DNA of 47,981 nucleotides from an uncultured virus (IMG/VR IMGVR_UViG_2061766007_000189). Its lineage: Duplodnaviria > Heunggongvirae > Uroviricota > Caudoviricetes. The stretch lies in IMG/VR virus record IMGVR_UViG_2061766007_000189; one strand, 5' to 3'. The translations under genes and the position numbers were made by a program. Positions 1-47,981 of the stretch are shown piece by piece. Under the pieces are notes generated by a model, which did no database searches, was not told where the DNA came from, and worked only from the letters and a program-made list of their open reading frames with translations. Every line of letters starts with the position of its first letter. Positions within the stretch are counted from its first letter, which is position 1.

Positions 1-283
1 ATGGACTTAATGAAACGGATGTTTCAAAGCTTGATTTGATAACAAACGCTTCTCCGGGTTCAACTGCTTTGTGTGACGATACAGGCAATTTGTATAGGCT
101 TACNNNNNNNNNNACCGGGATCAACAGCTTTGTGTGATGATACGGGCAATTTGTATAGGCTTACACTAAGCGGATGGGCGCTTGTAGGGGGAAGCTCTGA
201 TGGATAATTGGGAAATTTACAATTATGTCAAAGCTAAAAAAGGCGGCGGTTCAGGTGACAATTCCACGCTTGACGCATTGATT
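1..283 (+). CDS. Fragments of a small tail-associated gene and the start of an LRR gene (variant of 14888-15552)
   Basis: Translates to ...DVSKLDLITNASPGSTALCDDTG... then MDNWEIYNYVKAKKGGGSGDNSTLDALI, matching 15307-15552 and 14888-15310; broken by N gaps. Confidence 0.7.
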
Positions 284-354
284 NNNNNNNNNNNNNNNNN
301 ACAATTCCCCCGTCATGCCGTTAGGTCAGCGTTAATAATTTTGTCCTGTGCTTT

Positions 355-465
355 TTAAAAAGTTTTCAAAGCAGCAATAATGAACCAAATCAAACCGCCG
401 ACAACTGCACAAAGTCCAACTAGTTTAGCAAGTTCAAAACTCAGCTTAAAGATGTTCTTTCCCAC
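355..465 (-). CDS. 36-aa hydrophobic single-TM peptide
   Basis: GTG start after GGAGGTG RBS; MGKNIFKLSFELAKLVGLCAVVGGLIWFIIAALKTF*. Confidence 0.7.
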   Translation of the reverse strand: MGKNIFKLSFELAKLVGLCAVVGGLIWFIIAALKTF

Positions 466-494
466 TTGACACACCTCCAACATTGTGGTATATT
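466..494 (+). promoter_or_regulatory. Sigma-A promoter, antisense to the 46-aa peptide gene
   Basis: TTGACA-17 nt-TATATT with TG extension. Confidence 0.7.
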
Positions 495-558
495 TATTCT
501 AAACACTTTCCCTTGGGGGATTTTCGCCCCCTCGGTACTTGTGCTTTTGGTTTAGGCT

Positions 559-699
559 TTAAAGATTTTTCCAAATTTGAATTATGGTCTTTATTGCCAT
601 CTCTGCTAAGGTTATTTGTGTTAGAAGCTTGATAACCTCAGCTATCAGCTTACTGAGTTGTGCTACCATCTCGGTAAGCTTTTTTATTTTGTCTTTCAC
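559..699 (-). CDS. 46-aa amphipathic peptide
   Basis: MKDKIKKLTEMVAQLSKLIAEVIKLLTQITLAEMAIKTIIQIWKNL*; purine-rich RBS upstream; GC hairpin downstream at about 515-532. Confidence 0.65.
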   Translation of the reverse strand: MKDKIKKLTEMVAQLSKLIAEVIKLLTQITLAEMAIKTIIQIWKNL

Positions 700-959
700 A
701 TTTTCACCCCTTTCGTTCGTTTCTGTAATATATTATACACTCGTTTCGAGTACTTGTCAACGATTTTTAATAGAAAATTATGCACAAATCGGGTTAATAA
801 ATNNNNNNNNNNCGCAACTCGAATCCTTGTCCATTCTGAGTACTCAATTCCTGCAACTGCTCGACATATCATGTCTATTCTTTCTTCTTTATCCATCTTT
901 CTCACCTCCTTTCTGACATCTGCCGCTGTATTCAGTTCGGTTTCCCTTGCTGTGATTAT

Positions 960-1114
960 ATTATATCAAACATTTGTTAGTGTGTCAACGTATTTTTTCA
1001 AACTTTTGTAAGATTGTACACTTGCACAAATGTTTGATTAATTTTTGTGACAAGTCAACAAATGTTATCTTTTCAAACCAATCTATTGACAAACTCCAAC
1101 ATTTGTTGTAATAT
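960..1114. promoter_or_regulatory. Genetic switch 1: divergent promoters with operator repeats
   Basis: Minus strand TTGACA-17-TATAAT (988-960); plus strand TTGACA-17-TAATAT (1086-1114); repeated AACA(A/T)(A/T)TGTT palindromes near 969, 1026, 1057 and 1098. Confidence 0.75.
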
Positions 1115-1137
1115 AATTAAAAAGAGGTGAGAAACAA

Positions 1138-1488
1138 ATGTTAGATAAGGAAACTATAATTGAATTAAGAAAAACTAAAGGTTTAACTGGGCAAGAAGTC
1201 GCTAACGCTATAGGCATTTCCTACAAAGTTTATCAAACATATGAAAGCGGTGTAAGAAATGCTGGGTTACCAGTAGTAGAAAAGCTTGCCGACTTCTACG
1301 GAGTAACCACAGACTATCTACTTGGACGTGAGCCGCAACCCAACCCACTTGCAATGCTAAACATAAGCGTCAACGATAAAAAGTTTATTGAGATTTACAA
1401 CGAGCTTTCCGATTTGCATAAACAAATTTTTGTTGATACTATGATTAAGCTGTCGGAGGCTGGAGAACAACACAAAAAGAAATCGTAA
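1138..1488 (+). CDS. XRE-family HTH repressor (CI-like)
   Basis: ELRKTKGLTGQEVANAIGIS...YESG...LADFYGVTTDYLLGR. Confidence 0.9.
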   Translation: MLDKETIIELRKTKGLTGQEVANAIGISYKVYQTYESGVRNAGLPVVEKLADFYGVTTDYLLGREPQPNPLAMLNISVNDKKFIEIYNELSDLHKQIFVDTMIKLSEAGEQHKKKS

Positions 1489-2206
1489 CTACATTATAAT
1501 GCTTATTTAATAAGCACTCGTAAGAGTGCTTATTTACCAACTTGTCAAGACTTTTTTCAAAAAAATTTTTTGGACGAAACAAAAAGCCGCCCTGCTCCGC
1601 TTCAAGCAGAGTAGGACGGTACTNNNNNNNNNNTAAGCACTCGTAAGAGTGCTTATTTACCGACCTGTCAAGACTTTTTTCAAAAAATTTTTTTGAACGA
1701 AACAAAAAGCCGCCCTGCTCCGCTTCAAGCAGAGTAGGACGGTACTNNNNNNNNNNGCCGCCCTGCTCCGCTTCAAGCAGAGTAGGACGGCAATAAAAAA
1801 ATCGCCCAAAGCTATGGTAAAACTTTGAGCGATTAATATGGAGTAATGACGTGATTATCAATCACAATATTATAATACATGATAAAAATCTATTTGTCAN
1901 NNNNNNNNNCCTAACAATTACTATTGGGTAAAGCTTGGGAGAGATTTGGGGAAATGTTGGGAGAATAACACAAGTAACTGTCAATAGTTATTTGTGTTAG
2001 CAGAGTTATTAAAATAACCCGATTAACACAATCGGATTATTTTTTATAAATCAAACTTTTTCGGACTGCTCGGACAGCTCCGGACGGTCCCGGAATGAGA
2101 AGGAGGTACAATATTGTGCCAATCAATAAAGCATTAGACAAAAACGGTAAACCAATCAAAAAAGACGGTAAAATNNNNNNNNNNTAAAAAAACGAGGAGG
2201 TACAAT

Positions 2207-2500
2207 ATGCCGATTAACAAAGCATTAGACAAAAACGGTAAACCTCAAAAAAGACGGCAAAATTAAGTACCGTGTGCGTGTCAACTACACCGACAGCTAC
2301 GGCAACAACAAGCAGATAGAGCGGACAGCCTACGGGGCAGATGAAGCAAAGCAGCTTGAAAGGGAACTGCTCCACTCTGTCAAAGAAGAAACACCAACAA
2401 AGAAAATGACTTTCGGACAACTTTATGAAGAGTATAAAAAAGCAAAGAAGCACGAAACAAGACAGTCAACTCAAGACACCCTTGAAACACGTATAAAAAC
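2207..2500 (+). CDS. Tyrosine integrase N-terminal fragment (variant copy)
   Basis: Nearly identical to the N-terminus of 3103-4173; cut by an N gap. Confidence 0.8.
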
Positions 2501-2510
2501 NNNNNNNNNN

Positions 2511-2770
2511 TTGACAAATGGTATAAAGTACAAGTAGGGGCTTTTGAGAATAAAACCAATGCTGAAAAGCAGCTTGAAAAGGTAAAGCAGGCAGGATTTA
2601 AAGATTGCTTTATTGCTACAAACGGGACAGTAAAGAAATCTGTTACAGAAGTTGCGAAAGAAGTAATTGCAGGCAAGTGGGGTGCCGGAGCTGAGAGAAA
2701 GACGGCACTTGAAAAGGCAGGGTATGACTATGCAGCTGTTCAGGCTAAGGTTAACGAGCTTATGAGATAA
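2511..2770 (+). CDS. Endolysin C-terminal fragment (SPOR and CW_7-like binding domains)
   Basis: WYKVQVGAF...AKEVIAGKWGAGAERKTALEKAGYDYAAVQAKVNELMR*. Confidence 0.85.
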
Positions 2771-2787
2771 TTACATATTTTGAGTTT

Positions 2788-2838
2788 AAAAGCCGCTCTT
2801 CGGTACTTGTGATAGGTACTGAGGAGCGGCTTGTTTTT
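2788..2838 (+). terminator. Intrinsic terminator after endolysin
   Basis: AAGCCGCTCTT...GAGGAGCGGCTT stem followed by a T tract; homologous copy at about 11291-11336. Confidence 0.75.
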
Positions 2839-2840
2839 AT

Positions 2841-3095
2841 CCCCGAAAAATCCCCGAAAAAGTGAAAATTCGGGATTTTTTAAGGTGTTGTTAAAAGTTT
2901 TGAAAATGCTGAAAAATAGCTTGGTTATGCGGCTTTTTTAGGGATTTGATGATTGCGGAAAATTGTCAAAAGTGATATAAAAATTATTCGATTGGAACAG
3001 CAAATAACTTGTAAAAACGGCTTATAAAGCCGTTTTATCTTATTTTAACCCCGAAAAATCCCCGAATTATTCGCAAAAAAAATAAATCGGGGGGG
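2841..3095. other. attP-like region with integrase arm-type repeats
   Basis: CCCCGAAAAATCCCCGAA doublets at 2841 and 3049, between convergent lysin and integrase genes on one gap-free contig. Confidence 0.65.
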
Positions 3096-3102
3096 TAAAA
3101 AC

Positions 3103-4173
3103 TTATTTTACTTTAATTTGGTTGAGCACCGTTAATGCTCTTTCAGATTCCTTTGGATAAAGATGTGAGTAAGTCTTTAACGTCATGCTTATATTAGCGT
3201 GTCCAAGACGTCTTGCTATTTCCTGAATGTTAATTCCATTGTTCGCTAAAAGACTTGCGTGAGAATGTCGAAAATCATGAATACGGATCTTTTGTACATT
3301 TGCTTTTTTGGCGAATCTTGCATTCGATTCTCTAAGTGTTCCGATACGAATTGGATTGGTTCCTCCACAAATAAAATAATTATTTGTAAAATCAGGCATT
3401 GCTTTACAACGAGCATAGTGTTCGTCAAGTACGATTTGCAACGGTTCAGGAATCTGAATAATGCGAATAGAACTCTTGTTTTTCGGAGGTGTTATCTTTA
3501 CTTTCACTCTTTCATTGTACGATTTGGTGATGTTTATTTCACTGTTTCGTACATCTTCCCAGTTTAAAGCAAGGATTTCACCTCTTCTCATTCCTGTATA
3601 AAAAGCAATACAAAAGAATGTGTAAATGCTCCAGCGTAATAATGTGTCGTTTTCCTCAGCGTATTTTTGTGCTTCTGAAATATACAGTTGAAATTCTTCG
3701 GGAGTATAAAAGTTAAATTTCTTAACTTCTTCTAACGGAGCTTTAAAGTTTCCTATACGTGCTAATGGATTTTGAGAAATGTATTCCATTTTGACTGCAT
3801 AATTAAGTACAGCAGAGAAATTCTTAAATATTTCCTTTTTTGAGCCAAAACTTTGCTCGCTTTCATTAACCTTCTGTTTCCACTGTTGCAAAGCGGGAAG
3901 GTTAAGACGATCCAGTCTAACATTTTCAAAGGTTGGTAATATATGGGTTTTTATTCTGCAGCTTTTTATCTGCTGTGTAGACTCCTTTGTTTCGTGCTTG
4001 GTGACTTCCATGTACTCTTCATAAAGTTGTCCGAAAGTCATTTTCTTTGTAGGTGTTTCTTCTTTGACGGAGTGACTTAGCTCCCTTTCAACCTGTTTCG
4101 CTTCATCAGCTCCGTAGGCTGTCCGTTCTATCTGCTTGTTGTTGCCGTAGCTGTCGGTGTAGTTGACACGCAC
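3103..4173 (-). CDS. int: Phage tyrosine integrase (5' end at gap)
   Basis: TGMRRGEILAL, HDFRHSHAS, LGHANISMTLKTYSH: the R-HxxR-H-Y catalytic set. Confidence 0.95.
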   Translation of the reverse strand: MRVNYTDSYGNNKQIERTAYGADEAKQVERELSHSVKEETPTKKMTFGQLYEEYMEVTKHETKESTQQIKSCRIKTHILPTFENVRLDRLNLPALQQWKQKVNESEQSFGSKKEIFKNFSAVLNYAVKMEYISQNPLARIGNFKAPLEEVKKFNFYTPEEFQLYISEAQKYAEENDTLLRWSIYTFFCIAFYTGMRRGEILALNWEDVRNSEINITKSYNERVKVKITPPKNKSSIRIIQIPEPLQIVLDEHYARCKAMPDFTNNYFICGGTNPIRIGTLRESNARFAKKANVQKIRIHDFRHSHASLLANNGINIQEIARRLGHANISMTLKTYSHLYPKESERALTVLNQIKVK

Positions 4174-4322
4174 ACGNNNNNNNNNNGGAGTGACTCAACT
4201 CACGTTCAAGCTGCTTTGCTTCATCAGCTCCGTATGCTGTCCGCTCGATCTGCTTGTTGTTTCCGTAACTGTCTGTGTAGTTGACACGCACACGGTACTT
4301 GATTTTACCGTCNNNNNNNNNN

Positions 4323-4715
4323 TCTTCGTATTATAAAACGGCACAACTTGTGTTGTTAAAATATTGGCTGTATAATCCGAGCCGTAACGTCCATGGATGC
4401 CAACCTGTGGCGCTGCGCCAGCATAATCCGCATCACCATAAACTTTCACTGAGGTGCTATATATATCGCTTATAACGTGAACATCGTCATAGGAACTTAC
4501 GGTATTGATTATAAATGTTGGCATATAAGTAACCGATATATTTTCCGGTTCAAGAGCTTGGCAAAAGCAAATAAATACAGTGCTGTCAGTTTTGTAAACC
4601 GCTATGTGTGCAGAAAATGTATCTTGGAAATCATATTGTGCGTAAACCGGAGTTCCACCGTTTTCACTATTTAGATCCCAGACTACTGACACCCTGGCAT
4701 TAACACCGTCTGTTG
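4323..4715 (-). CDS. Fragment of an unknown beta-rich protein, possibly tail-associated
   Basis: Open frame between two gaps; no recognised motif. Confidence 0.35.
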
Positions 4716-4725
4716 NNNNNNNNNN

Positions 4726-4977
4726 TCATAATTGGATATAGCCAGCGCCGCCTGTTGCTGCCCCTGCAACTGAACCGCTCACAATATCTTGTAAAACATG
4801 CTCGACAGCAATTCCAGCAAAAATATCTTTCCCGGATTCCAGTCTTTCCAGCCTAGCCTCAATATCCTTTAGTTCTATTTCTAAATTTGAATTTGGCAAA
4901 TAACCTGTAGTATTACGGTTCAAAACCGATTGCTCTACATTTAGCAAAAATGTTGCGCTGTATGCCACTTTTTCAGT
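4726..4977 (-). CDS. C-terminal fragment of a BppU-like variant
   Basis: AYSATFLLNVEQSV parallels GYSATFEINVEKSV in 16036-16758. Confidence 0.55.
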   Translation of the reverse strand, partial: TEKVAYSATFLLNVEQSVLNRNTTGYLPNSNLEIELKDIEARLERLESGKDIFAGIAVEHVLQDIVSGSVAGAATGGAGYIQL

Positions 4978-5037
4978 NNNNNNNNNNAGGGGCGGTTCTT
5001 TCTAAATAAAAAACGTTGAAAAATTTGTCAAAATCTA

Positions 5038-5146
5038 TTGACAAATAGATTTTTATCATGTATTATAATATTGTGATTGATAATCACGTCATTACTCCAT
5101 AGTAATTGCTCAAAGTTTTACCATAGCTTTGGGCGATTTTTTTTTA
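5038..5146 (+). ncRNA. Candidate small RNA with its own promoter and terminator
   Basis: TTGACA-17-TATTAT, GTGATT/AATCAC hairpin, GCTCAAAG/CTTTGGGC terminator with T run; copy at about 1795-1899 on the minus strand. Confidence 0.55.
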
Positions 5147-5329
5147 TTGCCGTCCTACTCTGCTTGAAGCGGAGCAGGGCGGTGTTTTGTTCTGTTTATA
5201 TTCCGTTTATATTCCGATTTTATTCCGTTCAAAGCTTTTTCTTTGAGCGGATATTTTTTTAAAAAAAGTCTTGACAAATCGGTAAATAAGCACTCTGCGA
5301 GTGCTATGTAAATAAGCATTATAATGTAG

Positions 5330-5642
5330 TTACGATTTCTTTTTGTGTTGTTCTCCANNNNNNNNNNNNNNNNNNNNNNNNNNNNNNNNNNNNNNNNNNN
5401 NNNNNNNNNNNNNNNNNNNNNNNNNNNNNNNNNNNNNNNNNNNNNNNNNNNNNNNNNNNNNNNNNNNNNNNNNNNNNNNNNNNNNAAAAGTATCCGCTAT
5501 TTTACAAAGCAATTCATATTTGGGTTCGCTGACTCCCTGCTCATAAGTTTGCCACGCTCGTATTTTTACACCAAAAGTATCAGCACATTCTTGTTGTGTA
5601 AATCCTCTCGCTTCTCTTGCATTTTTTATATTGTTTTTCACA
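5330..5642 (-). CDS. XRE-family repressor, variant 2 (gapped)
   Basis: IKNAREARGFTQQECADTFGV...YEQG..EP; same GEQHKKKS end as 1138-1488. Confidence 0.85.
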
Positions 5643-5661
5643 AAGTCACCTCCTATAATTA

Positions 5662-5826
5662 ATGGTATCATAAATAATGTTAGTTGTCAAGGCGATATTT
5701 TAGAATAATGCCGTCATATAACATTAATTATGCAACTTGTACAAAAGTAGTGACATAAATTTTACGTTTATCTATCATAAAAAATGTTAGTTTATCGTTG
5801 ACAGCTAACATAAAACGTGTTATAAT
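5662..5826. promoter_or_regulatory. Genetic switch 2: divergent promoters
   Basis: Plus strand TTGACA-17-TATAAT (5798-5826); minus strand TTGACA-17-TACCAT (5690-5662); recurring TAACAT/ATGTTA half-sites. Confidence 0.75.
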
Positions 5827-5886
5827 AAAATCACAGCAAGGGAAACCGAACTGAATACAGCGGCAGAAGCCAAGGAGAATACAAAA

Positions 5887-6039
5887 ATGACAAATATTGA
5901 TAAAATGGTAGAAATGATGAAAGCTGCATACATTGAAATTATGGGCGCCGAGAAATGGAACAGCCTTACAGAAGAAGAGCAGCATGACGCTATAATGTTT
6001 ATGGTTAAAGATGCAACCAAAGCATTGGACAGAATCTAA
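5887..6039 (+). CDS. 50-aa hypothetical early protein
   Basis: AAGGAG RBS; MTNIDKMVEMMKAAYIEIMGAEKWNSLTEEEQHDAIMFMVKDATKALDRI*. Confidence 0.65.
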   Translation: MTNIDKMVEMMKAAYIEIMGAEKWNSLTEEEQHDAIMFMVKDATKALDRI

Positions 6040-6485
6040 TTTTTTAACGCTGACCTAACGGCATGACGGGGGAATAAAAAAAGAAAGGATTGATATTTAT
6101 GAAAAACAAAGAGTATTCAAGAAGTACCGACATCAGGAACGCTGCCGAGCTTTACGACAATTTGTCAACTTCGGACAAAGCATTGATTGACGCTATGATG
6201 AATATNNNNNNNNNNTGATTTGAAAGAACTTTTGTTTGAGAGAACTTACAATGCGTGGAAAGGCAAAAATGATGTTTTTGCATATTACCTCACTGCATTG
6301 TACGCACTTATTATTGAAGCAGGCTTAGACAACGAATTTCAGGAATGGAAAAAGAACAAGGAGGAAAAATCAGATGAATGATTTGAAAATTTTNNNNNNN
6401 NNNGTTGCTTCAAAACATACAGCGTTTGCAGAATTATTCGGACAAGAACGATACAGCAGTTTCTATTGGAAAGAGGTAATTTAGA

Positions 6486-6759
6486 TGAATGATTTGAAAA
6501 TTTTTGAGAACGAGCAGTTCGGTAGTATCCGAACAATTGAGATTAACAGCGAACCGTGGTTTGTGGGTAAAGACGTAGCTGAGGTACTTGGTTACAGTAA
6601 TCCGAGGGACGCACTCAAGAAGCACGTTGATTCCGAAGACAAGGGGGTAGCAAATTGCGACACCCTTGGAGGAAGTCAGGAATTGACTATCATCAACGAA
6701 AGCGGCTTGTACAGTCTTATCCTTTCAAGCAAGCTCCCAACAGCAAAGGAGTTTAAGCG
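6486..6759 (+). CDS. Antirepressor Bro-N domain (fragment)
   Basis: IFENEQFGSIRT...PWFVGKDVAEVLGY...INESGLYSLILSSKLP. Confidence 0.9.
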
Positions 6760-6884
6760 NNNNNNNNNNCAGAGAGTTATTTTCATGCAACTCAACAACA
6801 GCGACACGGCTGAAAAAATCCGTGCAAGCAGCTATGGCTGCAAAAGATAAGCCGGTGAGAACATGGCTTCCGGGNNNNNNNNNN

Positions 6885-7163
6885 TCCCTCAATCCGAAAG
6901 CACGGTGCATACATGACCGCCAACACACTTGAACAGGCTTTGTTAAGTCCCGACTACTTAATCAGACTTGCAACGGCTTTAAAGAACGAGCAGGAGCAGA
7001 GGAAGCTTCTTGAACAAAAGAACGCAGAGCAGCGTTTGAAAATCGAAGAGGACAAGCCGAAAGTAATATTTGCAAACGCAGTTGAAACGGCAAAGACTTC
7101 AATTCTTGTCGGCGAGCTTGCAAAGATACTCAAACAAAACGGAGTGGCAACAGGTCAAAAACG
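6885..7163 (+). CDS. Antirepressor C-terminal (ANT/KilAC) fragment
   Basis: LPSIRKHGAYMT...PDYLIRLATALK...KPKVIFANAV...ILVGELAKIL. Confidence 0.85.
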
Positions 7164-7173
7164 NNNNNNNNNN

Positions 7174-8164
7174 GGTTAACAATTGCACTGTCGAGATTAG
7201 GCAGTACAACGGGCAGAAAGTATTAACTTTCAAAGACATTGATTTAGCACACGGCAGACCAGAGGGGACAGCTCGAAAGAGATTTAACGACAATAAGGAG
7301 CATTTTATTGAGGGAGTTGATTACTTTAAGGTTTGTGCGTCCGAAATTCGGACACACAAAATAATGGAGATTTCTTCAAAGGTAAGAGAGGATATAACCC
7401 TTGTTACCGAAAGCGGTTACTTAATGATTGTTAAGTCATTCACGGACAACCTTTCATGGGACGTGCAAAGGTTCTTGGTCAACAGCTATTTCAGAGCTAA
7501 AGAAGAAAAACCGAAATACGCACAGCAGAAAGTTTTCAATGACGGTTACGAATACTTTGATAAAACTTTTAGGGGCGAAACGGTTTATACGCTTGCAGAT
7601 GTTGAGCATTTTTCAAATATAAGCTATTCAAACATTAAATACTATGTCCGTGCACACTTTGAACGAAATAAGGATTACATTGTCGTACAGCGTGGGGAGC
7701 TTCACGAATACAAGAAAGAAAACCCGAAAACACCAAGAGCGAGAAACGCTGTGTGCCTTTTGACTCCCGAAGCATTCAATGAAATGTGTGAGCTTTATGG
7801 AACTAAACCCGGCATCGCACAATCCGAAAAGCCTGAAACGAAACAAGAGGCAACACAACAGGCAATACAGACAACAACAGTTGCACAGCCTGACTATTCA
7901 AAGAGAATAACAGCCTTAACAACACTTATGTNNNNNNNNNNGAGCAGGAATTTTAAAGCAAACCGTACACATTTTATTGAAGGTGAAGATTTCTTTATTG
8001 TTAAGCCTTCCGATATTCAGAAAGACGAAATTCGTCTATCCGAAATTAATAACAGAGGTACAACCCTTGTAACCGAAAGCGGTTACTTGATGATTGTTAA
8101 GTCATTCACAGATGACCTTTCATGGGACGTGCAAAGGTTCTTGGTCAACAGCTATTTCAGAGCT
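7174..8164 (+). CDS. ORF6N-domain antirepressor-like fragments (two variants joined at a gap)
   Basis: YNGQKVLTFKDID..H...RFNDNKEHFIEGVDYF; TESGYLMIVKSFTD appears twice. Confidence 0.75.
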
Positions 8165-8183
8165 NNNNNNNNNNTTTTTATTC

Positions 8184-9005
8184 TTACTGAAACGGGAAAT
8201 AACTACGGCATTTTTCACATGTAGTGTATCCTTTTTTTTCAGCATCACTTAAAAGAATTCGTTTTGAATTTTTCATCCCACCACAACAGGGGTCTTTATG
8301 ATACTTTGTACCTTTTTCTGATATAAAAACATAAGTAGCTTTCTGAGAAGTGGATTTCATTTGCATATCTGGGCGATAATTGATTGAAGATGGTGTTGAA
8401 CTATATACTTTTAACGATATAGTTGCTTCTGCCCCATAATTAGTAAAAGTCCCATCGTCTTTTTTATTTCCACCATAAACAGTTACTGAATATACAGCAG
8501 CTATTCTATCCCAATTATTCAATATATAATCAAGGTGCTCTCTTGGAACATTACCAATTTGTTCACCATTTGCATATATACCGACAGCAGTTTCACCTTC
8601 AAAATCATATTGTTCTAGAGTATAGTTTATAAATCCATCAAAAGGTTCATCGTGCCACTTGATTTTTCTTAGTATTGCTTGCCTTGTTTTTCTACCGTTT
8701 GTAAATGTTACTCCTGCTACTTTAAATGTGTAATACTCAGTATTACTTGTATCGGGAATAATAGGTCGATATGAGTTATTTGTAATATTCAATAATAAAT
8801 TGCCATTAACATCAGTAAATTTGCTTGTTGCTATTTGGATAACATCATAAATCCAACCTATTCCGAATAAACCGAGTGTGAAAAGATAAAGAATACCACT
8901 TTTAATTTTACCCACGTAAAAACGATGAACTCCAAAATATCCAAAGAAAATGCACAGAACTAATGCTACAGTTTTATCTTTGTTAAATTTATTCACTTTT
9001 TTCAC
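8184..9005 (-). CDS. Membrane protein with TM2 domain, HIRAN-like domain and C-terminal Cys/His Zn-binding motif
   Basis: LCIFFGYFGVHRFYVGK...LFTLGLFGIGWIYD; FKVAGVTF...QIGNVPR; GTKYH..C...GYTTCEKC. Confidence 0.7.
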   Translation of the reverse strand: MKKVNKFNKDKTVALVLCIFFGYFGVHRFYVGKIKSGILYLFTLGLFGIGWIYDVIQIATSKFTDVNGNLLLNITNNSYRPIIPDTSNTEYYTFKVAGVTFTNGRKTRQAILRKIKWHDEPFDGFINYTLEQYDFEGETAVGIYANGEQIGNVPREHLDYILNNWDRIAAVYSVTVYGGNKKDDGTFTNYGAEATISLKVYSSTPSSINYRPDMQMKSTSQKATYVFISEKGTKYHKDPCCGGMKNSKRILLSDAEKKGYTTCEKCRSYFPFQ

Positions 9006-9014
9006 CTCCTTCTA

Positions 9015-9141
9015 TTGACACACGAAAAAAATAGTGTATCATTATTTAAAGAATGTGAGTTTTTTTGCTATTATTATCAAATTCACGTTCATTACTTCAA
9101 AGCCGCTCAAAGACTGGTACTCTTTGGGCGGTTATTTTTTT
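9015..9141 (+). ncRNA. Candidate small RNA, homologous in structure to 5038-5146
   Basis: TTGACA-16-TATCAT, GTGAGTTT/AAATTCAC hairpin, TCATTACT linker, GCCGCTCAAAG/CTTTGGGCGGT terminator. Confidence 0.5.
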
Positions 9142-9171
9142 GTATAGGGAAACTATTTTCTTGCACGCTTT

Positions 9172-9764
9172 TTAGCTATAATATCCGTAAAGTTCATTCA
9201 ATGTCATTCCAGTCATCTCGCAAATTACACTATTATTGTATTTGTTATAGTTGAAATTTGAGATGTTTGTGTAATCTCTTTTACGAAAATTCATAGAAAC
9301 TTCTGCCATTGGTTCACTTACAAAAAAGCAATCAATATAATCTTTTATTGTTTCTAGTTTCATTTCCATAGCGGCAGGAATTGGACATAAGTAATTTCTT
9401 GCAAAACAATTCGCTTCTTTATCTTCTTTATCGCCATCTTTATGATGTTTTAATACAATATGACCTAATTCGTGAGCCAATGTAAATCTTATTGTTGTAT
9501 CGCATTTACGGTCATTGTAATAAACTTCATACCTATCATTTTTAAAATCTCTTATAGTAAATCCGTAGTCCGATGACGCTAACTCGTAAAATTCATTAAA
9601 AGTAATATTGAATCTTTGAGCAACTTCTGAATAAGAGGTTACTACTATATTACCCATAGCTCTCAGAACTGAGAAGATAGATATAGGAAACGAAAATTCG
9701 TGAAAGGTAATTAATGTTCTGTATGCCATATTTGTAGCAAGTGAATAATCTGGGGTATCAGTCA
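9172..9764 (-). CDS. ImmA/IrrE-family metallopeptidase
   Basis: RFTLAHELGH...EKEANCFA-type motif; directly downstream of an XRE repressor. Confidence 0.9.
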
Positions 9765-10078
9765 TCAAAATCCTCCTTAAACATAACACGTGCAATATCC
9801 AGTAATTTCTTTCTGTTTTCAGGTGTCATTTTCTTAGCAGCTCTGTTTAAGATTATCAAATCTTCTGAAGGTGCTTCATTTAAGCTTTCATCTGTTAAAT
9901 ATTCAACGGTAGTATTTAAAAAAACTGCAATTTGAGGTAAATACTTTTTATATGATTTGCTTTTCCTGTTTTTCCAAGTTGTGAAAACACTTTTTTCAAG
10001 TTTTAAATAATCCATTAACTCTTTTTGAGTTTTGTTTTTCTGCTCTAACAGGTTAATAATTTTGTCTATAGTTGACAT
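9758..10078 (-). CDS. XRE repressor, variant 3 (ImmR-like)
   Basis: N-terminal HTH, IAVFLNTTVEYL; coupled to the ImmA-like gene. Confidence 0.85.
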   Translation of the reverse strand: MSTIDKIINLLEQKNKTQKELMDYLKLEKSVFTTWKNRKSKSYKKYLPQIAVFLNTTVEYLTDESLNEAPSEDLIILNRAAKKMTPENRKKLLDIARVMFKEDFDD

Positions 10079-10110
10079 ATTTATTCCTCCAATTTGTGCA
10101 AAACAACAAA

Positions 10111-10189
10111 GTTGTTAAAATAGCAACTTTTATATTGACAGTTGGCGAATTATCAACTATAATAAAATCATGGTTGATAAAACACCAAC
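10111..10189. promoter_or_regulatory. Genetic switch 3: promoter with three GTTG-N9-CAAC operators
   Basis: Operators at 10111, 10141 and 10173; TTGACA-17-TATAAT at 10135-10163, where the middle operator is exactly the spacer. Confidence 0.8.
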
Positions 10190-10319
10190 ATAAAAATACG
10201 GATACAAAAATTAAACTTGCGGTAAGGTTTATATTTTGTAAACTTCTATTTTTATAATAGTACCAGTTTTATCAACTTTTGTCAAGAGTAAAAATAAAAA
10301 TTGTTAGAGGTGATAAATT

Positions 10320-10583
10320 TTGTTCGGTATTTTTAGAGAAAATGTCAAAAAAATTTTATACGATAAAAAATTGACATATTCTCAACTGAGTAATATGTCA
10401 GGATTAGCCGAGAGTACAATAAAATGCTTTATGTGCGGTGCTAATGACAGTAGGCGAACGGCTGAACGTATTGCCGATACTTTGAACTGTAAGATTATTT
10501 ATAGCAATGGTATTTACGAACTTGATACCACTTGTGAAGATTTGTTGAGCGATAGAAAACAGGAGGTAAACACAAATGAATGA
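10320..10583 (+). CDS. Cro-like HTH protein
   Basis: KKLTYSQLSNMSGLAESTI; divergent from the repressor. Confidence 0.75.
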   Translation: MFGIFRENVKKILYDKKLTYSQLSNMSGLAESTIKCFMCGANDSRRTAERIADTLNCKIIYSNGIYELDTTCEDLLSDRKQEVNTNE

Positions 10584-10815
10584 TTTAATTACAGTCAACT
10601 ACGACAGCGAACAGCCGACAGTTCTCGGCAGAGATTTACACGAGGCTCTCGGAATCAAGTCAAAGTACGCAGATTGGTTTAAGAATATGTGTGCTTATGG
10701 ATTTGAGGAAGGCAAGGACTATGTATCGTTTTCTAAAATTTTAGAAAACGGAGGAAGAACAAAAAATCATCAGATTACTATCCCTATGGCAAAGGAAATC
10801 TGCATGATTCAGCGT
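10576..10815 (+). CDS. AntA/AntB antirepressor fragment
   Basis: VLGRDLHEALGIK..Y.DWF..M..YGFEEGKDY...MAKEICMIQR. Confidence 0.85.
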
Positions 10816-10825
10816 NNNNNNNNNN

Positions 10826-12723
10826 AATAAAGCAATCTTTAAAGCCTGCCTGCTTTACCTTTTCAAGCTGCTTTTCGGCATTGGCTTTATTCTCAAAAGC
10901 TCCTACTTGTACTTTATACCATTTGTCAACCTTTGTAACAAATGCGTCTTTAAATCCCTTAGCCTTGACATTAAACAGCTGTATATCTGCATTTGACTTT
11001 TCAGAAAACGCACCTATCTGAACACGATATAGTGTTTTGTTTGCTGTCGAGTTAGTCGATGAATTTTCCGTTTTAGTCGTTGTATTAGTCGAGGACGTAC
11101 CGAGAATTGCATTTACTTTGTCTGCAATCTCTCCATGTCTGCTATATAAATATGTACCAGGGCAAGACCGCTGATTTGAAAACCAACGATGTACTGTCAT
11201 GTTCTGCTTATCAACTTGACCAATTAACGANNNNNNNNNNTAAAAAAATCCTAATGATATTTTTTTCGGGGATTTTTCGGGGATAAAAGCAAGCCGCTCC
11301 TCGGTACCTTTAACAAGTACCGAAGAGCGGCTTTTAAATTTAAAATATGTAATTATCTCATAAGCTCATTAACCTTAGCCTGCACGGCTGCATAATCATA
11401 ACCAGCCTTTTCAAGAGCCGTCTTTCTCTCAGCTCCGGCACCCCATTTTCCGGCAATAACTTCTTTTGCGATCTCTGTAACAGACTTCTTTACGATCCCG
11501 GTTGTGGCTATAAAGCAATCCTTAAAGCCTGCCTGCTTTACCTTTTCAAGCTGCTTTTCTGCGTTTGCTTTTTCACTGAACGCGCCAACCTGTACTTTGT
11601 ACCATTTGTCAACCTTGGTCACAAATGCATCTTTAAATCCCTTTGCCTTGACGTTAAACAGCTGAGTTTCTGCATTTGATTTCTCTGAAAACGCACCGAT
11701 TTGAACAAGATATAGTGGTTTGTTTGCTGTCGAGTTAGTCGAGGAATTATCCGTTTTAGTCGTGGTGTTAGTCGAGGACGTGCCGAGAATTGCATTTACT
11801 TTGTCTGCAATCTCTCCGTGTCNNNNNNNNNNGGAAGCGTCTTTTTCCTCAACGTACATTCCAATTCTGCCGTCGGGTCCTATACCATAATTTGAGCTTG
11901 CCTGTCTTGAGCTTGGAGCAAAACAATTGCCGATAGCTTCAGCAGAAAGCTGTCCTACAACACAATGAATTGTTATCGTGTCAATAACATGATTTCTCGG
12001 ACTGTANNNNNNNNNNTGCTGTATAAATATGTACCGGGGCAGGAACGCTGATTAGAAAACCAACGATGTACTGTCATATTCTGCTTATTAACTTGACCAA
12101 TTAACGATGGATCGCCTTTCCACAGCAGCTTCTTGATACCGTTACGCTTGCAAATATCCGCCACAAGCTCAATCAGTGCATTATAAGCCGCAGCCGTAAC
12201 TGCATACGGTTCCGTTGTGTCGCTGGCCACTTCAATTGTCACTGCTCTGTTGTCGTTGCTGTAGGACGAAGAACACCANNNNNNNNNNGTGAACAGTCAT
12301 GTTTTGTTTATCAATCTGACCGATCAGCGTTGGGTCACCTCTCCACAGAAGCTTCTTTATACCGTTGCGCTTACAAATATCCGCTACCAGCTTAATCAAA
12401 GTATTGTAAGCCGCAGCTGTAACCGAATAAGGCTCTGTCGTGCCGCTTGCTACTTCAATTGTTACTGCTCTGTTGTCGTTCTCATACGATGACGAACACC
12501 AGGAAGCATCTTTTTCTTCAACATACATACCAACCCTGCCGTCGGGTCCTATACCATAATTTGAACTCGCTTGCCTTGATGACGGGGCAAAAACATTACC
12601 GAGAGTTTCAACAGACAGCTGACCAACCACACAATGAATTGTAATTGTATCGATAACATGATTTCTAGGACTGTATCTGTTTGGTGAAATACATACATAA
12701 TCAACTAAAGAACTGTTACTCAT
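10826..12723 (-). CDS. Multiple overlapping fragments of an N-acetylmuramoyl-L-alanine amidase endolysin (Amidase_2, 2x SPOR, CW_7-like)
   Basis: ITIHCVVG, ASSNYGIG, TIEVAS, MTVHRWF..SCPG, YKVQVGAF; several variant pieces separated by N gaps. Confidence 0.85.
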
Positions 12724-12741
12724 TATTATCAATCTCCTTTT

Positions 12742-12930
12742 TTACTCAACCTCAGGCAGCCCCGCTACACTTGTAAGAAGTGATAACAATCCTGCCAATA
12801 TCGCCGCACTTGCAGCTGCTGTCCAGTCTACTTCATGAAGCACCGCAGACGTACTCATAACAGCGGCCGCCGTCTGTGCTATAGTTTTAACCGCTCTTAT
12901 GGCCGCCGCTTTTAACCATTTCTTATTCAT
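12742..12930 (-). CDS. Holin (r1t-like)
   Basis: WLKAAAIRAVKTIAQTA...LTSVAGLPEV. Confidence 0.9.
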   Translation of the reverse strand: MNKKWLKAAAIRAVKTIAQTAAAVMSTSAVLHEVDWTAAASAAILAGLLSLLTSVAGLPEVE

Positions 12931-13025
12931 GGCCGCTGTTCCTCTTTTTTCTTGCTTTCAAGGGTGTCAAGCCTGTGGTGCGCCGATTTNNNNNNNNNNT
13001 GCGGCTGCTTTTAACCATTTTTTAT

Positions 13026-13340
13026 TCATGGTCGCTGCTCCTCTTTTTTCTTGCTTTCAAGGGTGTCAAGCCTGTGGTGCGCCGATTTATCCGACTGCTC
13101 CACTCGAATAAGCCTGTCCCTCAAATCCTGGATATCGCTTTTCATGTTTCGCATATCGGATTTAATCTCATTTACTCCGTTGCTAATGTTTTCAAGCTTG
13201 ACTATTAATGTAGTTAAATTTGTAGCCTCCTGCCTGTTGTCGTTAGCGTTATTTCGCTTAATGTTTGTCGCTGCCACTGCCGCAGCGATCACAACAGATA
13301 TAACTGATAACAAGACAGACACATCAATCATAGTTGGCAT
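13026..13340 (-). CDS. Holin-adjacent TM plus coiled-coil protein
   Basis: N-terminal TM segment, VEQSDKSAHHRLD. Confidence 0.75.
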   Translation of the reverse strand: MPTMIDVSVLLSVISVVIAAAVAATNIKRNNANDNRQEATNLTTLIVKLENISNGVNEIKSDMRNMKSDIQDLRDRLIRVEQSDKSAHHRLDTLESKKKEEQRP

Positions 13341-13935
13341 GAGATTTACACCTCACTCGGGATTTTTTCATCTGTTTCCTCATATTCATAATCGCTCCCT
13401 AAAATGTCAATTGCTTCGGAGTATATCTCATCAGTGCCACCTTTTCTAATAAAAAAACCTTCGCTTGAATACGTCTTTTTAAATTCTCGTCTTCCAAATC
13501 TGACATTTCCTGTAACAATCAATGTTATTCCCCCTCAGGCAATTGACTTAACCCTTTTATTTGATCTTCATAAACAGCCCAGTTTGTAGCTGCTTTGTAA
13601 TCATTTACAAGATTATCAGGGACNNNNNNNNNNATTTTTCTTATTAAATAATCCTCGCTTGAATACGTCTTTTTAAATTCTCGTCTTCCAAATCTGACAT
13701 TTTCTGTAACAATCAATGTTATTCCCCCTCAGGCAATTGACTTAACCCTTTAATCTGATCTTCATACACAGCCCAGTTTGTAGCTGCTTTGTAATCATTT
13801 ACAAGATTATCAGGGACNNNNNNNNNNCGGGTCACCTTTCCACAGTAGCTTCTTGATACCGTTACGCTTGCAAATATCCGCTACCAGCTTAATCAAAGTA
13901 TTGTAAGCCGCAGATGTAACCGAATAAGGCTCGGT

Positions 13936-14188
13936 NNNNNNNNNNCTCATACGATGAAGAACACCAGGACGCGTCCTTTTCCTCAACATACATACCAACC
14001 CTGCCATCGGGCCCTATGCCGTAATTAGAACTCGCTTGTCTTGATGACGGAGCAAAAACGTTACCAAGTGTTTCAACAGACAGCTGACCAACAACACAAT
14101 GAATTGTTATCGTGTCAATAACATGATTTCTCGGACTGTATCTGTTTGGGGAAATACATACATAATCAACTAAAGAACTGTTACTCAT
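13936..14188 (-). CDS. Endolysin N-terminus (contiguous with tail genes)
   Basis: MSNSSLVDYVCISPN...ITIHCVVG. Confidence 0.85.
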
Positions 14189-14206
14189 TATTATCAATCT
14201 CCTTCT

Positions 14207-14395
14207 TTACTCAACCTCAGGCAGTCCCGCTACACTCGTAAGCAGTGATAACAGCCCTGCCAATATTGCCGTGCTTACAGTCGTTACCCAGTCCACCTCG
14301 TGAAGCACGGCAGACGTACTCATAACCGCAGCCGCAGTCTGAGCCATAGTTTTTACCGCTCTGACAGCTGCTGCTTTTAACCATTTCTTATTCAT
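14207..14395 (-). CDS. Holin (r1t-like)
   Basis: Same family as 12742-12930. Confidence 0.9.
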   Translation of the reverse strand: MNKKWLKAAAVRAVKTMAQTAAAVMSTSAVLHEVDWVTTVSTAILAGLLSLLTSVAGLPEVE

Positions 14396-14703
14396 TTTTG
14401 TTCCTCTTTGCTTTTGCCCTCCAGTGTATCAAGCCTGTGATGTGCGGATTTATCCGACTGCTCCACACGGATGAGCCTGTCCCTCAAATCCTGTATATCG
14501 CTCTTCATGTTTCGCATATCGGATTTTATTTCATTTACTCCATTGCTTATGTTTTCAAGCTTGACTATAAGCGTAGTAAGGTTTGTGGCTTCTTGTCTGT
14601 TGTCATTTGCGTTATTTCGTTTAATATTGGTAACTGCTACTGCTGCAGCGATTACAACCGATATCACCGATAACAAGACAGATACATCTATCATTGCAGA
14701 CAT
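14392..14703 (-). CDS. Holin-adjacent TM plus coiled-coil protein
   Basis: Paralog of 13026-13340. Confidence 0.75.
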   Translation of the reverse strand: MSAMIDVSVLLSVISVVIAAAVAVTNIKRNNANDNRQEATNLTTLIVKLENISNGVNEIKSDMRNMKSDIQDLRDRLIRVEQSDKSAHHRLDTLEGKSKEEQK

Positions 14704-14708
14704 GGGTT

Positions 14709-14885
14709 TTACACCTCACTTGTAATTTTTTCTTCTGTTTCCTCATATTCATAGCTGCTGTTCAATACGTCAACAGCTTCGGAATATATCTCGTCTGTAC
14801 CAATCTTTCTGATTAAATAATCCTCATCTGAATACGTTCGTTTGAATTCCCGTCTTCCAAATCTTACATTTTCTGTAACAATCAC
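14709..14885 (-). CDS. 58-aa conserved small protein after the LRR gene
   Basis: MIVTENVRFGRREFKRTYSDEDYLIRKIGT...; near-identical copies at about 13350-13520 and 18068-18244. Confidence 0.7.
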   Translation of the reverse strand: MIVTENVRFGRREFKRTYSDEDYLIRKIGTDEIYSEAVDVLNSSYEYEETEEKITSEV

Positions 14886-14887
14886 TG

Positions 14888-15310
14888 CTATACCCCCTCC
14901 GGCAGCTGACTTAATCCCTTTATCTGCTCCGCATAAACGGTCCAGTTTGTTGCCGTTTTGTAACTTTCTATGAGGTCATCGGGAACATAGATATAACCTG
15001 TGCCTCTGGCAATCGGCGTGTTGCCAAATGCAGAGGTGTTCGATAAACTAACAACGCTGTTTACAGACAGAACAATAGTTGTTAAATTGGCGCATTCAAA
15101 AAAAGCGCTGCCGCCTATACTCGTTGCTTCGGAAAAAACAGCTGCCGTTAAGTTGGCACAGCTCCGGAACGCATTCGCCCCTATGCTCGTGACTCTATTG
15201 TTATTTATTGACGTTAAACTCCTGTCAATAAATGCGTCAAGCGTGGAATTGTCACCTGAACCGCCGCCTTTTTTAGATTTTAAATATGTATAAATCTCAA
15301 AATTTGTCAT
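14888..15310 (-). CDS. BspA-type leucine-rich repeat protein
   Basis: VTSIGANAFRSCANLT / ATSIGGSAFFECANLT, IYVPDDL..YK.A.NW cap. Confidence 0.85.
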   Translation of the reverse strand: MTNFEIYTYLKSKKGGGSGDNSTLDAFIDRSLTSINNNRVTSIGANAFRSCANLTAAVFSEATSIGGSAFFECANLTTIVLSVNSVVSLSNTSAFGNTPIARGTGYIYVPDDLIESYKTATNWTVYAEQIKGLSQLPEGV

Positions 15311-15552
15311 TCGCTGTCACCGCCAAGCTTCACCCATTCACCGACATGCAGTATATATATATCCGCCGTGTCCGAAGCAAGAGCAGTTGAACCCTCTGCT
15401 GCATTTGTGATTAAACTCAACTTGCTTAAATCTTCAACTTTGAAAATATAGTCATTTACATTGTTTCCTCTTTGATGGGTCATTCTTATCGACCCGAAAT
15501 TAGGAACGCTGTTTTCATCAAATTTCATTCCCAATTTAATTACGATTGCCAT
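15307..15552 (-). CDS. Hypothetical tail-associated protein
   Basis: Coupled ORF; GSTAL..DT..IY.L motif shared with 1-200. Confidence 0.65.
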   Translation of the reverse strand: MAIVIKLGMKFDENSVPNFGSIRMTHQRGNNVNDYIFKVEDLSKLSLITNAAEGSTALASDTADIYILHVGEWVKLGGDSE

Positions 15553-15562
15553 TTTATCACCC

Positions 15563-16024
15563 CTAACTTAATGTGTAATTTGCTCCAATAATATCGTTTT
15601 CACTAAAAACAACTTCACTGCCATCGTGATAGTACCTCAAAGAAATTCTTACATAAGCTGTATCCTGCGGCAAATTCCCTAAACCGTAACTACTGCCATT
15701 ATAAACCCAGTCACCCGCATAACTGTTGTCACTCGTATAGTCGGATTTATAGCCGGAAAGTCCCCACATTAAATCTTCTGAATATCCAACTCGGGAATCT
15801 ATTTCAAGCTTAAAAATCGAATTTCCGGATACCGGAATATACTGCGTATTTCTCACTCGGCTGTAAGAGTCATAATCTGCGCCGTTGTTCCTGATACCGC
15901 CCTGTTCCCATGTTGAGGACGGCAAATTATATTCTTTTGTTGGAAAAATCACAGTGTTTTTTAAAATCACTTCTTTAACTGCGCTATTTTCAAATTTAAC
16001 ATCAATAACATCATTTAAAATCAT
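15563..16024 (-). CDS. Putative carbohydrate-binding or tail-associated protein
   Basis: WEQGGI...RVR...YIPV...P..TAYVRIS beta-sandwich-like pattern. Confidence 0.5.
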   Translation of the reverse strand: MILNDVIDVKFENSAVKEVILKNTVIFPTKEYNLPSSTWEQGGIRNNGADYDSYSRVRNTQYIPVSGNSIFKLEIDSRVGYSEDLMWGLSGYKSDYTSDNSYAGDWVYNGSSYGLGNLPQDTAYVRISLRYYHDGSEVVFSENDIIGANYTLS

Positions 16025-16035
16025 ATCATCACCGC

Positions 16036-16758
16036 CTAACTCGCCGTGATAATATACAGCGTATCGGCGTCATAAGCGCCAAGGCTATTATAAGCAATTT
16101 GCGTACCGCTCCAAATTTTCGACACCGTTAAAGATGTAACATTGTTTGCGTTTTCTAACGCAGTCACACGGCTTGCAAGCGCTGAAACACTTGTGTCATT
16201 TTCCAAAGCTGTAACACGAGTGCTTAAAGAAGTCACCGCATTTTGAATTGACTGCAAATTCTCTGTAGTCGTATAAGCTTCAATGGCAGCCATGCGCAGT
16301 GTAAGACTGCTCAGCATTGTTGACAACTCTGTCATTTCGTATTCGGGAGCGTTGAGATCAATTACAGATTTTTCAACGTTTATTTCAAAAGTTGCGCTGT
16401 ACCCGACCCTTGGATTATTGATTTGTAAAATTTTAATTTCGCATTTCTCGAGTCCGCTTAACATTGACAAAGCTGAATTAACAGGCACAACGACTTTATT
16501 GTCTGATATGCTGCACGGTATCTCATAAGCCGTGATTACTCCGTTTACGCTTGCGTTAACGAATGCTGCGTGAGTTTGTCCGGATAAAGGATAATTTGCA
16601 TCATCAGACCGCAGACCTGTACCCAGCTCGATTTCTTCGCCGTTATAAGTTAAATTGATGTAAATAGCTCTGCTTCCGTTCTCATACTGTTTAACATTAA
16701 TCCTGTCCAGCGTTTTATTTTGAGCCAAATCAAGAGTCAAATGTTCGCTGATATGCAT
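16036..16758 (-). CDS. BppU-like upper baseplate or tail fibre protein
   Basis: VKQYENGSR.I.I.L N-terminus, coiled-coil RVTALE repeats, W.GTQ..Y....DTLYII end. Confidence 0.75.
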   Translation of the reverse strand: MHISEHLTLDLAQNKTLDRINVKQYENGSRAIYINLTYNGEEIELGTGLRSDDANYPLSGQTHAAFVNASVNGVITAYEIPCSISDNKVVVPVNSALSMLSGLEKCEIKILQINNPRVGYSATFEINVEKSVIDLNAPEYEMTELSTMLSSLTLRMAAIEAYTTTENLQSIQNAVTSLSTRVTALENDTSVSALASRVTALENANNVTSLTVSKIWSGTQIAYNSLGAYDADTLYIITAS

Positions 16759-16759
16759 T

Positions 16760-17586
16760 TTACGCGCCCCCTATATTTTTGACATTAAACAAGTCCGATA
16801 TATTCTTTTTGATTGTCCCAAGCTCGATTTTTGTGTAACGTTCGTTCAAACAATCGTATTCAGTCTTAACTATTTTTGCATTTGTTGTAAATCCTAACGG
16901 TTCAAAAACAACTTTTACAGTGTCGCACAAATGGCAGTTTCTGAGCGTGTTAAGAGCTGCGGCAATATCTACAGTTATTGATACAGAATGATCAGCTAAT
17001 GCGACACTATTACCCTGTAGATATTTGTTCGCTTCTTCTCTGAGCTTTGCAAGCAAAGTGGCTTCGTTTGTAATCGCATTGTTGCTCCGGTGAAAATGGT
17101 CGTGCTGTCCTGTGAATTTTTCCGTAAAGTCATACGGTAATGCTCTTTGATAAGTCAGCACACTGTCAACAATGGGAATAGGCTCAGAATATAATGTGTT
17201 CTCTCCAATTATGCTTTTATCTCCGTCTATGCCGCTGTATTCAACTATCGGTAAAACGGCGTAAGGCAATAAGTCCGTATAAACAGTTGATATATCACTA
17301 TTCTGTTGATATGAGCTAATATTTGAACCGTAACGAATAGCAATACCAGTATCAGATCCACGCCTGTTTAACAGCGAAATTTTAAAATTATCAAAATAAA
17401 ATTCGCCGCCGAAAACATCAAGCATCGAACCCTCTAATCCTTGAAGAAATTCGCCAAAGCGAACAAGCCTTTTTTCCCCGGCATGGACATAATTTGTACT
17501 TGTAATATTTGAATACAATACAAAATAATTATCAAGCAAAAGCATTGTAGGATATGGATCCATAGGTGTTAATATTTCATCAAAAA
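16760..17586 (-). CDS. Tail endopeptidase/Tal-like protein, C-terminal part
   Basis: GSMLDVFGGEF.FDNF.I.L..RRG.D.G..IRYG.N; LCDTV.V. Confidence 0.8.
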
Positions 17587-17596
17587 NNNNNNNNNN

Positions 17597-18852
17597 TAGA
17601 AGCATTACACTGATTAGTAATGATAGAGTTACATCTATAGGTACTTATGCCCTTTTTGCTTGCCGTAACCTAACAGAAGCTAATTTTCCAAATGTTACAA
17701 GTATTGGTGGTAATGCATTTCAAGGCTGTTCAAATTTAACAGAGGTGAATTTTCCGAATGTTACAAACATTGGTGGTAATGCATTTAACAATTGTGTGTC
17801 GCTAACAACGGCTGATTTTATATCAGTAACGGCGATACAACCACGTGCTTTTGTTGGCTGTACTAATCTAACAACTTTAGTGTTGCGAATAGAACAAGTA
17901 TGTGCGTTGAGTAACACAGATGCTCTATCTGGAACGGTAATCTCAAGGGGTACAGGCTATATTTATGTTCCTGATGACCTTGTAGAAGATTACAAGACAG
18001 CGACAAACTGGACTGTTTATGAGGATCAAATCAAGGGTTTAAGTCAATTGCCTGAGGGGGTATAGTGGTGATTGTTACAGAAAATGTTAGATTTGGAAGA
18101 CGAGAATTCAAAAGAACGTATTCAAGCGAGGATTATTTAATCAGAAAGATTGGTACTTATGAGATATACTCGGAAGCTATTGACGTATTGGACAGCATTT
18201 ACAAATACGAGGAAACAGAAGAAAAAAACGCAAGTGAGGTGTAAAAACTCATGTCTACCATGATAGATGTATCTGTCTTATTGTCGGTAATATCTGTTGT
18301 GATCGCTGCGGCAGTGGCGGTAACAAATATCAAACGCAGTAACGCAAACGACAACAGGCAGGAAGCAACAAACCTAACTACACTCATTGTTAAGCTTGAA
18401 AACATAAGCAACGGAGTCAATGAGATAAAATCTGATATGCGTAACATGAAAAGTGATATTCAGGATTTGAGGGACAGGCTGATCCGTGTAGAGCAGTCGG
18501 ACAAATCCGCACATCACAGGCTTGATACTCTTGAGGGGAAGAAAGAGGAGCAGCGCCCATGAATAAAAAATGGCTGAAAGCGGCGGCTATAAGAGCTGTA
18601 AAAACAATTGCTCAGACAGCTGCGGCTGTTATGAGTACGTCTGCGGTGCTTCATGAGGTGGACTGGGCAACGGTTGCAAGCACGGCAATATTGGCAGGAC
18701 TGTTATCACTGCTTACGAGTGTGGCAGGATTGCCTGAGGTTGAGTAAAAGGAGATTTATAATTATGAGTAATAGTTCTTTAGTTGATTATGTATGCATTT
18801 CACCAAACAGATACAGTCCGAGAAATCATGTTATTGACACGATAACAATTCA
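17597..18852 (+). other. Oppositely oriented variant block: LRR gene, small ORF, TM protein, holin, lysin start
   Basis: Homologous to 14100-15250; flanked by N gaps; interrupts the Tal gene. Confidence 0.8.
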
Positions 18853-18862
18853 NNNNNNNNNN

Positions 18863-19206
18863 CTTGTAACTCCAGCGCCTGCATTGTATAAAATCCTAAA
18901 CGCATTTCCATAAGCAATATATCTTAAATGATGAGCTTTTGCCGTAATTGTTTTATCGTTGGCAGATGTTTGATATATCTCAAAGACCTGCGGAGGGTCG
19001 TGCGGATTGGCTTTTGCTTTGACAAACATTCCCGGCACAATACAACTTGATAATCTATCGTTTGTTAACGCTTCCAAATTCAACTCGTATTTGCCGTTTC
19101 TTTCCTCGCTTGCAATACATTTTGTGCTGTTTTTTATAAATCCCAATCCGTTATTATCAAAAAAATTTTCGGGAGCTGTGTTTGAATTGTAAAGTAAAGG
19201 CAACAT
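18863..19206 (-). CDS. Tail endopeptidase/Tal-like protein, N-terminal part
   Basis: NGLG.....C...EERNGKYELNLE...PQVFEIY...AHHLRY. Confidence 0.85.
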
Positions 19207-19209
19207 TTA

Positions 19210-19959
19210 TTATAATCGCCTCCAGTTTGGTATTATTGACATTGAAAAATTCGTGCCGTTTTCGGTTTCAACAGCAATAGTATTTACTCCCGGTTTAAGC
19301 TCAGGAATTATGTTCGCTGAGTATTTATCGTTGCAGTCAACTTTTGTAGTTGTATAGTATACATTTTCGTTTGGCTTATCCACGGTAATTTGTGTGCCGT
19401 CAAGCGTGATATTAAAGCTTTCATCGTTAATTGAAACAGTAAATAATCCGTTGCCGTTAACTTTAATAATCGGCTCTGCGTCCCATTTTTCACTGTTTGT
19501 AATTGTATAATTTGTGGAATTTACTTCTATTTCCGTTAAGCCGCTTTTACTGTACAAGAACGGATCGCAGTTAAATGTAATCGTTGTTTCATAAACGTCT
19601 TTTCGAACTGCTACTATATCATCAATCTCAGTGACTACAGCTTTTCTGAAATAATCTGGATTATACGTGTCTTTATAAACTTTATATTCAACATCGCCTG
19701 TTCTAAGCCACTCTGTTAGTTTGTGCGAAAAATCTTTGATAGTCATGTCGCAGTAAGCCGGGACGGCTCTAATCGGGACTTTAAACGTTTTATTTTCATA
19801 GCGGTTATAGTCAATAATTGCGCTGCCGCTTTTTCCTATGATTTTAAAGAATTCAATATCTGGTGTTGAAACATAGTATGTTGGTCGCTGAGATATTACC
19901 GCCCCTAAATCGGATAAAAATTTTCCGTCATACCAAAATGTATGAAAATTGTCATGCAT
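19210..19959 (-). CDS. Distal tail protein (Dit)
   Basis: Follows the tape measure gene; ITFNCDPF.Y, AEPIIKV.G.G, LKPGVN.I, PNWRRL. Confidence 0.85.
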   Translation of the reverse strand: MHDNFHTFWYDGKFLSDLGAVISQRPTYYVSTPDIEFFKIIGKSGSAIIDYNRYENKTFKVPIRAVPAYCDMTIKDFSHKLTEWLRTGDVEYKVYKDTYNPDYFRKAVVTEIDDIVAVRKDVYETTITFNCDPFLYSKSGLTEIEVNSTNYTITNSEKWDAEPIIKVNGNGLFTVSINDESFNITLDGTQITVDKPNENVYYTTTKVDCNDKYSANIIPELKPGVNTIAVETENGTNFSMSIIPNWRRL

Positions 19960-22784
19960 TAAGTTGTCGCCACCTTTTCACGGAAAATTTCGCTGTACAA
20001 CTCTCTGCCAAGTTTTTGAACATCATCTTGAGTGTTATTATAAAAGTTTTCGATATGCAGTTCAAGAATATTGCCACCGAGTTTCGGTTGTGTAAGTACA
20101 GGTTTACTCACAATATCGGTATTTACATCAAAGCTTGTCGGGAGTGCTTTTTGCATGTCTTCCGCAACATTCTCTGTTGCCTTTTGGATTAAACCTCTGT
20201 TTTTTTCAATGCCCTCAGCAAGGTTTGACATAAAATCCGGCATCCACTCGTTGGATTTTGCAAGCGGACCTTTTTCAGGCAGACTAAAGTGCAAAAAGTC
20301 ACTTATGCCGCCAGCTATTTCTTCGACTTTCTCGATGATATTATTTTTCATTCCACTTATTCCGTCTATGAAATTTTGTATCATATCAGAACCCCAGTTT
20401 TTTGCATTATCGACAATTTTTTCAAAAGCTGTCGTAATCAGTTCTTTTGATTCATCGATCCAACTTTTTATACCAAGTAGCTTGTCTGACCAAAAGGTTA
20501 CAATACCATTCCACCAATCAGAAACACTTGTTTTCATTGCTTCCAGCGGCTGAGTAAATTCTTTATCAACCCACTTATCGAATCGTCTTTTTTGAAGAGC
20601 GAGCCACTCCCCAAAATTTTCACCTACCGGATCCCAAATTCGTCTCCATTCGTGCCACAATAATTTCGCTGTTGTTTCACGTTTCAACCTCATGATTTTG
20701 GGTAAAAATTTCAAAAATATATCAATGACAGTATCAGCTATAAGCTCGAATTGTTCTTCGTGAGAGTGCAAAAAAGTATCAATAGTAGAAATGAATTGGT
20801 CGATTATAGTTGCTATCTTTTCCACATTTTCTTCATCGCCTATGAAATCAACAATGCTCGTTAAAACATCATTTGCTAATTTTAATGCAAATGTTAAAAG
20901 TTGAGGAACAATCTCCGCACTTGAATCAAGCAAAGCCTGTGCTAACTCCTCGATAAAAGCTAAAACATTATCAACCGTTTCTGTTAAACCATCGCTCGTA
21001 AGCCATTCTCTTACTTTATCGGGAATTTCTTCCAGTATTTCGAGAATTTTTTCTGAAAGTATGCTATAAACTGTTTCTCTTTTAAGCAGAAACAAGTCGT
21101 CTATAAATTGTATCGCAAGATCAAACAAAGTTGAAAAAATAATATAAATTTTATCTTGATTTTTATCGAAAAAAGTTTCAAGCTGTTCAATTAAATGTGA
21201 TATCGTTTCTTCAATCGTTTCTATATTCTTTTCATCGCTCAAAAACTCCGCGAAATTTGTTATTATTTGTTCAGAAAAATATAACAAATGTCCTAAAAGT
21301 TGAGGTAACAATTTACTTCCGCCCTCAAACAAAGCTGTACCGACTTTATCAGCAAATATGACAATCCCGTCTATAAATTTGTTAATAGTAGTAGCATTTT
21401 CAAAAATCGTATCTACACCTTTTTTGATTAACTTAGCCGCTGTGCCGCCTAACCTTGTAAACGCCGCTATAAAATTACCGTTTGTAATTTCGGCGGCAAC
21501 GTTCGATAACCCCTCGGAAAGCATTTTTACAAAATCTTTTGTCATAGGTGCAATTTTTTCATACAGTTCCGTTTGCAAGCGTGAAAAAGCCGATTGTAAA
21601 AGAGTAATTTGTCCGGGCAATGTATCAAGCTGAATTTCAGCCATCGCTTTAGCCGCGCCCTCGGAATCTTTGATTTTTTCTCCAAGTTCTTCCCACCTCT
21701 CAGCGGAGGTCTCTAATAATGCGTTTGCTCCTGCAAGTGAATATTGACCGAAAATATCGCTAATAGCTTTTGTTCTTTCTTTGTCTGTAAGCCTGCTCAT
21801 AGCATTGTCTAAATCAAGGAAAATAGACGGCAAATCGCGCAGATTGTCCTGAGCATCATAAACAGATACTCCCAATTTGTCAAGCTGTTCTTTTGCTTTA
21901 CCCTCCGCCGTTGTTAAATTGGTAAGCACTCGGCGCAACATATTACCACTCTCGGAAGCCTTAATGCCGTTATCAGCCAAGACACCTAAAACTGTATTCA
22001 GCTCCGTAAATCCGCCTTTAACTTGCCTGCCTGTTGCACCAATTGAAAGAATAGCGTCACCAAGCTGAGATACACTTGTGTTTGAAGATGAAGCCGTTTT
22101 TGCCATTTGGTCAATAAAAGCGGTCATATCCTTCATTTCAATTCCTAAAGCAGTCTGACTATCCGTCACCATATCGGAGGCAGTACCTAAGTCCATAGCA
22201 CCTGCGGTAGCAAGATTAAGTACTTTCGGCAACATTTCAGCGGAAGTCTGAGCATTGTATCCGGCAAGAGCCATGTAATTTAATGCTTCGCCTGCCTGTG
22301 TAGCTGTAAACGTAGTTTCAGCGCCCATTTTTTTTGCAAACTCTCGCAAAGTGCCGTTAAATCCGTCAACAGATACTCTCGTTGCGTCCATATCGTCACG
22401 AGTTTTCAAAAGGGTCGCGCCTACCTGTCCCATTGCGGTATCAAAACTCATACCCTCTTGCATAAATCCTTGAACAAACTCCGCCCCTGCACTTGCCATT
22501 TGCATAAAACCGTCAGCGACCACTGAAACAACATTATCAACCGTTCCCATGATTGTATCATCAAGAGATTTTACCGTGTTTGCTGTCTGAGTAACAATAT
22601 TGGCAGTTGTAGAAATGACTTTATCACTGATTCCTACGATAGCACTATCGACTTTTTTTACAGTGTTTATGGCGGACATAACCTGTCCGCCAAAATTTGA
22701 AAGTACTTTTTCGGCAGCAGAAAGTCCTGAGAAAAAATCATCAGCTTTCAAACTCAAACTCGCAAATAACTCAAATACATTCAT
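19959..22784 (-). CDS. Tape measure protein (TP901-type core)
   Basis: T.FTATQAGEALNYMALAG, LADNGIKASESG..LR, LHFS.P..GPL; long helical ORF. Confidence 0.95.
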   Translation of the reverse strand: MNVFELFASLSLKADDFFSGLSAAEKVLSNFGGQVMSAINTVKKVDSAIVGISDKVISTTANIVTQTANTVKSLDDTIMGTVDNVVSVVADGFMQMASAGAEFVQGFMQEGMSFDTAMGQVGATLLKTRDDMDATRVSVDGFNGTLREFAKKMGAETTFTATQAGEALNYMALAGYNAQTSAEMLPKVLNLATAGAMDLGTASDMVTDSQTALGIEMKDMTAFIDQMAKTASSSNTSVSQLGDAILSIGATGRQVKGGFTELNTVLGVLADNGIKASESGNMLRRVLTNLTTAEGKAKEQLDKLGVSVYDAQDNLRDLPSIFLDLDNAMSRLTDKERTKAISDIFGQYSLAGANALLETSAERWEELGEKIKDSEGAAKAMAEIQLDTLPGQITLLQSAFSRLQTELYEKIAPMTKDFVKMLSEGLSNVAAEITNGNFIAAFTRLGGTAAKLIKKGVDTIFENATTINKFIDGIVIFADKVGTALFEGGSKLLPQLLGHLLYFSEQIITNFAEFLSDEKNIETIEETISHLIEQLETFFDKNQDKIYIIFSTLFDLAIQFIDDLFLLKRETVYSILSEKILEILEEIPDKVREWLTSDGLTETVDNVLAFIEELAQALLDSSAEIVPQLLTFALKLANDVLTSIVDFIGDEENVEKIATIIDQFISTIDTFLHSHEEQFELIADTVIDIFLKFLPKIMRLKRETTAKLLWHEWRRIWDPVGENFGEWLALQKRRFDKWVDKEFTQPLEAMKTSVSDWWNGIVTFWSDKLLGIKSWIDESKELITTAFEKIVDNAKNWGSDMIQNFIDGISGMKNNIIEKVEEIAGGISDFLHFSLPEKGPLAKSNEWMPDFMSNLAEGIEKNRGLIQKATENVAEDMQKALPTSFDVNTDIVSKPVLTQPKLGGNILELHIENFYNNTQDDVQKLGRELYSEIFREKVATT

Positions 22785-23106
22785 CTTGCTCACCTCCCAG
22801 CTTTGACATTTTTTCTTTAAGAGCCGAAATGATTTCTTGTGCTTCTCTGCTGTTTTCCTCGGTTTTATCAGGGTAAAACAGTTCTTTAAAGCTCACCTTG
22901 ATTTGTGAACCGCCTGCAAAATTAGCGGTATTGTTTGTAATCGCCTGTAAGCAGTCCGTTACATAAATTTTATACAGCCTGTCTTTTGAATGCTTTATGT
23001 ATCGGCTTTCGTAATATCGTACGAAAGTTCTAAGATTGTTTCCTCTGTATTCTCCGTAGCAGAGCCAGAAGACTTGTCCTCCGTCTTCTGAGCCGAGAAG
23101 AAAAAA
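22771..23106 (-). CDS. -1 frameshift extension of the tail assembly chaperone
   Basis: T TTT TTC slippery heptamer at 23106-23100; -1 frame open for about 110 codons to the tape measure start. Confidence 0.8.
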   Translation of the reverse strand, partial: FFLLGSEDGGQVFWLCYGEYRGNNLRTFVRYYESRYIKHSKDRLYKIYVTDCLQAITNNTANFAGGSQIKVSFKELFYPDKTEENSREAQEIISALKEKMSKLGGEQDECI

Positions 23107-23477
23107 AGTTTAATGCCGTCCGTACCTATTTCTTTTAGCATTTCTTTTAGTTGTCCGATAATCTCGAACGGATTCAAGTCAAGTTCCTCGGCTGTTGTGC
23201 CGTTCATAATTGCAAGAATGCTCGCTGTTTCGTTTTTGTATCGAGTACACATAATTCTTACAACTGCACCGTACCCAAACAGATTTCGGAGGTTTCCCCA
23301 GATGTGTGAAAAATCAAAGTCTTCTTTAATATCTCTTTGCGCGGCTTCTTTGCTTCTTTCGAACTCCGACAACAGAATATCTCTTATTTCATTGTCCGAA
23401 AAAATCTTTTCTGCGTACTCTTCGATTTCTGCGATAAAATCAAAAGAGGACATTCCCTTAATGTCTGAAATTTGCAT
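22995..23477 (-). CDS. Tail assembly chaperone
   Basis: Lies between the major tail and tape measure genes; carries the slippery site. Confidence 0.8.
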   Translation of the reverse strand: MQISDIKGMSSFDFIAEIEEYAEKIFSDNEIRDILLSEFERSKEAAQRDIKEDFDFSHIWGNLRNLFGYGAVVRIMCTRYKNETASILAIMNGTTAEELDLNPFEIIGQLKEMLKEIGTDGIKLFFFSAQKTEDKSSGSATENTEETILELSYDITKADT

Positions 23478-23480
23478 TGA

Positions 23481-24188
23481 TTAATCCTCCGTTTCGATAA
23501 CCATATACTCAACAGGGACAACGTCCTGAGCAGTAATTGACGAGTGTCCGGTAATTGTAAGTGATGTTTGTCCTTTGCTGTTTTTAGAAGACTGGAAACT
23601 AAATCCGCCTGTCGACAGAGCGTTCAAAATTTTTACAACAGCTAAACTGCCATTCGGGAGATCGCCAACCCACCAAATAGACTTAAAATCCGACTGTTTA
23701 AGACTTCTTCTCGGTGCGATTTTGCCTGCTGATGTCAACTCGTAATAATTGCTTGTTGAAGGATTACCTGTTGGAGATGATACCGCTGTGTAAACGTAAT
23801 TTGGAGATGTACCGCTCCTTGTATAGTATGTCTTTCCGCTTTGTATCGTTGTATCGGAAGACACTGCATAAGTTGCGCCGCTTGATTCGGCTGCACCCAA
23901 CGAGAATTGCACGAAATCAGGTGACATATTGAGTGCCGTTGTACTTAGTGATACCGCCCAACCGTCAAGATGTTTCAATTCCTTCGTATTTTCGAGGCAG
24001 TTGTCAACATCAGAACCCATATCGCTGTATGTCGGAGTAACATCAATTTTAATGCCGCCTGTTGTTGCTGTGATGATGTCGCTGTCATTAATTGTTGGGT
24101 TTTCAGGAACAAAGTTGTAGAGCAATGCGCCTGCATCTAATTCAAGATTCTCAAATGTGTTCTGAGGAATCACTGTTGCTCTTCCCAT
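23481..24188 (-). CDS. Major tail protein
   Basis: Position; ATTGGI....P.YSD.G.DVDNC, NALSTGGF. Confidence 0.8.
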   Translation of the reverse strand: MGRATVIPQNTFENLELDAGALLYNFVPENPTINDSDIITATTGGIKIDVTPTYSDMGSDVDNCLENTKELKHLDGWAVSLSTTALNMSPDFVQFSLGAAESSGATYAVSSDTTIQSGKTYYTRSGTSPNYVYTAVSSPTGNPSTSNYYELTSAGKIAPRRSLKQSDFKSIWWVGDLPNGSLAVVKILNALSTGGFSFQSSKNSKGQTSLTITGHSSITAQDVVPVEYMVIETED

Positions 24189-24204
24189 GAATAAACACTT
24201 CCTT

Positions 24205-24570
24205 TCATTGTGTTAAAAATTCACCATAAATAGTAATATATTTTGCTTTTACATTGTCAACTCCACTTGATTGGTCTTGCGCGAAAATACCGTTTTTAAA
24301 AATCCACAAATAGCCGCCGTCAATTTTGATTAAAACGGGATTATGTTCGACAATGTAGTTATAAATTTCCTCTGTTTTTCTGCTTAAATCAGCCAGCGAC
24401 GTGCTTTTATACCATATAGACGCACTAAGTGGTATTAAGTCATCAAGCGAGCCGATAGCGGTTTCATAGGTGATGTATGGAAAAGCAGCGTCATCGGGAA
24501 CGGAATAGCGGTTGTAAGCTGGAACCCCAAAAGAACTCCAAAAACTGTGAATAGATTGAAATTTATCCAA
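24205..24570 (-). CDS. Tail terminator-like protein
   Basis: VPDDAAFPYITY; upstream of the major tail gene. Confidence 0.7.
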   Translation of the reverse strand: MDKFQSIHSFWSSFGVPAYNRYSVPDDAAFPYITYETAIGSLDDLIPLSASIWYKSTSLADLSRKTEEIYNYIVEHNPVLIKIDGGYLWIFKNGIFAQDQSSGVDNVKAKYITIYGEFLTQ

Positions 24571-24904
24571 GAGCTCCTGCCTCCTCCCATGCTTTATAAA
24601 TCTTCTCACCCTGAATAGCTATCCAGTCTACCATTTCTTCATTGCAAGCCCAAGCATTTTCAGAATAAGAAGAATTTTGAGCTAAGCCGCTTTCGTACAA
24701 AAAAGCGTGTACAATTTCGTGACGCAGCACTTTTCTGAAATACGTTTTATAATCGTGAATATTTCCGTTTTCCTCATTGCACACAACGATTAATTTTGAA
24801 TAAAAGTCACAATATCCGTCAACTTTTTCAAGTCGTTCATCATCTTTTGAAGTAAGATATTGAATTTCATAGTCTGTACCTAAAATATTAACCTTATCCA
24901 CCAT
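24563..24904 (-). CDS. Small HExxH-motif protein
   Basis: KVLRHEIVHAFLYESGL...NEEMVDWIA. Confidence 0.7.
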   Translation of the reverse strand: MVDKVNILGTDYEIQYLTSKDDERLEKVDGYCDFYSKLIVVCNEENGNIHDYKTYFRKVLRHEIVHAFLYESGLAQNSSYSENAWACNEEMVDWIAIQGEKIYKAWEEAGALG

Positions 24905-25265
24905 TAACATCTCCAGTGATTGTGTAATCCTCGGCGGTAAACAAAGCCATATCAATTTTTGCGGATCCAGGGACTTTTTTTCTTTCAGAAGTCACTCGGA
25001 AGGTTCGTCCGTCACTCTTTCTTCTGAACACTGTCAAAGGCGCTAAGTTGATATTTTTCCTTGTAGTCACCGTGTAAACACTTGTCACACCGAGCTTTTC
25101 GCCAATCCTTGTTTGAATAGTGGTGTCTTCTTGCAAATCCGCCTTAAAAGGCGCGCCCTGCGTCCAAGCTGTAACCGGGCTCCCGTAACTGTCTATTACA
25201 GAAATTTTATCCATAATATTAAAAGTGTCGCCGCCGTCTATATATTCGCTTAATAAATCGTTCAT
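24894..25265 (-). CDS. Head closure-like protein
   Basis: Position; D.YG....W..G..F.A, DGRTFRVTS. Confidence 0.65.
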   Translation of the reverse strand: MNDLLSEYIDGGDTFNIMDKISVIDSYGSPVTAWTQGAPFKADLQEDTTIQTRIGEKLGVTSVYTVTTRKNINLAPLTVFRRKSDGRTFRVTSERKKVPGSAKIDMALFTAEDYTITGDVNGG

Positions 25266-25699
25266 AGCTTTCTAAACCTGCTCAACTCCTTTCTAAAAAC
25301 ACCTTGCCATGTTTGCTGTACTATCTCACCTTTAGAATTTGTGGCGATATGCTGAGATCTACTGTAATGATGAAACGTTTCGCTTGTATATGGGCTATAG
25401 TTAGCCGCGCTGTTCCCGTATTGTGCGTCCCACTCCTGGATTTTTTCAAAAAGAGCAATAGCCGCAGGAGGAACAGCCATTGCCCAAATAGCACCCTCGA
25501 ATGTTTCGTCTGTCAAATCACTCACAGGGTACTGGTGAACTCCGTCATTAAAAACACTGCCCACAATGCGTAAATACTGATTGTTGCGCAGATATCCGTT
25601 AGGAACGATTATTTCTCCGTTAGATATTGTGAACGTGCCAAAAATCCTATCGACATCAAACCAGTTGTGTAATTCTTCGCAAAAATCAGTAATCGTCAC
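25262..25699 (-). CDS. Head-tail connector/adaptor
   Basis: Follows the capsid gene; I.GSVFNDGVH, SPY.SE.F..YS. Confidence 0.7.
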   Translation of the reverse strand: MTITDFCEELHNWFDVDRIFGTFTISNGEIIVPNGYLRNNQYLRIVGSVFNDGVHQYPVSDLTDETFEGAIWAMAVPPAAIALFEKIQEWDAQYGNSAANYSPYTSETFHHYSRSQHIATNSKGEIVQQTWQGVFRKELSRFRKL

Positions 25700-25715
25700 T
25701 GTAGATCCTCCTTTA

Positions 25716-26888
25716 TTATGCGTGTGCTGTTACAGTTGCGCTGCCTGCTGCCTGAGCTCTATTATTAGCGTCAACGGACGCAATTGTAATTTTCTTACCT
25801 GTCGCTGCTGTAATGTCGCTTGTGCCATCCCACGTTTTCCAGCCTGTTGTCAGTTTCTGACCGTATTTAACGGTTGGAGCTGTTGTATCGGCTATTTTAT
25901 ATTTGTACGTTTCGTCTGCGGGCTGAGAATAACCGCTCACGGTGATCGCTGTATCTCCGCTTGCTGTGCCTGCCGAGGAAGAAACGCTAATCGTACCAAG
26001 TGTAGGTGTGCTGTCAATTTCTGCAACAACAACACCGGCAGCCATTTCAACAAGAAACTGAATGCCCGAGGCTGCTATTCTTTCAACGACAAGACGGTTT
26101 GTGGTAGTGTCGGTAGTCGTGCCGATATAGCCTGTCTCGTCTGTCGTCAAATTAAACTCGTTTGCCATCTCGCCGTTCATCGGGATGTAATACATAATGA
26201 TGTTTTCTTTTGCTGTCGAGTAAATTTCGTTGTACGGAATCAAGCTTGACAAAATCACCGTACCCATACCAAGAAAATCCTCAACATACCTCAATCCGAA
26301 CGCTGTCTGAGTGGTTATTGTTGCAGACTCGAGATAAGGGACGATTGTTAACGGATTAATAAAATGAACGACCTGTACAGTGTCGTTTTCAAACAATACC
26401 TGCAACTGCCCCCAAGTTTTAGCTAAAGCACCTTGAAGTCCTGTCGCCGCAACAACGGTCGTGTCAAAAGAAGTCAAGTGTTCAATAAAGCTTGCGCGAA
26501 TGCCCTTTTGAACGTCCTCAAGCATTTTCTTGTCAATCTCAACAATAGCCTCAGCTCTGCCGCTCTTCTGGATAGCCTCCGCCGATTTCTGATTTCGCCA
26601 CTTTTTCAGCGTGATTTCGCCGATTTTCGTTTTGTTGCGCTGATACTGTGACAGTGGGATAAGTTCGCCTTCTCCGACTGTGCCGTCCTGCAACGTTCCG
26701 GTTGTTGTATATAGATACAGTTCTGTTCCTGCCGCCTGTGGTATTTTCCTTGTGACACCAAGCATTTCAATAAATTTCCGCAAATTGAAGCTTGAAAAAC
26801 GCTGAACAAAGTCAACCTCTCGCGCTTTAACCATCTGCTGTGTGGTTATGATATTAGTTTCTGCTGCCGTTGTAATGTTTGTAGGCAT
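25716..26888 (-). CDS. Major capsid protein with C-terminal Ig-like appendage
   Basis: Follows the scaffold gene; VGEGELIPLS, FINPL, T.FG..Y..DFLG; T/S/A-rich C-terminal domain. Confidence 0.85.
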   Translation of the reverse strand: MPTNITTAAETNIITTQQMVKAREVDFVQRFSSFNLRKFIEMLGVTRKIPQAAGTELYLYTTTGTLQDGTVGEGELIPLSQYQRNKTKIGEITLKKWRNQKSAEAIQKSGRAEAIVEIDKKMLEDVQKGIRASFIEHLTSFDTTVVAATGLQGALAKTWGQLQVLFENDTVQVVHFINPLTIVPYLESATITTQTAFGLRYVEDFLGMGTVILSSLIPYNEIYSTAKENIIMYYIPMNGEMANEFNLTTDETGYIGTTTDTTTNRLVVERIAASGIQFLVEMAAGVVVAEIDSTPTLGTISVSSSAGTASGDTAITVSGYSQPADETYKYKIADTTAPTVKYGQKLTTGWKTWDGTSDITAATGKKITIASVDANNRAQAAGSATVTAHA

Positions 26889-26899
26889 TTTTTTCACCT

Positions 26900-27499
26900 C
26901 TAAAAATTAAACAGTTCGTGATTTTCTGCGATTGCCTTCTGACGTTCGTAATCGTCTGAAATCGCAAAAATCTGCTCTTTTGTCATTTTGCCGCTGCCTG
27001 TGTTTGCTGGCGGGTTTGCTGTGGTTGCGCCTTTGATTTTTGTTGTTGCGACTAATCCTGCGAAATCGCCCTTGACAAGTTCATCCAGTGCTGCTTTATC
27101 CTTGATTTTTTCACCGTCAAGCTCAATTCCGTCAAGTTCAGATTTGCAACCACGCATAGCAATAGCAAGGTTTTTACCTGTTATGCCTTTGCTCTCAAAA
27201 TACGCTTTTACAGCTTTTTCTTTTGCTGCCTTTGTTTCTTTTGCAGAAACTTCCGATTTATAGTTTTCAAAGTCACTGTGTTCTTTTTCGTACTTAGATT
27301 TAAAATCTTCCGCTCCCGCTATTCCTGCTTTCAGGTCATTGAGTTCTTTTTCAACTTCATCGAATTTGTCTGCTTTTACTTTAGCAGTTTTCAGTTCGTC
27401 TTTAATGCCTGAAATCGTCTCTGTGTGTGCCTCAACAATAGAATTAATCTGTTCCTCGTTTAATCCTAATGCCTTTAAAAAATTTCTTGTCAGTGCCAT
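26900..27499 (-). CDS. Capsid scaffolding protein
   Basis: MALTR.FLKALGL.EEQI..IVEAH; coiled coil; RQKAIAEN.ELF. Confidence 0.85.
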   Translation of the reverse strand: MALTRNFLKALGLNEEQINSIVEAHTETISGIKDELKTAKVKADKFDEVEKELNDLKAGIAGAEDFKSKYEKEHSDFENYKSEVSAKETKAAKEKAVKAYFESKGITGKNLAIAMRGCKSELDGIELDGEKIKDKAALDELVKGDFAGLVATTKIKGATTANPPANTGSGKMTKEQIFAISDDYERQKAIAENHELFNF

Positions 27500-27575
27500 T
27501 TCCTTTAGTCACTCCTTGATTTAATTTCTTTAAAATCAATTTATAATCAACCCAAAAATCGGGAGATTTCCTATG

Positions 27576-27706
27576 TTATTCTTCTTTTAAAGTATTTTCG
27601 AGTATTTGCTTATATTCGTCCAAATGGTCAACGATTGCAGGCTTTATGTAAGGATGTGCAGGAACGTGTTTGCCGCTCCCTGCTTGAATATGCCCCATTT
27701 CAACAT
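27576..27706 (-). CDS. HK97-gp10-like gene, exon 2
   Basis: (Y)VEMGHIQAGSGKHVPAHPYIKPAIVDHLDEYKQILENTLKEE* continues GTNVEYAA in frame after splicing. Confidence 0.85.
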
Positions 27707-28651
27707 CAATTTGTTATCATAAGGGCTTTTTATCCCTTATTTCTTACAGTTTCCTATCCTGTAAGGTCGGCGTACATCATCACCTTTTTTAGGTGTCGAG
27801 CACTCTTGGAGGGATTATTGCTCCCTTAACGCTCACCCTCTACGCTCTACGGTGGCGGTTGGTCTTACCGCTTACCTCGGTATTAGCCTTTATTAAATAA
27901 TTCATCAATCCCTATAAAACCGTTCCTGCTGTATCTTGCATAAATAGTTTTATAATCGAGTTCAAAGATTTCACACCATTGCATTAATGTCTTTGTTGCA
28001 TTGCCAATCGTTATATTGATATTAGTATCACGATTGTTGCATTGCTCTTCATTATTGCTCCAACGGCAATTTTCGGGCGAATAATTTTTATTGTTGTCAA
28101 TTCTGTCAATAGTCAAATCTTCCGAATACCCGTTATTTATAGACCACTCATAAAAAGCTGAAAAATCATCTTTCCACTCTTCGCAAATTGTTATGCCTCT
28201 TCCGCCATACCTATGATACCTTGCGTTATTCTTATTATAACATCGGGCTTTCATTCCTTGCCATATGTTATATATCCTCTTCCCGCTTTGTTTATGGCTG
28301 TGATGAGCGGTCAAATTCACATTGTCTTGTTCTTTCTTCAAGCAACCACAAGATTTGATAGCCCCACACTGTAAGCTATCAGAACGGGCAATCTTTAAAT
28401 TCCCACAATCGCATTGACAAATCCAATAAGTTTTACGACTTTTTTTATCAGCCAAACCTATTACTGTTAATCTGCCGAATTTTTTACCTGTAAGGTCATT
28501 CACTCTGTTGATGTTTTTCATTTTTTCGTTTCTCCTTTATGTTCCAAATTCTATATATATTGTACCATATTCGGAGAATTTTTTCAAGCGGCTTTTACCG
28601 ATTTTGTTCGATTTTTCGATATATATTTCTATATAAAGGCGCAAGTTTTTT
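27707..28651 (-). mobile_element. Group I intron (945 nt) carrying a homing endonuclease
   Basis: 5' exon ends in U, intron ends in G; P1 GCGU/GCGC with U-G wobble; structured non-coding 3' core; removal restores YAAYVEMG. Confidence 0.85.
27883..28521 (-). CDS. Intron-encoded HNH-type endonuclease
   Basis: DLTGKKFGRLTV, CQCDCG, YGGRGI.IC.EW, TIDRIDNN.NYSPENCRW; own promoter TTGAAA-17-TACAAT at 28587-28559. Confidence 0.85.
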   Translation of the reverse strand: MKNINRVNDLTGKKFGRLTVIGLADKKSRKTYWICQCDCGNLKIARSDSLQCGAIKSCGCLKKEQDNVNLTAHHSHKQSGKRIYNIWQGMKARCYNKNNARYHRYGGRGITICEEWKDDFSAFYEWSINNGYSEDLTIDRIDNNKNYSPENCRWSNNEEQCNNRDTNINITIGNATKTLMQWCEIFELDYKTIYARYSRNGFIGIDELFNKG

Positions 28652-28880
28652 ACGCAGCATATTCAACGTTCGTCCCGACATAAACAGTATATTCGCCTTT
28701 TCCCACTGCGTGAGCGATAGAATTTCTTAACAAGCCTGTATCAACAGGGCATTTCATTTTTGCATAGCTTTCGGCTTTTAAACCAATCATTTCAAGAGCT
28801 TGTAAAATCGATTCTTCGGTGTATTTTTCAATATCTTTATTGATATTAATAGATACCGCATTTGTTCCGAGAGTTCCCAT
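28652..28880 (-). CDS. HK97-gp10-like gene, exon 1
   Basis: AK..CPVDTGLLRNSI...VYVGTNVEYAA. Confidence 0.9.
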
Positions 28881-28884
28881 TTTA

Positions 28885-29937
28885 TCACCTCTTTCGCCGC
28901 TCCTTGCTCTTTTCGGATTCTTTCCATTTGTCACGAGCCGCTTGTCGCACATCGGGGTCATCGGAGTGATAATCTTTCCAGTCTTGATACGTCATTTCTT
29001 CATCACCATCATAATCTCTTGATAGTCCGTTATGCCGTTGGCTAAGGTCTGTAACATCAATCCTTGGTGTGCCTTTAACTTGCGATATAAGAGTACAACG
29101 ACAATTCCATACTTCTTCGGGTTCTCCGTTAGGGTCCCCTGGATAATAACAGCCGTTTGAAAACTCTTCCTCTGTTTCTCTTTCCTCGCCATCTAATCGT
29201 GCGTGTGAATCTCTAACACGGCTGTCAGGGGTCGCAAGCCAAACTTTAAGGGTTTTTATTCCCATACTTTCAGCACGTCTGTAAGCGTTAATTCTGCCGC
29301 CATTCTGTGCAGATGTAGTCATTGTACGAGCGTTTCTTATCGCCGCAACTCGGTTCATATTGGTAACACGCTGTAAACGGTGTGCAATTTTATCAATGCT
29401 TTCGCCCTGTAAAACTCCCTGTGTTATAGCAGATTGTATTTTCTGCCTGTTCCAGCGTTCGTCTTTTGGAATGTCAATTCTTGCTTGCGGCAACAAATCG
29501 GGATTATCTCTGATTAGTCTTTCAACCGTTTCACGGCTGTAAAGTGTGTATGAAGTGTTTAACAGCGAGCCTCTCTCAATCTCAAACGTTCCGTAGTTGT
29601 GATTTATAGCGTAGATTTGCGGCAACTCCCTATTAATCATTTCGGCGGCTATCTCGTTTGTGTGCGTTAAATCCTCAGCTAAGGTATCACGCATTTCTTT
29701 CCACCGCTCACCAATAAGAATTTGCCCTGTTCGCCAATAGTTATATTCATCTTGCGTTATTTCACCGTTTGCAAGCTGTTGACGTTTAATCTTATCTTTA
29801 ACTGCAAATCTGCGAAAGTAATCGTTGCATTTTTCTTCAAGTTCTTCGGCGGCTTGTCTGTACTCTGCTGTTATACGCTGTTCTAAGTCTTGTAGTAGTC
29901 TTTCGGTTTCTTTGTGTGCTTCATCCATCGTTTGCAC
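28885..29937 (-). CDS. Minor head morphogenesis protein (SPP1 gp7 / Mu F family)
   Basis: K.WLAT.D.RVR.SH..LDG, PGDP.G..EEV.NCRC. Confidence 0.9.
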   Translation of the reverse strand: MQTMDEAHKETERLLQDLEQRITAEYRQAAEELEEKCNDYFRRFAVKDKIKRQQLANGEITQDEYNYWRTGQILIGERWKEMRDTLAEDLTHTNEIAAEMINRELPQIYAINHNYGTFEIERGSLLNTSYTLYSRETVERLIRDNPDLLPQARIDIPKDERWNRQKIQSAITQGVLQGESIDKIAHRLQRVTNMNRVAAIRNARTMTTSAQNGGRINAYRRAESMGIKTLKVWLATPDSRVRDSHARLDGEERETEEEFSNGCYYPGDPNGEPEEVWNCRCTLISQVKGTPRIDVTDLSQRHNGLSRDYDGDEEMTYQDWKDYHSDDPDVRQAARDKWKESEKSKERRKR

Positions 29938-29939
29938 CT

Positions 29940-30143
29940 CTAAGGGAGAGTAGAATGACTACCGTCTTTAAAAATGAATTCCACAACTTTTTCGTTACAC
30001 TTATCACATAAATGTATATCTTTGCAGTTTAGTCCGAACGCCACTAAGGAGTAATAACTAACTTTTAAAAATGGTAATTTCATAGCCTTTTCCGGGAAAT
30101 CTATTATTTCTTTTCCACATCTGTCACAAAATTCTTTTATCAT
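29940..30143 (-). CDS. Small Zn-finger hypothetical protein
   Basis: CDRC...LCDKC. Confidence 0.6.
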   Translation of the reverse strand: MIKEFCDRCGKEIIDFPEKAMKLPFLKVSYYSLVAFGLNCKDIHLCDKCNEKVVEFIFKDGSHSTLP

Positions 30144-31558
30144 TTCTTTTCAACCTTGCCTTTATTTTCTGTACCTTGTAACAGCTCGCTTTCATTATCA
30201 GGTATAGTTTTACCCTTATACCCTGTTGCAAGCCTTGAAAGGCTGTCTGCGTTCATTTTCTTTAGCATTTCTGCCGCTTTGTCACCGTCACCGAGAATTG
30301 TTAAAATTTTTTCTGTAACATAATCGGGGTCAAGATATTCAGCCGCTTGCAGAACTGTTTGTACATCCTCGTTGACATTAATTAGCATTGACCGTGTAAA
30401 CGTTGGTTCGTCTTCAACCCCTGCAACTGCTAAAATACCTTGAATAAATTCAATTACGCAATATTCAAAATCATCACACTTAATATTCAACGGTTCGTAA
30501 GCTGCTTTTATTTCCGTAGCTGTTGCCGCTCCGCTTGAAATTGTTTCAACATCAAGAGCCATTGCATCACGGTATAAATCTTTTTCAAGCCGTTTCAAAA
30601 GCGTTTCACGAGCGTCAAAAGGCGGCTGAATGCTGTTAGGTTGTACTGTCACGGCGTCATCGGTAACAACTGCGTGCAGTTCACGGACACGTTTCAAAAA
30701 CTCAGCTAAATCAATATCGTCCATGCCGCCAGCGTTTTGCAACGTCCAGTAAATAAAACTTGCTTCGTCAATCGTGTTAGCAAATCCCGATTTTACCAAA
30801 TCAAAGCAATCAATCTGACTGCGAATATCATCTAAATCCGATTGATGTCGAGAATTTCCCCACATCGGAACAATGGGGAATGTTGGATAATTTTCGCCGT
30901 CATAAATCTCAACACCGCTTGCAATAGATGTACGAACTTTGAATTTATATGGTCTTTTCGGTTCTCTGACTTCGCCTGTGCCGTCTTTCCAAATAAACTC
31001 GGTATATCCGTCAATTTCGTATAATGTCGCTCTCAACGGCTTATTGGGAGCAATTTGCCAAAATCTTATCCCTGCTTTCATTGCTCCGTCTTCTTCATCG
31101 TAGAGCGGCACAAATTCAAGCAGTGTGAACATTTCAACGTGGTCAAGATTGAAAAAACCAAAAGCTTGACTATGCAAGGAAGCTTGTGTTGCTATTTTTT
31201 GTATTTGCGTATCAAATGGATATTTCTTATTACCTAATTTGTCGCTTGTATCGCTTTTGCTCCAGCCGACACCGTTACCGTTTAAGAACTGTACTTTTTG
31301 AGTTACAAATCTATGTAGAAAATTTGACGGCATTTTATAATTGGCACTCCAAATATCGGGGATTTTTTCGCCTGTTGCTTTGTAAAGCCATTTTTGAAAA
31401 CGTGTTATAGTGGTGTTTCTGCCCTCGTCATACTCTTTCCCGTCACGGGCTTTTGAATACAAATCGCTTGATTTATGTTGATTTATCGCCTGCAACACAA
31501 AGTCTATTCTGTTTTTCTCGTTATCGCCAACAGCGATTAAATCTTGATATGTGTACAT
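30140..31558 (-). CDS. Portal protein (SPP1-like)
   Basis: Size and position; FPIVP.WGN, ATATEIKAAYEPL. Confidence 0.9.
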   Translation of the reverse strand: MYTYQDLIAVGDNEKNRIDFVLQAINQHKSSDLYSKARDGKEYDEGRNTTITRFQKWLYKATGEKIPDIWSANYKMPSNFLHRFVTQKVQFLNGNGVGWSKSDTSDKLGNKKYPFDTQIQKIATQASLHSQAFGFFNLDHVEMFTLLEFVPLYDEEDGAMKAGIRFWQIAPNKPLRATLYEIDGYTEFIWKDGTGEVREPKRPYKFKVRTSIASGVEIYDGENYPTFPIVPMWGNSRHQSDLDDIRSQIDCFDLVKSGFANTIDEASFIYWTLQNAGGMDDIDLAEFLKRVRELHAVVTDDAVTVQPNSIQPPFDARETLLKRLEKDLYRDAMALDVETISSGAATATEIKAAYEPLNIKCDDFEYCVIEFIQGILAVAGVEDEPTFTRSMLINVNEDVQTVLQAAEYLDPDYVTEKILTILGDGDKAAEMLKKMNADSLSRLATGYKGKTIPDNESELLQGTENKGKVEKK

Positions 31559-32286
31559 TATGTATCACCTAAAATTCTCCATTTTGCAATCTCAAAATAA
31601 TGTTCGTCAAGTTCAAAACCTATGAAATTACGGTTTGTATTTACACACGCAACGCCTGTACTTCCACTTCCCATGCAGTTATCAAGCACCGTTTCGCCCT
31701 CATTGGTGTATGTCTTTATGAGATATTCCAACAAATCAACAGGCTTTTGTGTCGGGTGTATGGGCTTATCTTTGGAACAGTTGCATTGTGCAAATTTTAT
31801 CACATCAACAGGATAACGGCTTCCGTCCTCACAAATTGTTTCACACAAATCCTGTTTTCCATAATTTGTACTTGTCTTATTATGTGCTGCACGATAACAT
31901 TTATGACCGAATGTTTTTTGCGGATTATAAGTCGGGAGTTTATCATAAAAAATCAAGATGTTTTCGTGTGCTTTCAACGGCATTTTGTGAGAATTTAAAT
32001 GCCCTGTCCCTTGTGCTTTCTGCCATATCCATTCATACCTAAACCATTTTCGATTTGATACAATCAAGTCAACGCAAAACGGCATTTGCGAAAACAGTAC
32101 AATAGCTGCATTTGCTTTTATAATCCGTTTGTACTGTTCCCATAGTGCCTGCAAGTCTATTTTTTTATCCCATTTATTATTTGTTGTTCCATACGGCAAA
32201 TCACATAAAATCATATCAATTGAATTATCGGGAATATCTTTCATTAATTCTAAACAGTCGCCTTGCATTAATTTTGTGTTCGCCAT
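31558..32286 (-). CDS. DNA N6-adenine/N4-cytosine methyltransferase (beta class)
   Basis: DLPYG, HPTQKP, VLDNCMGSGSTG. Confidence 0.92.
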   Translation of the reverse strand: MANTKLMQGDCLELMKDIPDNSIDMILCDLPYGTTNNKWDKKIDLQALWEQYKRIIKANAAIVLFSQMPFCVDLIVSNRKWFRYEWIWQKAQGTGHLNSHKMPLKAHENILIFYDKLPTYNPQKTFGHKCYRAAHNKTSTNYGKQDLCETICEDGSRYPVDVIKFAQCNCSKDKPIHPTQKPVDLLEYLIKTYTNEGETVLDNCMGSGSTGVACVNTNRNFIGFELDEHYFEIAKWRILGDT

Positions 32287-32305
32287 ACAATTACCTCGCC
32301 GCTTC

Positions 32306-33511
32306 CTAATAAATATCCCCATAAGCCCGTTTTACTCTTGCAATGTGTTTGGTTTTTACAAAATATCTCATACTGTCCATTAAATGGTCGTTCTCTTTTA
32401 ACGGTTTTTCTGTTCCCTCTTCCCACACGTAAGATTCACATTCGTTTCTCCAATTTTTGAGTGTAGGTGAAAATTTAATCAGCCCTCTGTGCATTGCCGA
32501 CGCTGTTTCTCTTATTCCATCTTCAACAGCATTATCAGCCGAACGGACTTTGCTCCAATTCTTTTTCTTGAGTAAAGCAATAAAAGAAGCCGCCGAGGGG
32601 TCGATAATCGTTTCAAGCTTTTCGCCCGGCAAAATATACGGTTCTACAAATTCATCCATATCTTTTCCGTATTCATCATCGGTTTTCTGCCTGTTGGTCG
32701 CTCTGCCACTGTAATAGTATTCATTTACCGCATACCATACACCGCCGTGTTTTTCCCAATATAACGCTGCAAATGGGTTCTGTGTACCATAGTCGATTGA
32801 TAAACATTTAGCTTCTATCGGAGTGTTGGGAGCTTCTGCAATTGCTTCTTGATACATTGGATATATTAAACCCTCTGCAAGCACCCATAAACCGAGGATA
32901 AACCGTTCATAAAAAACACCTGTGTACTCACGTTTAATGTTTTCCACATAATCTCCAGGCAATGTGGAATTATCGTCAAGTAAAAATTTTACATCAAGCA
33001 TATCAAGGCTATCTTGCCTGTCGATATAGTCCGTCTTTAACCAATGTGATGGACTATCAGGGTTAGTTGTTGCTATTAATTTAGCTTCAGGCAAACGCAA
33101 ACGAGATAATAACATTGTAAAAAAATCTCTGGGGAACTGCGTAAGCTCGTCACAGTATGCACCTTGTAAAGTTAAACCTCTTATTTTTGCTTCACTCCGT
33201 GCATCATTTGCACCCTCTAAAAAAATTTTTCTGCCGAAAAGGTTGCCCTCTTTTGCCGACAAGCTAAAGGTAAAATTACTTTCTCCGACAAGTTCTTGCA
33301 AGAGCAACAGGCAGTTTCTTTTCAGAGTTGTTAGCGACTTTGCACACATCATATACAGCTTATCTTCGGGCATCGTTTTAACCCAAAACGCCCATAGAAC
33401 AAGCGAAATCCACGTTTTTCCGCTTGAAACACTTCCCTCTAAAAGGTTAATCCTTTTCAGTTGGTTCGTCTGCCAGAGTGCCATTAGCTGTAGTTGTTTC
33501 TGCGTATACAT
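32306..33511 (-). CDS. terL: Terminase large subunit (PBSX type)
   Basis: GSVSSGKT Walker A, AYCDE Walker B, TTNP, IDYG, NDHLMDSMRY. Confidence 0.95.
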   Translation of the reverse strand: MYTQKQLQLMALWQTNQLKRINLLEGSVSSGKTWISLVLWAFWVKTMPEDKLYMMCAKSLTTLKRNCLLLLQELVGESNFTFSLSAKEGNLFGRKIFLEGANDARSEAKIRGLTLQGAYCDELTQFPRDFFTMLLSRLRLPEAKLIATTNPDSPSHWLKTDYIDRQDSLDMLDVKFLLDDNSTLPGDYVENIKREYTGVFYERFILGLWVLAEGLIYPMYQEAIAEAPNTPIEAKCLSIDYGTQNPFAALYWEKHGGVWYAVNEYYYSGRATNRQKTDDEYGKDMDEFVEPYILPGEKLETIIDPSAASFIALLKKKNWSKVRSADNAVEDGIRETASAMHRGLIKFSPTLKNWRNECESYVWEEGTEKPLKENDHLMDSMRYFVKTKHIARVKRAYGDIY

Positions 33512-33854
33512 TATTTTTTAACCCATTTATCAAATCTGCAAGCTGTCCGTTTGCGGTATCGGTGTTTTCATACTGGATTTTATCCGACTGCCCTAAATAA
33601 TTCTTTCCGAGAAATATTGCCATTGCCGGAGACTTTTCAGCAAGTTTGAATTGTGAACGTCTAAGGCTCATTTTGCCCTTTGCCGAGTGCTTTTTAAATG
33701 CGTCCGCAAAATTCTCTTTATATGTGCGTTTGCACCAACGTTCTATTGTATCTGGAGAACAATCAAATGCTCCTGCAATCTCTTCAAGAGTGCATTGCAG
33801 ACCGCAAAGGTTCTCGAACATTTTTTTATCAATTTCTTTTCTCGGTCTGCCCAT
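33447..33854 (-). CDS. terS: Terminase small subunit-like HTH protein
   Basis: MGRPRKEID...CT..EIA..F.CS.DTIERW...MAIFLGKNYLGQ; directly upstream of terL. Confidence 0.8.
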   Translation of the reverse strand: MGRPRKEIDKKMFENLCGLQCTLEEIAGAFDCSPDTIERWCKRTYKENFADAFKKHSAKGKMSLRRSQFKLAEKSPAMAIFLGKNYLGQSDKIQYENTDTANGQLADLINGLKNNVYAETTTANGTLADEPTEKD

Positions 33855-33863
33855 TTAATCACC

Positions 33864-33929
33864 TCAATTCAATTTAACAGCCTTTTGCCCTGTGAATTTC
33901 TCCCAACGCCGAATGATAACATCACTCAT
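33864..33929 (-). pseudogene. Orphaned C-terminus of the ParB-methyltransferase
   Basis: SDVIIRRWEKFTGQKAVKLN* is the typical end of this phage MTase family. Confidence 0.7.
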
Positions 33930-34659
33930 TATTCCACCTTGCCTTCCATCCGTAATTGTCTGTTTCTTTATGGCATTCATGACATAGAGTTAAGCCATTA
34001 TCAACATCAAACATCAATTCTGGATATCTGCAACGCTCTTTTATGTGATGTGCCTCTATATTCCTTTTTCGTTGACCGCATTTCTGACAAGTAAAATTAT
34101 CTCTCTTAAATACGGACAACCGCCATTCTTTATATTCAGCACTCGTTCTTAATAACTCAGATTCTTTCGTTTTGCCACCTTGCCAAAAATGAGATTGTTC
34201 CCCCTTGCGTTCTCTGTATGCTAAATTTCTGCATTCATTTGAGCAATAGATTTTATTTCTTTTTGTGGATGTTTGAAACTTTTTTCCGCATATTGGACAT
34301 TCTCTATTTTCTGTTGCCCTCTTGCTCCAACATTCCTTTGAACAATAAATCGTCTGCCTGTTTTTATGGTCGTGTATTGCTCGAAACTCTTTGTCACATA
34401 CAGGGCAAGTTGCAATTCTCGCTCTTTGCAAATGCGGATAATGCTTGCCTTTTTTACCATCTGTTTTTCTGTAATTATATCCACATTCTTTTGAGCAATA
34501 TTTTTGGTCTAATCGTTCCGGATGAAACCATTTTCCGCACTCGCATTGATTCCATCCTTGAAATCTGCCTTTACCACAAGCATTACAAATCGTGTTTTTA
34601 TTCTCCGGCTTTTCTGTTGTTTCATAACCGCATTTATTGCAAATCCATTTCTGCTCCAC
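33922..34659 (-). CDS. HNH endonuclease with repeated Zn-finger motifs
   Basis: C..C.K.F...YCS.EC repeats; VFKRDNFTCQKCG...AHHI...NGLTLCHECH. Confidence 0.9.
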   Translation of the reverse strand: MEQKWICNKCGYETTEKPENKNTICNACGKGRFQGWNQCECGKWFHPERLDQKYCSKECGYNYRKTDGKKGKHYPHLQRARIATCPVCDKEFRAIHDHKNRQTIYCSKECWSKRATENRECPICGKKFQTSTKRNKIYCSNECRNLAYRERKGEQSHFWQGGKTKESELLRTSAEYKEWRLSVFKRDNFTCQKCGQRKRNIEAHHIKERCRYPELMFDVDNGLTLCHECHKETDNYGWKARWNNE

Positions 34660-34677
34660 AATTACCACCTCTTGATA

Positions 34678-34706
34678 ATTATATCACATTAAATGAATTC
34701 TGTCAA
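34678..34706 (-). promoter_or_regulatory. Consensus sigma-A promoter for the HNH gene
   Basis: TTGACA-17-TATAAT with TG; the -35 box overlaps the MTase stop codon. Confidence 0.75.
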
Positions 34707-35881
34707 TGCCCCGCTATCTCTGTGTATGGTATCTTTTTCCCATCCTTAATCAAGAACACATCTGCATCCGAACCCTTAAAGTTTATATATCTTTGCAAAA
34801 TCACGGAAACATATTTGGGATCGAGTTCAACCATATAGCATTTCCTGTTTAGCTGTTCACAGGCTATTAGTGTGCTACCACTACCACCGAAACAGTCTAA
34901 TACTATCTGCTGTTTATCTGTTGTATGTCTTATTGCGTTTGCTGATAATTCAACAGGTTTTTGTGTCGGATGTTCATAATCATTCGCATTGTCTTTGCCT
35001 ATGCTCCACACACTACCTATACGCTTTTCTCGGATTTCCTCGCCATTATTGGCACATAAAATCACTTCATAATCAGTTGAAAATGTATGTTTCAAATCTC
35101 CAATGCCACCGCCACCTTTATCCCATATAACCATATTGGATAATTCAAAATATTGTTTGAACAGTGGCAACCATTTATCCAAGACTTTCCAAGTGGTACA
35201 TATCATCACAAATCCTTTTACTCTTCCGAGCAAGTTTGGGAAAAAGTTTAATATTTTATCGTCATTCTCCAATACATCAAATTTCTCTGATTTTGTTCGC
35301 ATATTGGACTGATAATTGTAGCCGTATGGCGGATCGGTAAACACCATATTAGCCTTTACCCCATCCATAAGCCTATCAATAACCGCAACATCCGTAGAAT
35401 CTCCGCATATAAGTTTGTGGTCGCCTAACTGCCACAAATCGCCAATTTTACATCTTGTTTCTACTTCTTCGGGAACTTCATCTTCTACAATTTCTTCTGT
35501 GGTTTTGTCATCGTCAAAATTCAAATCAAATCCAAAATCTGACATATCAATATCAAAAATGCCGTCAAGCTCTTCACCGAGTAAATCAAAATCCCATTCG
35601 GCAAGCTCCCCAACCTTGTTGTCTGCAAGCCTAAAAGCCTTTATTTGCTCGTCATTTAAATCATCGGCAATCACGCACGGAACTGTTTTCAAGCCGAGCT
35701 TCTTTGCGGCTTTTAGCCTTGTGTGACCGCAAACAACATTGTTTTCCTTGTCAATCACAATCGGAACTTTAAAGCCGAACTCACGAATAGAATTTGCAAC
35801 AGGGTCAACCGCTCCGTCATTTTTTCGAGGGTTGTTCGCATATGGAATCAATTTATTTATATCAACATCAATTAAGTTCAT
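34703..35881 (-). CDS. ParB-N domain fused to an N6/N4 DNA methyltransferase
   Basis: PYANNPR.N...SI.EFGF..PIVID...GHTR; DPPY, HPTQKP, DCFGGSGST. Confidence 0.92.
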   Translation of the reverse strand: MNLIDVDINKLIPYANNPRKNDGAVDPVANSIREFGFKVPIVIDKENNVVCGHTRLKAAKKLGLKTVPCVIADDLNDEQIKAFRLADNKVGELAEWDFDLLGEELDGIFDIDMSDFGFDLNFDDDKTTEEIVEDEVPEEVETRCKIGDLWQLGDHKLICGDSTDVAVIDRLMDGVKANMVFTDPPYGYNYQSNMRTKSEKFDVLENDDKILNFFPNLLGRVKGFVMICTTWKVLDKWLPLFKQYFELSNMVIWDKGGGGIGDLKHTFSTDYEVILCANNGEEIREKRIGSVWSIGKDNANDYEHPTQKPVELSANAIRHTTDKQQIVLDCFGGSGSTLIACEQLNRKCYMVELDPKYVSVILQRYINFKGSDADVFLIKDGKKIPYTEIAGH

Positions 35882-35987
35882 ACAAACACCTTTTTTAATT
35901 TTATTTGCACAAAACCGCCCTTTCTGACCTTTAGGGCGGTTTATACAATTAATCCAAAATAAAGAGAAATCCAAAAATGTAAACACG

Positions 35988-36062
35988 TGGTAGCAAGAGT
36001 AGGATTTGCACCCACAATCTCCCAATTATAAGTCGGGTGTTTTGCTGTTAAACTATCTCGCC
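35988..36062 (-). tRNA. tRNA-Ile(UAU)
   Basis: 75-nt cloverleaf GGCGAGA/TCTTGCT, anticodon loop CT-TAT-AA, encoded CCA; atypical D loop (no GG) and T loop (TGCAAAT). Confidence 0.8.
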
Positions 36063-36148
36063 ATATTTGCAGGCTGGTTTGAAACGCAGCCTGCATTTTT
36101 ACACCAGAAAGAAGATAATATGAACGACTGACTACCGCCCATGATTTA

Positions 36149-36182
36149 ATTATACTACAACTAAAACGGACAAAGCGGACAA
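36149..36182 (-). promoter_or_regulatory. Putative activator-dependent late promoter
   Basis: Two TTGTCCG direct repeats in place of the -35 box, then TATAAT; same layout at 46812-46844. Confidence 0.65.
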
Positions 36183-36226
36183 CTTTTCGTGTTGTCTGCT
36201 TTGCCCTTTGTGCTTATTCGCATGCA

Positions 36227-36394
36227 TTAATCGCCCAATACTTTCGCCTTTACCCGTTCGTACAGCTCTTCTACCTCTTTCGGCGAGAGAGTCGTTCGCA
36301 CTACCTTTACCAACTGTTCTTTCGTAAGCCAAATGCCTTTTTTGGGACTTCCAATCAGGTATAATGTTGGCTTGCTATTTTTATTATTATTCAT
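36227..36394 (-). CDS. 55-aa hypothetical protein
   Basis: MNNNKNSKPTLYLIGSPKKGIWL...; start overlaps the upstream stop. Confidence 0.5.
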   Translation of the reverse strand: MNNNKNSKPTLYLIGSPKKGIWLTKEQLVKVVRTTLSPKEVEELYERVKAKVLGD

Positions 36395-36692
36395 TTTTCA
36401 CCCGCTTTATAACATCATCGGCGGTAAGCCAGCCTGCAACTGAGTTTCCATCTTTCTCCTCGTCAACGATATCGCCGTATATCTCAAGCAACCCTTGTTC
36501 ATATCCGTATGAACCGTAGTGGCAAATCGCATCCCATTTAAAACAGCCTTCATTATCATAAACAACCACTTGATTGCGCCCAAGATCTATTTCATTGCCG
36601 CCAGGGAATGCCACAATGTTGGTTTCCTTAATTCGTTCGTAATTTGCTCCGCTCTTGTCCAGATACTCAACTAATTTTTCCATTTCCGTCAT
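36387..36692 (-). CDS. Hypothetical phage protein
   Basis: Coupled ORF; WDAIC..GSYG..GLLEI. Confidence 0.65.
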   Translation of the reverse strand: MTEMEKLVEYLDKSGANYERIKETNIVAFPGGNEIDLGRNQVVVYDNEGCFKWDAICHYGSYGYEQGLLEIYGDIVDEEKDGNSVAGWLTADDVIKRVKNE

Positions 36693-36697
36693 TGCCT

Positions 36698-37057
36698 TCA
36701 CCTCTCATTTTTCTGTATATACCTATGACACATCTTTCTAATGCTTTCCTGCGTATTCCCACCGCCCACTCTCTGAGCGATATCCCTCCATCTCCGCCCT
36801 TCGATGTAGTGCATTCTCAGCATTACTCCAACATACTCGTCACACCGCTGTAAATAGACTTCTACAGCGTTCAGTCTTTGCTTTAGGTATTCTATATCCT
36901 TTTGCAGTTTATCACGCTCGTTTCGGCTTATTTCGGCTTTTTCGGGGTCTTTGTTTTCGATAGCCTGAATTTTCAGAGTTAACTCATCAAATTCATCTTC
37001 AAGCAGCAATTTTCGCCCTTTAAGCTTTCGATACTGCCGTAATTGGTTAATGGTCAA
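36698..37057 (-). CDS. RinA/ArpU-like late transcription activator
   Basis: MT..QL.QYR, coiled coil, C-terminal HTH YIEG..W..IA..VGG.NT..S.RK. Confidence 0.7.
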   Translation of the reverse strand: MTINQLRQYRKLKGRKLLLEDEFDELTLKIQAIENKDPEKAEISRNERDKLQKDIEYLKQRLNAVEVYLQRCDEYVGVMLRMHYIEGRRWRDIAQRVGGGNTQESIRKMCHRYIQKNER

Positions 37058-37061
37058 AATA

Positions 37062-37292
37062 TCAACCCTCTTTCTCTTTGATAGCTTTCGCCCTCTCCTC
37101 TATCCCCTTTGCGATACACAGACATTCCATTTTTTGCTCAAAGAGCATGGATAAATCCTTTTCAAGCTTCATTCGTTCAATGTTGCCGAGCTTTGCTTTA
37201 CGCTTCGTTTTTGTTTGCTGGATGCGGTGCTCGACTGCCTCTGCTTCCTGTCGGTATTCGTTCGCCCAGTTAAAATAGTCTTCCGAAGTCAT
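37062..37292 (-). CDS. Hypothetical protein
   Basis: Coupled ORF; homologous tail at about 47213-47303. Confidence 0.6.
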   Translation of the reverse strand: MTSEDYFNWANEYRQEAEAVEHRIQQTKTKRKAKLGNIERMKLEKDLSMLFEQKMECLCIAKGIEERAKAIKEKEG

Positions 37293-37606
37293 TTATTTAA
37301 CCAACCTCTTTCCTTGTAAGCTCTGTAAAAACCGTAGCTATAATTCGTTCCGTGTTCGGCATTGTAAGCACGTCTTTCAAACTCAAGAAGAACCAAAGGG
37401 TCATTAGACATTTTCTTGTTTCGACCTCGTTTTTTCGCCGTTTGAATCTTCTCGTCAAGGTTCTTGATGTCAATTCCCCTAGGTCTGCCCGGTTCTTTCT
37501 CTTTCAGTTCTCTTTGGTATTGTCGGTTCTTCTCCCGGCACTTGTTGCACATTCTGTAAACGGTATTTTCGTTAAACTCTTTTCGACATCTGGTGCATAT
37601 TCTCAT
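37289..37606 (-). CDS. Small Zn-finger hypothetical protein
   Basis: CTRC...CNKC; YNAEHGTNYSYG. Confidence 0.6.
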   Translation of the reverse strand: MRICTRCRKEFNENTVYRMCNKCREKNRQYQRELKEKEPGRPRGIDIKNLDEKIQTAKKRGRNKKMSNDPLVLLEFERRAYNAEHGTNYSYGFYRAYKERGWLNK

Positions 37607-37623
37607 TTTATCACCTTTCCCTT

Positions 37624-38415
37624 TTACAATCCGATGTTTCCGTAAGTTTTTTTGAGCCATTCAAAAAACTTCGGGTACATCTGCTTATAATGCCACAACA
37701 TACCATTTCTGATAATCGCCGTGTTGTATAGCATTGTAATCTCGTTACGGTTTACCTGCCTATCGATATACGGATAATCGTAAATAGACAAATATTTTAA
37801 ATTATTGCTAAAAATATAACTCCATATATCAATATTAGTAAAATTAAGCAGCGGACAGCAAGTAACCGATTGTCGATTTTCGGTTTGATAAATCGCACCT
37901 TTTTGATTTAAAACAATCCGCCTACGCTTGCTTTCGTCTTTTCGCATTCCGATTATATTTAAATCAATGTTATTTTCTTCTTCAAACTCTTTCGACTTTT
38001 TTACATAATCATAATTAGTTTGATTGAAAATACGCTTTTCTTCTTCGTTTTCTGGGAACAGCGTGAATCTGCCACACTGCTCCCAACAGTCAACCTCGCC
38101 CAAACAATCTATAATTTGATATTTTAATCCGTGTAAGTCGGCATAATATTTCAGCAATTCAATGTTTTCCTCGGGCGTTTCGACATCTGTACAAATGCCA
38201 TATTTAAAAAACATCAACGTACCTTTAAACCCTGCCTTTACAGCGATGTCTATCAATACCACACTATCCTTTCCGCTGCTAAAGGATAGTGCAGCATTGG
38301 TTGAATCATCTAACGCTGTCTTGACAGTTTCGGTCGCTAATTTTACTTTGCGTTTAAAATTAGCCATTTTAGCCGAAATAAGGTACATCTCCTTATCGTC
38401 GTTAGATAGGTACAT
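37624..38415 (-). CDS. cysH: CysH/PAPS-reductase-like PP-loop protein of the type IV-B locus
   Basis: SFSSGKDS PP-loop, GMRKDES.RR, PL..F...DIW.YI..NNL.Y..IYD; start overlaps the csf3 stop. Confidence 0.88.
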   Translation of the reverse strand: MYLSNDDKEMYLISAKMANFKRKVKLATETVKTALDDSTNAALSFSSGKDSVVLIDIAVKAGFKGTLMFFKYGICTDVETPEENIELLKYYADLHGLKYQIIDCLGEVDCWEQCGRFTLFPENEEEKRIFNQTNYDYVKKSKEFEEENNIDLNIIGMRKDESKRRRIVLNQKGAIYQTENRQSVTCCPLLNFTNIDIWSYIFSNNLKYLSIYDYPYIDRQVNRNEITMLYNTAIIRNGMLWHYKQMYPKFFEWLKKTYGNIGL

Positions 38416-39076
38416 AACATAACCTCTGATTTATAGTTTTCCAGTACGGCGGTCTTATTGCATACTCCATAATTGGACAGTCATAGGTCTTGTCTGCTTT
38501 TTCAACCTCGATTGGTCGCATAAGACCGTATTTGGGATGCTCAGTTGTATAATCCTCCTCGATTTCTTCAACGTCCCACCTGTCAACGATTCCGAAGCCC
38601 ATAGCAGTCTTTTTGCCAACACCAATCATAAGGTTTAACAGTTCTTCGATTTTATCTTTTTTGCCAACAGCATAAAAAGTGAGGATTCCGTTTTTAACTG
38701 TTCGGATAAGTTGTGGGTTGCGATAAGCTCTATACAAGCCTACACTGTCGCTTATTATCCCCTTGTCCATATCGAGATAGTCTAATTTATCGCTAGCAAA
38801 AAAGTCGGGACGTTTGTTGTAATGCTCTACAATCTTGTCTATCTCTTGATAAACTGCCTTACTTGCCGCCCATCTGTTGCCCTCTAGATGTACAAGCGGT
38901 AAACCAACATATCCGATTTGCTCCGGCTTATACACTCCCTCCAGAACGTGAGGAGCGTGTTTCAAAAACCAAGCGTGATAAAGTATACTGTCAAACATCA
39001 AGATTCCGTCTGCACTGCTAAATCTGCCATCTAAAAGATGAGCTGTAATCTTAAGCGGTACGCATTTACTTGGCAT
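38402..39076 (-). CDS. csf3: Csf3 (Cas5-group RAMP)
   Basis: D.IL...W, LPL, WAAS, G.YRAYR.P, FYAVG...IEELL, G-rich loop GVGKKTAMGFG.V..W, RPI, RPPYW. Confidence 0.85.
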   Translation of the reverse strand: MPSKCVPLKITAHLLDGRFSSADGILMFDSILYHAWFLKHAPHVLEGVYKPEQIGYVGLPLVHLEGNRWAASKAVYQEIDKIVEHYNKRPDFFASDKLDYLDMDKGIISDSVGLYRAYRNPQLIRTVKNGILTFYAVGKKDKIEELLNLMIGVGKKTAMGFGIVDRWDVEEIEEDYTTEHPKYGLMRPIEVEKADKTYDCPIMEYAIRPPYWKTINQRLCYVPI

Positions 39077-39923
39077 TTTTACCACTTCCCAAAATATTAA
39101 TATATTCTGCACCCTCGGATTTGATAAAATCCGAGTAAAGGTTAATAAGTTGCTCTACCTCTTTTGATATTGCGACTTCGCCATTATTGACAGAGATTAA
39201 ATTATCTCCAACGACAGCATTAAATGTGCCAAAGCCCTTACTTGACATACCTCCGAGCTTGGGAAGCTTAAACCATTCGGCTAAAGCGGAGTAAAACGCA
39301 CCCATTTCAAGGTCAGTTGCATTATTAAAAAAATAAATATCCTGCACAAACTCCGTACCCTCTGCCATATACTGCACAGCAAAACGCATTTGTGTACTCG
39401 CTTTCGCTTTTTTATCTTCTTCCGGGTCTGTCATATACCCGGCAAGTATATCGTCTTTGCCGTCATCGGTACGTGTAAACTCAATCTCGTCAATCAAGTT
39501 TTTCCAGCTAACCTCTGTCATTTTTTCACCTAACATCTCATAGGTCTCTTTGACGAGAGGATAGAGATTGCCGACAATCATCTTGCCCGCCATAATCATA
39601 TCACCCAAGCCGCCGCCAAAAAGCGACACAAACGGGAAATGTTCTCTTACTGATTTAGCCTTAGCGACATCATTCTTCATAGTGCCGTTGAGATTTCCGC
39701 CGCTGAAAAGTACATTAAAAATCTCTTTGTTGACCTTGACACCAAGAGTATCGAGAAGATACTTAGCACCATTATCTCTGAGTGTGCCTCTTACGCTGTT
39801 TGCCGTGATAATCGGCAAGCGACCGTTAGAGGTCTTAATTGTCTGAAAATAGCTACCTGTGCTTGCTGTTTCGCCAATATGAGATACCGGAGCAGTTGTT
39901 GTATACTTAATCCTCAATTTCAT
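39066..39923 (-). CDS. csf2: Csf2 (Cas7-group backbone)
   Basis: APVSH.GE, P.I.ANSVRG.LRD, LFSGG, SLFGG, TR.DD, QM......AEGT, LGGMSSKGFG. Confidence 0.9.
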   Translation of the reverse strand: MKLRIKYTTTAPVSHIGETASTGSYFQTIKTSNGRLPIITANSVRGTLRDNGAKYLLDTLGVKVNKEIFNVLFSGGNLNGTMKNDVAKAKSVREHFPFVSLFGGGLGDMIMAGKMIVGNLYPLVKETYEMLGEKMTEVSWKNLIDEIEFTRTDDGKDDILAGYMTDPEEDKKAKASTQMRFAVQYMAEGTEFVQDIYFFNNATDLEMGAFYSALAEWFKLPKLGGMSSKGFGTFNAVVGDNLISVNNGEVAISKEVEQLINLYSDFIKSEGAEYINILGSGKNAK

Positions 39924-40341
39924 CTTCAATTCCCTCCATCTTTTCTCTCTGAATACGTTCTCTTACAAGCATTGTGAGTAACATACCTTCATTCTCAAAA
40001 ATCGAAAGCAGGTCATCATCTTCAAAAATATCAATTTTGAAGTCCTTGACATCTGCCGACACAATAACGCTTCCGTCCGGCTGCATTACAAGCCCGCTCT
40101 CATCTTTAAGATATGCAGGCTTAACACTACTAATGTTGCCAAGCTTGCAAAAATGATTTACAAACTCCGCTACATTAGTCGCCTTAAGAGCTGCACCTCT
40201 TATGTAACTTGTAAACCTATTCCACGTTTCAAGCCCGTTGAGGCTACTCTGCTGATTCCTGCTGCGATAACACGCATAAAGAATCAACGCTGCCTTTCCT
40301 CGTTCTGCTGATTCAGTAGTAAATCCAAACTGCATAAACAT
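39907..40341 (-). CDS. Cas11-like small subunit
   Basis: About 144 aa, helical (W..F...IR.AA.KA....EF...FC), between csf1 and csf2, overlapping both. Confidence 0.65.
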   Translation of the reverse strand: MFMQFGFTTESAERGKAALILYACYRSRNQQSSLNGLETWNRFTSYIRGAALKATNVAEFVNHFCKLGNISSVKPAYLKDESGLVMQPDGSVIVSADVKDFKIDIFEDDDLLSIFENEGMLLTMLVRERIQREKMEGIEDEIED

Positions 40342-40994
40342 TCTTCCTCCGTTTTTTTCAATTTTTGCCCGCAATAAAGCGGGATCTGTATTTCGCGGCT
40401 TTTTTGTAACTCTGAGTTTAAAATACTCAGAACCTTTTCGCCTAAAGAAAAACCCAGTTTTTGCATGACCGCAAACGGAATTTCACCGTTTGACAATGCT
40501 GTTTTGCTCGCACCCAAAGTTATTAAACTCTCAACAAATCCGAACAACTGTTTCATTCGGTCGGGAGTAGTGTAAATTACTTCTGTTTCGAGGTTCACGG
40601 CATATCTATCCGCACTATAATTAACCTGCGAGCGGTAAAACAAGTGCTTTTTTTGGCTTGTCGTTATGATGAATCTAAACGGCGGATTTTGCCGTTTGCA
40701 CAACTCGTCTTTAAGCTCTCTAACATTGATAAGTCTAATTCCATTACAATCGACAATGTAATTGTAAAAGTACAGACTAAAAAGTTTTGAACACTCAGGG
40801 CAAATATACTCGCCAATGTAAGCGTAATCCGTAAAATTAGAGCTAATTATTTTTTTAGCTTTAACACCTTCTTTTTTGCTTTGATTGCATATAGGGCAGT
40901 CAAACTCTACATTTTCCACCGGATATTCTTTGATTTTTACCAGTTTTACAATGTCATTCCCTTTGCCGTCTCTGGTTTTGTATTCAATTTCCAA
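40284..40994 (-). CDS. csf1: Csf1 (Cas8-like Zn-finger subunit)
   Basis: CPIC...S.NFTDY...CPEC, PPF.F.I..SQKKHLFY...VN; probable TTG start after AGGAGG. Confidence 0.78.
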   Translation of the reverse strand: MEIEYKTRDGKGNDIVKLVKIKEYPVENVEFDCPICNQSKKEGVKAKKIISSNFTDYAYIGEYICPECSKLFSLYFYNYIVDCNGIRLINVRELKDELCKRQNPPFRFIITTSQKKHLFYRSQVNYSADRYAVNLETEVIYTTPDRMKQLFGFVESLITLGASKTALSNGEIPFAVMQKLGFSLGEKVLSILNSELQKSREIQIPLYCGQKLKKTEEECLCSLDLLLNQQNEERQR

Positions 40995-41059
40995 TAATTC
41001 ATTCCCTCCTAAAATCGCCGTAAATCCCCTGTAAGCCGTTTTACTCTCAAAAGGTAAAA

Positions 41060-41329
41060 TTACTCGCTTAAATTGTTTTCGCCCAAATTTGGGGTATTCT
41101 CGCTTGTTTTGGAGGGGTTCTCGGTGTATCGGGTGTTCCACTTTTCTAAAACTCTATCTTTGCAGCATTCCAATTCGCCCCAAGTGCATAGTCCTGCAAT
41201 TATATCTAACCTTTCAACATTACATCTGTCGCACTTGATTTTTACATAAATCCTCTCCGCAGATGAATTTATTAGCAAGAAAGGCTTTGCCCCACAAAAC
41301 GGGCACGGCTTCAACTTAACTTTACTCAT
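41060..41329 (-). CDS. Lar-family (restriction alleviation-like) Zn-ribbon protein
   Basis: KLKPCPFCG...I.C..C...WN.R. Confidence 0.65.
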   Translation of the reverse strand: MSKVKLKPCPFCGAKPFLLINSSAERIYVKIKCDRCNVERLDIIAGLCTWGELECCKDRVLEKWNTRYTENPSKTSENTPNLGENNLSE

Positions 41330-41424
41330 TGCTATCATCCTTTCCGACCTGAAGCGCAGCCATAAACAGCACGCCAAAAACCACTCCAAGGGTTACTCCA
41401 AAAATTAAACCTAATGTAAACGCT

Positions 41425-41697
41425 TTAATCATTGCTATCACTCCAATCTATCGCTTGACCGCACCATTTGCAAAATTTATAGCCACTGTGCAAAGAACCT
41501 TTATTTGTTAGTTGCTTGTTGCAATTAGAGCATCTAACAGTAGATGTGGTTATTATCACTTTCTTCGGTATCTGCTTTTCAAGTGCTTTAATAGTAAAAT
41601 CAAGTGTTTTTTCCTGCGTTCTTTTCACTTCGGCACTCAGGTCTTCGGTGTCAATCACAATGCACTTTAAAACGTTAATTGCTTCTTCAATCCTCAT
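41425..41697 (-). CDS. Small Zn-ribbon phage protein
   Basis: ALEKQIPKK...C..C...FC..CGQ.IDW. Confidence 0.7.
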   Translation of the reverse strand: MRIEEAINVLKCIVIDTEDLSAEVKRTQEKTLDFTIKALEKQIPKKVIITTSTVRCSNCNKQLTNKGSLHSGYKFCKWCGQAIDWSDSND

Positions 41698-42116
41698 TTT
41701 CTCAATCTACTTGTTTTCCCATAATGCTGGAGCGTTTGAAAAATCTGCTGTACTCCAACGGTAAATTGGTGTGTACATTGTATCACTCTCCTTTCTGNNN
41801 NNNNNNNCCTGCTTCTTCAATCGTCATTTTCTCACCCTCTTAAATCTCTTTCCATAATGCTTTCTTGACAAAATCCAGTCGACATACTCCATAAATGACG
41901 GAGCGTTTGAATAATCTACTGTACTCCAACGATAAATCGGTGTGTACATTGTATCACTCTCCTTTCTGCGTGACCGTATAACCCTCGTAAGCAATCACCG
42001 CACGAAAATATTCAAGGTTTCCTACCCATTCGCAATAATTATCATCAACACATTCACAAGAAGCTTCATGCTCGCTGTTAAAATACGAACAATATCCACG
42101 GTAATGNNNNNNNNNN

Positions 42117-43170
42117 TATTTTACCCATTGCCCATGTTTCGGCTGAACACGCGGTAAATTTTCAAGCATTTCGAGAATATCCCTATCTCTTGCACACGCA
42201 GTAATTTCACCGTCCCACTCTTGAACTGCTATTGGTTCTACCGTTTCAAGGTAGGCGTCAATCGCCGCCTGTCTGCTAATTAAATCATCTCTCATTTTTG
42301 GTTTCCTCCGTCATATCGTTTCTGAACATTTCCTTCTGTCGGTGCAGATACTTTTCCTCTCCAAAATCTTTTATTTGGTTTTCGTGTGTTGAAAGCACCA
42401 TCATTCCACCATGAGCAGCAACTATAAAGCCGTATTTCTCGGCTAATTTCCCGATTTCTTCCCAGTGGCTGTCTAATTCCTTACGTTTGCTCTCATTTAT
42501 CATTTTTCAAATCCTCCAACGCTCTCTCGGCTTCTTCTCTTGTTAAAAATACCTTTTCCCCAATTTCAAACCAATAGAAATTTTTGGATTCGCAGTTAAT
42601 TAAAGCTGCTGTTTTCGATATAGAAATTCCCTCAACTGTTTGCTCGTGAATTTCATAATGCTGCTTGCATACCTCATAGAGTTTATTACCAATCTTGCAC
42701 GGCAGCTCAACAGCGTTTACAGGCTCTATAGCTTCTGCAACTCTAAGAGCGTCCCACAATCCGTTTTTATAATCATCCGTTTTTTCGCTGCGGCACAACC
42801 CACAAATCAAAGCTTCTTCTAATCTGCGCTTGCTTATCAGTTCGCTCATTTTTCTACCTCGTGATTTCTTATTATTAACTCTCTTATCACTTCACAGCTT
42901 CCTCGGGATATCGCTTTTTCACACGGCAGACATTCACCGCTACAAATCGGCACTCCCATTGAGTCATTACGCCAGTAACATTCTTTNNNNNNNNNNATTA
43001 TTTTTTCGTTCCTTTCTGTTCAAAACAAACTCTTCAAATTCTAACCGTTCATAATCCGACAGCGGGCACCACCTCGGGATATTTTTATATTTCTTGTAAC
43101 GTTCGTAAAGTTCCCGATATTTTGGCTTGGTGATGTCCACTTGATACCCATATTTGTTATTCAATATCAC
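42117..43170 (-). CDS. Run of small coupled hypothetical early genes (42117-42295, 42285-42503, 42493-42849, 42997-43170)
   Basis: Overlapping start/stop codons; DLISRQAAID and VELPCKIG...VFLTREEAE phage motifs. Confidence 0.6.
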
Positions 43171-43250
43171 AGCTCCTTANNNNNNNNNNCGCATAGCGTG
43201 ACTTTATGACAACATTTGTAATATTTCCATCGCCTATTTGNNNNNNNNNN

Positions 43251-44556
43251 GTTAATTTCGTCAAGTACAATCTGAATGAGCTTTCTAAGGAATTGCTTCA
43301 AACGAATTTCAAGCTTATTGCACTTCAAATCAAGCAGTGCATAGCGTGATTTTATAACAACATTTGTGATATTTCCGTCACCTATCTGAGCGGAATTAAA
43401 GCCCATTCCAAAGCGATAAATATTCTTTTCGTCAAGGTCAAGCTTTGTCTGCCTTGCCTGATATGGAATATCAATTGTGCGAATATCGACAGTGCCGCCG
43501 TCATCCACACCAATTGCTTTTTTGACTTTAATGTTCTGTATCATTTGGCTAATATCGTCGCCCTGAAATCCGGTAACAACATAAAGAGCGTCCGTAAAAT
43601 CCTGCAAATTATTTGACAGTGAACAAGCCATTAAATCATAATCGTCAATCAAAGCTTTTATAGGTTTTAAGCCGCTGAATTGCTTTTTACCGTTGTCAAG
43701 ACGAAAAAACGGAATAAACCCGAACCCTTTGCCCGACTGTCTGCCTTTTTTGTCGGTGTAAATCGTGTGCGGACGTGGGTTCATTTCGACTGTGTCATCC
43801 GTAAACAANNNNNNNNNNCTTTAAGCCGCTGAATTGCTTTTTACCGTTGTCAAGACGGAAAAACGGAATAAACCCGAACCCTTTGCCCGACTGTCTGCCC
43901 TTTTTATCGGTATAAATCGTGTGCGGACGTGGGTTCATTTCGACTGTGTCATCCGTAAACAATTCGCCCTCACGTGCAGAAACATAAAAATAAATGTTTT
44001 CCTTATCCCAAACCTGAACACGGGTTATTTTCTTTTTGCCCTTGTCAATGCGGTCAATATACCAAAAAATTATGTATTCGCAGCCGTCATCGGTATCCTT
44101 TGCGCGAACCTCAACAACACCCATTGATTCGGCGCATTCAAAGCGTGTTTTGCCGTCTTCGCCGCTCACAGCATACATGTATTCAAAGCCTTTTGAAACT
44201 GTCCCGACAAGCAGCTCGTAAAGCTCGGAATAAAAATCATCATCAAAATAATTATCAAGCTCCGTCTGCAATTCGGGCAAATCCGATCGAATAGGATTAT
44301 CAGCACCCGACAGCATATATTGAACCTGTTGGTCAACAAGCTCGGTAAAGAACGGATGTGAAATACGAATATTGCTTTTGAATTTATCTTCTTGGAGAAT
44401 GCCGTCACCGTCATAATAGTAAATTTTATAATTGAGAATATCGTGTTCGCCCTCGTAATATTTTAAGCCTATTCGGGCAAACTGCTTTTTTTCGCTCGTT
44501 TTGTCATCGTTTATAAGTGTTATAATCTCGTCCGTACTCAGCAACTTTTCACCCCC
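43251..44556 (-). CDS. Second SPP1-like portal protein (fragmented, different phage)
   Basis: YYEGEHDIL, HPFFTELVDQ..QY, K.LIDDYD, ITNVVIKSRY.LLDLK. Confidence 0.85.
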
Positions 44557-44566
44557 NNNNNNNNNN

Positions 44567-44767
44567 TGTTCGGTAAGTTTTCCGAACAACAAGCAAATTT
44601 GCATCGGGATATTTCATCATATTTGAAATAAACCAAAGAGCCGCCGTTTTCGACTTTTTGCTTGCGCGGCTGCCCTTTACAACTCGATATCTGCCTTTGT
44701 AATGCCAAAACTTGTTATAGCCTTTTCCAACTGCTTTGGACAGTGAAACATTAATCATCTTCATTGA
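44567..44767 (-). CDS. Second PBSX-type terL, N-terminal fragment
   Basis: RYRVVKGSRASKKSKT...ANLLVVRK. Confidence 0.85.
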
Positions 44768-44863
44768 TATCACTCTCTATTACAACCGGAACTGCATCCG
44801 AAATATTTGTTTTCTCGTTGAACATACCGAACCTTTTACCGAGTAATTCAGCNNNNNNNNNNC

Positions 44864-45070
44864 CTAATATAACCAGCGGCTGCCGATATATCTTTCAAGT
44901 GCGTAACGCATAGCGTCCATTAAATGGTTAAAATCATCAATAGGCTTGTTTATCGTGTTTCCAAATTTATCTTTTTCAAACGTATAATTGCTAATTTCAG
45001 TAAGAAAATTTACGCATCGAGGGTGAATAATTATTTCCAAATCCTGTATCCACTGTACGCCATACATAAT
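44864..45070 (-). CDS. Second terL, C-terminal fragment
   Basis: IHPRC.NF..EI.NY...P.DDFNHLMDAMRYA. Confidence 0.85.
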   Translation of the reverse strand: MMYGVQWIQDLEIIIHPRCVNFLTEISNYTFEKDKFGNTINKPIDDFNHLMDAMRYALERYIGSRWLY

Positions 45071-46457
45071 NNNNNNNNNNTACTCAACAACCTCCTGAGC
45101 ATCTGCCGTGCGTTCGTTATGGATTTTTGTAAGTCGATCATCTATGTACTCTCTCATTTCGGGTATATATTTTGAGGTAGGTTTTTGTAGGTTTTTTTNN
45201 NNNNNNNNNNNNNNNNNNNNNNNNNNNNNNNNNNNNNNNNNNNNNNNNNNNNNNNNNNNNNNNNNNNNNNNNNNNNNNNNNNNNNNNNNNNNCGTTCGGA
45301 TCGTTGAGGTACTCCTCGCAAAAACGCTTTTGTTTCTCGTTTAATTTCGGCATTACCTCACCTCTTTAATACGTGAAGATAGTTATCTGTTGTCTTACTT
45401 TTATTACCCGACCNNNNNNNNNNAATTGAATTACCGAATTTATCTTTTTCAAATGTGTAGTTGCTGATTTCAGTAAGAAAATTTACGCATCGTGGGTGAA
45501 TAATTATTTCCAAATCCTGTATCCACTGTACGCCATACATNNNNNNNNNNNNNNNNNNNNNNNNNNNNNNNNNNNNNNNNNNNNNNNNNNNNNNNNNNNN
45601 NNNNNNNNNNNNNNNNNNNNNNNNNNNNNNNNNNNNNNNNNNNNNNNNNNNNNNNNNNNNNNNNNNNNNNNNNNNNNNNNNNNNNNNNNNNNNNNNNNNN
45701 NNNNNNNNNNNNNNNNNNNNNNNNNNNNNNNNNNNNNNNNNNNNNNNNNNNNNNNNNNNNNNNNNNNNNNNNNNNNNNNNNNNNNNNNNNNNNNNNNNNN
45801 NNNNNNNNNNNNNNNNNNNNNNNNNNNNNNNNNNNNNNNNNNNNNNNNNNNNNNNNNNNNNNNNNNNNNNNNNNNNNNNNNNNNNNNNNNNNNNNNNNNN
45901 NNNNNNNNNNNNNNNNNNNNNNNNNNNNNNNNNNNNNNNNNNNNNNNNNNNNNNNNNNNNNNNNNNNNNNNNNNNNNNNNNNNNNNNNNNNNNNNNNNNN
46001 NNNNNNNNNNNNNNNNNNNNNNNNNNNNNNNNNNNNNNNNNNNNNNNNNNNNNNNNNNNNNNNNNNNNNNNNNNNNNNNNNNNNNNNNNNNNNNNNNNNN
46101 NNNNNNNNNNNNNNNNNNNNNNNNNNNNNNNNNNNNNNNNNNNNNNNNNNNNNNNNNNNNNNNNNNNNNNNNNNNNNNNNNNNNNNNNNNNNNNNNNNNN
46201 NNNNNNNNNNNNNNNNNNNNNNNNNNNNNNNNNNNNNNTGCTTTGAGTTTATCCTTTTCGGAGGGTCTTTTCTGGATCTTTTCAATTTTCTGAGAACCTT
46301 TGCCGACGCCTTTTAATACTATTTCTTNNNNNNNNNNTTGTTGACAAACTTTTTCTTAGCATTGAATTTATGCTGAATTATGGCTTTTTTTACAGCACAA
46401 AGCCGCACTACCTGACCAATAGTGCGGCTTGCTTTTGCGATAAGAATGTAAACAGAA

Positions 46458-46529
46458 TTGCGGGGGTCGGACTCGAACCGACAGCCTCAAGGTTATGAGC
46501 CTAGCGAGCTACCTTTGCTCTACTCCGCT
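46458..46529 (-). tRNA. tRNA-Met(CAU), initiator-like
   Basis: 72-nt cloverleaf, CT-CAT-AA loop, GTTCGAGTC T arm, 1:72 mismatch, A11-U24; no encoded CCA. Confidence 0.8.
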
Positions 46530-46811
46530 GTGTATGGCAAGCCGATATTTCAGCCTGCCAAAAGGAGAAAAAAAGAATATGAACGATACAGAATAATCGT
46601 AATCCTCAAATAATGTAACAAGTGTGTGGCGGAGTGGGATTTTTAGAGTGCGGTCAAAAGTCCTTTGCTCCGCCCAAACTTTTACTACTATTATTNNNNN
46701 NNNNNTTTTAATCGTTATATCCAAATAATGTAACAAGTGTGTGGCGGAGTGGGATTTTCGGAGTGCGGTCAAAAGTCCTTTGCTCCGCCCTACCTTATTA
46801 CTTCATTTTAT

Positions 46812-46844
46812 ATTATATCACACCTAAAACGGACAAACGGACAA
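46812..46844 (-). promoter_or_regulatory. Putative late promoter, variant
   Basis: TTGTCCG x2 then TGATATAAT, right after the activator stop codon. Confidence 0.65.
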
Positions 46845-46845
46845 C

Positions 46846-47208
46846 TTACCATTTATATCTCTCACACATTTTCCTTACTCCGTCCGCCGTATTGTTTCCG
46901 CCGCATTCCATAGCAATTCTCGTCCAGCTATACTTCAAGCTGAATCTCATAAAGATACAATTCTCTTCAAATACATCTCTTGACAATCTGTTCAATGCCG
47001 AATTACGCAGTATCTCAAGATTTTGAATTTCTTTTTGAATATCTACAATTTGAGCGACAGAACCACCAACCTTATCGGAAACACTGTTGGCACTTGGCAT
47101 ACCCGATGTATTAGGAGATGTATTCATAGCCTCGCCCTCAATTCTCGCTATTTTGGAACGAAGATTTGATATGTTTTTGTCAATATTCTTAATGTCTTTT
47201 ACTTTCAA
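46846..47208 (-). CDS. RinA/ArpU-like late activator (second phage)
   Basis: GMP.....DKVG..V..I.D; W..IA...GG.NT.D.VRK. Confidence 0.75.
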   Translation of the reverse strand: MKVKDIKNIDKNISNLRSKIARIEGEAMNTSPNTSGMPSANSVSDKVGGSVAQIVDIQKEIQNLEILRNSALNRLSRDVFEENCIFMRFSLKYSWTRIAMECGGNNTADGVRKMCERYKW

Positions 47209-47313
47209 AATATCAACCCCTCTTTCTCCCTGATCGCTCTTGCTTTTTCTTCAAGTTCTTTCGCAATGCTTAAACACTCGATCTTTTGAGAATAAAACAT
47301 CGANNNNNNNNNN

Positions 47314-47585
47314 TTCAAAATCAAATTTTACTCGCATTTTTTCCCCAAAATGCTCTTTATTATGGCATTCGTGACACACAAGTTCAAGGTTATCGTGATT
47401 TAGCGTAATGTCGGGATTATTTACATTTTGTGGTGTGATATGCACCTTGTGATGTACTATGTAACCCGGTGCAGTATGGCAGTGCTGACATAAACCTCCG
47501 TCAATTCCCTTTCGGCTTTCGATAAAAGACTGCCTGCATTTCTGCCACTGTTTAGATTTATAAAATTGTTTTGCATAGTCTTTCA
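47314..47585 (-). CDS. Packaging-associated HNH endonuclease fragment
   Basis: FYKS..W..CR...GLC..C...VHHK...NLE.VC..CHNKEH. Confidence 0.85.
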
Positions 47586-47595
47586 NNNNNNNNNN

Positions 47596-47943
47596 GGCTT
47601 TAAGCTTATCTTTTTCAGACGGCTTTTTATGAACCTTTTCAATTTTCTGAGAACCTTTGCCGACGCCTTTTAAAACTATTTCTTCACTTTCGGACTCTCC
47701 GCGCATGACGGATGTGAGATACTCCATAATTTCCTGTGTATCAGCGGTACGTTCATTTTTAAGAGTTTCAAGTTTTTCCTCAATATACGCTTTAACTTCG
47801 CTTTTCTTCGTTAATTTCTGTCCTATTGTATAAGCGGTTTTTTCGGAATATCCTGCCCTTATAGCCGCCTGAGTAGCATTCAAGTCAATGAGGTATTCCT
47901 CACAAAAACGCTTTTGTTTCTCGTTCAATTTCAATTTAGGCAT
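47596..47943 (-). CDS. terS: Terminase small subunit (second phage, truncated at gap)
   Basis: KQKRFCEEYLIDLNATQAAIRAGYS.KTA. Confidence 0.92.
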
Positions 47944-47981
47944 TACCTCACTCCTTTGATACGTGAAGACAGTTGTTTTTT

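Follow-up and report, generated by a model that had tools for sequence, protein, structure and literature searches.

Type IV-B is the one CRISPR-Cas subtype without a known function or a known guide, and its biology was still called unclear in a 2026 paper (PMC13676074). Published work already describes such systems on prophages, on lytic phages, and in an archaeal virus (PMC7038947, PMC10848311), and the operon described here leaves that knowledge unchanged. The Csf complex of Mycobacterium sp. JS623 (PDB 7JHY; PMC7937560, PMC8175902) has been studied biochemically and is reported to bind heterogeneous RNA and not to load co-expressed crRNAs (PMC8175902). The same report puts forward AMPylation as an idea for the CysH-like enzyme of type IV-B. 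What the clade examined here offers is a set of compact proteins (236, 144, 285, 224, and 263 aa) with many naturally occurring variants in the gut of cattle and humans, a pool of 415 Csf2 homologs (E ≤ 1e-5) and 46 examined loci.

A type IV-B operon in a tailed phage

The window, a stretch of 47,981 nucleotides, holds DNA of a tailed phage from cattle gut. Five co-oriented genes on its minus strand, between positions 37624 and 40994, follow the order csf1-cas11-csf2-csf3-cysH-like, and neighbors overlap throughout, by 58, 17, 11, and, at the csf3/cysH-like junction, 14 nt. Start codons were picked from the ribosome-binding site and homolog length. The first gene, csf1 (40284–40994), encodes the large subunit of type IV systems (236 aa), which has a zinc finger of four Cys, and begins at a TTG behind AGGAGGG. 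It is followed by cas11 (39907–40341), which encodes the small subunit (144 aa) from an ATG behind GGAGGA, by the Cas7 backbone RAMP gene csf2 (39066–39923; 285 aa), by the Cas5 RAMP gene csf3 (38402–39076; 224 aa), and by a gene for a cysH-like PP-loop ATP pyrophosphatase of the CasCysH type (37624–38415; 263 aa). All five frames are intact and their starts are coupled. A first-pass annotation made from the sequence alone had described five overlapping co-oriented genes with products of these sizes; coordinates, strand, and overlaps bear out the arrangement, and the same lengths were obtained after start choice.

Searches with PADLOC, NCBIfam, and Pfam profiles yielded all five family assignments that the annotation had proposed for checking. 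The PADLOC matches were to typeIV_Cas8 for Csf1 (1.4e-32), typeIV_Cas11 for Cas11 (4.4e-32 and 1.4e-31), typeIV_Cas7 for Csf2 (3.3e-62), and typeIV_Cas5 for Csf3 (1.1e-38). Csf2 also matched the Pfam RAMPs family PF03787 (35.3 bits versus a cut-off of 22.1) and, among PDB sequences, Cas7c (11fs, 5.4e-10) and the IV-B Csf2 (7jhy, 3.3e-8). The family profiles agree with the RAMP character first claimed for Csf2 and Csf3. The NCBIfam matches to TIGR03114 (Csf1; 6.3e-8, 32.5 versus 140 bits), TIGR03115 (Csf2; 3.8e-25, 88.9 versus 130 bits), and TIGR03116 (Csf3; 1.5e-14, 54.2 versus 140 bits) all fall under equivalog cut-offs, which are thresholds of particular models and not features of the subtype, and this marks the clade as divergent. 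Cas11 had no match in Pfam, NCBIfam, or PDB sequence searches. PHROGs families exist for Csf2 (phrog_22746, 1.2e-81) and Csf3 (phrog_34599, 1.5e-70), and Csf3 retrieved 570 cluster representatives at E ≤ 1e-3, 13 of them at E ≤ 1e-30. For Csf1, a 236-aa protein (P0232) is identical and one homolog carries the JGI name Csf1. All 26 sequences compared share residues C33, C36, C65, and C68, so the zinc finger noted at first sight is real, and no HD or Cas10 model in the Pfam, NCBIfam, and PADLOC profiles matched the protein. A sliding-clamp peptide at the Csf1 C-terminus was considered and rejected; the tail reads ...LDLLL... here and ...INSIL... in other clades, is unconserved, and contains no recognized clamp-binding motif.

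The fifth product matched the Pfam PAPS_reduct family PF01507 well above threshold (3.3e-18; 66.8 bits versus a cut-off of 22.5). Its PP-loop, SxGKDS, was already part of the first description and proved real, with S46, G48, K49, D50, and S51 invariant in 28 sequences; a GxRxxESxxR motif is invariant as well. The canonical catalytic motif of sulphonucleotide-reducing enzymes is ECGLH. The C-terminal 75 residues contain no invariant Cys in the aligned homologs, and because the catalytic C-terminal Cys is absent, the enzyme is predicted not to reduce sulphate. An AF2 model (pLDDT 87.1) resembled PP-loop enzymes in a Foldseek search, with the tRNA base modifiers TtuA (1.1e-9), TilS, and NcsA among the matches along with CysH (1.1e-8), CysD, and APS reductase. 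The search did not separate RNA modifiers from sulphate enzymes (E values of 1e-9 versus 1e-8, TM-scores of 0.5–0.57).

The locus holds the gene set of subtype IV-B, namely Csf1, Cas11, Csf2, Csf3, and an adjacent cysH-like gene. No direct-repeat array (≥18 nt, within 200 nt spacing) was present in the window, tandem arrays there were not CRISPR-like, and a search for mini-arrays found none. A PADLOC scan of 60 window ORFs gave no match to models for Cas6, Cas1, Cas2, DinG, or RecD. These absences apply to a window with 47 gaps and to an incomplete phage genome, whose twin record is estimated to be 63% complete. Within that scope, array scans and ORF scan agree with the initial observation that the phage contig carries type IV-B genes but no visible array, cas6, cas1/2, or dinG, and the family calls support it. 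An Rfam scan for an RNA partner returned two tRNAs only.

The operon lies on a 22.9-kb piece (18863–41797) that contains no N and has PHROGs matches to TerL, TerS, portal, major head, major tail, tape measure, and Dit, as expected from the earlier statement that it shares one gap-free contig with terminase, capsid, and tail genes. The GC content of the operon matches that of the phage arm. Contigs of 4.5 kb and 4.9 kb cross the operon in independent runs, and 20 of 46 related loci have TerL in a flank, where the terminases are of at least three types. The carrier belongs to a lineage of tailed phages of roughly 35–42 kb with hosts among the Firmicutes of gut and rumen.

Conservation across related loci

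A csf3 gene followed by the cysH-like gene was found in 37 of 38 assessable related loci, drawn from gut metagenomes of cattle and humans, and phages with different backbones retain the operon. By blastn, none of 50,697 phage records matched the operon. One close relative was located in a Ruminococcus MAG. Among 401 genomes sampled from the family of the MAG that holds the closest relative (L003; Csf2 92% identical), that MAG was the sole carrier of the Csf2 clade. In comparison with L003, dN/dS is 0.068 for csf2 and 0.077 for csf3, and both genes are under purifying selection. Synonymous sites are saturated in csf1 and cas11, for which pN is 0.12 and 0.09, respectively. We regard the operon as a genuine type IV-B effector module that selection maintains, composed of Csf1, Cas11, Csf2, Csf3, and a CasCysH-type PP-loop enzyme, and assign a probability of at least 0.95 to this identity.

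L003 is close to the present system but lacks cysH and thus provides a natural comparison for the contribution of the CysH-like enzyme. Its cysH slot is occupied by a QueC-like PP-loop enzyme, and the gene between this enzyme and csf3 has a start that overlaps the stop of csf3. The product of this intervening gene falls near DpdA/TGT base-exchange enzymes in a protein atlas. It had no Pfam match even at E ≤ 10, none in PADLOC, PHROGs, NCBIfam, or PDB sequences, and no IMG/VR relatives by pattern scan, and a single-sequence fold was unusable (pLDDT 31). With the profile, PDB, and IMG/VR searches empty, the DpdA/TGT likeness is an atlas lead.

Genomic neighborhood and predicted expression

Directly upstream, outside the cas set, is a Lar-like restriction-alleviation gene (41060–41329, minus strand; PF14354 at 35.5 bits, above cut-off; TIGR03655, 4.2e-9; phrog_599), and a Lar-like gene is upstream of the operon in L003 as well. 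Downstream is a gene for a phrog_36-type transcriptional regulator (36698–37057, minus strand; 4.4e-8), first labeled a late activator, and two orphan DNA methyltransferases are also encoded downstream of the operon. A terminator-like hairpin from a consensus scan (36120–36142, minus strand) may end the transcription unit; it is a weak candidate, since the scan gave 4 sites versus 4.4 in shuffled sequence. The original placement of the operon among small co-directional genes before a regulator stands, as the block ends with the phrog_36 gene and the hairpin and is followed by packaging and structural genes. The order of operon, phrog_36 regulator, and terminase recurs in relatives, and regulator relatives follow the operon in L009–L013, L033–L037, and L050. 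Position is variable, and the operon is beside replication genes in L008, L014, L041, L042, and L047.

Gene order suggests that the operon is expressed with early or middle lytic genes. Contigs from two RNA-library runs (X15 and X16) cover only 41291–41794 and a few low-depth scraps at 92%–93% identity, leave the csf genes uncovered, and are uninformative either way. A connection between the operon and its anti-restriction neighbors is guilt by association. A context of conflict can be seen in the Lar-like gene upstream, the two methyltransferases downstream, and the QueC-like PP-loop enzyme in the L003 slot.

A tentative mechanism and its alternatives

In the mechanism that we propose, the operon would be transcribed together with early or middle lytic genes, and Csf2 and Cas11 would assemble with RNA into a filament that has Csf3 and the zinc-finger Csf1 as its cap, by analogy with the complex of Mycobacterium sp. 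JS623, in which this arrangement has been shown. The CysH-like enzyme, which is predicted from its PP-loop to bind ATP, might then adenylate a substrate held or selected by the complex, most plausibly a nucleic-acid base or end, and the phage would turn this device on host defense or on rival mobile elements. We infer the timing of expression, the formation of an RNP in this phage, the substrate, and the benefit, and the mechanism as a whole, from early/middle expression and an RNA-bound complex to CysH-like adenylation and use against defense or rivals, is tentative, with odds short of even. A further version, in which a Csf filament and a PP-loop partner form a nucleic-acid modification device for counter-defense and different enzymes can occupy the place behind csf3, is a speculation that we regard as improbable. 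On that reading, the coupled QueC-like and DpdA/TGT-like pair that replaces the cysH-like gene in L003 would suggest that the complex directs base chemistry on DNA or RNA, as opposed to binding or cutting it.

Defense of a lysogen, or a weapon against other mobile elements, is the alternative that survives best, although we consider it unlikely. A prophage Csf complex would borrow host crRNAs or other guides and silence incoming phages or plasmids, much like the transcription block of type IV-A. Type IV systems are thought to be active in conflicts between mobile elements (PMC7038947, PMC13676074), and the gene set is fully Cascade-like. An integrase and a CI-like repressor are encoded in the window, on pieces separated by gaps, and a tyrosine integrase in two of five related virus records searched leaves room for a role in the lysogen. 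However, an array, Cas6, and a helicase were not found in the window, and the operon has no outstanding promoter or terminator of its own and is packed head to tail amid genes in the lytic direction. The JS623 complex, in the published account, did not take up co-expressed crRNAs (PMC8175902), and the PP-loop enzyme is left unexplained.

Somewhat less likely again is an anti-CRISPR sponge, a complex that would sequester crRNAs of the host, or other guide RNAs, in the course of infection and thereby disarm its class 1 systems, an idea that has been published (PMC7038947, PMC8175902). It would fit with the heterogeneous RNA bound by the JS623 complex (PMC8175902) and with an operon set amid counter-defense-type genes (Lar and the orphan methyltransferases). 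The operon, which at roughly 3.4 kb takes up about one-tenth of a 35–42-kb genome, would nevertheless be a costly Acr, the near-invariant CysH-like enzyme (37/38 loci) has no part in the scheme, and the authors who published the idea judged it unlikely (PMC7038947).

A decaying remnant without present function is very improbable. Array, nuclease, and adaptation genes were not found in the window, as decay would have it, but the selection data contradict this reading: dN/dS is about 0.07, the motifs for catalysis and zinc binding do not vary, none of the five frames is broken, their starts are coupled, and the operon is retained on different phage backbones.

Least credible is an assembly artifact in which a plasmid or chromosomal operon was misjoined to phage DNA, for although 47 N runs interrupt the scaffold that makes up the window, some of its pieces belong to a second phage, no single independent-run contig reaches from operon to terminase of the same phage, and X5 contigs break near 37057–37105, the sequence is gap-free from 18863 to 41797, a 25.3-kb IMG/VR contig (maybe from the same sample) is identical over the compared locus from the Lar-like gene to the head genes, the 4.9-kb contig in X9 joins 36165–41322, and TerL is on the same contig in 20 of 46 related loci from other samples.

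Comparison with described type IV systems

The preferred reading of a genuine, maintained IV-B effector module can be set against the other type IV systems. Type IV-A (Csf1-Csf2-Csf3-Csf5 with DinG) has homologs of the phage Csf1, Csf2, and Csf3. According to PMC7038947, it has DinG, Cas6/Csf5, and an array and is without Cas11 and CysH, whereas DinG, Cas6, and an array were not found in the phage window. Type IV-C provided the best PDB sequence match to the phage Csf2 (Cas7c, 11fs) and likewise has Cas11, but is described as chromosomal with a Cas10-like HD large subunit (PMC13676074), in contrast to the 236-aa zinc-finger Csf1 and CysH-like gene of the phage. Fuxivirus, a virus of Bathyarchaeia, is closer in that its IV-B system is virus-encoded and its CysH-like gene adjoins csf3, as here; it is an archaeal virus and is described with a mini-array of two repeats and one spacer (PMC10848311), the likes of which were not found in the present window.

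The JS623 system has the same gene set of csf1, cas11, csf2, csf3, and a cysH-like gene and is likewise described as without array, Cas6, or helicase (PMC7937560, PMC8175902). Its CysH-like enzyme also has a PP-loop and is without the catalytic cysteine (PMC8175902). The sequences are distant, although the JS623 Csf2 was found by sequence from the phage Csf2 (3.3e-8). The JS623 system is plasmid-borne and actinobacterial, whereas the present one is carried by a small tailed phage with hosts among gut Firmicutes. The sole match to Csf2 among the 50,697 phage records was in Skermania phage SPI1 (KR011061), an isolated tailed phage with an actinobacterial host. Its Orf40–44, all annotated as hypothetical proteins, reproduce the five-gene set and its order (PADLOC Csf1 1.9e-28, Cas11 5.9e-15, Csf2 1.2e-66, and Csf3 2.1e-36; Pfam PAPS_reduct 1e-8), with a Csf2 that is 29% identical to that of the gut phage.

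Gene content of the operon

A minus-strand operon at 37624–40994 comprises five genes in one orientation with head-to-tail overlaps. These are csf1 (40284–40994, 236 aa, with a TTG start and AGGAGGG in front of it), cas11 (39907–40341, 144 aa, GGAGGA before the start), csf2 (39066–39923, 285 aa, GGAGGG before the start), csf3 (38402–39076, 224 aa), and a cysH-like gene (37624–38415, 263 aa). Frames in a mechanical ORF list are longer than these genes, and the first-pass annotation had chosen shorter starts. Its choice is backed by the ribosome-binding sites and by homologue lengths: Csf1 homologues have 225–236 aa, and one record (P0232) is an identical 236-aa protein.

The annotation had read these frames as type IV-B genes and proposed profile searches, which matched all five families and confirmed the reading. 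PADLOC type IV models matched Csf1 (Cas8/Csf1, 1.4e-32), Cas11 (4.4e-32), Csf2 (Cas7/Csf2, 3.3e-62), and Csf3 (Cas5/Csf3, 1.1e-38). NCBIfam equivalogs were found for Csf1 (6.3e-8), Csf2 (3.8e-25), and Csf3 (1.5e-14), all three under their curated cut-offs; Pfam matches to RAMPs and PAPS_reduct were over theirs. Sequence searches of solved structures matched Csf2 to type IV-C Cas7c (5.4e-10), type IV-B Csf2 (PDB 7jhy, 3.3e-8), and type IV-A Csf2 chains. The reported absence of an array and of other cas genes also held: a repeat search of the window found no CRISPR-like array, and no further cas genes occurred among the 60 window ORFs scanned. An Rfam scan of the window returned two tRNAs and nothing else.

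Phage context and assembly

Together with this gene content, gap-free linkage to phage genes supports identification of the operon as a phage-borne, array-less type IV-B system. As originally described, the operon shares one stretch (18863–41797) with terminase, capsid, and tail genes; this stretch contains no N and has even GC throughout. Genes for Dit, tape measure, major tail, major head, portal, TerL, and TerS all lie on one strand, along with HNH and DNA methyltransferase genes, two of each. A Lar-like restriction-alleviation gene is upstream of csf1. Downstream are three small genes, one of them for a phrog_36-type regulator (36698–37057), followed by a terminator-like hairpin, a tRNA-Ile, and packaging genes. 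The tRNA-Ile (anticodon TAT, 35988–36062, minus strand) has the regulator block on one side and the ParB-methyltransferase gene on the other. The terminase genes lie between two orphan methyltransferases (31558–32322 and 34703–36025), one of which carries a fused ParB-like domain. Neither methyltransferase stretch is present in a relative from public sequencing run X5, whose contig skips 31559–32309 and 33553–35899.

Other assemblies contain the same arrangement. A 25,348-bp IMG/VR contig, which may come from the same sample as the window, shows 100% identity in all the compared genes, which run from the Lar-like gene to those of the head. Two contigs from public cattle gut runs of independent studies cover the operon: one of 4,485 nt spans 37105–41463 with 27 differences, and one of 4,920 nt joins 36165–41322.

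Outside 18863–41797, the window consists of scaffold pieces with 47 N runs, mostly of 10 N. To the right, beyond a gap at 41798, portal, TerL, and TerS/HNH genes occur a second time in fragmentary form (43167–45157 and 47251–47943), which indicates that the scaffold joins pieces from more than one phage. This right-hand fragment also carries a tRNA-Met (CAT, 46458–46529, minus strand). To the left are an integrase, a CI-like repressor, an IrrE-like protease, Bro/ORF6N genes, and lysins, making a temperate lifestyle plausible, if not proven. Two of five related virus records have a tyrosine integrase, and four of the five, including both of these, are estimated to be 100% complete. Beside the integrase gene, a 118-nt unit occurs twice (4069–4295, 80% match) across an N run (4177–4186), probably as unmerged overlapping contig ends.

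Distribution and gene order in related loci

Homologues of Csf2 (415 at E ≤ 1e-5), Csf1 (317), and the CysH-like protein (111) are nearly all unnamed metagenome proteins. Csf3 had 570 cluster representatives at E ≤ 1e-3 and just 13 at E ≤ 1e-30. We compared 46 related loci (11 from IMG/VR, one MAG, and 34 metagenome contigs), some of them, by record names, from human gut assemblies. In profile searches the order csf1-cas11-csf2-csf3 was found wherever contig extent permits. Of the 38 loci that reach far enough, 37 have a CysH-like gene after csf3, a count of contigs rather than independent lineages, with many near-duplicates; the other eight loci end earlier. A large terminase is in the flank of at least 20 of the 46, a lower bound in which only relatives of 29 query proteins are visible. 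At least three PHROG families are represented among these terminases; the cassette therefore moves between phage backbones.

Several loci are variants. In L012 a single 548-aa open frame (9914–11566) holds Csf2 and Csf3, as a result of fusion or of a lost stop; these are separate genes in the sister loci L010, L011, and L013. In L046 (2818–4369), csf1 and csf2 are only ~70 nt apart with no match to Cas11 between them, and the Csf2 match starts at residue 62; this locus is a possible deletion variant or misassembly. In L008 (11515–11862), L027, and L047, a 115-aa helix-turn-helix ORF separates csf3 from the cysH-like gene, and a sigma-factor gene is directly upstream of csf1.

The closest relative, a Ruminococcus MAG locus (L003), has a Csf2 92% identical to that of the window. 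Values of dN/dS between the two are 0.068 for csf2 and 0.077 for csf3; synonymous sites are saturated in csf1 and cas11, with pN of 0.12 and 0.09, respectively. Synonymous divergence along 38402–40994 is uneven (pS 0.75–0.82 in csf1 and cas11, 0.46–0.50 in csf2 and csf3), a sequence pattern that suggests recombination within the operon.

In place of the cysH-like gene after csf3, L003 has two genes (9537–10871): a 229-aa gene with its start overlapping the stop of csf3 and, directly after it, a 214-aa QueC-like PP-loop enzyme, followed by TerS. The 214-aa protein matches QueC in Pfam (1.1e-15) and PADLOC (2.1e-18), and QatC more weakly. Sequence searches found no family for the 229-aa protein. 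Its protein atlas neighbours include viral clusters, one partly annotated as DpdA, and a TGT-domain fold (TM 0.76), a lead only towards a DpdA/TGT-like protein. Together, DpdA and QueC-type genes are known as a phage module for DNA modification and anti-restriction (PMC6884629). The whole 2.8-Mb MAG contains no CasCysH-type gene, its sole match being a 22-bit PP-loop. The pair, present at a single locus, may simply be a neighbouring cassette and not a functional replacement of cysH.

The CysH-like enzyme

Among 28 aligned CysH-like proteins, the PP-loop residues S46, G48, K49, D50, and S51 are invariant, as are G156, R158, E161, S162, R165, G173, C187, P188, D196, Y212, and P248. The C-terminal part has no conserved cysteine. 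A C-x5-C-x3-C cluster (C108, C114, C118) of the subclade to which the window protein belongs, present in 21 or 22 of 22 close homologues and none of six distant ones, is a putative metal or iron-sulphur site.

A confident AlphaFold model (pLDDT 87.1, pTM 0.86) has as its top structural match TtuA, an Fe-S enzyme (1.1e-9), and also matches CysH (1.1e-8), CysD, APS reductase, the FAD synthase PAPS domain, TilS, and NcsA. TM-scores for these PP-loop enzymes are 0.5–0.57, and the model-based ranking does not separate RNA modifiers from sulphate enzymes. Judged by its residues, the protein fits the published description of CasCysH, the CysH-like enzyme of type IV-B loci, as an ATP alpha-hydrolase unable to reduce sulphonucleotides (PMC8175902).

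Comparison with known type IV-B systems

The gene content has all testable defining features of subtype IV-B. Known IV-B loci are nearly always linked to cysH and occur on plasmids and sometimes prophages, Firmicutes included (PMC7038947); type IV systems are known from prophages and lytic phages, and IV-B from an archaeal virus (PMC10848311). The Mycobacterium sp. JS623 complex is described as binding heterogeneous RNA, in a paper that calls the role of CysH unknown (PMC8175902). A literature search of main texts found no solved type IV-B function, and a 2026 paper still terms the function unclear (PMC13676074). PHROGs families already exist for the window Csf2 and Csf3, and a set of the same five genes, annotated as hypothetical, occurs in the isolated Skermania phage SPI1. 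Phage- and prophage-borne IV-B systems are already in print (PMC7038947, PMC10848311), and the window adds another example. Its value lies in a compact, well-sampled gut-phage type IV-B clade with one close relative that has no cysH.
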